Shown here in pieces: positions 1 to 64,000 of a stretch of DNA of 64,000 nt. The DNA is taken from the NCBI RefSeq assembly GCF_009914755.1, contig NC_060928.1, one strand, 5' to 3'. The stretch is from the human T2T-CHM13v2.0 reference genome, Homo sapiens. The notes below the pieces were generated by a model, which saw only the letters and a list, made by a program, of their open reading frames with translations, made no database searches and was not told the origin of the DNA. Made by a program: the position numbers and the translations under genes. Position 1 is the stretch's first letter. Each line of letters opens with the position of its first letter.

Positions 1-847
1 TCATTCCCGTGGGGCTGGGACCTGGGGGCTGGGGGTGGGAGGGAACTGGGAGAGGTCTCCTTTCAGGTTTGTCAAAGTGGAGGGGCCCTGAAGCCTCTGG
101 GTCCAACCTCCTGAAGGAATGCCAGTGCCCCAGGGCCAGAGCAGGGTGGTGTGTGGTGTCGGGGAGAGATGGGCTGACCACCATCTGCCAGAGTTGCAGG
201 AGTGCAGGGACGGGGCTGTGGTCTCTACTCGCCTGGGTCCCAGGCAGGGGTCCAAGATGGTGGAGCCCATTCTCCAAATGAGGAAGCCAAAATGGAGTGT
301 TTCTTCCAGAGGGGGGAACCAGGCCATTTTTCTTCATCTCCAAGGCTGACAGCTTGGAATGTCCTCTGGGCACAGAGCTCTGGCGGTGGAGGAGACCAGC
401 TTCCTGGGACAAATGCCTGCTCTCCACGCCCGGGAGGAGAGGGGGCAGGGTGGTGCGTCAGACCCAGGCCCTGTGGCTGGCAGGGGTAATGCTTCTCGAT
501 GTGGCCCAAGGAGTACAGATTCCAGGGTCCCACCTCTGAGTCAAATGCAGTTGATTCTCTGGAGGCATGGCCTGGGAATCTGCATCCTAGCAACTGCAGG
601 AGTCCAGGTGCATACCTGTCCGAGGGCCCCTGTGGCTTCAGTGCTCACTGCCATGCACAGGTACATGAACCAATACCAAGCTGCCACATGCAGAAAGTGC
701 CCAGGGCCATCAGATGCAGGTGGAGTGCTGCCTACCAGAGTGGCAGACATGGTCCTGAGGATGGGCAGTGGCCACGGCGGGGGGCGGGGGGAATCATGGG
801 CAGAGAGGACTCTCCTAGGCAGAGGAAAGGCCAGGAGCTCAGGTCCA

Positions 848-1014
848 GAGGTGGGTGCTGGGTAGAGAGTCAGGTGGGGGCTGGGTGGAGGGTCAGGAGG
901 GGGCGGGGTGGAGGGTCAGGTGGGGCCGGGTGGAGGGTCAGGTGGTGGCTGGGTGGAGGGTCAGGTGGTGGCTGGGTGGAGGGTCAGGTGGGGGCTGGGT
1001 GGAGGGTGGGGGGG
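848..1014 (+). repeat. ~23-bp G-rich minisatellite, about 7 copies
   Basis: Unit GGGTGGAGGGTCAGGTGG(G/T)GGCT. Confidence 0.85.
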
Positions 1015-4000
1015 TATGGACCGTTAAGTGGGGGCAGGTGAAGCCTGGGGTTAGTCCATTGGTGCAACTGGCTTCTCTTGCAGGAACTGGGGGAGAAGAG
1101 GGTTCCTGAAAGGAAGGTGCAGGTGAGAGATGGGCTCTGGGGTGTGGCCACAGCAGAGCCCATGGTGAGGGGCCCGTGGGAGGGTCTCCCTGGTCTTGCT
1201 GCAACTCCAGTCTGGCTTAGCTGACTCTGCAGATGACCCTGCCCCTTGGGCCCACAGATAAACTCGTCCCTGGGCCTCTGGATTCCAGCCGCAAAGGGCG
1301 TCCTTCTGGGTCTGGCTGGGTGGGGAGGAGTGTGCAGGGTGGGCAGAGCCAGGGGTGGGCTCAGAGTCCTGGTTCCAGGCTCAGCACCCCTTCCTGGGTC
1401 ACCATTCCCTTTGTCCAGGCTGCTCATCCCCCAAAGCCCAGGCCTACTGGCTGAAAGTTCCAGAATTAGAGTCACCTTGCATGGGTCAGTTCTATCCACA
1501 GGAAAGCTGCGTAACAAACCATCCAGCACAATGGCTTGCAGCAGAAAGTGTTTCTTTCTTGCTCTTGAGTCTGTGAGCTGGCAGGGGCTAGGCAGGGCTC
1601 CAGGCGGAGGGTTCTCCTCTGCTCTGTGCTTCGTCCCTGCTGCTGGGAGCAGGGGACCAGCCAGTCATGCCCTTTTCATGGTGGAGGCTGGGCACTTGTA
1701 GAGGGACTGGCAGAGGCAGGAGATGCTTGTGGTGTGGGCCCAGAATACTCACGCTGGCAACCCTCCGGCCCTACTGCCAAGACAGCTTCCCAGTGGTGCT
1801 GTGGGGGCCGGGGGTGACCTTTGCTGAGTGGTCATCTTACATTCCGCCTCCTTGCTTTATGAAGCACCCCTGGTTCCCCGGACCGTGCAGGCACCCACTT
1901 CGAGTCCTGTGCCCATCCCCTGTAATCCTACCCTGCTGTCTGCCAGCTCAGGACTGGAGGCTCCCCAAGGTCGGGGCTGCCTGGAATCACTGCTGCCCTG
2001 TGGTGTTGGCACACAACAGTGTTTCATGAGGAATCAAGGAAGGGAGGGAGGGCGAGGGCGAGACAGAGAGGAAGACAGGGAGGGAGGAAGAACGGAAGAT
2101 GCAGATGCCAGACTCACACTCAGAGAGAGAGGAGGGAGGAATGACTCCCAAAAGCGCTTCTGGGCCCAGGGGTGGGCGGGCCCCTAGGACCTGCACCTCT
2201 CAGCTGTTCTGCCCCTCCCTGCAGAGGACAGCCTAGGTGGTCAAGAGGGGCAGGAGCTGGCCCTGCCAGCCAGGCCTTGCTTTGGGAGGCAGCCACTTCT
2301 CCAAAATGCCTTGTGCAGAATTGCTCTTTCTTCTGCTGGGAATCTGAAAGCACTGACGCTCCCCCTTCCTGGCCTTCCCGGCTCATCCTCAGGCTCCCTG
2401 CCCTGGCCTGGAGGTGTGCAGGCTGGCAGGAGGAGGGGCGTCATCACAAAAGGCTGCACTGCACCCTGCACCCCCACGAATCCTGAATCTGAATCCGGGA
2501 GCAGCTGTTGAACAGAGAGGATCAGCCCCCAAAGCAATCCCACCCCAGGCGTGGCACGAAATGACTTGCTTTGGTCTTGAAATACATGAGCCTGGATCCT
2601 AGCACCTCTGAAGGCCCTTAAAAGATGTAATTGCTTGACTGCAATTATTTTAGGAGGTTTAACTAACCGCATGGGTACTTTTTAAGAATATTCTTGAGCT
2701 TAAAATTCCACCCACGGCCCCCGAGGGTGGGGCTCTGAGCGTCGCCCAGGGGCCTTCGTCCCTCCCACAGTTGGTGCAGCTGTGCCCCAAGAAGGGGGTC
2801 TCAGGAGGGGGCTCTGGCGAGGCAGCCAGCCCTGCCCAGGAGGTGCTGCCCCCACTGCCAAGGAGACAGAGTGAGGAGAGCCAGGGACCCCCTCCTGCAG
2901 CTCCAGCCGAGGAGAGCTGGGGGGATGAGGAAGAGGGAGGGCCGGGAGGGAGAAAAAGTGATTTTCTTAGTGACAGGCACTTTTCTGAGCCCTGACTTCC
3001 TGGGTGATTAAATGCGGAACGACGCTTCCTCATCAGGTTCTTGTGAGGATTAACGCAGAGAATGCAGGTAAAATGAGGTAAAACGCCCAGCGCAGGAGCT
3101 CGCACCCAATTAATCCTCTGGAGATGGCCGCGGCTGTTGTTACCGGGCAGTTCATCTCCGGCTCTGGGATGAGGCTGGGACGCCAGCTTCCAACTTCCAG
3201 AGGAAATTTTAGCATCCGTCCAGGTGCTATCAAAGCACCAAAGCCAAGACAAAAACCAAATACCCACCTGCCCAAACCACCGAGAGTGGCCCGCCCCACA
3301 CTGTGCCCTGCCCCACGCTGTGCCCTGCCCCACACTGGCGTGGGCAGACACTTTGAGGAGCTGAGTTAACAATGGGTTTCTAAAGGATTAGCCGAAAACA
3401 ATTACATGTGATTTATGAGGATGGTAGGAAGGGATGAGCAATGAGCACAATTAGTAGAGGAGTAATAGTGATTTTAAAAGTTGTTTTAGGTGTGGCGAAA
3501 TCACAGCGTGCGTGCGAGGGCTGGCACCTGCCGGCCTTCCTGGGAGACTGCCTGGCCCTCTTCCTGTGGAGGGTGGTACTCAGGGTCCGCGGGGAAGGGA
3601 CACTTTCCAAGCATCAAGGAGGCGCCACCCCGTGCTACGGTCGGCTTCTAGTGGAGGGAACTGAGGCGGGGAGAGCTTGAGGTATTTGCCTGGGGACGTA
3701 CGGGAGCAGGAGGTGGGACCCGGACGTCCTGGCTCAGCGCAGCCTTTTCCAGTACCCGGGACCATGGGCCAGCCTGTGTCCCCCGGCGCCAGGCAGAGCG
3801 GTCCCAGGCACGCGCCCCAGGGGGCTTATTGAACTGCATATCCCACAAAAACCCTCACTGACATAAACGTGCCCTGGCTGGTGGCCCCTGCCTGGGAACT
3901 GGAAGTCAGGGCTGATGTGCCTGGCCGGCCGTGGTTGCGGTGGGCAGGGCCAAGCGCCGGGGCTGGGGGGCCACTTCCACCCTTTCCCACACGCTGCTGC

Positions 4001-4249
4001 CTCAGGGGGCACATTCCGGGGCTGGCTCTCTGTGGGTAGAACCAAGCTGCTTCTGAGGGGCTGAACTCAGCACCCAAGTCCTCCCCTCGCCTTCTCTTTC
4101 CACCAAACCAAAGGCTCGCCCAGCCTCGGCTGCAGCAAGGAAGAGGTGGCCGATGTGTGCAACGGGGGCCAGGACATGGGGGCATAATGTGCCCTTGTGC
4201 CTGCTCTCCAGGGCGCTTCATGTTCCATCCCATGAAATAAGCGTCATTC

Positions 4250-4330
4250 TCAGCCCTGTTTTATAGAGGGGGAAACTGAGGCACGGGAGGTTCAGCAACT
4301 TCCCACGATGGGCACCTAACCCATGTTAGG
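4250..4330 (-). mobile_element. MIR fragment
   Basis: ttttatagagggggaaactgaggcac matches the MIR core. Confidence 0.6.
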
Positions 4331-4599
4331 CGGCAGAGCTTCATGGCTCAGGCCGCCAGGGTCAGGGGCCACAGTCCTAACCATGAAGCCATCCTGCCTT
4401 GATGAATGTGGCGTCAATGGGCACCCCGGAGCCAGCCCCCGGCCCTCCCCTGGCTGTTCTGTCGTGGGGAGAGTTGGGTCTCAGGCTATCTCTGAGCATC
4501 TCGGCTGGCCCCCACCTGCCCTTCCCTGAGCTGGCTCCTTACGGCCCTGAGAAGTAAAAAATATCCCTTTCCTTAGCAACTTGACCCCAGGACATAATG

Positions 4600-5240
4600 A
4601 AGGGGGCGGGGGAAGGGAGAAAGAGAGGGAGGGAAAGGGGAGAGGAAGGGAGAGGAGAGAGAGAGGGAGGGAGGGAGGGAGGGAGGGAGAGAGACAGGGT
4701 GGAAGATGAGAGAGGGAGGGAGGGAGGGAGAGAGACAGGGTGGGAGATGAGAGAGGGAGGGAGGGAGAGGACAGAAAGAGGAAGGGAGGGAGAGAGAGAG
4801 GGAGGGAGAGGAGAGAGAGGAAGGGAGGGAGGGAGAGAGGACAGAGGGAGAAGAGAGAGAGAGGGAGGTAGAGACGGAGAGGAGAGAGAGAGAAAGGGAG
4901 GGAGGGAGAGAGAGAGGGAGGGAGAGGAGAGAGAGAGAGGAAGGGATGGAGGGAGAGAGAGAGGAAGGGATGGAGGGAGAGAGAGAGGAAGGGATGGAGG
5001 GAGAGAGAGAGGAAGTGAAGGAGAGAGAGAGGAAGGGAGGGAAGGAGAGAGAGAGAGGGAGAGGAGAGAGGAAGGGAGGGAGAGGCAGAGGAGAGAGAGA
5101 GGAAGGGAGGGAGGGAGGGAGAGGGAGAGGAGAGAGAGGAAGGGAGAGAGAGAGGAAGGGAGGGAGGGAGAGAGAGAGAGGGAGAGAGAGAGGGAGGGAT
5201 GGAGAGAGAGAGAAGGAGGGAGAGAGAGAGGGAGGGAGGG
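4600..5240 (+). repeat. ~640-bp GA-rich polypurine/polypyrimidine tract
   Basis: Almost pure A/G (GGGA, GAGA, GGAAGGGA units). Confidence 0.95.
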
Positions 5241-6106
5241 CTGAATTCTTCCAGGCTCAAGGCTTTGAATTAGGTATCTTGGGCTCAGATACTTGCGAGT
5301 ACAGTTCAGGGACGTCAACTCCTGCCTCAGGGCGGTTGTGTTGACCTCTGCAAACTCCTCAAAACATGCCCCACCCACCGCCCCACTGCCCTGAGCCCTA
5401 ACCCAGCTGCTTTGCTTCTCATCGCTTTTCCCAGGGAATTAAAAACCCCACAGCCTTCCCCACGGCCATGTGACTCCAGCGGTTCTTCCTCCCCATCCAC
5501 CGTGAGCCCCTCAGTGTGGGGACCCTGCGGCAGGGCCCCATTGAGTGGAGTCAGTGGGACGCAGCTGGCGTGGAGGGGTGGGGGCGCTGAGCGGCTCTGG
5601 GGACCACCTCCAGGTAGCAGGTTGCCAAGTGCATCAGGCAGGACTGTCCCCCTCTGAGCCTCTGCCCCCCATGTCTCCCCACAACTGAGGGGAGGGTCTC
5701 AGGCGGAGACAGACTGTGCTCAGATCTCCCCGGAGCCTCAGCCCACAGTCAGCGCCCGGGATGCTGGTGGGTGTCCCCACGCACACCACCTCTGCTTGCC
5801 CCCATACTCACAGGGAGGGGCCCTGGGGAGCGGCAGGGTCGGCGCTGGCCCTCGGCCGGCCATGTGCTCCTCCCACCCTGCACTGGGAGCTGCTGGCTGG
5901 GTGGTCTCAGGCTGGCACAGCAGCAGAAAGCCGTCCTCATCACCCCCCAGGATGGTTGTGGCCCACCCTGGAGCGCCCCAGCTTTGTATGAGTCTGGGAG
6001 TCGGTTTCTGGGACACACCACTTAGACACTCATGTCTCACCACCCGACTTCAAGGCCACACGACCATGTGGACAGCGCGGGGACCTTCAGTTCCTGTGTT
6101 CTATAA

Positions 6107-6552
<446 letters not shown>

Positions 6553-9054
6553 TTACATTCTCCCAAATGTCCATGGTGGAAATGGTCAAGTTCTGTCATC
6601 AGAAAAGCAAGAAGCAACACGAAGAGGTCTCCCTGCAGATGGCCCCGCACAGCCCAGCGGGGAGCCCCACGTCCCCCAGCCTCTCCCTGCACAGGGACTG
6701 GGGCTCCCCAGGTCTCAGGGCCCAGTCCCTCCCCACCGTGGGGGCCACCGCTCCTGCCTCAGCACTGGCTACCAGCTGTGGCCGTCTGCAGGCCTGGAGG
6801 AGGGCCCTGAATCCTGCCATCCCCACAAGAAGGCCAGTGGGGGTGGGGCTCCCACAGGTTTACCCCCAAGTCTGGCTGTCCAAGTATCCCTTCCTCTGCA
6901 ATGCCCCCATGCTGAGCGGTGCCCCCTGCGGGGAGCCTTGGAGCCCAGCCAGCCTCCCGGGACACAGCAGGACAGAGTCCAGGCCCCTCCCCCTGCCAGT
7001 CACCCCCGGATCCCACTGCTGGACTCCCCCCGTGTGTGGTGGCCAAGCGTCTCTCACCCTCTGTCTCCACTGTCCTCCTTGGACTCCCAGAGATGGGGCC
7101 ACCCCCTCACTCCCCAAAGGGGAGCCCCGCAGCTCACGGCGGGCAGCGGCTTTCCCAGGGCCTTCCAATGAGTGGTGGCATCAGAATCCACACTGGTCAG
7201 ACACGAAGGCTAGGGTCCTGACCACCTCGAAGAAGCTCCCCTCACCTGGCCCCACCTCTGGCCCAGCTTCGGAAACCCAGCCCAGGGCACCTGGTCGGGC
7301 CTGGGCCGTCATTCCTGTCCCCAGGGAGAGGGTGTGAGGATCAGGAAAACACCGGAAGAGTTTCCTGATGCCTGAAAAAAAATCGTCCGGGCAGCAGCTT
7401 TCCCCTGGGAACCTCTCAGGGCACGGGGCCTGCTCCCCTCCCGTGGTTGTCACTGCGGCTTGCCCTGCAAGGGGCCGTCTGTGCACACGGGCACCCCCAG
7501 GGCTGAGCTTCCCCAGGACAGGGACAGGACCCGCTGCTGGGCTCTGCCTGACTCGCCATCTTGGCCATTGCATCCTGTCTGTCTCCTGGGGGGTTCTTGG
7601 GTTTGAGCTGGTGCAGGGAGCATGAGAGGGGGTCTGCGTGGAAGATGAGTGGGGCAGCACGCCCCCGGACCCCGCCCTCCAGAATAGAAGGGCGAGCAGA
7701 TGTGGCCCCAGGATCCAACACCACCCGGGGCGGTCCCTGGGCCAGCATGGGAAACAACACCCAACTGGGTTCAGAATCCCCGATGGTGACCCAGAGGGCT
7801 GTGGGGGCTGAGCTGGGGAACTCTGGCATCACTTCATCCTCACTTTGTGTCTCTGAGGCAGGCAAGCAATTGCTGTCACTGTCATGGTCACTGCCACACC
7901 CATGATCGGGTGAACAAGCTCACTTCCTGCACACTCTCAGTCATTCATCCATCCGCTCACTCACAGGCGCGCACAGGGAATTACTAGCATTTTCTCACCA
8001 CCCTTCTGTCAAGGATTGATGAATAACTCATGGGCCCTGCTCTCTCCTGAGACCATAGAACCATCCATGGCTCCCCAGTTCTTTGACATCTGCCCTGTTC
8101 TCCCACTTCAGTTCTGAGAAAGCTTGTTGGTTGATTCTGTCTCCTGCATTTCAATAGCTATTTAACCTAACCAGAGCTTTGGCCTTGGTGAAATTGATTT
8201 CAAAGGAGAAGGAAATAATATTCCATTAAAGTCACTGAAAAATTGATCATCCAGTCTCTGTGCGATCTCAGGGGTAGAGATGCTAACGACTGTTTAGACT
8301 GAATTTCCGTCCTTGCACGGCTCCAGGTTTTACATCAATCCCAGGCGAACAGCCACTGCAGGGCTGGATGCCGGGAGACCTGGCAGCAGATGACTATTTG
8401 GAGCTCTGGGATTCCTGTGTGCTTAGTCTCTCATTTCCAGAGTGTTCAGCTGACGTGCTTCTTGCCCCGTTCCTCCTTGTATAGCAAAAAGCTCAATTAC
8501 TGATGCCCCAAATTCAGCCCCCACTGGGCCTGGCCCCCAGGAAGCTCAGAGGATGGTGGGGGGCCCCACAGGGCCTCAGATTGGGTGGCCTCATTTCCAC
8601 CTTGTTTCAAACTGCCATCACCTGTTTGAAAGTTGAAGTTCTTACCCTGACCTCAAGGGGAGATGCGGTGGCCCCACCCCAAGGTGTGGTCCTGGAGGAC
8701 GAGCACACACCCAGACCCTCCCCCTATCCAGAGACAAATGGGGAGGAGCAGAGTGGCCCTAGCTCTGGTGAGTTTCCAGTCTGGCCCCCGACTCTGACCC
8801 TGACTCCAGGGTGGTGTTGGTTCCTGGGGCCACATCTGCTCGCCCTTCTATTCATGAGGGTGGGGACCAAGGGCGTGCTGCCCTACTCATCTTCCGGCCA
8901 GACCCCCTCTCATGCTCCCCTGCACCACCTCAAACCTAGGAAACCCCCAGTGTGTCCTGCAGGGAGGTCCTCCCCTTGGCTCCCAGGAATTCGGGGCACA
9001 GCTGGTCGGGTTTACATTCCACGGATACTGAGTGCCATGGACATGCAGGGCATT

Positions 9055-9435
9055 TAGGGTGCCGGTGGGGGCTGGGGGTGCCCAGGGCGGGTGCTGGTGG
9101 GGGCTGGGGGCACAGGGCAGGGACCAGTGGGGGCTGGGAGCACAGGGTGGGGGCTGGGGGCGTGGGGGGTGCTGGTGGGGGCTGGGGACGCAGGACAGAG
9201 GCCCGTGGGGGCTGGGGGTGCAGGGTGGGTGCTGGTGGGGGCTGGGGGTGCAGTGTGGGTGCCGGTGGGGATTGGGGGCACAGGGCGGGTGCCAGTGGGG
9301 GCTGGGGGTGCAGGGCAGGGGCCAGTGGGGGCTGGGGGTGCAGGGCAGGGGCCAGTGGGGGCTGGGGCCCCAGGGCGGGGGTGCCGGTGGGGGCAGGGGG
9401 CGCAGGGCAGGTGCTGGTGGGGGCAGGGGGCACGA
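9055..9435 (+). repeat. ~30-bp G-rich minisatellite, about 12 diverged copies
   Basis: Unit approximately GTGGGGGCTGGGGGTGCAGGGCAGGGGCCA. Confidence 0.9.
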
Positions 9436-9930
9436 GAGGTTTGGGAACTCTGTACCTTCTGCTCATTTTTCCTATGAACTTAAAACTGCTCTAAAGACAT
9501 TTGAAAATAAATAACTGTATACATGTGCATAGATACATAGCAGTGCCGTCCCGCCCTCAGTCCATGGCCCTGTAGCACCCTGAGTTGTCACCAATGTTCC
9601 CTGTGACATTGTTCTTTTCCCATGACAGCTAACAGTCTGGCAGGGTGCCATAGGCTTTGTGCACAGACCACCTGCCACAGAACCTCCCGGGCCTGCCCTG
9701 AGGTGGGAGGTGGCAGGATGAGCTGGCAGAGAGGAGCTGGGGGGCCTGCAATTCCCTGGGGGCCAGGCCCTGGCCCTGGAGTAGGGGGTCCGTCAGCCCC
9801 TTCACTCTTAAGGAAGCTGCTGGTTCAGGGCCATCATGGCCATGTCCGCCGGGATCTCCAGGCCAGCTCTTCTGCCCAGGGCTGGGAGCTCACAAGGGCC
9901 CATCTCATCACCCCTAGACCCCTTCTGGGT

Positions 9931-10074
9931 TTAACCCATTTATGCTTGAGGTTGCAATTTTTAAAATGTTTACATGAGTAAAAAATCAGACCTTGGTGAT
10001 GACATTGAGCAGTTGGATATAAATAACTCCCACAGGCTTAGCGTTCCAATAATGAAACACTAGGCATAAATGTT
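9931..10074 (-). mobile_element. MER85 piggyBac (PGBD3-family) MITE
   Basis: TTAA-CCCATTTATGC left end and AGGCATAAATG right end; internal AAAAATCAGACCTTGG...GATATAAATAACTCCCACA-GCTTAGCGTTCCAATAATG matches the reverse complement of the recalled MER85 consensus. Confidence 0.88.
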
Positions 10075-11544
10075 ATCAAGCGGCAAGTTCTCATGGCCAG
10101 CGCTGTCTCCTTCCACTTTGACTGGAGAGCCAGTGGCCGTGGAGAGTCCAGACACAGGCAGAATGGCTCTCATGGCCCCCATGGCTCCTGGCCACGTCAT
10201 TCGAAGTGTAGATGCTGGGCCTAGGCTGGCCCTGTGACCTCTGCCTGGCCTGACAGAGACAGAGGTGGGCTCCACGGGAATCCAGGAGCCTCCGGTGAAG
10301 TCCAGAGGCAAGCTGGAGGTGGGGAAGGATGCTTGCTAAGCCCGGTGCCTGCCTCCCGGCTCTTGGCCCTGCTGTTGAGCGGGTTTTTCTAGTCTTCTGA
10401 GATAAACACACTCAGGAGTTTGTAGGGTTTGAGCCTCCAGTATCCTCACATTCTGAGACTAACAGCTCATGCTTCCAGGGTGCCCTGGCCTCAGGTGCTC
10501 AGATTCTGCGATTCCGGAGTGCAGGCTGGGGTGGAGGAAGTCCATTCTCTTGCATTCTGAGATTCGGCCTCCAGCGTCTGCTTTGCTGGGATGCCCTGCT
10601 GGGCTGCAGGCTCCCCAGGGGAAGGGACCAAGCCTCGCTCCTCTGGATCCCCTTCCCAGGGCCCACATGATTTTCTGAGAGCAGTGCTTATGATCGATTT
10701 CTTGTTTTATCAAATAAGGGAAAGCCATGAGCTTCTTCAAGCTGCATTTAGCAGTAATGAGGACATGCCCTTATTTCTCGTTGAGCTGTGGCTGCCAGTT
10801 ACAGACGGGGGCTTAGATAAACACTCGCCAGCAACCTGGGGCTGGGGCCAGGCCCCAACAGGAGCCCTGTTTGCACTGGTGCTCGGGGGAGCCTGGCGAG
10901 GAGGTGCATCTCCATGCCGGAGAAAAGCAGGTGTCGTTTCCAAGGAAACTTCGCCTGCACTTTTCTAAACATGAGCCGGCGGGGCTGTTTTTTTATCATC
11001 CCCACTGCACAAGGAGGAAGCCTCTTCTCCCTGGGCTTACAGAGGATGGAGAGGCAGAAACAGAAAAGAGAGCCGGGCCAGGCCTGTTGCCTGCCACCCA
11101 AGGGAATGTTCACCCCAGGAGTGGCCACCCCCAGGCCTGTGGCAACGACTCAGCGTGCTGCCCATGTGTGGGTCCGAGGCCCGGTGGCGGGCAGCGCTGC
11201 AGACACCGCACAGGTGATGTGGCCGCACCCTGTCCGGGGGAGCTTGAAAGCTCAGACCCTGCCAGAGACGGTGTCCTCACCAAAGGGCAGCACGGCCCGG
11301 GGCTGAACGTGTGGCTCCCCACTCACCCCTGAGGACCCGATCTGTGAAATGGGAGGAACTCCTCATTTCTCCATGCAGCATGGGGAACAGTGAGATAATA
11401 AGAAGGGCCTCCTGCACTGATGCTCCCGGATTAAAATGGGAGCCACCTCATCCCCACTAATCAGCAAGGAGCTTTCAGGAGACAGCACAGCATGAGACAG
11501 AGTAGGCCCGGGAGGTGGGCTGTCTGTGTCAGCGTGGGCTCTGA

Positions 11545-11680
11545 TGCTTCCTCGCTGTGTGTCCTCAGGCAAGTTTCTGAACCTCGCTGGGCCTCTGCTC
11601 CTTCTCAGTAAAATTGGGATGATCATAATCTCTCCCTGAGAGGGCTGGTTTGAAGGCCGAATGAGTTAATGAATGCAAAC
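11545..11680 (+). mobile_element. MIR fragment
   Basis: tgtgtgtcctcaggcaagtttctgaacctc...gtaaaattgggatgatcataat MIR core. Confidence 0.7.
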
Positions 11681-14530
11681 AACAGCCTCCCCCCAACACA
11701 CACACACCCCACCAGGGTAAAATGCTCAGTAGACATTAGCCGTGTCCCGTGAGATGTTCGCCATCTGTGGGAGAGACAGAAGCGGTGAAATTCACAAGGA
11801 ACATACCTGTATGTACAGCGAACAGTGGGCACGCAGTAAATATGTTTAGTATGGAGGGACACCTGCTTACTCCAGAGGACACCCGCCCTCCTGGGAAGGT
11901 GCCTCCACAGGGCTTCTGGGCAGAGATGCTGCTTCAGGTCTAGGGCTGGCGGGTGGGCTCCTGCATGGTCTGCAGTGGAGCTTGAGGGAGCAGGGCTGCC
12001 GGTGGCTGCTGTCCTGGGGAAGGGGGGCGAGACTGGAGCCAGACCCCAGCAGCTGACCCCTGAGGCCCTACCCGCCTGCCTGGGGGATGGAACTCCAGGT
12101 GTGGACACAGGAGTGCTCAGGATTGGCTAGAAGCTTCAGAAACACTGCCGCCCAGAGCCAGGCAGGGGCTTGTCCCAAAGATAGAGGGGGAGGTGAGCTA
12201 CGGGCCACCTGCAGCCTGCCCCCCACCTGCCTTCTCTCCCCTGAATCGCGCTGGAACCGTGATTGACAAGTGTCTGCATCTCCTGAGCGCCTCTCCAGAG
12301 CGGAGCCCGGAGCTCTGTGAGAAGAGCTTTTCCCTCCACTGACTTCTCTGCACACCCTTCCCTTGAAGAATGTAGAGAAGATCGCATTTTGTAAAGCAAA
12401 ATATTTGCTTTTTCTAAAAGCTTCAAAATCATCTTTTTTTTTTCTTTCTTTCTGGGGGAAATTTGGCAGCTCAAGCAGTTCGTCTGCCTCTGGAGGATCA
12501 CTCCAAATAACAAAATGCTGTCAGGAGCCTGGAGCCACCGGGCAGTGCTGGCCATGAGTGGCCTCTTGAGGGAAACTGAGACACCGGCCCCATGTTCCTG
12601 GTGCTCGGAGGCGCTGCCTGTGGCAGGCAGGTGTGAGCTCAGGTGCCCAGAACTGCCTCACCAAAGCCGAGCGGTTCTGAAAGATGCCTCTCAAGTCTTG
12701 TCACTCAATATGCAGGTAAAAGTCAACCCTGACCTCGGCCTTGCAGCCTTGAGATCTGGAAACAAGCCCAATGCCATAGGCGCTGGCCCCTGGGGAAGGT
12801 GAGGCAGCATGGGCCCAGAGTCCCAGCGGCCTGGGTTCGAAGCCCAGTGCTGCACCCACATGAGTTACTCTCGGAGCCTGTAAGGCGAGATGGCGTGAAG
12901 GACGATGTCGCTAACCTGCCCACGACAGAGTAGGTCCCCACACCAGGGAGGCCACACTCCTCATTCATCTTCACATCCCGAGATCTCCACTGGGCAGGCA
13001 ACCGGCCCGCCGTGTATGAGGCCCTGCTGGCGGGGATGGGAAGCGGGGACCCAAAGACCTGGGCAGTCACAGGCAAAACGGGGGCTCCTGTGCAAGAGGG
13101 AGGACACGGGGGGTTCCCCGTGGGAAAGGGGCAGCCCCAGAAGATGTAGCCTTCTTGGCAGCAGGGACCACACACGGCCTGACTCAAGCCAGTCAAGATT
13201 TTGTAACGGGGTCTGGGGACCAGGATGGGCCCAGGCACAGCAGGACCCAACGACATGAGAAGGGGCCCGTATCTCTGTCCAAGTCCAGGCTGGAGGCTGC
13301 TGCCAGGCACGTCTTACAGTCGCTGCGTCTGCCCAGCTTAGCAGTCCAGGGGAGAGGAAAGTGCCCAGCCCTGTGGCCCTAGAAATGTGTCCCGGGGAAG
13401 CGTCTGATGGGCTCCTCTGGGGCAATCCCCGTGGCTGGGGAGTGGGCTCACCTAGGTCAGGTGCCCACCCAGAGACCTGGGCAGACTGGACCGTGGGATC
13501 AGGCATAGTCAGATGACAGCAAAAGCAGAGGTCTGTTGCCAGAAAGGAGGGAAGGGCATAAAGTGGGATGGCCCCAAGGAAGGTGCCCCTGAGGTCCCAT
13601 CAGCCACCCCGGAGACGAGAGACGCTCATTCCCCGTGTGTGTGTGAAGGCGCGTGGTGTGGGGTGCGGGAGACTGTGTAACAGGCATTGCAGTGTGGAGG
13701 TTTCACCCAGTCGTTTTCATAAAACTTGGCTTAAACCCTTGGCCCCAATTCCCACCCCCTTGATGGAGGCAAAGGCTGTGGCTTGGAAAGACGACATCAC
13801 CATGGTGCTTAGTGGGGCAAACCCAGTTTTATAGACAGTATTGAGGTGGCCTTGAGCACCCTATGTACCAGGCAGTGCCCTCTCACCCTGGAGGACGCAG
13901 CTAGACCCCCAGGCTCTAGGGGAGAAGGCCCATCCCATGGGCCAGGTGGGGCAGAGGCGAGGCTGTCAGGAGACGCGGCACAGGGATGGGCCTGGAGCTC
14001 TGGAGGAGTGCGAGGGCCTAGCAGCGGCTGTGACCTGGGGACGAGGTTGTGACTGTGGCAGCTGGCTCTTCCCAGGGGCTGGGTGGCCCAGGAGCTCAGT
14101 CGGTTGCCCGTGAATGTGGCCCAGTGCACACCTGGCCCCAGGTTCCATGTGAGGAGGCCCCAGCAGGAGGGGACAAGACGGTCTTGGGCTCAGCCCCATG
14201 AAGCTTACGTTCTAGTGCAGGAGAGCGACGGAAGCCAGAGGAGCCGGTGGGCAAACGAACAGAATCCCAAAAAGCTGTGGGTCCAACCACAGACCCAGCT
14301 CCACCTCCCACGTCCCTCCACAGCGTCCAGGCTGGGGGTGTCCTCGGTCCTGGGACCATGCCTGGCCCTACTAGGCCTGGCCCTGAGATGCCTTGACATT
14401 CAAAAATCAGCCAGGAGTGTGTGGATGGTGATGACTGTGTAAGTATCACTCAGGGTGAGGCCAGGCCTGCCGTGACGTCTTCTCCCACAATCCCTGGGAA
14501 TTTGAGGGTAACTGCAGAGCAAGTGGGTTA

Positions 14531-14866
<336 letters not shown>

Positions 14867-15189
14867 TGATTTCTTGTTTTCGTGGAGATTTAATGACCCA
14901 ATTTTTATATGTATGCCTTTATTTATCATTATTTTTCTCCCTCAAAATCGTTGTTTCTCCATCATAACATCCATTCTGTCCCACCCCCTGCTGCCCAGAA
15001 GCCTCCCCGCATCCCCTGGTGTCTGTTCCAGTGTGGACTGGTTGTCCCCAGGTCTGCTCCACTATTCCCGACCTTCCCTTCCCTCCACACAGAGCTGGAT
15101 CTACAGACTCATAGTGCCTGTGTTTCCCTTTCTTTGTTTTGCCACCTGCTCCTGCTGGAGCACATCCTCAAGTAACTTCCTAGCAACAA

Positions 15190-16000
<811 letters not shown>

Positions 16001-17098
16001 CTTAATGTGCTGGGACTTGTTTCAAGAGCCCCTGCTTCCCCTGAGGTCCATGCTGCCGTTTCAGGCTGTTGGAGGGATGCTGGGCAGGGGCAGGCGGGAG
16101 CAACCTCTGCTCTTGTCTGAGTAGCTCTTCTTTCCCCTGGGGTAGGACAAGGTGTCACCTGGAAGCTCCGCTTTGAGGGAATGGCAAAGCGGCCACCTCT
16201 CCCGCTTGGTGTCCCAGGAGCTGGAAGGAGACAGGCCTTTGGGGGGCCTGCTGGTATCCACAGGCAGTTCATTTGAGTTGCTTGGAGAATAATCTAATTT
16301 ACTTCCTGGGGTATAAGCTTCCTGTCTTCACTCCAAGTGAGGAATTGGGGGTGAGGGGCAGTTGTCCCCTCCAGCCCCTCCTCTCACACCTGCCTTTGGC
16401 TGTCCCTGGGCTCTGAGTCCGGAGCCCACCCTGCTTCACCCCTGCGGCCACTCGTGGAGACGCCAGGCTGTGGGTTTCTCTTCCGTTCACCGAGAGTCCA
16501 CTCCCATTCCTTTCCATGGTCCAGAAACTGGTTGGCGTCTCTCACTGCTTGGCAGCCTGTATCCCTCCCAAGCTCCTTCCTGGCATGAACCAGTTCTCAC
16601 TTGTTCTTCTGTGGGGTCTCAGGAGGGGTGGGAGATGGGCACAGAGCCTGGTAATTCCACTGGGGTTTGGATAAGCCAGGAAGGGATACGATGAGACAGG
16701 CATTTTAGGGGGGCCTTTGGAGGCCGCTCAGAGGATGGGCTGGATAGGGGAGGCGCTCACAGTAAGGAGGGCAGGTAGGAGGTCACCACCGGCCCCAGGG
16801 CAGTGAGGATGAGGCTGACTGCGGCTTGAGAGGGCTGTCCCACGTGACACAGTGGAGGGGTGGACTGTGGCTTATTCATCTCCACTGAGGCAAGGCTGGG
16901 CATAGGACAGGCTGTGAGGACAGTGAGCGGAAAGGAGACAGGAAGGTGGGGCGTTTCTGGTGGGGTGAGGGTGGCACTCCTGCAGACCCTCAGTGGCTGC
17001 TACAGCAGAGAGCCGGGGAGGTGAGGTGGCCTGCTCCCTCGCCACCCACGGAGGAGTGGGCCCTGCTCATCCCTGGCTTTGCCCGTCCACTGGTGTGA

Positions 17099-17467
<369 letters not shown>

Positions 17468-17744
17468 AGGTTTAAACTGGACAGCTTCCCGGGGCCAGCC
17501 TACAAGCGGCGCCCACAGGGCCGGAGAGGCCATGAGATGATAAGATGCAACCTCTGCGTTTGTCAAAGAGAGCTCCGGGTGGGGTTGGAGAGGGACCTGG
17601 GTGAGCTGCTTGGCCTGGAGGTCAGGTCTTCCCTGGGGGAGGCCAGGGAGCTCTGCATGGCCTTGACCCCCTGCAAAGAGGGTAGGGGCGGCGTGGGGCT
17701 TTAGTTCTGCCCCGTGCAGTGGGCAAATTGGGCCCATGCTTGGG

Positions 17745-18195
17745 GTTATGGGGGAACTGTGTTATCCCAAAATTCATATTGAAGTCCCAACCCCAGGACC
17801 TCAGAGTGGGCCCTTATTTGGAAATAAGGTCGTTGGAGATGTCATGAGTTAAGATGAGGTCATGCTGGGATAGGGAAGCCCCTAATTCAATCTGGCTGAT
17901 GTCCTTATAAAGGGGGAGATTTGGACACAGGCACGGAGGGAGAGTGCCGTGGGAGGAAGAAGGCAGGGGTCGGGGTGTCACTTCCTCAAGCCAAGGAGCG
18001 GCCGCGGCTGCTGGCGCCACCAGGAGCTGGGTAGAGGATGGGACCATTCTTCCCTCGCAGCCTCGAGGGGAGCCAGACCTGCCCACACCCTGACCCGGAC
18101 TCCCGGCCTCCAGAGCTGGGAGAGGAGATCTTTCTGTTTCTGTTGTTTAGGCCCCAGTCTGTGGCACTCTTTATGGCAGCCCTGGGGATCTCATA
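17745..18195 (+). mobile_element. MaLR LTR (MLT1B/C-like)
   Basis: cccaaaattcatattgaagtccca..., ttatttggaaataaggtc, gttaagatgaggtcat, gtccttataaaggg, tttctgttgtttaggccc. Confidence 0.85.
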
Positions 18196-19146
18196 TGTTC
18201 GGGGTACAGAGAGGAGGCTTGGCTGCCTGGGGCTCCCTCTCTCCACCTGGCCCCACCAACAGCTGCAGTTCTGGGTCCAGCACAGCCTCATGCTCCCACC
18301 CTGGAGGCCTGACACCGAGGGTCGGGGGAATGAGGCCAGTCCTGACCTGGCCTGTGGCAGGTGCAGCTGTCCCGGGGCTGCGATGTGAGGTCCCAGGGAC
18401 ATGAGGCGAGGGCGTGGCCTGCAGCTGGCAGAGGCCCCTCCACAGCGCAGAGCTGAGATGACCTCGTCCAGCGCCACAAGGCCTTGGCGCCATCCCACCG
18501 GGCTGAGGTGCGTGGGCAGCACTCACCATGCTCCCCCTGAAACCACAGTCACAGACCAACTGTGGTGGCCCAGCTGCCTGGCCTCCTCCAGGGAGTCTTT
18601 GGGATTCCCTGGGCGGGGTGAGGCACCCCTGGGACTCCCATGGGCCTCTGTGGCCCTCTAGTCCCCGCCAGCTTGTCAGTTTCCCGTTAGTTGAGGATTC
18701 CCCTCTGGGAGCCACCTGTACCCCAGACCTGGGCACAGGTGGGCTCTGCAGGATCCCTGGATCCCAGGCTCCCTCAAGCTTCAGCAAAGAGACCTCCCTC
18801 CCTCAGCCTGGTCCTTGGGCCCTCCAGGACCTGGGGGAGTGGCCAGTCCCCAGTAGGGAGAGGAGGAGAACACAGCTATCTGGGCGAATGTGACAGCGGT
18901 TTGCCAGCAAGCCCACCCTGCCCACAGCACCCCTGCCCCGCTTTGCTGGAAGAAGGTGTGGCCTGGGTGTGGGAGGAACCTCCACCCCCAGAAACCCAGC
19001 ACAGCAGCACTGCCAGACTGTGAAGGGCCCCACGCGCGTCCGGGGCCCTCTCCGTGAGAATCAGAGGTCACACAAGCCACAGCTGTAAACGCTCATCAAA
19101 GAGCACGATAGGCCACTCGACGAGTTCTGCCGCTAGTGACAGGGAG

Positions 19147-19320
19147 AGAGGCCAGTTCCGCCCCGATCAACCACGCTGGCCTACACCACTTCCGCCCTGA
19201 TCAACCACGCTGGCCGAGGCCAGTTCCGCCGCCGATCAACCATGCTGGCCGAGGCCAGTTCAGCTGCCGATTAACCATGCTGGCCGGGGCCAGTTCCGCT
19301 GCTGATTAACCATGCTGGCC
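19147..19320 (+). repeat. 34-35-bp minisatellite, 5 copies, with internal inverted ends
   Basis: Unit GAGGCCAGTTCCGCCGCCGATCAACCATGCTGGCC. Confidence 0.9.
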
Positions 19321-20064
19321 GTAATTTCATGACCTGTCACTTAGGATTTTTGTCCCTCAAAATGATCAAAGTGCCACGAACACGTGGGATGACAGCATCA
19401 TCTGCACCACCCCATGCCGTGGAGGAAGAGCTGGGTTTGGGCATCAGGAGGTCCAAGTCTCTGCTATCATCCCTGTGCTGGGGTGGTCACCCATCCCCCA
19501 GGGCCATGTCACCTCACTCAGGAAATTGAGGTGATCAATGACTTTAGCAGAAGCTGGTTTTAGAGCAAAGTCCTTTGCAGGGTCCTGAGGGATGAAGCAG
19601 GGGAGGAGGGAACAGCTCCTGTTCTGTGGCTGGAGGTCCCAGGAGCACCACACACCTGGGCTCCCAGCCACTTGGAGGACAGGCTGGAGGGGGAGGCACC
19701 CGGGGTGAGAAGGGCAGGTGAGGGGTGGCAGGCCACTAATGACCCCAGGGCAATCAGGATAAGGCTGACCATGGCTTAAGAGGTGCTGTCCCATGTGACA
19801 GTGTGGAGGGGTGGACTGTGGCTTATTCACTGGAGGCTTTGAGAAACAGCCAGCACATCCCTGATGTGAGGCCGGTGGGTCTCCCTCAGCCGCAGTGTCA
19901 CAGAGATCTCCCTGCTCTGCTGGCTAAGAGATTTCACTCCAGCCCACCTTGGAACTTGGCAAAAGGCCCAAGACAATGCCCAGATTCAGCTGTGTGGCAT
20001 CTCGATCTCACCCACTTGAGCGCTTCTCCACCCCAGCAGGCCCGCTGCCATCAAGGGCTTACCC

Positions 20065-21100
20065 TGTGGGCTGCCCACGCTGCTGTAACCAGTGACCACA
20101 AGCTCCGTGGTGTTGAGAAGCACATGTTTCTCCTCCCACGGCTGTGTAGGTCCGGAGTCCTACGGGCTCAGCCAGTCCCCCTGCTCCAGGTTTAACCAGG
20201 CCGGAATCAAGATGCCAGGGCCTGGCTGTGCTTTGGAGGCTCTTGGTGAGAACCTGCTTCTGGCCTGGTGCAGGGTGTGGCAGAATCCCGATGCTTGAGT
20301 TTGAATGGTGAAATTTATGCTCCAGCGTGGCTGGGCCATGGTACTCAGATATTTATTTAGTCAAACCATATTCTAAATGTTGCTGTGAAGGTAATTTTTT
20401 TTCTTAAAGATTAAGATTTAAATCAGGCCATCTGCTTCACCTGATTGGATGTGGGAGGGCCTCATCTGATCAGGTGAAGGCTTTCAGAGAAAAGGCCACA
20501 CTCCCTATGGAGGAAGAGAGGATTTCGGCAGCCGACGGACTCAGACTGGAGCTTCAGCACAACTCTTCCCAGCCTGCCAGCCTGCCGTGCGGATTTTGGA
20601 CTTGACAGCCCCTGCAACCACACACACACACAGACACACACACACACACACATACACATACACACACACACGACCTCTGGGTTCGGTTTATCTGGAGATA
20701 AACCGAATGATACACCATCCTGGGACCGAGGTCCCTATCCCTTGCTGATAGCCAGTGGGGCTGTCCCTAGCCCTGCAAGGCTCCCTGAATCCCCTATCAC
20801 ACTGTCCTTACATCTTCCAACCAGCAGTGGCAGGTGGAGTCTTTCCCACTCTTTGGATCTCTCTGACTTCTCCTACACTGCCCTGACTCCAGCCTGATGG
20901 AGTTCCCTGTTTCTAATGCCTTCTGTGCTTAGACCAGGCCTTCCCAGATAATCCAGGACAATCTCCCTGTCTTAACATCTCTGATTAGTAACTGTAATGA
21001 CATCTACAAAATCCTTCTTGCAAAATTACATTATATGCAATGTGACGTTCACAGGTACCAGGGTATGGATAAATCTGGGGGACCCAATTTGGCTGCCACA
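20065..21100 (-). mobile_element. MLT1-type MaLR LTR split by a nested MLT2 LTR
   Basis: gctgctgtaaccagtgaccacaagc at the start; cccagataatccaggacaatctccc...ttcacaggtaccaggg at the end. Confidence 0.65.
20300..20714 (+). mobile_element. MLT2 (ERVL) LTR with internal (CA)n
   Basis: tggctgggccatggtactcagatattt, gttgctgtgaaggta, gatgtgggagggcctcatc, ttttggacttg, (CA)n, terminal ...gataca. Confidence 0.8.
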
Positions 21101-22369
21101 TTTGCCCTTGGTGAGCTTTATCCCCTTCCTCCCCCTTCACACCCCCAGAGCTCTCAGCTCCTCCAGTGCATCTAAACCTGCTCTGGGGCCCCTCATCCCA
21201 CCAAGATGTCAATAGCAGAAAATAAGCCCCTAGTGGGACTACCTTCTATCAGGCATCAGAGGCAGGCTTGGAGGGACTCATTCTCTGTGGTGGGACCTCA
21301 GGCAGGAGACGCTGGGTCACGGAGCACTGTGTGGATGTGCTCCACACCAGGCTGTGGCACAGGATGCTGCCAGTCCCCAGTGGTGAGGACCCTGCACCAT
21401 CATGTTCAGCAGAAGACCAGCCATGCAGGCCCTGTAGTCACCACATTCATTTATTTTCCCCCTTCAGTCACCCTGTGTCAGTTAGCTACTGCTGCGTAAC
21501 AAACAGCCCCAATTTAGCAATTTACAATAACCATTTGTTTAGCTCATTCAAGAGTGAAGGGCTGAGGCCATTTTTGTGATCCACTGTGTTCCTCAAGCCC
21601 TAGACCCACCCAGCTCAGCAGCCAAGGAGGCAGAACCTTACAAGTTGCAGAGTCTTACAAGTTGTGGCAGTGTTAGGATTAGTCTTCAGCTGCCTGGTGT
21701 TTGAGGCCATCCAAGCCTGGCTCCACTCCACTGCCACCTTCCCCCATCCAACTCCCCACCAAGGTGACATCTCATGGCTGTGCCAGACCACGTTCAAGCT
21801 ACACCCTGCAGCACTGCCCTGGCCACAAGCAAAAGCCTCGCGCCCCTTCTGCTGGCCAGCCCATCCTGCAAGGCAGACTGGGAGCCTTCTCTGGGTGACC
21901 GTGGGCAAATCAATCAGCCTCTCTGAGGCTTGGTTTTGTCAACTGCAAAATCGAGGTGCTGATATGATGTGCCTCCCAGGACCATGTGCAGATAAGTGAT
22001 GGGAGGGTGACCATATGCATTGCATAGCCTGCCCCAAAGGCACAGCCTCATTCTGGCAGGTTCTGGGGGCTGCTCCTCTGGTCAGCTTGCCCTGGGCCTG
22101 CAGAATCTTGACTTGAGCCCCCAGGGGTGGGGTGCGGGTGGGCTTCAGGTGGTGGGCCTGCCCCTGCAATGTTGGAGGGGCTCTTGAACCAAGAATGGTG
22201 TGATGCTTAGGTCACCTCTTGTTTGGGGCTGGAAACAGGTCCTGCTGTGGCCTGAGCTGCGGTGCAGGGACTCTCTCTGAGGGGTTTCAGCTTGCCCCTC
22301 CTCGTGTTTGGGCTCCCCATCATCACCCTGGCTCACACGGTACAAAACTCCTCTGGAAGCCTGTGCAGG

Positions 22370-22480
22370 TCGGGGGACCCAGGTTGCAAGTGACAGAAAC
22401 AAAACCAAACTGGCTGAAACAAAAAAGTGACTTTATTGGCTTATGTGATGGAAAAGCCTGGAGGTTAATCCCGGGCTCTG
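22370..22480 (-). mobile_element. Old MLT1 (J/K/L-like) LTR fragment
   Basis: ggttgcaagtgacagaaac...aaactggct...tttattggcttatgt motif. Confidence 0.55.
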
Positions 22481-22865
22481 GGCGTGGTGGAATCCAGGAG
22501 CCGAACCCCGTTCTTGGGATGGAGTCTCCTCTTCTTGCAGTTCTGCTTTAGTCTGAGGGAGGCTTGTGCTTTCCGGTGGTAAGAACAGCCCGGCTCCTGC
22601 CCTCTAGGGTGAGGAGAAATGCCTTCTTTTCGGGAGTTCTGGATAAAGCCCCGCATGGAAGCTCCCCGAGTTGCCTGGGGCCGTGCACCAACCCTAGACC
22701 CCTCTGGCCTAGGGGATGGTCTGCTGTGAGTGCCGCTCCTGATGCGGCTGCCTTAAGAGCTGGGGAGGGATCTGTTCCTTGCAAGGCAAGGGACAGTGAG
22801 TGGGAAGAGGGTGGGCTCCCAAGGGGCTCTCTCCAAAAAGGTGAGGGTGCCGGGCAGGTGCCTGG

Positions 22866-23042
22866 GGCAGAGTCCAGGCAGGAGCAGAGGGCACACACCA
22901 GCAGAGCGAGTTGAGTCCAGGCGGGAGCAGAGGGCGCACACCAGCAGAGCGAGTCGAGTTCAGGTGGGAGCAGAGGGCGCCCACCAGCAGAGCGAGTCGA
23001 GTCCAGGCGGGAGCAGAGGGCGCACACCAGCAGAGTGAGCCC
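22866..23042 (+). repeat. 43-bp minisatellite, 4 copies
   Basis: Unit GAGTCCAGGCGGGAGCAGAGGGCGCACACCAGCAGAGCGAGTC starting at 22870, 22913, 22956 and 22999. Confidence 0.92.
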
Positions 23043-23464
23043 AGAGGGTTTAAAGAAGGGGCCGTCTCTACGGTATGGGTAGAGTCAGGGGAACTAGGAA
23101 AGGACAGAGCAGAACCTGGGGTAGGTAGCCGGGGAGCCAGGGCTGACCCACGCCTGAGGACAGGAGGGACGCAGGCAGACCCCAGAGGAGGGCCCGGGCC
23201 GCCCAGCAGTCCATGGCAGGGAGACGCAGGCGCTCCTGCCCAGGACCGGGAGAAGGGGTCTGGGGATAAAACCCCGATCTCTCTCGCCCCACCCCATTAT
23301 TTTCTGTGAGCTTCCTCTTAGCCATACACGATGAGCAGCTGGTGGGCAGGGGCGCCCCTTGACACAGCCATACGGGATACGGGTAAGGCTGGGTGGGGGT
23401 GTCTGGGGGGCACACAGAGAATAACCAGCACACAGCCAAACCCGTGCTCTCTAACCCGTCAACA

Positions 23465-24900
23465 GAAACTTAACAATAAGTGTTCATAACCTATACGAAG
23501 GCAATCATAAAACACTCCTGAAGACACAAAAAAAACCCGAAATAGAACAGTTAGGATGTTCCAGCATCACCGAGATGTCAGCTCTCCCTAATTTAGGGTA
23601 TAAATTTAATGCGATTCTAATAACAACCCCATGCGTTTCTCTTTCAAAGAGAGCTAGAACTGATACTAACGTTCACATGGAAAAATAAACAAGCCTTGCC
23701 AGGGAAGGGCGGGGTGAACGGGGCCAGCCCTATCAGACGCTAAAGCACGCAGTGGGGCCTCTTTAATGAGAACAGTGCCTAATGACACAAAAATACACAG
23801 GGCCGTGGGAGAGGAGGGACAGAGACAGGCCCCCCGCTGACGCCGTGTGTGAGGAGGGGGCGCTCCAGTCACTAGAACGGTCTTGGTATTTCACATAAAA
23901 TGGTACTGGGACAAGTGGAAAACCATTTGCAAAAAAGATAAAATTAGATCCATTTCTCACACCATGCCCAAGAATAAACTCCAAGTAGATGGGAGTCCTA
24001 AATGCAAAAAACTGAAATATACAAATGCTAGAAGCAAACATTTGTGAATTCCTCTATAAGAGCAATGAAGAAGGGCTTTCTGTGACTACAAATCCAGGTG
24101 TAATCAAAGAAAATATTCATACAATTGCCAATGAAAGCAGCTTATGCAAGGAAAAAACTAAGCAAAACGAAACGACAAATGAACCAGGAGAAAATATTTG
24201 GAACTCGCTTCCTAGAGAAAAGGCTCATGTCTCATGTCTCTACTACACAAAGAACTTTTCAAAGTTAAGAAGCACAAATGCAAAGTGTAAGAGCTGCTCT
24301 GCTCTAATCCCACGACCTTCCCCACAGCGTCGCCGGCAGGGTGTGTCCTCAGACGTTTGATTTTTGCCAATGTGATGGCAGAGAAGTGTTTCCTTGGTGT
24401 GGCTTCAATTTGCATTTCTCTTCTGTGAGGAAGTTGAACACCTTTTCAGGCAGCTAAGGGCCGTTTTTACATCCCTGCTTGGGAACTGTGTGTTCACGCA
24501 GTTTGCTGATTTTTTCTATAAGACTTCTAGAAGATATTGATAAGTGAAAGAAAGCACCACGCCAAACAACACAGTAGTACGCTGCCTGTTGCACGGAGTG
24601 TAGATACGACTGCCTGTCTTTACAAGCAGCAGCACAGGAAGAATAAACAAGACAACAATTAGATTAGCTTCCTGCAGGGAGTGGGGGAGGGGCGGGGAGG
24701 GATTCTCCAGGGAGGCAGCCCAGCACACCTTTTCTGCACTTCTGACTTGCAGAAGCATATTCGTGTTCTACCTATTAAATCAGGAGGTATGAGAAAGGGA
24801 AAAATAAAATGGACAGAAAACGGGAAAAATGGGCAAATTACATCTCAAATGAAGAACACAGCCACAGTGGAAACCAAAAAGAAATGAAGAACTAATCCAA
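23465..24900 (+). mobile_element. Old L1M (ORF2 3' end/UTR) remnant with an inverted internal segment
   Basis: A-rich L1 motifs (aaatggtactgggacaagtgg, ccatttctcacaccat, ataaactccaagtagat); ~24290-24520 reads as antisense L1 (tttttgccaat, aatttgcatttctc). Confidence 0.75.
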
Positions 24901-25160
24901 GAAGCCATGAACACGGTGTCTGTCCGGCAGCCTCAGGCAAGGTCAGAAGGTAAGCGGGGAGTGCGAACGGGCCCAGGGCAGCTTCTCTGGTGCATGAGTT
25001 TTACTCTTGTAGTGGAATGAACATGGCCACACTAAAGGCATCACAGGCGCTGGCACAGCCGTGCACACCAGGTCACACATCCACGTCACTGGAAGAAGAG
25101 ACAGACCATCAGGAACGTGGAGGGCCAGGAAGAACCCCTCAGGCAGGGACTGCACGTCAG

Positions 25161-25773
25161 CGTGAGTCATGCTCTCAGAAACACGCATGCGTGAGTCATG
25201 CTCTCAGAAACACGCATGCGTGAGTCATGCTCTCAGAAACACGCATGCGTGAGTCATGCTCTCAGAAACACGCATGCGTGAGTCATGCTCTCAGAAACAC
25301 GCATGCGTGAGTCATGCTCTCAGAAACACGCATGCGTGAGTCATGCTCTCAGAAACACGCATGCGTGAGTCATGCTCTCAGAAACACGCATGCGTGAGTC
25401 ATGCTCTCAGAAACACGCATGCGTGAGTCATGCTCTCAGAAACACGCATGCGTGAGTCATGCTCTCAGAAACACGCATGCGTGAGTCATGCTCTCAGAAA
25501 CACGCATGCGTGAGTCATGCTCTCAGAAACACGCATGCGTGAGTCATGCTCTCAGAAACACGCATGCGTGAGTCATGCTCTCAGAAACACGCATGCGTGA
25601 GTCATGCTCTCAGAAACACGCATGCGTGAGTCATGCTCTCAGAAACACGCATGCGTGAGTCATGCTCTCAGAAACACGCATGCGTGAGTCATGCTCTCAG
25701 AAACACGCATGCGTGAGTCATGCTCTCAGAAACACGCATGCGTGAGTCATGCTCTCAGAAACACGCATGCGTG
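25161..25773 (+). repeat. Perfect 29-bp VNTR, 21 copies, each with an AP-1 site
   Basis: Unit CGTGAGTCATGCTCTCAGAAACACGCATG; first copy at 25161, last at 25741 (580 = 20 x 29); no variant unit seen. Confidence 0.98.
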
Positions 25774-25817
25774 CGTGAGCACGTGCAGACGCGTGTCCTC
25801 GTGTGCCTGTCTTTATG

Positions 25818-25820
<3 letters not shown>

Positions 25821-25850
<30 letters not shown>
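25821..25850 (+). repeat. (GT)n microsatellite
   Basis: About 14 GT units read directly. Confidence 0.9.
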
Positions 25851-25851
<1 letters not shown>

Positions 25852-25859
25852 TCTGGGTG

Positions 25860-27440
25860 ATGTGCCTGTGTGCATCTCTTAGGTCTGTCGGCTGAAAGGC
25901 CTAAAACCCTTCTATCTTTGACACTGGCACCCAGACCTTGCCACTGGCTCCCAGACCTTGGTTGCTAATATATTACCCATTATATACCCAGACCTTGGTT
26001 GCTAATATATTACCCATTATATTACCAGGGCTCCTCAGAGAAGTGGCTGATTTTAGGGCTGGTGCAAGAAAAGTACAAAAATAGCCTGGAACATCATGTT
26101 ATGCCAGAAAGTAACGAGGCACACACACAGGCAAACAAAGGTGGCATGTCACAGACTCCAGAGCCAGCACGGAGGGGCGCCTTCTGACCAAATTTGGAAC
26201 CATTTGAGCACCAAAATATGGAAGTACAGCAATGAATCACAAATCCTTGAAAAAAAAATGGGGATCCAAAAGAACATACTATAGTAGCTGACGGATGATT
26301 GATGGCCAGAGAGATAGAGATGATTGATAGGTCGATGATGTGTAGAAGATAGACAGGTAGGTACATGATAGGTAGATAGACAGATGATAGATATGTGACA
26401 GGTAGGTAGCTAGGTAGGTAGATGGATTACACAGATAGCTGATTGATAGACGACAGATTGAGAAATAGATGGATAGATAGATAGGTAGGTGACTGATGGA
26501 TGATAGGTGAGATGGAAGGGCTGTTGTTTCAGCGGAAGGCCAGCTGCTGACTGGTGAATGTCGGGGAAGTGCCGGGTTCCAAAGCTGACGTTCTGGCCGG
26601 CGTCGTTCACGGGACATTCCTCCAGGGGGAGCTCTGGTGAGGAGCAGACCGTGTCCATGCTGGTAAAGCGTCCCCCGCCCCGACCCCCGAGAGTGCCCCT
26701 GAGCTGGAAGGAAACACTGAGCGGTTGTCCAGCAGATCACTCCGCAGCTCCTCCATCAGAAACATCACCAGCATCAGAAACAACACCAGCAGTGAGAGGC
26801 GAATGGACATCCTGTGCCCAAGAAAGACACACACTCTTTCTTGTGGCGCTGAAGCCAAAAATGTGCAGGCTCCGTCCAGTCCCAGGAACTGCCAGACGAC
26901 CCCAAATGAGGACCCATCTATTAAAAAAAAGCCCCGTGTTCTTCCCAAATGTCAGCAGTGTACATGACCAAAACCATGGAAATGTTCCAGATGAAAGAGA
27001 ACCACAGAGACAAGACGCATCAATGCAACACCTGACCCCAGAGTGGCCCTGTGCTGGAGGACAAGAGCCGTGAAGGACATTCTGGGGTCAGCTGGGAACA
27101 CGGGAACACAGCTGGGAGAGAGGACTGTGTTAGGATGCGGCTGTGATGGCAAGCTCGTATCCTAACACAGTTAGGGATGATGTGGGAAGAGCTGTCTGTC
27201 TCTAGGGTCTCTTTAAAGGCAAGGAGGTGTGATACATGCTTGCAACTTAATACCGAATGGTTCAGAAAAGTCACCCGCAGCGCACCAGCAAGCAAGCCAA
27301 TGAGAAAATAAATGGGGCAGGCTGGGCGCAGTCATTAAGCCCAGGTGAAAGGTCTATGCTGTTCTTGTACTATTTTTATTTTTGTAGTTTTTCTGTTGTT
27401 TGAAATTATGTCCAAACAAAATGTTGAAAAAAACAACACA
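25860..27440 (+). mobile_element. L1MC-like 3'UTR remnant with degenerate (GATA)n at ~26290-26515
   Basis: ccagggctcctcagagaagtggctgatt, cctggaacatcatgttatgccagaaagt, gttcttgtactatt...tttgaaattat..aaacaaaatgtt end motifs. Confidence 0.65.
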
Positions 27441-27864
27441 ACGAAAACCCTGCTCTCCACCAAAGTGTCTAAGTGAGGCACACAGACATCGCATGCAAGC
27501 AAATCGCTGCTGTTTGCAAAAATCTTGCAAAGCGGCCAACTCATGCCCCCTACCTAGTTACCCCTCCAGGAACCCTTGAGATAAATGATGCAAGAACACC
27601 CCACCATCATAATAATAAAGCTTGTACAGTAATAACAATTATAATCTGCTGTAATAACGAACCCCCGTGTGTGCACACCACTTCACAGTTTATAAAGCAT
27701 TTACCAGACTCCATCAGATCGTCACGGCAGCGAAGTGAAATGTGTGCTCTATAAATGATGCCTCAATAAAGTTGTCAAGTTTTTAAAGGGGAGTCTTGAT
27801 ACCTGTTTTGCCGGGCTGTGGTGAGGATGAAGTGAAATCAGAAAAGGACAAAGCTTTGGGAATT

Positions 27865-27990
27865 CTGAAGCAGCTTCTCAAACGGTGGTCTCTCGGCCCA
27901 CCTGGATGGCAGTCCCCCAGGGAGCCTGTTGCTGTGCAGATTCCTGGGGGCTGTCCCCAAAGCTCCAGAGAGTCTGGGACCCTCCCTTGT
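27865..27990. mobile_element. MER5-like hAT fragment
   Basis: cagcttctcaaacggtggtc...tgcagattcctggg motif. Confidence 0.45.
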
Positions 27991-28406
27991 AGCTCCCCTG
28001 GGGAAGCCAGACCAGAGTGCAGCTGCAGAAAGGGCAGGCAGAGGCAGGAGCCCAGCCCTGGTGCCTGGTGCCCTGGGTGGCTGGGCCCAGAGCTCAGAGC
28101 ACTGCCCAGGGAGCATGGTGCCTCAAACTGAGCCCCGCCCTGGGTAGGGGGAGCTGCCCACACTGACCCTTCGCAGACTTTCTCCAGTGGGCGAGTGGAG
28201 TGGGCAGGCTGTGGCCCCTCATATCCCCTGGATGCCCGCCCGGTGGAGCTCGGCTATAGGCGATCCCTAACAAGCGCTCCAGGGCCCTTGCATTCCAGGT
28301 CGAGCTGGGCGGGGTGGCTGTGCTATCAGCGAGCCCCCAGAAGCTCGCTCAGAGGGAGTGCATTTGAGCCAGCACCCAGTTGCCACCTGAGACGCAGAAG
28401 GCTTTC

Positions 28407-28853
28407 CTTTTTCAAAATTAAAAACAATTTAATTGCGGTCAAATACACAGAACATAACATTTACCATCTAAACCAGTTCCGGAGTGTTCAGTACATCCAC
28501 ACTGTGTCCCACAGCCACCACCACCAAACCTCTCCAGGATGTTTTCAGTAAACCAGAAGATGTCCCCATTAAACAACTCCCGGGCCTCCCTGGCACCCAC
28601 CCTTCTATTCTCTGTCTCTATGAATTTGACTGCTCTAGGAATCCCATGTAAGTGGAATTGGATAATGTTTGTCCTTCTGTGACTGGCTGATTTCGCTGAG
28701 CATGGTGTCCTCAAGGGTCATCCATGTTGTAGCCTGTGTCAGAATGTCCTTCCTCTTCAAGGCTGAATAATATTCTGTGGTATGGATGGACCACACTGTG
28801 TTTATCCATCACCTGATGACGGACATCTGGGTGGCTTCTGCCTTTCAGCTATT
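28407..28853 (-). mobile_element. L1MB 3' end
   Basis: aacataacatttaccatc, ctatgaatttgactgctctagg, catccatgttgtagcctgtgtcagaat, aggctgaataatattc. Confidence 0.88.
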
Positions 28854-30324
28854 GCGTTGCAGTGGGAAAGCAGCCAGGGACAGCATTGTTCCTGAACAAA
28901 CGTGTGCAGCTGCTTTACCAAACCAAGTGGCGGGCCCAGCAGTACCAGCGGCTTGGGGGTGGGAGATGCACCAGGACCAGGCAGAGGACCCAGAGGGTCT
29001 GATCCCCAAAGGCTGTGGCCCTGCATGTGTGCAGGAGGCAGGGAGATGCAAACAACAGACACAGGCTGTGCACTGCTGCCAGCTGCAGCAGCAGGGACAG
29101 AAGGGAAAAACCAAGATCTGCAAAGCCATCCGTGTCTCATGAAAAAGGGTGGCCCCTGGCCTTGCCTTTCTGGAGCAACATACGTAGACGTGGGTGCACA
29201 CCCACACACGCCCCCACATGCAGGGCACGTGAATGAGTCCCCAAAGCTTCCAGAAGCACCAGCCGGGCAGTGCAGAATCAGACCAGGAGAATGAGAGGCT
29301 GCCCCCACTCCCCCAGCACCGTGTGCCACTGGGAAGAGTCTCCAGGGACGTTTCCGTGCTCCTGGGTAGCCCCGGGCTCTCCTTGTTCTTTCCAGCTGGA
29401 GCTGGCACTGGCTGAGCTCCTACTGTGTGCCAGGCCCTGGGCCAGGCACAGGACACACAGGCCCCTCCAGTTCCACCAGCAACCTGAGGAGGCGTTAGGT
29501 TGGGCCCAACCCAGACGGCCCACGAGGGCACAGGGAATTCAAGTGAGCTGCTGGAGGACCCACGGCCATCGAGCGGGGGAACCAAGACACAGAGCTGTCA
29601 GCTGCCAGCCCAGGGACCCCAGAGGTGGAAGGGCCATTTGCTGTGTCTCCTGGGCAGACCCTCTGGGCCTCATGTCCTGCTTGGCTCTCCTGAGCCTTCT
29701 CTTCCACACCACGGGACAGCAGTGACTGTCTCAAGGGGTCACAGCAAAGATTAATCAGATCATGTAGGTGAAGTTCCTGGGCGTGGTTTGCCCTCTAAAA
29801 GGTGGCTCTTGCTCCTGGGAGCCCCCACCATCCAGTCACAGCTGGAGCCAGGTCCGCCTAGCACCCCGGCCCTGCTAATTGAATAAATATTCATTCGTGT
29901 TGAGTACCCAAGTACCATGGTTTCCATGGCTACCCACTCCTAATGGCTTAATGAGACAAGGGCCCAGATTTTCCAAAACCCACATGAATGCCGGTCCCGA
30001 TGGGAAGCGTGCCCATCCCATGGGGCGGGCCTTGCTCAGCTCCCTTTGGAAACATCAGAGACAGAGTGGCCTGTGGTCCAGGAGTGGGGATTCAACAAAC
30101 AGCCGTCAGCCGTCAGCGTGTGTGGATGGGCAAGGTCTGTGAAACCCCAGCCCGAGGCCGGTGGAGTCGGAGAGCCTGGGCCCTGCATCACCCCGCACGC
30201 CACGCTGCCTCCCTTCCACCTGTTGGTTGGTTTCACTACATGCCAAGCGTGTCTCCCGTAGCAAACATGAGCCCAGAGCCCCGGCCCCTGCTGCCACGGC
30301 CCTGAGCCCTGCAGAGCCATGTCA

Positions 30325-30363
30325 TGTGCGTGTGTGTGTGTGTGTGGGTGTGTGTGTGTGTGT
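30325..30363 (+). repeat. (TG)n microsatellite, interrupted
   Basis: Read directly. Confidence 0.85.
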
Positions 30364-33300
30364 CACCTGCCCCGCCCTGCCCACTAGGCACTGTTGAAAG
30401 GGGTCAGGGCCATGCACCATCTAGCCCTGTCCTGCCTTTCTATTTTACCCATCCTCGCTCCTCTTCCTCACTAGTCTCTGACTTTCTGTCCCCCTCCCAG
30501 CTGAAACCAGAACGTGCCCCATGGACCTGATGCTCAGGGACTGTCTGGGGGGCCAGCAATGATGATCAGGGTCAGGGGCTGTAGGAAAGGTGGGTCCTGG
30601 CTGCCACCTTCGTCACCAGCAAGAGTAGATCTCAGGCAGTCACAGCCGGTGGGACATGCCCACGTGTCTGCCCCCCTCTGGTGAAGAAGCAGTCACAGGA
30701 CCATGCCCTCAGCTTCCAAACCTCCCGAGTCCCACTTGAGTGCTCCTGGTTGGCAGAACCCAGCAAGAGGCGATGGCGCCCGGGCAGTGCAGGGGAGAGC
30801 AGAGGAGAAGCTGCACTGAGTGGCCCGTGGTCCATCTGGCCATGGCCCAGGGCGGCCCTGCACCTGCAGACATAAGGCCTCGGGCAGCCACTCTGGACAC
30901 AGAGGTGGGAGCAGGAGGGTCGTGCCACACACATTTGTTCATGAATGATCCTGTCCCTTTGCAGCTTTCTCAGGAACCCCAAGAGCAGGTGAGATGCCTG
31001 GCCAGGGAGCTTAGCACAGCCGTGGGCTGGCCTGCAGGCAGCCAGCTGCCGTGCCAGTCACCAAGGCGGGGCGGTCAATGGAAATGCTCCACTAAGTCAG
31101 GCACAGATGTGGGGAGATAGCACCTGCGACCTTGGACTCCCCATAGGTGGCCCGGAGTGCTGGCCTTCCTCATGCACACTCCACTGTTTATATTTAAACA
31201 GCATGAGGTTCCCACCCAGGGAAGCAGCCTGGTCACTTGGGAAGAGTCCTCCACCAGAGAATGCTCCCTGGCAGGACTGATAATGAAATTGAAGCAACGA
31301 CTGAATGCCGCCACAGCAGCCTCGGGATGTGAGCTGGGGTTGGGCAGCTGGGGCTTCCCTCCTTTCTGGGAGCTGGCCCCGCTTGAGCCTGCAGAGCAGG
31401 TCTGCTGGGGACCGGAGGTGGATGGCAGGCCGGCTCAGTTCCCACAGTAAGGGTGTGCGGCAGGAACACAGCCGGGCGCCTGGTGTCTCCAAGAACCCTG
31501 CGAGGGGCCTGCACCACTCTCCACTCGGGGTGGGTTCTGCAGGGTCCTGGAAGACGGTGGTAGGTTGTGTAGAGCAAGGGAGAAGGGACCCCATAGGGAA
31601 GTCGGCAATGGTGAGGGCCGGCACCACGCCAGGGCCTAGGGGAACCCAGCAGTGCTGGAGGCCTCCCAAGAGGGTGGCAGCCCTGCCTGAGCCTGGCCTG
31701 GCAGGGAGGGCTCTGGGGAGACCGTACCCCACCTCTGTCCCACACCTCGAATCTCAGCCAGGGGAACAGTTGGGAAAAAGAGGCCCAGGTAGAGAGATCA
31801 GGAGCAAGGTAAGCCAGGCTACCCTGTCCCTGTCCCCTCCCACCAGGCCGGTCACCTCATGCCCCAGCCCAGGGCCCCTCCACCTCTGTCCCCTGGAACG
31901 CTGAGGCTCGGCACACCCTGCAGTTTGACCTGGGGGACTCCTGCAGGTTTTACACCCCCTCCCTTGGCACCTTTGGCTGCATCTGCCGGCTGAGGAGAGA
32001 GGGGGTTGACCTGGCCACTCTCAGCCCAGAACCTGCCCGAGAGCAAGCAGGACTGAGGATGCCCACTCTCCCCACCTCCGCACCCACCTGCCAGCCATTC
32101 CTGAGGATCCCACCCCGGGCTGGTCCCAGGTCCCTCCCCTGAGTAGCCCCGGAGGGCACAAGAGGCAGCCAAAGAATGAGTCCACGTCCCCTCATCCCCA
32201 TGCTGGGGCCTTGGCAGCCCTCAGGCGTCCTGAGGAGCCCAGGGGGGATCTAACCCTTCCAGGGGTGCAGGAGGGCTTCCTGGAGGAGATGGCTGGGCTG
32301 TTCTTGGCGGCTAAAGAAGAGCAGGCCAAGACGGTCAGGGTGGGACAGGCATTCTGTGCTGAGGCACCCTTGTGGGAGGGCACTGGGGGGGCACGGGGAC
32401 AGAGCAGAGCCTGGTCTCCTGGAGTGGCACCTGTGGGGCAGGAGGCATGAGGAGGGGCACAGGCTCCCAGCCACCCCTGGGGGCTCCTGGCTGGGCTGCA
32501 CTCCTGCCCAAACAGCGAGGGAGATCCCTGGAAGGTCCCTCCTGGCGAGGCCCAACTGGCCTGGGCTCAGGCAGCTCCCCTGAGGCCGAATGCCCCATGG
32601 CCAGCCCCCCCGACACACTGGGGGAGTGCATGGGGCAGGGGCAGAATGGCACCTGAGGCATGCAGTTGTGGTCCCTCTGCCCCCCGAGGCCTGGCGCTTA
32701 GGGCTGGCTGGTGGGGGGCAGGGGACGTGGGGGCGGTGGAATTCCCCTCCTGGGCACTGGCGGGCCTTGCCGCCGGTGCTGTAAGTTTCCCAAAGACACC
32801 TGCACTTCACCTTCTCCCTTCCCTCCCAGCTACGAAGGCAGGGGCGGACCTCCAAGACCGCGGCAGGCGGGGGTCCTGTGACCTGGAACCAGGAAGGGTG
32901 CCTCCTCGGTCATGAAAAGGAGGAATGTGCCTCCTCGCAGGATTTGTATTTTATTTCCTGCAATTGAAACAATATCTGGTGTGAGGCATCTAATTACCGC
33001 TCTTTCCTAGAAATTGAGCGATAACACATCCTGTCGATACAAAGCTTTTGTTAGAGTCAAACACAGTTTCCCAGGGCAATTCCAATGAACACTGCACTCA
33101 AAAGTACTTTGGTTTTTAAATAGTTTCTCTAAGTATAATACCGAGCCTGATGCAATCTACTTCATCTTTTGTTCTGGCTCTATTTCGAAAGTACCTTTGT
33201 ACTCCTGTGTTCCTGCATAACAATAGCTGATAGTTCCTGCTCACTTGAAGAAGATCCCACCCAATTAGAATTTTTAGAAGTGGGAGAGCCTTTAGAGAAA

Positions 33301-33518
33301 TCAGAGCCAACCCACTCATTTGTCAGCAAGATAAACTGAGTCCTGGGGTGAGTCCCTCAGCGCGTCAGAAGGTTATAGAGCACCAGACTAAGGTAAGAGC
33401 CAGGAGGTCAGGGGCTGGGCAGAGGGAAGTAAGGAAAGGGATGCAGGAGGCTGGTAGCTGGCAGAGGAACAGGTGATGGTCTGCGTTCCAATTCCACTGT
33501 GCCTTGATGCCATCAGCA

Positions 33519-33642
33519 CCCCAACCCTGACCCTAATCCTCACCCTACCTAACCCCATCAGCACCCAACCCTACTCCAACCCTAACCCAACCCCATCAAC
33601 ATCCCAACCCTAGCCCTGACCCCAACTCCAACCACCTTCCAA
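33519..33642 (+). repeat. Degenerate (CCCTAA)-like hexamer repeat
   Basis: ccctga ccctaa tcctca ccctac ctaacc ... ccctaa cccaa ccctag ccctga. Confidence 0.7.
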
Positions 33643-33707
33643 CCAGAGAAAAGGCAAATACATCCCTGAAGGACGTCACACTTTGCAGAGAGCGCTCTCA
33701 CGTCCTT

Positions 33708-34435
33708 TGTCGTGAGAAATAAAAATGAAATCCTAAGACCCCCAACAGACTGAGCAGAACACCCCTTGGCCAAAGGGACCCCAGAGAAACCTTGGAAGCT
33801 GAGTTCCCACCGTGATGTGAGGGAGGTGGGACCCACCTCGTTGTACCCCCTCCCTCCCTTGCTAACCATCACTGGGCTTCCCCTCTAAGGGCTGCAGAGA
33901 AACCGGATCTTCCGAAAGATTCCGCCCTGGTTTCAACCAACACCTGACCTGCCCCTCCCTGGTGCGAGTTTGACACAGCAACCAGCCAGCGTTCCTTCCT
34001 GATAGGAGACCACGGGCCACAGAGAGCTTCTGGCCAGTCGGCGGGGGATGTACAGCAAGGGTTTCCGTGTCCTCCGCTTCACCTTTCCACATCAGAGGGT
34101 GGAAAACTCCACCCTTAGGTCATGCTGCCATTGTCGTGTCTTGAACGTGGGTCCTACGGAGAGGCAGGAAGCTCAAGTGCACGCACGTGTTTCTCCTTTC
34201 ATGTATATTCATGACTCCTTCCATAGCTTGTTGAATATGTACATTAGGCACCCCCTGCTCAGCAAAGGGAACCTTCCTGTTCCCTTTGCCCCTCCCTCAA
34301 AATGTCTGTTTGCAGCTTCTGGCCTGAGGCTACGCTTCTCAGCCATCAGAATGGCTGCTCTGCAGGCTGCAACCCTTTATGAGAAATAAGGCTCTCCTTT
34401 CCAAACTTACGAACCTTGTCATTCTTCAGTTGACA
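33708..34435 (+). mobile_element. Solo ERV1-class LTR (MER39-like), ~730 bp
   Basis: TGTC...GACA termini; flanks tcctt/acctt; gagaaataaaaatgaaatcctaag...ttggccaaagggacccc start; aataag poly(A)-like signal; attcttcagttgaca end. Confidence 0.8.
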
Positions 34436-34449
34436 ACCTTTTAGGCTCT

Positions 34450-34545
34450 AGGAGTCCATTTTGTTCACTGATGTATCCCTAGGTTTCAGACAGTGCCCAA
34501 CACAGAGTGAGCACTTCATAAACATTTGTTGGATGAATGGAGAGT
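34450..34545 (+). mobile_element. L2 3' end
   Basis: ttgttcactgatgtatccc...acagtgcccaacacagagt..ataaacatttgttggatgaatg. Confidence 0.75.
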
Positions 34546-34629
34546 GAGCATGTCCATCAGTGGCGGCTGGGCCTGCATACTCGCCTATCAGCACGTGTCT
34601 GCGGAGCCTCCTTCTGTCTCCAGCAAATT

Positions 34630-34935
34630 CAATTAGTGGCTTAAAGCAATAGAAATTTATTCTCACAGCAATGGAAGCCGGAATTCTGAGGTCAAGGTGT
34701 TGGCAGCACTGTGCTCCCCATGAGGGCTCCAGGAGTTCTTTGGCTGTGACCCCATCTCTCCAGTCTCTCCCTCCATCTGCACATGGCCTCCCTCCCTGGG
34801 TGTCTCCTCTTCTAATAAGGACACCAGTCATAGTGGATTAGGATGGGCTCCAATCCAATAAGATCACATTCACATGTGCTAGGGGTTAGGACGTGGATAT
34901 ATCTTTTTGGGGGGACACAATTCATTCCATAACCA
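34630..34935 (-). mobile_element. MLT1 MaLR LTR (partial)
   Basis: gtggcttaaagcaatagaaatttattctcacag, taaggacaccagtcat, ggggttaggacgtggatatatctttt. Confidence 0.8.
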
Positions 34936-35153
34936 CGGCTTTCTTTCTTTTTTTTAATTGTGTGCTATCAGAAAACCATTAGTATATTTCCCATGAAAAT
35001 CCAGATCTCTGTCCCTCTTCCTGCATGAGAACTTGCAGGGTGGACTTGAGAGGTAGCTGTCTCCTTCTGATAGGGTATGTGCCACGGACCACCCTCCCAG
35101 CCCTCCTGTGACCTGGGTGCTGCAGCCCTGAAGTTGCAGGCCCTTGATCTGCC

Positions 35154-35364
35154 CAGTGGTTTGCAACTGGGGGTGATTTTGCCCCCCAGGGGATATCTGG
35201 CAATATCTGAAGACATATTTGGTTGTTGCAACTGAGAAGTGCTCCTGGTGTCTAGTGGATGGAGGCCCGGGATGCTGCCAAACTTCCTACAACACACAGG
35301 GCAGCCCCCACGACAAAGACGAGTGCAGCCCAAAATGTCATAAGACACAGATGGAGAAACTCTG
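35154..35364 (+). mobile_element. MER20 hAT-Charlie element
   Basis: cagtggtt..caactgggggtgattttgcccccc, ggatgctgccaaac, cagcccaaaatgtca, gagaaactctg. Confidence 0.88.
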
Positions 35365-35394
35365 TTCTACGGTGATAGGATATTGATCTGGGAA

Positions 35395-35790
35395 TATGGC
35401 TGCCATGTAAAGACTACATTTCCCAGCTTCCCCGACATTAGGGGTGGGCATGTGACCAAGTTCTGGCCAATGGGGCATCAGCGTAAGGGAGGAACACAAC
35501 TTCCAGGTGAAGTCGCCCTGTGATGGAAGGGCCATGGGCCCCCATCCCACTGTTGTGATGCCATGGATGTGGTGCCGGGGCCCAAGCTGCCCACTAGGGA
35601 TGGCAGGGAAAAGGCAAAAGGGGCCTGAAACTGGGGCTGCCCACTGGGGATGGCAGGGAAAAGGCAGAAGGGGCCAGGAAGTCCTGCCCAGGCTTCCATG
35701 TGGGACAGAAAGGATCTTTTATCTTGCTCAAGCTGCTGTGCTTTGGGGTTTTCTTGTTACAGCAACATCACCTGTACCTTGACTTACTCA
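35395..35790 (+). mobile_element. Old MLT1 (H/J-like) LTR with an internal 50-bp tandem duplication (35586-35680)
   Basis: aagactacatttcccagc, catgtgaccaagttctggccaatg, ggggttttcttgttacagc. Confidence 0.7.
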
Positions 35791-38414
35791 CAGTTATCTC
35801 AGTCCAGTCCCGTTGCCTCCTATGACAAATTTCTGGTTTAAATCAGAGCCTTTCTGGGATGGGAAAACTCGAGAAGAAAACATAGCAGATCTTGCTGAGT
35901 GTGGGCCCAAGGTGTCCAGGTTCCAACACAAACATTCCAGGGCTGTGGGCAGTGGCGAGGACGGCTCAGCCCGCATCCCTGCCTTCCACAAATACTTGGG
36001 AATCAGGATCGATGCAGGAAGCTGGAGGAAGCTCCCAGGGTCATGGCAAATGTGAGCATTCTTAGTTTATTTTCCCAAACATGTTAAGGACTCTTCTTCA
36101 TTTTCCTATTAAAGAAAACCTCAAAGCAAACAAAACAAAACAAATCTCTGAACTCCCTCCAGCTCTGAAGCACTTGTCTGCTCTGGTCAGATTCACAAAT
36201 CGTGGGCATAAATTACTTTTGTTGAATTAACCATTCCTACCCAGAACATTCTCTGGATTCTACCTGGAAGCAGCTGCAATACAAGGTATCAAACCTGAGG
36301 ATGGCAAGGGTGGCCTTAGGGAGCACGTCACGCCTCACACATGGGCACCCGCCACCTGTGGGCCTGCCCACACTTTCCACGCGGGCACGAGAGCAGGTGG
36401 TGTGTGGCGTCTGTGGTTTCCGTAACCTTTGGCCACAGCTGGGGACAGGAGCTGCACCACTCTGTGGCCCTTTGGAGCTGTGCACATATTCAGGGCTCAG
36501 CAAATGAGAGGCAGCAATGCAGGGTGGAGAGTGGCTCAGGTGAGCGCTGGGCACAGGTGCTTGCTGGGTCTCAGTGTCTTCACTGAAGGAAAACTGCCTG
36601 CCTCGTGGAGAGAGGGGTTCCTTCATGCATTCACCATGCCGGGTGCTGGGGCGAAGGGTTGATTAGCACTGGGTGCGCATCCCAAACAGGCTACGTGGGA
36701 AACAGCAGCCCCCACAGCAGGAAAGTGTGGTTGACTGGGGTCCCCGTGGAGGTGACCACCTTAGGGAAAGAAGCCCCGGTGTCCATCCAGGGGCCCCTAT
36801 GTGGTCTTTGTTGGGGTGGGTGGCTACCGCAGAGGTGGTCACTGTGGGTAGAGACTGGATGGGGCAAGGCCTGAGCCCGAGCCCCAATCTACCAGCCACT
36901 CCTTGGGGACCTGGGGAGCCGCATCTGCTCCCATGGCCTCCGCTTTCTCATCTGCAAAGTGGGGAAACCATGGCACCCAACCCTCAGGGGCGATATCAAG
37001 GTGAAATAAAGCAAAAGGCTTTCAAACTCTGTTGAACACTCTGAGAAGTACTCGGAGGTCTCCAGGGGACAGCCACCCAGGTTAGGGAGGTCTAGGGGTG
37101 AGCCTCCATGGGTCAGTAGAGGATGCACTGGCCACAGGTCCTGGACTCCGGCAGCCCGGCTGAGGCGGGGAGGGGCGGCCCATAGAGCAGTGGGGAAATG
37201 GCCCAGGAAGCCTTCCCTGTGCTGTGAAGGCCAGGGCAGAAGCCCCCTCCACAGGAAGCCCTTCCTACTGCCCCAAGCCAGCACAGGCACCCTCAGCTCC
37301 TGTGGCCAGGCACTGCCCAAGGCTGATTTATCTGTGACCCCAAGCGTGGCATGGAACCTCACACAGCGGAGCACCACAACCGTCTGCTGTGTTGAAAATA
37401 ATCAGAGCTGTCCTAAGACGGAAGCACGCTGCTCAGAAAGCAGTGAGCTCCCCATCGCCTGGGGTGTGCAAGCAGAGGCTGGGAACGGCCTGAGGCACAT
37501 CACAAGGCAGACTCAAATGTCAGCTGGGAGCAGATCCAACAGTGATGATGATAATGATGATGAAGATGATGAGGGGGAAGAGGAAGAGGAGGGTCAACTG
37601 CGATTTGCCGAGAGCTTGCTACGCGCCAGGGATCCTAAGGTCTTAGTTCTCTTTATTAGAATTGTTTCTATTTGCCAAAGTAACTCAAGCACTTGGAACA
37701 AATTAAACAATACAGGGATAGATAAAGAGAAATGTAGCATCAGTCTCCTCCCAGGCCTACTCCTCCCCCAAGCCAGGTACCCAGGGCTGCCCAGTGCAGG
37801 GGCGTTGGCAGAGGCAGTTGGTACACAGTACCCTAGTTAGTCCTGAAAGCTACGCATTCGAGGCTCAGAGAGATGAGGCAATTTGCCCAAGGACCCACAG
37901 ATGGAGACAGGCTGGGGGTGGGGCAGGGTTTCAGTCACCTCTCCAAGCTCTCCTTGGAGTCCAGAGATGCAGCTCAGCCTGGCCCTCCTCTCCTCTCCTG
38001 GTGGCACCTGCTGGCCACGCGTCCTCCTTCCGCAGTGGCCTGAGACTCCGGGGCAAGTCTGCCCAGCCCAGGCCTGTACAAGCCACTGTGCCCACACCCC
38101 ACACTCCATCCCGCCTGGATCTAGCAGGGCTGGCATTTTCATCTCCATCCGCGGGACTCCCGGGCTCCACCTCACACTCCCACAGTGCCCTCCAGGACTT
38201 GAGGGCCTGGAAAGACCGAGAAAGACCACTGAGTCCTGTCCCTGAATTCACAGGTGGTGAAGCAGAGGTTCAGACTTGCCCAAGATCACATAATGACTCA
38301 ACAGCCGAGGCAGGGCTGCCAGCGGGCGTTCCTCGGGACTGTCTGGAATTGGACGGTGCAGTGGCCTCCACCACACGCATGCTTCCACTCATCCATCCCT
38401 CAAACACCCACGGG

Positions 38415-38810
38415 TGTTGCCTCCATCTACTGTGGCTGCGGTGAGAAATGATCACAAATGCCACTGCTTAGAACCACACCAAGCTTCCTCTTCCGGCCCT
38501 GGAGGTCAGAAGTCTGAAGTGGTCTGCAGGGCCGGTGCCTTCCGAAGGCTCCAGGCCAGAGTCTGTCTCTTGGCCTCTCCAGCTCCCAGAAGCACTGCAT
38601 CCTGCAGCCAGGGGTCCCGTCTCCATGTCACTCCGACCTCCACTTCTGTCATCACACCTCCTCTTCTGGGGTCCTCTTGCCTCTTTCACTTACAAGGACC
38701 CTGATGACACTGGGTCCACAGGTGTCGTGGGGATCACCTCCCGCATGCAAGGTCCTCAGTCATGTCTGCAAAGTCCTTTTGGCATGCAAGGTTGCACAGG
38801 TGTGTGGGAC
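38415..38810 (-). mobile_element. MLT1 MaLR LTR
   Basis: ctggaggtcagaagtctgaa, gcctctttcacttacaaggaccct, catgtctgcaaagtccttt. Confidence 0.7.
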
Positions 38811-41079
38811 GTCACTCTCCAAAGGAGGCAGAATTGAGCTGGGGACAACTCACGAGCTTGGGGGACAACTCATGGCTTGGACGCATTCAGCCGCAAGTTA
38901 CAGAACCTTCCTCCCTAAAAGGGTAAAACAGTAAGTCCACTTAGTACCTCCTTCGGCAGGAGGAAGTCTGGACAAAGGGTAGGTCCCGGGTGGGTTCTTG
39001 GAGGCTCAAGAACAATGGCACAGGGGACACACCCTCTTTCCTTCCATGGTTTTCATCCTCATCCTCAGCTCCTCCTGGTCACATGACAGCTGCTGCTGCT
39101 CCGGGCATCACATCCTCACATGTGCCCAAGCAAGCAGGAAGGCAGGCAGTGGGCCTCCCGGCACATTTCACCCTTGTCCTCAGGGAGGTATCATTGGCTG
39201 GAACGGGGTCAAGTGGCCTCCTTCCTGCAACCACCCAGCAACGGGCAGGCCCCAGGCTGAGAGCTCTGCAGACGTCATTCTGAAGAGTGTGCACAGCGGC
39301 CACCAAGGCTGGGAAAGGTCACAGAGGAAAACCCAGCCAGCTCGAACCCAGAGTCCAGGCAGCAGGCCTGCTGCCAGCCTACCCCGCTAGGCCCAGGCCC
39401 AGGATGGTGGAGCAGGAGGTGAGGTCTTCTGGGCCGCCCTGCCTTCGTCACCTCTACATCTCCAGGGCTGCACGCAGAGGATGCTTCCTGGTGTCTGCGG
39501 ACTGCATGACAACTGAACCAGTGAAGGGCTGTGGGTTGAGGTTGGGCACTGGAGGGCCCTGAATGTCAGGCTCAGGCAGCTAGCGGGCAGGGCACAGCCC
39601 CTAGCAGGAGAAGCCAGGTGGAGACTGGAGCAGGTGCAGCGGGCAGGCAGAGGTGGGGCTCGGTGGCAACCGAGAGGGTCGGGGGAGGCGGGGATCTGAG
39701 CTTGGATCCCAGCAGGGCCAGGGCTGAGGTACACAGCTGGTGCTCAATAAGACATGCTGACCCACTGCTTTAATCTATTACACTCATTGCAAATCAAAGC
39801 CAGTCCCCGAAGCAGTTCTTTCTCCAGAGGGACTTCCGCCAGCTCTGTAAGAACTCGACTGTGCCAAACCCATCAATGCTGATCAATATGCAACAGCTCA
39901 GAGAGCCAGCCCAGGCCACGGCTCCCTGCCACATCCTGACAAGACAAATCAGCTTCTGGAATTCTTCAGGGAGGGGCAGGGAGAGAAGCAAGCCTCATTT
40001 TTCCCTGACTCGTCTTTAAAAATGAAATTTCAAATAAACATAGGGAAAGAAAGCTCAGCTCAGCTCCAGGGAGAAAACATGTCCTCTTGGTCTTGAGACA
40101 AGAAGATAGGGCTGGCTTCCCTTGGTTCCCGCACCCACCAGGGCTGAGTGGAGAGGGGTCTCTCCCCGAGTCCAGCCTCTTCCCTTTCCCCTGCGGACAC
40201 CAACCGAGGGCAGAGATGGGCAGGCAGGCGCCACCACCACCCCCACCCCCAGGAGCTCACAGCCAAGTTGGGGGAGGGGGTCACTCAGGGCTGGCATGGG
40301 CCTCGGAATGCTCTGGTCCAATGCTCCCATTTTACAGACAGGGGAAACTGAGGCCCTGGAAGCCAGAAGGCTCCCCCACTGCCAGACAATAAGTAAGGGA
40401 ATGAGCAGGAGCCTAAAGCCACATCTGATGACCCCAAACTCCATGGAACTGAGAAAAGGGCCTGTTGGCCAGGGGCACTGGGGCCTGGCACAAGCAGCCA
40501 CCAGGTGAAGGCACCCCCTGCACTCAGCACCCAGCAAGCATCAGTGCGGCTAAGGAGGCTAGAGCCAGGCCCACAAGCCCATCTGCCCTTCACGGCACCC
40601 ATCCTGCCACCAGGCCTTCATTCAGCTCTTTCTGTGAGCTGAGAGCCCAGCCCTGGACCAGGCAGTGGGGATGGGACACAGCTGAGATGTATGGTTACTG
40701 ATGATGGCCATGCCCCATGGGGCATGCAGGAGGCCGGCAAAAGTGGCCCAGATCCAGCCTGGGAGGTCACGGGAGGCTTCCTGAAGGAGGAACATCATGG
40801 GACAAGTCTTGAAGGAAGCGAGCCCCAGGAAAGATGAGGCAGAGGGCATCCAGGCCTGCGGACAGCACATGGTCAGGCCCACGGTCCACAAGAGTTAATG
40901 AGAAATGTCCTCACAGCTCACAGCGTGGAGAGGAGGGCTGACCGCAGGAGCCAGGTGGAGCTGTGCAGACCAGGCAGGCGAGGCAGAACCCAGCCGCAGC
41001 CCCGGAAGAGCTGGCTGCAGCAGCAACCCAGAAATACATCTTCTCCTCAGCCTAGGAGGGTGGGCAAGGCCACAGGTGC

Positions 41080-41750
41080 CGCATATGTGTGTACACATCC
41101 ATATATGCGAAGCCATGTGTGCACATGCATGACTGGTGTCATGCATAGGGACAGATGTGTGCAGCACAGGCATACACACGTGTGTGCAATGTGCATGGAT
41201 TCGTGTTATCTGCACAGGGAAGGCTGTGCGTGCCCGCAGTATGCACAGGTGTGTGCACAGCATGGGTGCATCATTTCTACATATGCCAGTGTGATACATA
41301 TGCATGTGTAGACATACGTGTGCAAAAAGCACGTGTGTATGATAGTGCATATGTATATATGCACCTGCATGTGAAGAGTACATGGACATGTGTATGCACA
41401 CGCAGGCATGTGTGCATGTGTGGGAACATGTATGTGTGCATACATGTGTGTATATTCTGTAGGCATGGATGCACTGTAAATCCACATGGTATATGTAGAC
41501 AGTGTGTGTGTGGATGTGTGCATGCATGTGTGTGTGAAGGCATGCAAGTGTGCATGAATAGGTTGCATGCTTGCATGCATGTGTGGATATGTGTATGTAT
41601 GGGTGTTCATGCTTGCATGAACACACGTGTATTCATGATATGTATATTCATGTGTGTGCATGGATCTATGTGTGCACAAGGATGTGTGTGGATACATATA
41701 TGTGTGTGGACACTGTACATCTGCGTATGTGCATGCATGCCTGCATGTGC
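41080..41750. repeat. ~670-bp degenerate (TG/CA/TA) alternating purine-pyrimidine tract
   Basis: tgtgtgcatgcatgtgtatgcaca-type sequence throughout. Confidence 0.9.
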
Positions 41751-44255
41751 AGGGAGGGGGCTCAAGGAGCCAAACTCCCCTCCACCCGAGCTGAGGCTGC
41801 TCACGAAGCCTAGAGCGCGGCATCCCAGGCAGGCACCCAGCTCTCTCCGGCACAGCAGCCAGGGCCCAATGTCCCATGGCTGTATGGCCCTGCTGGACCA
41901 ACCCTGTCCTCCTAGGCCCCACGCATCATGGGTGAGATACAGGCAGGTTCGCCTCTGCAGCTCCAGGACGTGCCACTTCTAGGTTCTCAGTTCTAGGAAA
42001 CACCTGTAGGTTTCCCCTCTGAAATATGCCCACTTCTGCCATGTACTCCCCTGCACACGTACACACAGACAGCCCCCACAACCCCCGCCAGTGCAGCCTG
42101 ACTCCCCCAGCACCCTCCTTCCTCGCCCCTCCTGGTCGTGCCAGCTCGCGTCGTGCCTCGTCAGGACAGGAAGTCTTGCTGGGTACGTGCTGTTCTGCTT
42201 GTTACGGACAATCCGGAGCAGTTCCTCAAGCCTAATTTCAAGGTCTGGGGGAAGAGGCCTCTCCAGCTTCCTCGCAAACAGCTGCGGTCCCGGGTCCTCC
42301 CACCACAGGCAGGCCTGCGTGCAATGCAACCCCTATGCATGGCCCAGGGCTTCGCTCCTCCTAATGACTCCAGGCCCCAGCTTTTTGCCCTGGGCTCCAT
42401 CCAGGCCCTGGAGTGGACCCTTCTGACCCCTCCCTGGTCATGCCAGGAGGTGTTGCCAGCAGCATGTCAGCATGTTGGCTGCCATCCCCAAGGGCCTGGG
42501 CCACTCACTGGCCAGGCACTCCAGATGCCCTCAGCCTGGCCTGTGAGTGGCCGGCCCCTGCCTTCAGCCCTCCTGGGCAGTGGGAGGCTCATCTGGCTCA
42601 GGGCCCCAGGTGCTCCGTGTCCTTTTCCCTCCAAATTCCTGTGCCTGGGCTGCCATCTCTTGGGAACATAGGAGCCAGGATCCTAGATAGATCCCCATGC
42701 CCCTGCGCATCCCCCAAAGCACTTCTCAAAAAGAGAGCCCTTCAGGATGGGGGTGGGAGGCACGCTGATGCCGAGGGAGAGAGACCTTCTCCAAAGCCTG
42801 CATCTGGCCCCTGCCACTGCTCTTTCCTAGTCCTCCTGTCTCCCCACGCCCCCAGTACAAAGCCCACTCCCACTGGAGGAAGGACAGCCTACAGAGGCCT
42901 CCCCCTTCCTCATAACACCTCCTCATTCTCTAAGCACAGTTTGGTCACCTCCTCCAGGAAGGCTTCCTTGACAACCCCGCTCCCAGGCTGGGGGAGGAGC
43001 CCCAGGGCACTGATGGTTGTCAGCGCATTCACCTCAGTGGGTGGCCCCATCCACCCACAGATGGTGAGCACCTCAACTGAGGCCAGGCCCCCCTCACTCT
43101 CTGCCATCGCAGAGGGCTCAATAGAGACAAGGGCTCCAGCGGGCCGACCATGAAGGAAGCAGGTGTGTGTGGGCTTCCCTGAAAAATGCACCTCCAGGTG
43201 CCCTGGACAGGTGGCACCTTTTAGGCAACCAGAACCAGGAGGGCCTTTAGTAAGGATGGTGACCCTCCACCATCCCCAGGTCACACACCTCCCACAGGAC
43301 AGCCATGGCCTGTTGCCTCCCCGAAGGGCATATGTGCCCTAGACTAGCACAGGACTGGCACAGAAGGCTTTGGCTCCAACGTGCGCCCCTGCTTGGCAGG
43401 CCCATCATCTGAAATATTTGCTTTCTGCCGGGCCCCGGCTCGGCCTCCACACCCCCAATGCAGGCCCTGCTGGTGACAAACATGGTGAAGAACGAAGCCG
43501 TAGCTCCTGGCAGTGTCTCTGCGGAGACAGACATGCTCCCCAGTAGGGCTGAGCAGCAGAGAACACGACAGGCTCTGAGGCTAAAGCTGGCGCCCTTCAG
43601 GAGCTCAGAGAGAAGCTGCCCCAGGCCACGGGCATGGATAGGCATCCCGGGGGTAGGGCAGTCACTCCAGCCGCTCTTCATGATGACCTCCCGGGCACTC
43701 AGAAGCGCCCCTTCCCCGCCGGTTCTAGCCACAGGATGGACAGACCTTCCCTCCCTCTCTCCTGCGGGCCCATGCAGGGAGAGGCCAGCCAGCTGGGGTT
43801 CGTTTCTGGACGTTTGGGAGAAGGGTCGTCCCTTCGGTCCTAGCAGAGAAACGTCAGGCCTGAGAACTCCAGCTCTCCTCCTGGATCACCTCGTCCCTGG
43901 AAGTCCCTCTCCCACAGACCCCAGGCTGCCTGGAGGCAGAAGCCAGCACCCAACATGGGCCACAGAGTGGCAGTGCACGTGGCAGTGCACATCTGCAGAA
44001 TGGAGGTGCGCGGACGGGGGCGAGGGTGCACGGGGGCTACCTCAACGGCCGCTCTCCCCTGAGCCCACCCTTGCAAAAAGCTCCATCATCCAGGCAGCTC
44101 CGTTCTGGGTGTTTGTCAGAGGTGGTGACTTTGAACACCTCTCCATCCTTTAAAAGCAGGGCCTGAGAGCCTAAGGATTAAACTTCAATCACTGCTAACA
44201 TGGGTGCAGAGCTTGGGAGCTTGCCCAGGGCTTCCACAGACACCGCCGTTAGTTA

Positions 44256-44262
44256 TGATTCA
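44256..44262. promoter_or_regulatory. AP-1-like site TGATTCA in the proximal promoter
   Basis: One mismatch to TGA(C/G)TCA, about 280 nt upstream of the TTAGAAA box. Confidence 0.4.
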
Positions 44263-44536
44263 TGCTCCAGCAGCGCTGGGAAGTGGGCCGAGGGAACTGA
44301 GGCCGGGGTGGGTGCGGAGGTGGCTCTGACGGGGAGCGCCGATCCAGGATCTGGTCCGGACCCTGAGCTCGGCAGGACCTGTGCGCACGCAGGTAGCGTC
44401 GCGTCCTCCCCCAGGCTGCGAGAGGTTGCTCTGCCATCAGGCCATGGACCCCGAGCCGCCCGTGCTGCGCGCGCGCGTGTGCGCGCCCCCGCCTGCGCCC
44501 ATGCCTGCGCCGGGGGAGGCGAAGGAGGCTCCAGTC

Positions 44537-44543
44537 TTAGAAA
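44537..44543 (+). promoter_or_regulatory. Non-canonical TATA-like box TTAGAAA of the ADRA2C promoter
   Basis: One of very few AT-rich spots in the island, about 970 nt upstream of the ATG; matches the non-conventional TATA element recalled for this promoter. Confidence 0.6.
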
Positions 44544-44829
44544 GAGCAGCTTCTGGAACTCACCGCCCAGGCCGGCCGCCGCTCGGCCCCGTCCCGCAGG
44601 CTGCAGGCGGCCCTGGAGGGGGCGCCCTCGCCGAGCGCGCGCCCCGCGCCGCCGCCCCGGACTCCTCCCCGGCGCCGCGCGGGCAGGTTCGACCAGGCGG
44701 CCGCGGGCTCCGGTTCCCGGCCAGCTCCCCAGGGCCCGCGGCCCGCCCCGCCCCGCGCGCCCGCCCCGCTGCGCAACTCGACCCAAGTTGGAAGCCGATC
44801 GCAGGCGGCCGCACTCGCGCCCAGCGCAG

Positions 44830-44850
44830 GGCGGCGGCGGCGGCGGCGGC
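44830..44850 (+). repeat. (GGC)7 trinucleotide repeat in the ADRA2C 5' leader
   Basis: ggcggcggcggcggcggcggc read directly. Confidence 0.9.
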
Positions 44851-45052
44851 GCAGCTCCGGCGAGCGAGGCGGCGGCCGCACGGCCAAGCGTGGACCGCGG
44901 GGGGCGCCCGCGCCCGGGAGCAGCCGGAGGACTCGCGGCGGCGCCGGCGCCCCGCCCGGGAAAGTAAAGTTGGAGACGGAGGGAGCGCGCGGGCGCGGGG
45001 GCCCGGAGGAGCGGCGGCCGGCGCCCCGGCGCGCCGAGCCCTAGCCGGCCGG

Positions 45053-45187
45053 ATGGGAGGCGGAGCGCCCGGGCCGCCGCCGCCTGTCGCCTGCGCCCCG
45101 GCTGGGCTCCGGGACCGCGGGGCCGCTCAGGCACGCCCGCTCGGGCGCCGCGTCGCCGTGGGCTCGCCGCCGGGGCGCTCCCCGTGA
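45053..45187 (+). other. uORF1 (44 aa, [11 protein letters not shown]...GRSP) in the long 5' leader
   Basis: ATG at 45053 (cggATGg), TGA at 45185-45187. Translation not demonstrated. Confidence 0.5.
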
Positions 45188-45415
45188 GCCGGGCCGAGGG
45201 CGGGGCCGCGCGAGGACCCCGGGACCTGCCCCCCTCCCCCCGCAGCCGCGTCGCCGCTCGCTCCGGGCGCCTCCTGCTCTGCACTTACACGCTCGGCAGC
45301 TGCGGGGAGCCCGGCAGCCACGCTCTCCGGCGCGCCGCCCGCGGAGCCACCACGGCCGAGGGCCGGCTGCTGGGCGCCGCGGTCCCCGGCGGGCGCGCCC
45401 GAGCAGCAGGCGGCG

Positions 45416-45490
45416 ATGCGGGCGCCGACCCCGGCTGGGGGGCGCCCGAGCTGCCGCGGCTGCGCCCCGGCTCCAGGAGGGACGGCGTAG
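45416..45490 (+). other. uORF2 (24 aa, [24 protein letters not shown])
   Basis: gcgATGc at 45416; TAG ends 14 nt before the main ATG; out of frame with the CDS. Confidence 0.55.
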
Positions 45491-45504
45491 CTCGCGGGAG
45501 GACC

Positions 45505-46893
45505 ATGGCGTCCCCGGCGCTGGCGGCGGCGCTGGCGGTGGCGGCAGCGGCGGGCCCCAATGCGAGCGGCGCGGGCGAGAGGGGCAGCGGCGGGGTTGCC
45601 AATGCCTCGGGGGCTTCCTGGGGGCCGCCGCGCGGCCAGTACTCGGCGGGCGCGGTGGCAGGGCTGGCTGCCGTGGTGGGCTTCCTCATCGTCTTCACCG
45701 TGGTGGGCAACGTGCTGGTGGTGATCGCCGTGCTGACCAGCCGGGCGCTGCGCGCGCCACAGAACCTCTTCCTGGTGTCGCTGGCCTCGGCCGACATCCT
45801 GGTGGCCACGCTGGTCATGCCCTTCTCGTTGGCCAACGAGCTCATGGCCTACTGGTACTTCGGGCAGGTGTGGTGCGGCGTGTACCTGGCGCTCGATGTG
45901 CTGTTTTGCACCTCGTCGATCGTGCATCTGTGTGCCATCAGCCTGGACCGCTACTGGTCGGTGACGCAGGCCGTCGAGTACAACCTGAAGCGCACACCAC
46001 GCCGCGTCAAGGCCACCATCGTGGCCGTGTGGCTCATCTCGGCCGTCATCTCCTTCCCGCCGCTGGTCTCGCTCTACCGCCAGCCCGACGGCGCCGCCTA
46101 CCCGCAGTGCGGCCTCAACGACGAGACCTGGTACATCCTGTCCTCCTGCATCGGCTCCTTCTTCGCGCCCTGCCTCATCATGGGCCTGGTCTACGCGCGC
46201 ATCTACCGAGTGGCCAAGCTGCGCACGCGCACGCTCAGCGAGAAGCGCGCCCCCGTGGGCCCCGACGGTGCGTCCCCGACTACCGAAAACGGGCTGGGCG
46301 CGGCGGCAGGCGCAGGCGAGAACGGGCACTGCGCGCCCCCGCCCGCCGACGTGGAGCCGGACGAGAGCAGCGCAGCGGCCGAGAGGCGGCGGCGCCGGGG
46401 CGCGTTGCGGCGGGGCGGGCGGCGGCGAGCGGGCGCGGAGGGGGGCGCGGGCGGTGCGGACGGGCAGGGGGCGGGGCCGGGGGCGGCTGAGTCGGGGGCG
46501 CTGACCGCCTCCAGGTCCCCGGGGCCCGGTGGCCGCCTGTCGCGCGCCAGCTCGCGCTCCGTCGAGTTCTTCCTGTCGCGCCGGCGCCGGGCGCGCAGCA
46601 GCGTGTGCCGCCGCAAGGTGGCCCAGGCGCGCGAGAAGCGCTTCACCTTTGTGCTGGCTGTGGTCATGGGCGTGTTCGTGCTCTGCTGGTTCCCCTTCTT
46701 CTTCAGCTACAGCCTGTACGGCATCTGCCGCGAGGCCTGCCAGGTGCCCGGCCCGCTCTTCAAGTTCTTCTTCTGGATCGGCTACTGCAACAGCTCGCTC
46801 AACCCGGTCATCTACACGGTCTTCAACCAGGATTTCCGGCGATCCTTTAAGCACATCCTCTTCCGACGGAGGAGAAGGGGCTTCAGGCAGTGA
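45505..46893 (+). CDS. ADRA2C: Alpha-2C adrenergic receptor (class A GPCR), intronless, 462 aa
   Basis: Strong Kozak accATGg at 45505 and 1389 nt to TGA. Protein [21 protein letters not shown]...[14 protein letters not shown] has 7 hydrophobic helices, N-glycosylation sequons N19/N33, LASAD (TM2), amine-binding Asp in ALDVLFC (TM3), DRY, a long Gly/Arg-rich ICL3, CWFP, NPVIY, and a C-terminal F(x)6IL plus penta-Arg with no palmitoylation Cys, all typical of alpha2C. Confidence 0.99.
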
Positions 46894-46960
46894 CTCGCAC
46901 CCGTCTGGGAATCCTGGACAGCTCCGCGCTCGGGGCTGGGCAGAAGGGGCGGCCCGGACG

Positions 46961-47007
46961 GGGGAGCTTTCCCAGAGACCCGGGGAGCTTTCCCAGAGAC
47001 CCGGGGA
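46961..47007 (+). repeat. 21-bp tandem duplication in the ADRA2C 3'UTR
   Basis: GGGGAGCTTTCCCAGAGACCC x2 followed by GGGGA. Confidence 0.95.
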
Positions 47008-47425
47008 TGGATTGGCCTCCAGGGCGCAGGGGAGGGTGCGGCAGGGCAGGAGCTTGGCAGAGAGATAGCCGGGCTCCAGGGAGTGGGGAGGAGAGAGGGG
47101 GAGACCCCTTTGCCTTCCCCCCTCAGCAAGGGGCTGCTTCTGGGGCTCCCTGCCTGGATCCAGCTCTGGGAGCCCTGCCGAGGTGTGGCTGTGAGGTCAG
47201 GGTTTTAGAGAGCAGTGGCAGAGGTAGCCCCCTAAATGGGCAAGCAAGGAGCCCCCCAAAGACACTACCACTCCCCATCCCCGTCTGACCAAGGGCTGAC
47301 TTCTCCAGGACCTAGTCGGGGGGTGGCTGCCAGGGGGCAAGGAGAAAGCACCGACAATCTTTGATTACTGAAAGTATTTAAATGTTTGCCAAAAACAACA
47401 GCCAAAACAACCAAACTATTTTCTA

Positions 47426-47431
47426 AATAAA
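47426..47431 (+). terminator. Polyadenylation signal of ADRA2C
   Basis: AATAAA about 530 nt after the stop, preceded by an AU-rich stretch (ATTTA 47376-47380) and followed by GT-rich sequence. Confidence 0.85.
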
Positions 47432-50400
47432 CCTTTGTAATCTAATGTTGGGTGCCGCAGTCAGTCCTTGAGCTTGGGGGCTGGGGGTATCTTCCAGACC
47501 CTCACCCTGCCTGACACCCTCCCCCATCTCCCCCACCCCACAATGCTGGACGGAGGGCACCCTGGGCCTCCGGGTTACAACTTCCTTCTTGCATGAGAAG
47601 GAGGGGTCTTGCTTTTTCTCAAGCTAACCCTTTATGTACATGGAAAATATGTACTCAAAATTCCTGTGCTGAGAGTAGCGAAGAGGTGAAAGGAGCCTAG
47701 AACCCCCAAGTTGACCCCAAGTTTAGATTCTGGGGGACTGTCTTCCCTGCATTCCCATCCCTGCCCCCTGCCCTTCCCCACTCTGATATTCAGGGCCTCC
47801 GGTGGAAAGAGGTGGGGCTCTTCCAGTCCAAGACTGAGAGTAGCTTTGAGCTAGTCCTCCTGGCTCTGAACATTTTGTGGGCGTGGCTCTTGGGTGGAGA
47901 GAGGGTGGGCGTGAGGCCGGCAAGCCCCCACACCATCACTCTTAGGCCAGAGGCCTGGCCAGAGCCAGGTTGAACAACAGGCACTTTCTTATTTCCGAAA
48001 CAAACTGAAAGTCATTGAGGCCCCAGAGCAGTGGAGTGGAACAAACCAGCAATGTCTGGAGAGGGGCCTGGGGCCGGCCTGTTTCCTGTGGTGCCCCCAG
48101 GGTCTTCCCAGTGCAGCCCTGCCTTTCCCCCTTGCTCCACCGTGAGGCCCAGCAGGTGTCCACACTGTTCACACTGCTGCTTGAGGAAGGGCAGTGGAAA
48201 GTGGGGGACAGAATACCAAGGTGGGCTTCCTGGTGCTGGGCCTTCATGGTGTAGGGACCACTCAGACTCAGCCGTGTCACAGGGCCTGGAAGTTGTCAGG
48301 ATGGCTGGAGGGGAGGGGCAAAAGCGGGACCTGCGCCTGGCAGGAGCTGGGCAGGGGTCCCCCCAACACACACGCACAGACAGCTCGGTAGGCGTGTGGG
48401 GGCTGTGTCAGGCCTCCTGCTTGTGACCATCCATTCCCCATTCCCGTCCCCCTTCCCATCCCTGGGAGGCCCCCCTGGGCTTCCCTATGTGTACCCTCCC
48501 CTGCCAGACCCTGCCTGCTGAGCCCAGCCCAGATCCATCCTGGATACCCACCTCTCTCTTTGGCATGGGGGGCCAGGGTCTGCCTGGGGAGGGGTCAGCC
48601 CTGGGTCCTGTGTTCTTCTGCAAGCCCCCGTCCGCGAAGTCAGGTTCCAGAGCAGGGGGACCTGACTTGCCAGAGTTGGCCCTTGGAGAACCCCCTCGCC
48701 GCAGCTGCCTGGCTTCCACCCCAGATGATGGGTCTTCAGGATACCCCAGCTGGGAAGAGCTCTCCCAGCCGTGTCCACAGCTGGCACATGTGCTAATGCT
48801 CACACCTGCTGTGTGCTAGTCTCAGACACAGGTGGGGAGATACAGACAGCAGTGGGGGCAGGGGAGGGGTGGAGAACATGGCCAGTCAAGGCCGATGAGG
48901 ACATCCCTGACCTCCCCCAACCAGACCTGGGCAGGGAGTCCTGAACTGTTGGCCCAGCTTGTCCTGGAGCTGTTGTACTGGCTCAGACAAATCCCTGCTC
49001 TCTGGGCCTCGGTGCCCCACCTGGGAAGTGGAGGGGGTCCTGGGAGCCCTCTTGGGCCCTGCCAGGCCTGCCAATCTGTTGGGCAATCTATCCCCTGAGC
49101 CTGGGACCACAGGAGACCCCACCTCAGAGACTCCATGGCTGACATCGCACCCAGGGACACTCTGAGGGCAGGCCTTGGGCTGCGAGAGAATCACTGTACA
49201 CACATGAAAAAGACTCCAGAGCTCAGGATTTCTGCTCCAGAATCTGCATCTTACCAAGCCGGCAGGAGGGGTCCAAAACTCACAACTGCAAGACGGGAGG
49301 GCAGACCCCCAACCCCTCACCTGCCAGCACTCAAGACCCCAAGTCCCGCCCAGGGCACCCTTCCCTTGAGAGCACCAGCATTTCATGGGATAACTCGTAC
49401 ATTTCATGGGACTCAGAGAGGTGGATTAACCTGCCTGAGGTCACACAGCTGGTGATAAGACCCAACAGGGCCCAGGTTTCCTGGCCCCAAATTCAACCAG
49501 ATAACAAGTATTTCTTGAGTATCTCCACCATTTCCTACTGCCTCCTGGGAGGTCTTCAGGAATGGGCAACTTCCCACAGCTGAGGGCAGACCCCACGTGG
49601 AGGCACAGCATGATGAGCAAGGGTTTGGAGGTAGGAGGTGCAAGTGTGTTTTAGGAAATGGGGTGCCAGCATGGGGAGGGGGAGACAATGCAGACAGGAG
49701 GCTGGACAGAGGGGCCGTGTGCCAGGCTGCAGGGGAGAAGCTGGTGGGAGGGTGCTTGGACAGAGTGTCAGGTTTTGATCTGACCCCCTGGGGGCTGTGA
49801 GGTCTGCAGAGGAAATGCAACCTCCCAGGGCTGGAGCCTGCCCTGTCACCTGCTCAGCAGTGTGGCCGACTGAGCATGTCACCTCTGAACTGCAGATCCT
49901 CCTCCCTGCAAGGGGATAACCACAGCCCCCCCACACCCAGGGATCCTGGGAGATTAACTTCGAGGATACAGCAGGGCACGCAGCCTGGTACACGCTCGGG
50001 GAAGAATGTCAGCAAACCTTCCTCCTCTTCCCGTCCTGACCCTGCCAGTCACACCCTCCAGGGCTATGGCCGGGACTGCAGCCGGCAGATGTTCACCACT
50101 CGATCTTGGTTGCCGCCTGGAGAGACTTTCTTTTCAGCTGGATAAACAGAGACAGAAACCTGGCTTCTCACCCTGCCTGCTGCAGGGACACGTGTCACCT
50201 TGCTCTGAGTCCTGGTGTCTTCATCCATGAAGGGGGCACTGACACCCACCCCGAGGGTAAGATGAGCCCCGAGTGCCTCCAAACCCAGCCCAGGAACCAC
50301 CCGCCAAGGGGACTTCTCAACGCCCAGAGCAGGGCCCTCCCCTCTGCCGACCTGTCCACCACGGCCCCTGACTTCCTGAGTGGCTCTCCTCTCCACGGAC

Positions 50401-53289
50401 GAGGCCTGGGCCTGCCTCACTTCTTCATGCCGACTTCATGGATCCAGAGTGGCCTGATGTCAACCCCCATATGTGGTTGTGGAAACTGAGGCCTAGAGGT
50501 GACTGTGTGGCCAGGGACCCCTAGGGGTGAGGGGGCAGAGCAAACTGTGGACTCAGAAAGGTCCCTCTGCAGAGAGCCTGGGCTCTGATCTCACCCCGTC
50601 CCAAGCAAGCCACAGAGCAGCGTTTTCCACGACCGGTTTCCTGGGCAGAGCTCCCCGTTGGGCTCTTGGGAGATTTCAGGCAAAATAAAATAAAGCAGCC
50701 ACTACCGACGGAGGAGGGCTTGCCCTGTGTGGAGGGTGCTGGCTCGAACGCCGTCCTGCTCAGGGTTCCTGTGTACCTGGCCCAAGCCTGTCACAGATGC
50801 AGCTCCTACCAGATATACATAGACATGCATATGTTTTCATTAACTCCTGTATTTTAATCCTATGGCTGTTGGTAGGAAAGGAGGGAAAAGAAAGAATCCA
50901 AATATTCCATTGCAGCTCAGTATGGAATTCAAAAGGAAATATTCCTTGGTGCAGGCAGCAATGTTAGTACTTTATAGAAGCAGCTCCAGGCTTTGGATCC
51001 TGCCCCCGACTCCGGGGGTGGGGGCTGGAGGGTGGGGGAAACACGTTGCCGTGGCACTTGCTGGCGAGGAAGCCGCCCTTCCCGGCTGTGCTGGCAGCCG
51101 GCTGTATTTTTCTATCACATCCATCGGCAGGGCTCAAATATTCCGTGCCGTGTCGGATCAAAACACACGGCGCCTGCAGGCCCATCTCGAGGCTGGTTGG
51201 ACAGCCACGGCCCCTCCATGTCCCCACTCCCGTCAGCCCGTGGTGGCCCCCACGTGCAAGGGGTGGGGGAGGAGCAGCCCTGTGCGGAGGGCCCTGTGCG
51301 GAGTGCCACAGGTACCCCTTTATGCAGGTGCCTCCACCGTCCCTGGGCAGGCATGGGCAGCCTCCGCTACGTGCCAGGGGGGATCTGAGGGTCATGACAT
51401 GGATGTGAGATGGGGGCTGACAAAGATAGGAGAGTCCCTAGAGCTGAGGAGCAGAGGAGGGAGATGCCTAAGACTCCAAGGCCCAGGGGAAGCTTTTCCA
51501 TCTTGAGGTCCCCGTTGTCCTCCCACCGGGTTTCCCTTGAGTGGCCAGGGGACCTCTGGCCCCACTCCCGGGGGTCCGCACCCCCGTGACCCAGCAGGAC
51601 CGTGGAGAGCATGGATTGCAGCAGGCAGTGGAGGAGGATGGGGAGACTGGGGATCTGACAGGCTCCCTGGGGCATGCCCTGCCTGACCACCAGTGTAAAA
51701 TAGGCTGCGGTGTCTCCTGCCAAGGCCAGGGCCTCTACTCCAGCAGGGCTCAGTGCCACCCCTCTGAAATCTGCCTGGGAAGCAGAGTCAACTGCAAACT
51801 CCGGGCCAAAAGAAAGCCCTGGGGACCGAAAATGCCCTTCCTTCCTGCCAAGAGGGTTTGTGGCTGCTCCTAGTAAAAGCCTTGGGTACAATGGTGTTGT
51901 GATGGTCCTGATAAGGAGTCAAACCATGCAAGGTAGAGGTGGGGCGCTGGCCCAGAAAGCTCAGTTAAAGACATTCTGCCCTTATGTCCGAGCACAAAAC
52001 ATGCCCAGAGCTGCCTGGCAGCCATGGAGAAAAGGGGAACAGGATACGAACTCCCTCCACCACCTGATGCATGGTTGACAGGAAGGTCTATAGACTAGGA
52101 GTTGGCAGCTAGACCCACCTAGAAGACCACCAGTCCCACAAGATCTCCACAATTCTGGAAACTCTGCCTCCAGAGGAGGGCTTTGGGGACTGCACAGAAC
52201 CCCAGCGGGACATTCATGCCAGATTCCCTATTGGGGTGGGGGAATTGTCCAATCCCCGTCCTGGCCTCCATCTCCAGCTGCACCAGACTGGGCCATTTAT
52301 TATTCATTCCAGCAACACTCCCCACCAGGCCCTGGCTCTGCACTGGGGAGGCTGTGGGGGAGGACAGCCATGGGGCAGTGGCTCCCAGCCCGGTGTCCCA
52401 GACTGGCCTGTGGCTGTGCGGCCTACACTGGCCCAGCACAATCCCACCCTCCTAGGGCTCCCGGGCAGGTCACAATCGCTGCCAACTCCTCTGTCCTCAC
52501 CTCCGTTCATCCCACTTCCTGCTCTGGCTTGGCCGTGCCCCACGCCTTTGTGAATTAATGCTTTGTCCCCCAGGAGTGCCCTTCCCGCCCTGTGTCACGT
52601 GACAGCTTCACACATGGCCTTCACGACTCAGACCAGGCCCCGTCTCCAGAGCGCCCGTGGAGCCTCCAACCCTGCCCTCCCCAGCCCCAGGTCCCAGAGG
52701 CTGGACTAGACACTGCCCCGCTCAGTGCATGGAGCCCAGCGGGGCACAGGGACAGTGAGTAATCCAGCCAGGCGGCAGCTGGGCAGAGCAGGCCTCCCCC
52801 GCGGTGTGGAGCCACCTGTCCTCTCCCATGTGGAAGTCCTAAAAGGATCATCTCTGGACTCCAAATCCAACAGCCACTCCTGCCGTCCTCACTGTGCCAG
52901 GACACGGGCCCCCCAGGCTGTCGGTGAGAAACTTCTTACAGCAAGAGGCCGGCGTGCTGGGAGCTGGGGGCTGGTGCTGCGGGGGACGATTTTCCACTTC
53001 ACGTGCGGCCCGGCTGCTGCAGTGTCTGCTCTGCTCTTGTGGGGGGCGGGCTTTTTCCCCGGTTAATCAGCTCTTAACCGACTGCAGCATCGATGAAAAC
53101 AGGCATTTCCATACCGCCTTTAGAAGCCTAACTCAACTGTTAGACTCCTCAGCGAGTGCTGGGGAAAGAGATACCCGAGGGGCCGTCTCATTCAATAGCC
53201 CCCTTCCCACTCTGCAGAGAGGCCCAGAGAGGGGTGGCTTCAAGCATAATAATGACAAAGAGCAGACATGACAGTGAACCCAGCAGTTA

Positions 53290-53565
53290 GTGTTCGATGT
53301 GTGCCCACCATGTGCCAGTCTTTGGGCCAGGTGCTCTGTGCATGTGCTTTTCATAATTCTGCCAGGCAGGATCGATGCACCCATTTTACAGATGAGAAAA
53401 CTGAGCTCCAGAAAGGGGCTGCCATAGAGAGATGCTGTCTGAGAGCCAGACGCTGGAATGTGCTCCATACTCACCCCACCACAGGGGATCCCTCGGCGAG
53501 CCGTCACCGTCCACGATATTAGCTTCATTCTACAGATGAGAAAACCGGCTCAGAGTGTGCACGTG
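53290..53565 (-). mobile_element. MIR fragments (two cores)
   Basis: cccattttacagatgagaaaactgag at ~53380 and ttctacagatgagaaaaccggctcagag at ~53528. Confidence 0.75.
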
Positions 53566-56500
53566 ACTTCTCCAATTTGTCTTCTATCTTCCACATCCAG
53601 CGTCCACGCCACCTAACTTTGAGCTGTCGCTCTGCCTTTTCCATTGCAAACAATGCCTAGATTACACGTTGAGCCAATGGGATCAGACGGGGCTCAATGC
53701 TCACACTCCACCGGCATTGCTTCATTATTTTTGACATAACCCGTGCACTTAAACTTCAGCAGCTCCATAAAAACAGCAGAGCTGTGCCCCTTCACAATGG
53801 GAATAAGGCCTGGCTCTGTGTTTATTATGTCATCTTAGAAACAATTCAGAACAATGAGGCTGCTTTTAAAGATCACCCCACCCAGGACACACAATGCCAA
53901 CATGTTTGTGGTGAAAAATCAGTTACCCGTTTCCTAGAGTGTGCTGCCATTGCAAACTGAATTTCAAGCAAAATCAGTCCGCTTCTAATTAGTCCAAATG
54001 AAACTGTTATTCAAAATTGATTGCTGTTGTTTCCGCCACTATTCAAATAGGAGGCAAACAATAGAGGGATTCTCTCCTCTCGATACCGTTCAGTAACCCA
54101 CGGAGCCCGGCGGTCGCCAGTGCCACGGCTGGGGCTCCCTGCCAAGGTGGGGTTTGCTGAATGCAGGGGCGTAATTTGCAAATTGGGAATAAACAGACGA
54201 TTGCTCATGTGCCGGGAGAGGGCAGGAGGGCTGTAGGAAGTTGATGGATGTCACCTGGGCCCGCTCAGGGCTGTCTGTTTCAGAGCCTCGTGACGAAGCC
54301 TCTTTGGGGACCCCCTTATGAGGGTGGGATGAGGAATGACTGTGGGTGACGCTTTTGTCACCTGGCACGGGGGTAGGTTTCTCAAGGTTGCTAAAGTTGG
54401 ACATGCAGCCCCCAGGCTTTGGGGCCCCTGACTCAGGCTTGAAACCTCACTGAATCATGTGGCGCCCTGAGCCTGCGTCCTCTGGAGAATGGGCCGAAGC
54501 CCACCCCCCTGACCTCCCACAGCTTCTGTGCAGAGCCATGAGGACCCTGGAGACCCCAGGAACAAATGTCAAACACGCTCATTAAAGGGCTGGACTCTGC
54601 AGGGTGTTGGTTCTGGGCAGACCAGACCTAGTCTTAACCCCAAAAGCTCCAGCTGGCCTGGCACAGGCCCTCCAGATGAGTGGCCACTTGACCTTGGGGG
54701 CACGGGGAGGACGGCCCTGGCTGGAGGGGAGGGGCTCCCTGGACAACTGTGCATAGCCTGGGTGCTCAGGCCCTGTCCTAGGATGGGAAGAAATTCCTCC
54801 AGGCAGCCTGCTTCTGTCTCACCTCACTCCCAGGCCCTGCACAGAGGCCTGCACACAGCGGGCACTTAATAAATGTTGGAAGAATTTATGTGAATGTGTC
54901 AAAGGTACAGTTCTGCCCTCAAGGTGGCTCTGATCCGGTTGGGGAAGCAGGACAGCATCTTCAGAGCAGACGTAGCGGGGAGGGAGGCTCCGCACCTCCG
55001 TCTTCTCTTCCGTCAGATGCGGCTGATGATCCCAGGCTCCCAGGTCTGGGTCCTCTGGGAGATCCGTGCTTGTAACGGACACGCTTCTCGCCTCTTCCTT
55101 GGCTCTGTCCAAGGAGCAGGGGTGCCTCCAGCACCACAGGATGCCCCTGGTTCACTCAAAGCATCCCTCAGATTGCCACAGATACACAATGGCCACAGGA
55201 CTCAGGGGACAACACAGTCACCCAGGAGCACTGGGCAGCCTGGCCAGCCTCCGCAATGCTGCATGCACCCTTCCTCTCCTGACCTGAGTCCCCCGACTGC
55301 TGGTCCCTTGACCACCCTTCCAGCCAGAGAGCTCCACCAGGACCCGGGGGTGTTTGCCCCGTCCACCTCCTCTGGCACCTACCGGGCAGGAGCTGGCTGC
55401 TGAGGCAAGGGCCCTTGGTCGCCTGGCCAGTCCTTGGTCACCCAGCTCTTGGGGTGGGATGAGGGCCCCTTCAACTCCATGAAGGTCTGTTCCCCAGGCT
55501 GACCCAGCCTCAGGTGATTCTCAGAGAACACCACCATGGCATCCAGGTGTTGACGCCCTGGCTTAACCACTCAAGAGCAGGAAGAGGCTTCAGACACAGC
55601 GCTGAGAGTATGACCTGAGGTCAGGGAACGCGTGTGGCTGGATTGCTGCAGTGCAAGGCCAGGCGTTGTTACCCAGTGTCCTGCGTGCTCCCCACCACTG
55701 AGGGGCATCTCAAGGAACGACGTCCCTGCCCCTCAGCAGGGAGGCACCTGCTCCTGCCCACTCTTATTATCCCGGGCCAGGGAGGGCTCGGCCAGGCTGA
55801 GTGGCTTGGCTTGCCCGAGTCCCCAGGCTGCTCAGCGACCAAGCCAGACATCAGAATTAGAGCAGGCAGCCCGAGCCCCTCTCTGCGGTGCCTCCAGAGA
55901 TGTGGGTTTCCCAAGCCCAAGAGTGGCTGAAGCGGCTTCCCAGGGAGTGTTCACCGCCTGAAAGGGTGGGTACTTTTGTGGTTTGTTCCCACCCTAAGTG
56001 GGAGCCCTGTGGGGTTGGGCCAGGTACACAGCATCTGCCATGGGCTTGTGACATGGCCATACTCAGAGGCCAAAGGCCCACTGGCTGCAGGAGCAGGGAC
56101 GGAGGGCTGGCTTTGTGCAAAATGAAAGCTTGGAGCGCCGGCTGAGGGAGGCCAGTCTCCCCTGCCTATGGGCCTATTGCCCTGAGGTCCCCAGGGATGG
56201 AAACTCAATTCCCAAATGTGCTGGATGTCTGGATGGGGAGTGGGCTGAATGCCAACCCGTGCCAGGGGTGACCTCCACCCTGCCCTGCCCTGATGCCATG
56301 GGATGCCTGCTTGGTCTCACTGGGCCCCTCCAGGGGTGGTAGGTGACTGTTTGTAGGATGAGATCAGGGAGAGGAGACCAGGAAAAGTGTCCAGGGTAGG
56401 GAGTGGGCATGACAGCTGTCCTGGGGTTAGCCAGAGGGGAGATCACATGTGAGCCAAGGGTCTGGTCCCTTCATACATCCCTCAAAAAGCACAAGTTCAA

Positions 56501-56794
56501 AGCCAAGGTTGTTAAGAATTTCAAGAGGCAACTGGAGAGCACGAAACCCCAAGTGGGTGCCCTCTGAGCATGGCACCCTTCTAAGCACAGCGCTCCACGG
56601 GATCTCACTGACACACGGCTGACCACGAGACCGGCCCTCCTCCAAGCATTAACCGGGCTTCTCTCTAAAGGCAGAAGAAACTCCAGATTGGAAGATAATT
56701 CCCATGGGACTGTGTCCCCAACAACCCTCCCGGATCTGTGAGGTGTCAGCAGAGGCTCCTGCTTCTGCTATCTTTGGCTTTGCTCTCCGAGAGG

Positions 56795-57160
56795 AAGTTC
56801 GTTCATTCATTCATTCATTCATTCATTCATCCCTCCATCCATCCATTGGTTCATCCATCATCCATTTCATTTATTCAAGAAGCGTTTATTCAACATCAGC
56901 TGCGCGTGAGAACACTGAGAAAAACACAGAACCTCCATGATTTCCTGCAACGGTTTAAGCCCTTCTATAATTCTGTCATATAGCAAAAACCAATGCACAT
57001 TTATAATCATTCCTCTAAAAAGCATATATCAAGTGCCCACAGCACACCGGCCATGAGGTTAGCAAGACAGAGACACCCCTGTCCTCATGACCTGTGCAGT
57101 CTTGTGATGGGGCAGGCAATAGACGATCACATAAGCAAGTACAAAATTGTAAACTGTAGC
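56795..57160 (-). mobile_element. L2 fragment with (TTCA/TCCA)n tail
   Basis: ttcattcattcattc...aagcgtttatt; cctgtcctcatgacctgtgcagtcttgtgatgggg. Confidence 0.6.
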
Positions 57161-57299
57161 AGTTTTATACAAGGACCTGCCCTGTCTGGGTGGGGTGGGG
57201 TGGCGAAGGTGGGTTGGGGTGGGCAGCCACCTCCTGGCAGGTTATAGGGTCAGCTGCAGCAGCAGCAGCTGGGAGCGGGTGCTCTGGGGTTAGCCCCCA

Positions 57300-57681
57300 C
57301 ATGAGTCCGCTGGGGATGCCTTAGCGGAATACCCCAGCCTGTGCGGCTTCAACAACAGAAGCTTACCATCTCATAGCTCCGGAGGCTGGAAGTCCAAGAT
57401 CAAGGTGTTGGCAGGGGCGGTTTCTCCTGAGGCTCCCTCCCGGCTTGCAGACACCATCTTCGCTCCGTCTTCACCTGGTCTTCCTTCTGTGTGTGTCTGT
57501 GTCCTCATCTCCCCTTCTTACCAGACACCAGTCAGACTGGATTAGGGCCCACCCATATGACCTCAGTTTACCTTAATTACCCCTTTAAAGAAGCTGTCTC
57601 CAAACACAGTCCCATTCTGAGGTCCTGAGGGTCAGGGCTTCTACATAGGAATTTGGGGAGGACACACCCTGGCCCATGACA
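57300..57681 (-). mobile_element. MLT1B-like MaLR LTR, near complete
   Basis: ggaggctggaagtccaagatcaaggtg, gacaccagtcagactggattagggccc, ccttaattacccctttaaag, tctccaaacacagtcccattctgagg. Confidence 0.88.
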
Positions 57682-57922
57682 CCTCCTGAGTCCATTTCCC
57701 TCCCCACATGGGCCTGTGTGACGGGGGCACGTTCCCTCCTTCTTCTGCCTTGATTTCTCCAGCTGTAGCCCAAGGCCTGTAACAGCACCTGCTGTGTGGG
57801 GGGCAATTTTGAGAAGCCCATGGAAAGTCCTGGCAGGGTGCCTGGTGCTAGCCAGGTCAGGGAAGGCCCATTCCCCCCATGGCTGTGCTGGGGCCTCACT
57901 CTGACCCTACAGGGAGGGTTTT

Positions 57923-58234
57923 TGTTTTGTTTTGTTTTGGTTTGGTTTTTTTGAGATGGAGCCTCACTCTGTCGCCCAGGCTGGAGTGTAGTGGCACAAT
58001 CTCAGCTCACTGCAACCTCTGCCTCTCAGGTTCAAGCCATTCTCCTGCTTCATCCTCCTGAGTAGCTGGGACTACAGGCACCTGCCACCACGTCTGGCTA
58101 ATTTTTGTATTTTTAGCAGAGACGGGGTTTCACCATGTTGGCCAGGCTGGTCTCAAACTCCCGATATCAGGTGATCCACCCGCCTTAGCCTCCTAAAGTG
58201 CTGGGATTATAGGCGTGAGCCACCGTGCCCGGCC
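57923..58234 (-). mobile_element. AluS (Sx/Sq-like) with 15-bp TSD
   Basis: Full dimer with (TTTTG)n tail; [18 protein letters not shown] at 57908-57922 and 58235-58249. Confidence 0.94.
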
Positions 58235-58744
58235 TACAGGGAGGGTTTTGATGCCCCTGCAGTTGAGAAATGTGAGCCTTGGGGCTGTCAAGCAATAACC
58301 AGGTACCCCAGCAGGGGAGGGGCAGGGCTGGGCAGTCCACACTCATGTCCCTGGGCTGGTGAGGATACAGGTGCAGCATCTAAGATTGTTTGTGGCTCTG
58401 GGCGTGGAGAGGGGTCCTTGATGTCCATCCACTGGTGGTGCAGGAACATGAGGCCTGTCCCGTGGGCAAGTCTGTGGGCTGCAAGGCTGTGATCCATGTC
58501 CTAGCTCCTCCCAAGGCCATGCCTCCTGTGGGCCTGCACTGAGGGAGCCTTGGGAGGAGGTGGCCGTTATGTGGCCGTCACATGGCTGTGCAGCAGCCAG
58601 GCCAGCTCGGGCGCTGGCTCCCCGGAGGGCAGGTCCAGGCCATGTTGACTCTGGAGGCAGCCACATGGCTTTTGCTGGTTCCCTGCTGAGCTGGGCTTTG
58701 CAGCCTGTCACCTGTGCAACCCTTGGCCAGTATTTGTTTTGTTT

Positions 58745-59170
58745 TTAATGTTCATGATAGCTTTATTCATAATAGCAAAAAACTGGAAACAACCCTAAAC
58801 AACTGGTAAATGGATAAACAAACTGCAGGTGCCTCCAGACAATGGAATACTACTCAGCAGTGAAGAGGGCAAGCTGCAACTTCTTGCAAAGGCCTGGGTG
58901 AGCCGCAAAGCCAGAGAAGCCCGCCTCAAAGTCAACGTGCTCCCTGGCTCCATTTACGTGACATTTTGTTGAACAGACTATTTTTTAAGCAGTTTTAGAT
59001 CCATAGAAAAATTGAGCAGCAAGCACAGAGTCCCCTCTGTCCTCTTGGCATTATTTAACTTCTCCATCTGTAGATGTGGATATTGATGTGGACTTCACAG
59101 GGGCAGTGGGTGGCAGGAGATTCCTGGAGGTGGGTGTGGGCGTGCTTTGTAAACTGTAAAGTGCAGCACC
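58745..59170. mobile_element. Old L1M fragments (mixed orientation)
   Basis: aatgttcatgatagctttattcataatagc..aactggaaacaacc, caatggaatactactcagca (+); gcagttttagatccatagaaaaattgagcag (-). Confidence 0.7.
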
Positions 59171-60177
59171 CCAGTTAAAATTTATTCTCAGGCTCAGTAA
59201 GCCATGGGGTGGCTGCATAGCCACCGGGGCCTGCAGAGGGTGGGAGAGACTGGCTCCCAAGCCCAGCCCAGAGGTTCTGGAAAGGTAAGCCTGGTCACAT
59301 TGCTCAGAGGTGAGGAGGAGGGACCCTCCAGCCCAACCTGGCCTCCTGCAAGGTTTGTCATTTGCGGGGATGACGGAAAACTACCAGCCTGTCTGCACAG
59401 CTCCAGCCAGAGCTCTTATCTCCCATCGGCTCGCCAGAGGCCTCGGCCCAGCCCCCAGCCGGCAGGAGGATGGGGCACCTCTGCTCCTGGAGAAGGAGAG
59501 GCCCTGTGGCTCCACCTGCCCTAAGGGCTGGCCCTGGACTCCTGCCAGGTCCCCACCCAGCCTGTGACATGCAATGCCAGGAGTCTAGAATGGCCTATCC
59601 CTGAGGGGGGTTCAGATCCTGGCTCTGTCCTGTCCCCCCTGTGTGACCTCAGCACATTCCTGCACCTCTCTTAACAAACCCTGCCAACAGCTGAGTTGCT
59701 TAGCACCTGCTATGTCGTGCAGCTTGGAGACCCTGCGCACCCTTTACCAGGACCCTGTCTCCCAAAGCTCGGTGAGGCGCCTGGTCATCCCCCAGGATGT
59801 GGGAGGCCGAGGCTGGGAGCAGAGGGCGGCCCGCACCTGCCACAGGGCTGATCTAGGCTGGGGCTGGGATTGGAATTCCATCCCCAGGTGCCCCCGACAT
59901 GAGGTGAGCCGGGGACCAGCGTTCATGACGCAGTGGGAGCCCCTCCCAACAGGGCTGTGACTTCGCCGGGGATGGACCTTGCAGGGAGGCAGGCAGCTGC
60001 CCCACAAATCTGCCTCCCAGAGCCCTGAGCCGCCCACGGCTCTGGGTTGGGGTCTCAGCTGACATACAGTTACTGGAGTTTCTGTGGCTTCTCTGGACGT
60101 GGCCTGAGCCGGGCCAAGGGAGAGAACAGAAATGGAGGGACACATGTCTATGCCCTCAGCAGGCAGCACCACAGGAC

Positions 60178-60635
60178 CCACACGAAACTCCTCCCCCTCA
60201 TGAAACTCCTCCCCCATATGAAACTCCTCCCCCCACGAAACACCTCCGCCCGCAAGAAACTCCTCCCCTCACATGAAACTCCTCCCCTCACACGAAACTC
60301 CCTCCTCACATGAAACTCCTCCCCACACACGAAACTCCTCCTCCCACATGAAACTCTTCCGCCACATGAAACTCCTCCCCTCACATGAAACTCCTCCCCA
60401 CCACACGAAACTCCTCCTCCCACACAAAACTCCTCCCCACGTCTTCCTCCCACACGAAACTCCTCCCCACACCAAACTCCTCCTCCCGCACGAAACTCCT
60501 CCCCTCACACGAAACTCCTCCCCTCACACGAAACTCCTCCCCTCATATGAAACTCCTCCCCCCACATGAAACCCCTCCCCTCACATGACACTCCTCCGCC
60601 CACCAAACTCCTCCCCCCCATGAAACTCCTCCCCT
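60178..60635 (+). repeat. ~19-21-bp C-rich minisatellite, more than 20 variant copies
   Basis: Unit CACA(C/T)GAAACTCCTCCCC(T). Confidence 0.93.
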
Positions 60636-63600
60636 CGGGCCCCACGTGAGCCTGTAGCCAGCCCTCTGGGGGAACTGAGGCTTCAGTGGAAGGAAGGCCC
60701 TGAAAGCTTCTTCCAGGCTGGGGAAGGAGCACTAAGGGGAGGAAGATCACACTCCTCCAGCCACCGTGTTGAGACGCTGGGGCTGGGAGTCCCCTCTGCG
60801 TCCAGGTGTGTGGATGTCAGTGGTCAGTCTCCTTTCATTGGTGCCCACCTGCTTTCCTGCTTCTCATGAATGCCCACAAAGTGTTGGGATGACCACCAGC
60901 GGCTGCAGTATGATACCCCAGCTTGGCAGCCCCACGAAGAGGGGGTCCCAGGGCAGGTCCCACACGCTCCCAAAATTGCAGTGAAGCCACTCGGCCCCAG
61001 GGGCCTCCGGTGGGGACAGAGATGATTCTGCACAGGGACGTCAGACACTGCCGCCAGGCGGTCGTTCAGGTGGGAGGCGGCCCTGCAGGGGAGGTAAGAC
61101 TGCTTTGCCCACCTCCTCCCTGAAGCCCCACTGGCCCCTGAGCAGCTGCAGGCTGGTGTCTCTTGGGCCTGCACTGATAGTTGCCTCCAGGTGTCCTGCC
61201 CTGCACGGCACTCCCTTGCCACACCCTGGGCTTCACAGCCTCGAGGGCAGGGGTCTGTGCCCCTGGAGCATGGAGCTCTCGGCTGCTGAGCCCCAGCCTG
61301 CCTCTGCGCCACCTTCAAACCTGGCTTGTATGGAGAAAGTTCTCCCTCTGGCCTCTGGCCTGGCTCCCTGGTGGCAGTGGTGTCCTCGGCTCAGGACTGC
61401 CCTGAGGGCCCTCTTCCAGCCCCGCCCCTGCTTGAGCGAGTGAGTGAGCAAGCCTTCCCCAGGTGGGCCCCTCCCTAGCTCCCAACCCTGACTTTTCCCC
61501 TGAGCCCAGGCTCTGCTGTGCTCTGTGCTAGGGCTGGATCTGCTGAAGCCGGGGCCAGAGGCCTGTGCTGCCCCCAACCTGGGAACCTCCAGACCACACT
61601 GATGCGACCGCTGCCTCCCAGTTCCCCGGAACAGATACTGAGCTCTGAGCAATGGGCACAATTTCAGACCCAGCGTCCTGGCGGTGCCATAAAACTGCAG
61701 CAGCGAAGCTCACTGGAGTCATTTTCTCCTGTGCTGCTGACACGGAGAGGAAAAATCCCCAAATAAAGCTCTTCCCACAGCCACAGCCACGAAAACATTG
61801 TCCCCTGCAACTGTGCTCGCTACTCAAACATGATTTCTCCTCCTCAGGGGGAAAAACCTCCCAGCAATTCTCATTGCAAGATGGTAAACCTGTCGCCCTA
61901 ATGAACAGCTTTCATTTAGAACCCAGCGAGAAGGGGCGCACCGGGAGACGGCAGCTTTGTTGACTGCGATGTTTCCAAATCACTTGCTCAACCTGCAGCG
62001 TTCCCATGGAGCTTGGAGCGCCCAGCATAGGGCTTTATTGTTGTTTTGAGGCAAGAAAGAAGTTTTCAGAAGCCATACTTTGTGCTGATTCATGTTTCAC
62101 CCTTGTGCCTACAAAGTCTCCCTCAAATGGGTATCCTGGTCCTCTTGCATGCCTCTGATGATGGGATGCTCACTACTTCCCAGTGCAGCCCCCCTTCATT
62201 GCAGGGGCTCATCACCAAGACTGCAGGGGAGGAGACTCAGAGCTCCCGTCTGTCCTGCTGTCTCCACCTATGAGTGTTTACTGAGCACCTGCTACATGCC
62301 AGGCCCTGTGCCAGGGCTGGGAGGGAGGAAGGGGCTTGCGGAGGGGCTGCCCTTTCAGGGGATGGAGCTCAGGGCTGGCTTGGCTGTGACAAGACCATGA
62401 TGCAGGTTTGACACTCCTAAAGGAGAAAGGAATTGGGTGGGAGGAGCCTCAGTCACAGGTGGCAGCTGAGACAAAGGCCACCCATGCAGGGAGCTGGGAC
62501 CAAGCTGGGACCCCCTGGGAAAAGCAGCCCTGGGGTGAGCCCCTCAGCCTCCAGCTTCCTCCGCACAGGTCCCCACGGCAGCCACAGTGAGGGTCCTCTG
62601 TCCTCCGTGGGGAGGGCCACGTACCCGGCATGATGGCAGCAGCTGGTGGTGCATGTCTAATATATGGCAGCTCAAGGAGATCAGCCTCTCAGCGGCCCCA
62701 GAGCAGCGCTCGGCGAGGGTGGGGACTGAAGCACCCCCATTTTATAGGAGAGGAGCAAGGCTTGGGGGTCGAGGGGACCTGTCCAGGTAGGATGTGAACA
62801 CTGCTGCTTCACTAGCCTGTAAGACGCCCACGCACAGTCTGCAGCGCCTCCCAGCCCTGGGCGGTGAGAATCGGAACAACCCGAGCAAGCACAGCCCCGG
62901 GGCGGGGGTGAAGAGGGACCCCACCCAGCTGGCCCAAGGCAATGCCTCCTTACACCCGCCTAGAATAGGATCCTAAGCCTAGAATACACTGCGGGTGCAG
63001 CCTGCCCGCTGCATGAAGGATGGGCCCTGGCTTCCTAAGGCACGGACCTGGAGCACTTGATCCCGTGATGGATCAGGGGCTCCCGGACAGCTGCCCTGGG
63101 CTGACGGTTCCCGGGGTGGACAGCATCAGCCGGGGCTGGGCACACAAGGGGGAATTCAGTCCAGGAGGTTGGAGCGATGCGTGAGTGAAGAATGAATGAG
63201 TGAGGGAATGAATGATAGTTCAGGCGGTGGCCAGCAGTGCACCAGCTTCCCTCAGAGCTCCCTGCGCCCGGCCTGCCCATGCCCTCGCCTTCCTTTTCTC
63301 GTCTCTGCCTCTCCCACCCTTGTCACAGGCTGTCCCCTTCTCAGAGGCACTCGGAGTGCCCCTGAGTCTCCTCTCATTCCAGGAGGCTGAGCTGGACTCC
63401 CCGGAGCCTTGGGGTGGGGAGGGGCTTGGTGGGGGAGCTGGGGGCGGGGCCAGCCTTCCTTCTGGCTTGGATGCGCCCTTCCCAGTGACTCCATCACCTC
63501 ATCAGCAAAGCCAGGGAGGCAGTGACACAGGTGCTGCTCCATGCGTGTGGGGGCTTGTCTCATCAGCTGGCACAGGCATGTGAGGACACGCAATAGGACA

Positions 63601-64000
63601 GGCCGGTCGGGTGAGGTGGGGTGAGTCTGGGACAGGCGATGGGGGCCCCTCGGGGCCTGAATGTTGGCCGACGGGCCCCTGGGACAGGTGCAGGGGGCAG
63701 TGCATCCTCTCCCCGCTCCCCAGTGCAGCCACAGAAACAGCAATAAAAGCCTTTTTGTTGCCTTTCCAGCCCAGACAAAATCAATAAATTCTGGAAACAT
63801 GAGAACAGCTGACCTTTGAGATTTCTAGCAAACCTTCAAAGAGGAAATGTGGTTCGGGCTCCGGCTCAGAGCTCAGCACCAAGTCCAAGGCGCTGGGAAC
63901 CTCCGCATAGGCCCAACTTGGGTCCTGCACTGTCACAGGGGTGAGACCCCAATCCTGCACGTGCTTCTCAGGCAGGCCTCACTCATGTGGATTCCAGAAA

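What the first reader, a model, noticed from the sequence alone, without database searches (positions are those of the whole stretch)
25161..25773. Perfect 21 x 29-bp VNTR forming an AP-1 site array ~19 kb upstream of ADRA2C: a candidate copy-number-tuned enhancer
Seen: 21 identical units, each with consensus AP-1/TRE TGAGTCA (ATGACTCAC on the minus strand) overlapping a perfect 12-bp palindrome CACGCATGCGTG at the unit junction. The palindrome is NRF1-like, has the AhR core GCGTG on both strands and two CpGs. Each unit also has CTCTCAGAA, one mismatch from a STAT GAS site. Full homogeneity with CpGs intact, inside an otherwise decayed L1 region, implies recent expansion and likely length polymorphism. 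Known: multimerised TREs make strong JUN/FOS-responsive enhancers, and ADRA2C in cutaneous vascular smooth muscle is induced through cAMP-Rap1-JNK/AP-1. Inference: this may be a natural methylation-gated AP-1 rheostat whose repeat number modulates ADRA2C and is poorly tagged by SNPs.
Basis: partly seen in the sequence, partly recalled or inferred. Interest (0 to 1): 0.8.

Follow-up and report, generated by a model that had tools for sequence, protein, structure and literature searches.

The report
Polymorphic 29-bp minisatellite carrying AP-1 sites
A perfect 21-copy, 29-bp tandem repeat about 19.5 kb upstream of ADRA2C is a real, already catalogued, length-variable human minisatellite whose units each carry an AP-1 site, but nothing yet shows that it controls ADRA2C.

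Summary
Window 25160-25773 is 21.17 identical copies of a 29-bp unit. Each copy has a consensus TGAGTCA, the 12-bp palindrome CACGCATGCGTG and CTCTCAGAA. The unit occurs nowhere else in the T2T genome. The "decayed L1" context is not supported.

The locus is already in a published VNTR catalogue (Lu 2021 supplement). It is 330 bp in GRCh38, 417 +/- 60 bp across 18 assemblies and 614 bp here, so it varies in length. That catalogue flags it as not an expression QTL.

Most likely this is an ordinary, actively turning-over subtelomeric minisatellite that amplified a unit which happened to hold an AP-1 site. That makes a homotypic AP-1 cluster inside a RefSeq "enhancer" feature. AP-1-dependent activity in some cell types is plausible but not shown here.

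Control of ADRA2C is unsupported. The known AP-1 response is assigned to a promoter site.

AP-1 VNTR enhancers are a known kind: LTR10A/F, the PDYN 68-bp VNTR, and MORC3-restricted repeats. I rate this a new member of a known kind, of modest interest.

The parts
25160..25773 (+). Minisatellite (VNTR): 21.17 identical copies of the 29-bp unit GCGTGAGTCATGCTCTCAGAAACACGCAT. Each copy has one consensus TRE (TGAGTCA at 25163 + 29n) and a 13-bp alternating purine-pyrimidine tract (ACACGCATGCGTG) that holds the 12-bp palindrome.
   Evidence: Unique in the genome: 21 forward, 0 reverse and 0 control matches at up to 3 mismatches. Formally a CpG island by composition. No open frame of 50 aa or more crosses it on either strand.
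25774..25850 (+). Right junction: a CGTG-rich degenerate stretch (GCGTGCGTGAGCACGTGCAGACGCGTG...) that runs into a perfect (GT)15 microsatellite at 25821-25850.
   Evidence: a 17-bp and a 31-bp alternating purine-pyrimidine run. Only 10 of 29 positions match the unit in register.
24564..26018 (.). RefSeq functional-element 'enhancer' that spans the array plus 596 bp of left flank and 245 bp of right flank.
   Evidence: Hub annotation table only. The underlying assay was not visible to me.
26038..26208 (.). RefSeq functional-element 'silencer' just to the right.
   Evidence: Hub annotation table only.
23897..24485 (.). Old interspersed repeat fragments (about 23897-24205, and 24356-24485 in opposite orientation), 67-81% identical to dozens of loci. 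Not L1-like.
   Evidence: query positions 797-1105 and 1257-1386 of 23100-25159; paired opposite-strand hits at C2:99.47 Mb and C1:40.96 Mb.
45283..47445 (+). ADRA2C, the proposed target, 19.5 kb downstream of the array.
   Evidence: Hub annotation. No consensus TRE lies in the 4.3 kb upstream of its start (41001-45283). One-mismatch sites lie at -3184, -2918, -2689 and -1027.

Best explanation
This is a locus-specific, actively turning-over subtelomeric minisatellite (VNTR) on 4p16.3. A 29-bp unit that happened to contain a consensus AP-1 site was amplified by replication slippage or unequal exchange. The unit's self-complementary, alternating purine-pyrimidine segment probably favours this. 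The array continues to gain and lose units, so alleles differ in length: about 11 copies in GRCh38, about 14 on average in 18 assemblies, and 21 here. A by-product is a homotypic cluster of 11-21 AP-1 sites inside an annotated regulatory element. It probably binds JUN/FOS-family dimers and adds open chromatin or enhancer activity in AP-1-high cells. A measurable effect of its length on ADRA2C is not shown and is unlikely to be large. Shown: anatomy, uniqueness, polymorphism, absence from one eQTL list. Inferred: mutational mechanism, AP-1 occupancy, enhancer contribution.
For: Perfect 21.17 x 29 bp array. The unit is found only here in 3.1 Gb. The flanks are unique, non-L1 DNA. A published catalogue gives 330 bp in the reference and 416.8 +/- 60.1 bp in 18 assemblies, against 614 bp in this genome. 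Five units of single-stranded DNA fold to -38.7 kcal/mol against -25.5 +/- 3.2 for shuffles (z = -4.1; 0 of 200 shuffles as good). There are 21 alternating purine-pyrimidine tracts of 13 bp or more. GTGAGTCAT fits R-TGAGTCA-Y (consensus recalled). The hub table places a RefSeq enhancer over the array. Precedents: the 28-30 bp AP1-motif VNTR in LTR10A/F, where motif number correlates with H3K27ac and FOSL1 signal; tandem repeats with AP-1 motif clusters restricted by MORC3; and the PDYN 68-bp VNTR with one AP-1 site per repeat. The AP-1 content needs no selection. A random 29-mer unit holds a consensus TRE with probability 0.0035, so about 114-260 such VNTRs are expected among 32,138-73,582 catalogued loci. 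Genome-wide, TGAGTCA triplets spaced 10-40 bp give 729 matches, against 527 for the reversed word.
Against: I could reach no binding, accessibility or methylation data. The RefSeq enhancer could owe its activity to the 596-bp unique left flank, since short reads cannot be placed inside a perfect array. The locus is eqtl = False in Lu 2021, which argues against any strong length effect on nearby genes in the tissues tested. In the MORC3 study most restricted tandem repeats had no gene-regulatory effect. No ape or pangenome sequence was available, so the timing of the expansion is only bounded by a rough calculation.
Confidence: 0.6

Rival explanations
1. The array is a copy-number-tuned, methylation-gated AP-1 enhancer (a rheostat) that sets ADRA2C expression, for example in cutaneous vascular smooth muscle through cAMP-Rap1-JNK-AP-1.
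For: 21 consensus TREs. Length polymorphism. A RefSeq enhancer over the array (hub). ADRA2C is induced through EPAC/Rap1-JNK-AP-1 in microvascular smooth muscle. No consensus TRE lies within the 4.3 kb upstream of the ADRA2C start, so a distal site is not excluded. Copy-number-dependent AP-1 VNTRs exist.
Against: eqtl = False for this locus in a GTEx-wide VNTR scan. The literature places the responsive AP-1 site in the alpha2C promoter. Distal ADRA2C elements validated by CRISPR and reporter assays lie elsewhere (hg19 chr4:3.5976 Mb). No paper links a VNTR here to ADRA2C. The TRE has no CpG. The GTEx scan may not have sampled the relevant cell type, so this is weak negative evidence.
Confidence: 0.08
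2. A neutral, inert minisatellite. It is methylated and nucleosomal in essentially all tissues. The AP-1 words are never used, and the RefSeq enhancer call reflects the unique flanks or an episomal-assay artefact.
For: TRE-bearing VNTR units are expected by chance in the hundreds. The reversed-word control is of similar size. eqtl = False. The intact CpGs say little, because the expected wait for a first substitution in the array is about 60,000 generations (recalled mutation rates). Most motif-cluster repeats had no regulatory effect.
Against: The RefSeq enhancer feature is centred on the array (hub). High-affinity TRE multimers are among the strongest known synthetic enhancers (established knowledge). 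In LTR10, AP1-motif number correlates with H3K27ac and FOSL1 signal.
Confidence: 0.27
3. A length-dependent repressed motif cluster. Short alleles act as weak AP-1 enhancers, but alleles above a threshold number of motifs recruit MORC3/DAXX-type silencing. The effect of length would then be non-monotonic, and linear eQTL tests would miss it.
For: MORC3 restricts accessibility at VNTRs with homotypic SPI, AP-1 and SP/KLF clusters. With SPI motifs, repression emerged above 15 motifs. Alleles here appear to span that range (about 11 to 21 motifs).
Against: Neither the locus coordinates nor the unit's 14-mers occur in the 11 supplementary files of that study. The listed chr4 cluster is at 7.54 Mb. 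The AP-1 case there rests on model predictions in monocytes. The threshold was measured for PU.1 sites, not AP-1.
Confidence: 0.05

Closest known systems
LTR10A/LTR10F internal VNTR (Ivancevic et al., Sci Adv 2024, PMC466953; passages read)
   Same: A 28-30 bp unit with one AP1 motif. Up to 33 copies in the reference. Length-polymorphic in people. Motif number correlates with H3K27ac and FOSL1 signal.
   Different: That VNTR lies inside an endogenous-retrovirus LTR present in hundreds of copies. This unit is found only at one locus, in unique flanks. Beyond TGAGTCA it shares no sequence with the 28-29 bp TRE arrays seen on chr1.
MORC3-restricted tandem-repeat enhancers (Krumwiede et al., EMBO J 2026, PMC13373173; abstract and sections 7, 11, 13 read)
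   Same: A VNTR with a large homotypic transcription-factor motif cluster. AP-1 clusters are among those reported. The study used the same danbing-tk VNTR framework that catalogues this locus.
   Different: This locus is not found in that study's supplementary files. The validated examples are PU.1 clusters near IFNB1 and TWIST2.
PDYN promoter 68-bp VNTR (stated in PMC3934978, introduction passage)
   Same: One AP-1 site per repeat. More repeats were reported to give higher expression.
   Different: 1-4 copies of a 68-bp unit in a promoter. Here there are 11-21 copies of a 29-bp unit 19.5 kb from the nearest coding gene, and no expression association.
Generic subtelomeric GC-rich minisatellites (danbing-tk catalogue, Lu et al. 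2021, PMC8275641)
   Same: This locus is an entry in that catalogue. The window holds at least seven other arrays with units of 17-43 bp and four or more copies.
   Different: It is the only array in the window with more than 2.2 copies that is 100% homogeneous, and it has the highest score (1228).

Membership tests
Minisatellite / VNTR | Head-to-tail copies of a unit of about 10-100 bp | tested here: met
   29 bp x 21.17 copies, 100% matches
Minisatellite / VNTR | Copy number varies among individuals | tested here: met
   330 bp in GRCh38 and 416.8 +/- 60.1 bp in 18 assemblies (Lu 2021 supplement), against 614 bp in this genome. This is a literature look-up plus one assembly, not my own genotyping.
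Minisatellite / VNTR | Locus-specific rather than part of a dispersed element | tested here: met
   21 of 21 genome-wide matches at up to 3 mismatches lie here. The immediate flanks are unique.
AP-1 motif-cluster VNTR enhancer (LTR10 / PDYN type) | A consensus TRE in each unit | tested here: met
   21 TGAGTCA with R...Y flanks
AP-1 motif-cluster VNTR enhancer (LTR10 / PDYN type) | AP-1 (JUN/FOS) occupancy and active chromatin | not testable with these tools
   No ChIP, ATAC or methylation data could be reached. Only the hub's RefSeq 'enhancer' row covers 24564-26018.
AP-1 motif-cluster VNTR enhancer (LTR10 / PDYN type) | Copy number changes expression of a target gene | tested here: inconclusive
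   eqtl = False in Lu 2021. The locus is absent from the eQTL supplements I searched for Lu 2023 (5 of 6 files), the Cell Genomics 2024 paper and the Nat Genet 2026 paper (2 small files). The relevant cell type and the accuracy of length calls are uncertain.
LTR10A/F VNTR | Lies inside an LTR10 element and shares its unit | tested here: not met
   Flanks are unique. The unit has no match elsewhere.
   0 of 105 frames hit RT or L1 Pfam families. Dispersed matches are 100-420 bp.
CpG island | More than 200 bp, GC above 0.5, CpG o/e above 0.6 | tested here: met
   614 bp, GC 0.52, o/e 1.04. The criteria are recalled.
CpG island | Unmethylated in the germline or in tissues | not testable with these tools
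   No methylation data. Intact CpGs are explained by the array's youth.
NRF1 site | GCGCATGCGC consensus (recalled) | tested here: not met
   0 matches in the window. Only the core CGCATGCG is present, 21 times.
STAT GAS site | TTCNNNGAA (recalled) | tested here: not met
   0 of the window's 8 matches lie in the array. CTCTCAGAA has one mismatch.
MORC3-restricted tandem repeat | Listed among MORC3-bound, accessibility-restricted repeats | tested here: not met
   No coordinate or unit match in the 11 supplementary files

The most novel reading that the evidence does not exclude
Allele length at this VNTR spans a switch point for homotypic AP-1 clusters. Short alleles (about 11 sites) would act as stimulus-responsive AP-1 enhancers of ADRA2C or the neighbouring lncRNA in microvascular smooth muscle. 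Long alleles (about 21 sites) would be silenced by MORC3/DAXX-type repression. This would give a non-linear, SNP-untagged contribution to cold- or oestrogen-induced alpha2C expression that linear eQTL scans miss.
Probability: 0.04. Interest if true: 0.7.

Novelty: new member of a known kind. Interest (0 to 1): 0.3.

Why it matters
If the array does bind AP-1 and its length matters, it would be a multi-allelic regulatory variant that SNP arrays tag poorly. It sits next to a drug-target receptor gene implicated in cold-induced vasoconstriction. As things stand, it is one of a predictable few hundred VNTRs whose unit happens to hold an AP-1 site. It is already catalogued as polymorphic and is not an eQTL. 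Its main value is as a clean natural test case (a perfect array, 11-21 sites) for how homotypic AP-1 cluster size relates to activity or repression.

Tried and rejected
- L1 context: rejected.
- Structured RNA: no Rfam family at gathering score in 23000-28000.
- Coding: no open frame of 50 aa or more crosses the array.
- LTR10 origin: rejected.
- PRDM9 13-mer (recalled motif): no match within 4.5 kb of the array. The nearest in 20000-31000 is at 30372.
- Inverted repeats flanking the array: only weak 17-23 nt matches, mostly GT/CA simple sequence.
- Literature on the unit: six 14-mers covering every rotation and both strands gave 0 papers in main texts.
- 'ADRA2C' + 'VNTR' gave 19 papers, by title psychiatric, pharmacogenetic or pain reviews and candidate-gene studies; none was opened. 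'ADRA2C' + 'tandem repeat' + 'eQTL' gave 4 papers, by title irrelevant.
- Bakhtiari 2021 lists only two coding ADRA2C VNTRs, not this locus (file 1 unreadable).
- Lu 2023: no hit (file 1 not searched).
- Cell Genomics 2024: no hit.
- Human-chimpanzee tandem-repeat preprint: no hit.
- Nat Genet 2026 structural-variant paper: no hit, and only 2 small files are held.
- Not seen: the Garg 2021 supplements (bioRxiv, closed); S1 Table of Lee 2018 with the coordinates of 12 ADRA2C-linked DHSs (supplement look-ups exhausted), so whether one overlaps the array is open; Eid 2008 (PMC2494767, not held), so the position of the promoter AP-1 site rests on a review legend.
- No ape, pangenome, ChIP, ATAC or methylation data could be reached with these tools.

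Full report
WHAT IS THERE

Window 25160-25773 is a tandem array with a 29-bp period, 21.2 copies, 100% matches, no indels and score 1228. A script confirmed that all 21 full units and the final 5-base partial unit equal GCGTGAGTCATGCTCTCAGAAACACGCAT. The periodicity does not extend one base further on either side.

Motif content of the array:
- 21 of the window's 22 plus-strand TGAGTCA.
- All 21 CACGCATGCGTG.
- All 21 CTCTCAGAA.
- All 21 GTGAGTCAT.

On both strands the window has 25 TGAGTCA, against 10.3 +/- 3.4 in dinucleotide-preserving shuffles, and 0 of 100 shuffles reach 25. Only 4 of the 25 lie outside the array.

The array has 43 CpGs, GC 0.52 and CpG o/e 1.04. The surrounding 500-bp bins have o/e 0.12-0.56. 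No open frame of 50 aa or more crosses the array on either strand. No Rfam family matches in 23000-28000.

CONTEXT

The claim that the array sits in a decayed L1 region does not hold.
- Whole-genome searches with the flanks returned only self-matches for about 24486-25159 and 25851-25984.
- The other matches were short and old: 100-420 bp at 67-86% identity.
- On the left these cover about 23897-24205, with an opposite-strand partner at 24356-24485. Paired opposite-strand hits at two other loci suggest an element with inverted ends.
- On the right they cover about 25985-26141, plus a (TAGA)n tract.
- I submitted 105 of the 138 stop-to-stop frames of 40 aa or more in 21000-30000 (those of 50 aa or more) to Pfam. 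None hit a reverse-transcriptase or L1 family.

The unit itself, allowing 3 mismatches, occurs 21 times in the 3.1-Gb assembly. All 21 are here, with 0 on the reverse strand and 0 for the reversed control.

The right edge runs into a CGTG-rich degenerate stretch and a perfect (GT)15.

The window is rich in minisatellites. At least seven other arrays have units of 17-43 bp and four or more copies. That is usual for a GC-rich region about 3.7 Mb from a telomere. This array is the only one with more than 2.2 copies that is perfectly homogeneous.

IT IS ALREADY CATALOGUED AND IT VARIES

Supplementary file 1 of Lu et al. 2021 (PMC8275641) has a row for hg38 chr4:3746497-3746827. Its most informative k-mer, GTCATGCTCTCAGAAACACGC, lies inside our unit. 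The row gives:
- ref.len 330.
- asm.len 416.8 with SD 60.1 over asm.n 18.
- len.vst 0.0153 and len.p 7.2e-9.
- eqtl False.

I infer that len.p is the between-population ANOVA P described in the text. I did not establish what the .acc columns (0.265 and 0.245) mean.

In unit terms, GRCh38 carries about 11.4 units, the 18 assemblies average about 14.4, and this genome carries 21.2, which is more than 3 SD above that mean.

Perfect homogeneity is weaker evidence of extreme youth than it looks. With recalled mutation rates, the expected wait for a first substitution anywhere in 614 bp is about 60,000 generations, and the 95% bound is about 180,000. The evidence for ongoing turnover is the length differences among living haplotypes.

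HOW IT PROBABLY ARISES AND CHANGES (inferred)

- Each unit holds a 13-bp alternating purine-pyrimidine tract, ACACGCATGCGTG, which contains the 12-bp palindrome. There are 21 such tracts, and a 17-bp and a 31-bp run follow at the right edge.
- Five units of single-stranded DNA fold into a long interrupted hairpin at -38.7 kcal/mol, against -25.5 +/- 3.2 for shuffles (z = -4.1; 0 of 200 as good).
- Out-of-register pairing of this kind is the classic substrate for replication slippage and unequal exchange.
- No PRDM9-type 13-mer (recalled motif) lies within 4.5 kb of the array.

IS THE AP-1 CONTENT MEANINGFUL?

GTGAGTCAT fits the optimal R-TGAGTCA-Y site (recalled). Chance alone would still supply such arrays.
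- A random circular 29-mer contains a consensus TRE with probability 0.0035. That predicts about 114-260 such loci among the 32,138-73,582 catalogued VNTRs (catalogue sizes).
- Genome-wide, three TGAGTCA spaced 10-40 bp apart give 729 overlapping matches, against 527 for the reversed word. Both counts are dominated by tandem arrays, including 28- and 29-bp arrays on chr1.
- So the array needs no selection to explain it.

The other proposed sites are weak.
- The NRF1 consensus is absent, and only the core is present.
- There is no exact GAS site.
- GCGTG is a 5-mer that occurs 71 times on the plus strand of the window.

Even so, a cluster of 11-21 high-affinity TREs is the kind of sequence that binds AP-1. 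The hub's table places a RefSeq 'enhancer' at 24564-26018 and a 'silencer' at 26038-26208. I could not see the underlying assay. The 596-bp unique left flank could account for the enhancer call.

DOES IT CONTROL ADRA2C?

I found nothing that says so.
- Lu 2021 tested 30,362 VNTRs within 100 kb of genes in 812 GTEx genomes and found 346 eVNTRs. This locus is not among them.
- It is absent from the supplements I could search for Lu 2023 (5 of 6 files), the Cell Genomics 2024 VNTR study (4 files), a human-chimpanzee tandem-repeat preprint and a 2026 structural-variant study (2 small files).
- Bakhtiari 2021 lists only two coding ADRA2C VNTRs.
- No main text in the library contains the unit.
- 'ADRA2C' with 'VNTR', or with 'tandem repeat' and 'eQTL', returned only listings whose titles are unrelated to this locus; I opened none of them.
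- The EPAC/Rap1-JNK-AP-1 induction of alpha2C in microvascular smooth muscle is real. However, a review legend places the AP-1 site in the alpha2C promoter. The primary paper was not held.
- No consensus TRE lies in the 4.3 kb upstream of the transcript start, only four one-mismatch sites. A distal site is therefore not excluded.
- The one distal ADRA2C element validated by CRISPR and reporter assays lies at hg19 chr4:3.5976 Mb, far outside this window. I could not see the table listing the other 11 linked DHSs.

COMPARISON WITH KNOWN SYSTEMS

The idea of a copy-number-tuned AP-1 repeat enhancer is established.
- LTR10A/F carry a 28-30 bp VNTR with an AP1 motif. There are up to 33 copies, it is polymorphic, and motif number correlates with H3K27ac and FOSL1 signal.
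- The PDYN promoter VNTR has one AP-1 site per 68-bp repeat, with higher expression reported for 3-4 copies.
- MORC3 restricts accessibility at VNTRs with homotypic SPI, AP-1 and SP/KLF clusters. For SPI motifs, repression emerged above 15 motifs, and most such repeats had no effect on genes.

Our locus is not an LTR10. It is not found in the MORC3 study's files. The MORC3 work does raise a non-linear alternative: long alleles could be silenced rather than more active.

VERDICT

- This is a real, perfect, locus-specific and polymorphic minisatellite that happens to multimerise an AP-1 site inside an annotated regulatory element.
- I put about 0.6 on the reading that it is an ordinary turning-over VNTR with plausible, context-dependent AP-1 occupancy and no demonstrated ADRA2C effect.
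- I put about 0.27 on its being regulatorily inert.
- I put about 0.08 on the ADRA2C rheostat.
- I put about 0.05 on a length-thresholded repressed cluster.
- It is a new member of a known kind, and interest is modest.

Noticed in passing
window 25950-26022: A perfect two-copy 37-bp tandem duplication (CCCAGACCTTGGTTGCTAATATATTACCCATTATATA), 180 bp to the right of the array and inside the same RefSeq enhancer feature. It may be another young duplication.
   Followed up: no
window 22870-23039: A 43-bp x 4.0 minisatellite, 92% matches, 2.1 kb to the left of the array.
   Followed up: no
window 33530-33612: A degenerate telomere-like (CCCTAA-type) 38-bp x 2.2 repeat, possibly an interstitial telomeric remnant.
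   Followed up: no
window 60177-60634: A 19-bp x 25 minisatellite (CCCACACGAAACTCCTCCC, 79% matches) about 13 kb downstream of ADRA2C.
   Followed up: no
window 4614-5240 and 9056-9431: A long (AGGG)n tract of about 151 copies and a G-rich 30-bp x 12.8 minisatellite. Both could form G-quadruplexes.
   Followed up: no
ADRA2C coding region (hg38 chr4:3766616-3766692 and 3767508-3767605): Bakhtiari 2021 lists two 12-bp coding VNTRs in ADRA2C. The second has a heterozygosity-test P of 2.8e-48 and was not tested for eQTL.
   Followed up: no
window, outside 25160-25773: Only 4 consensus TREs lie in the remaining 63.4 kb, against about 10 expected for the whole window from shuffles. Apart from the array, the window is if anything poor in AP-1 sites.
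   Followed up: partly
G000 C1:235493393-235495613 and C1:73025241-73025555: Other long TGAGTCA arrays with 29-bp and 28-bp units. The first has more than 75 units. They may be the LTR10 VNTRs described by Ivancevic et al., but I did not verify this.
   Followed up: no
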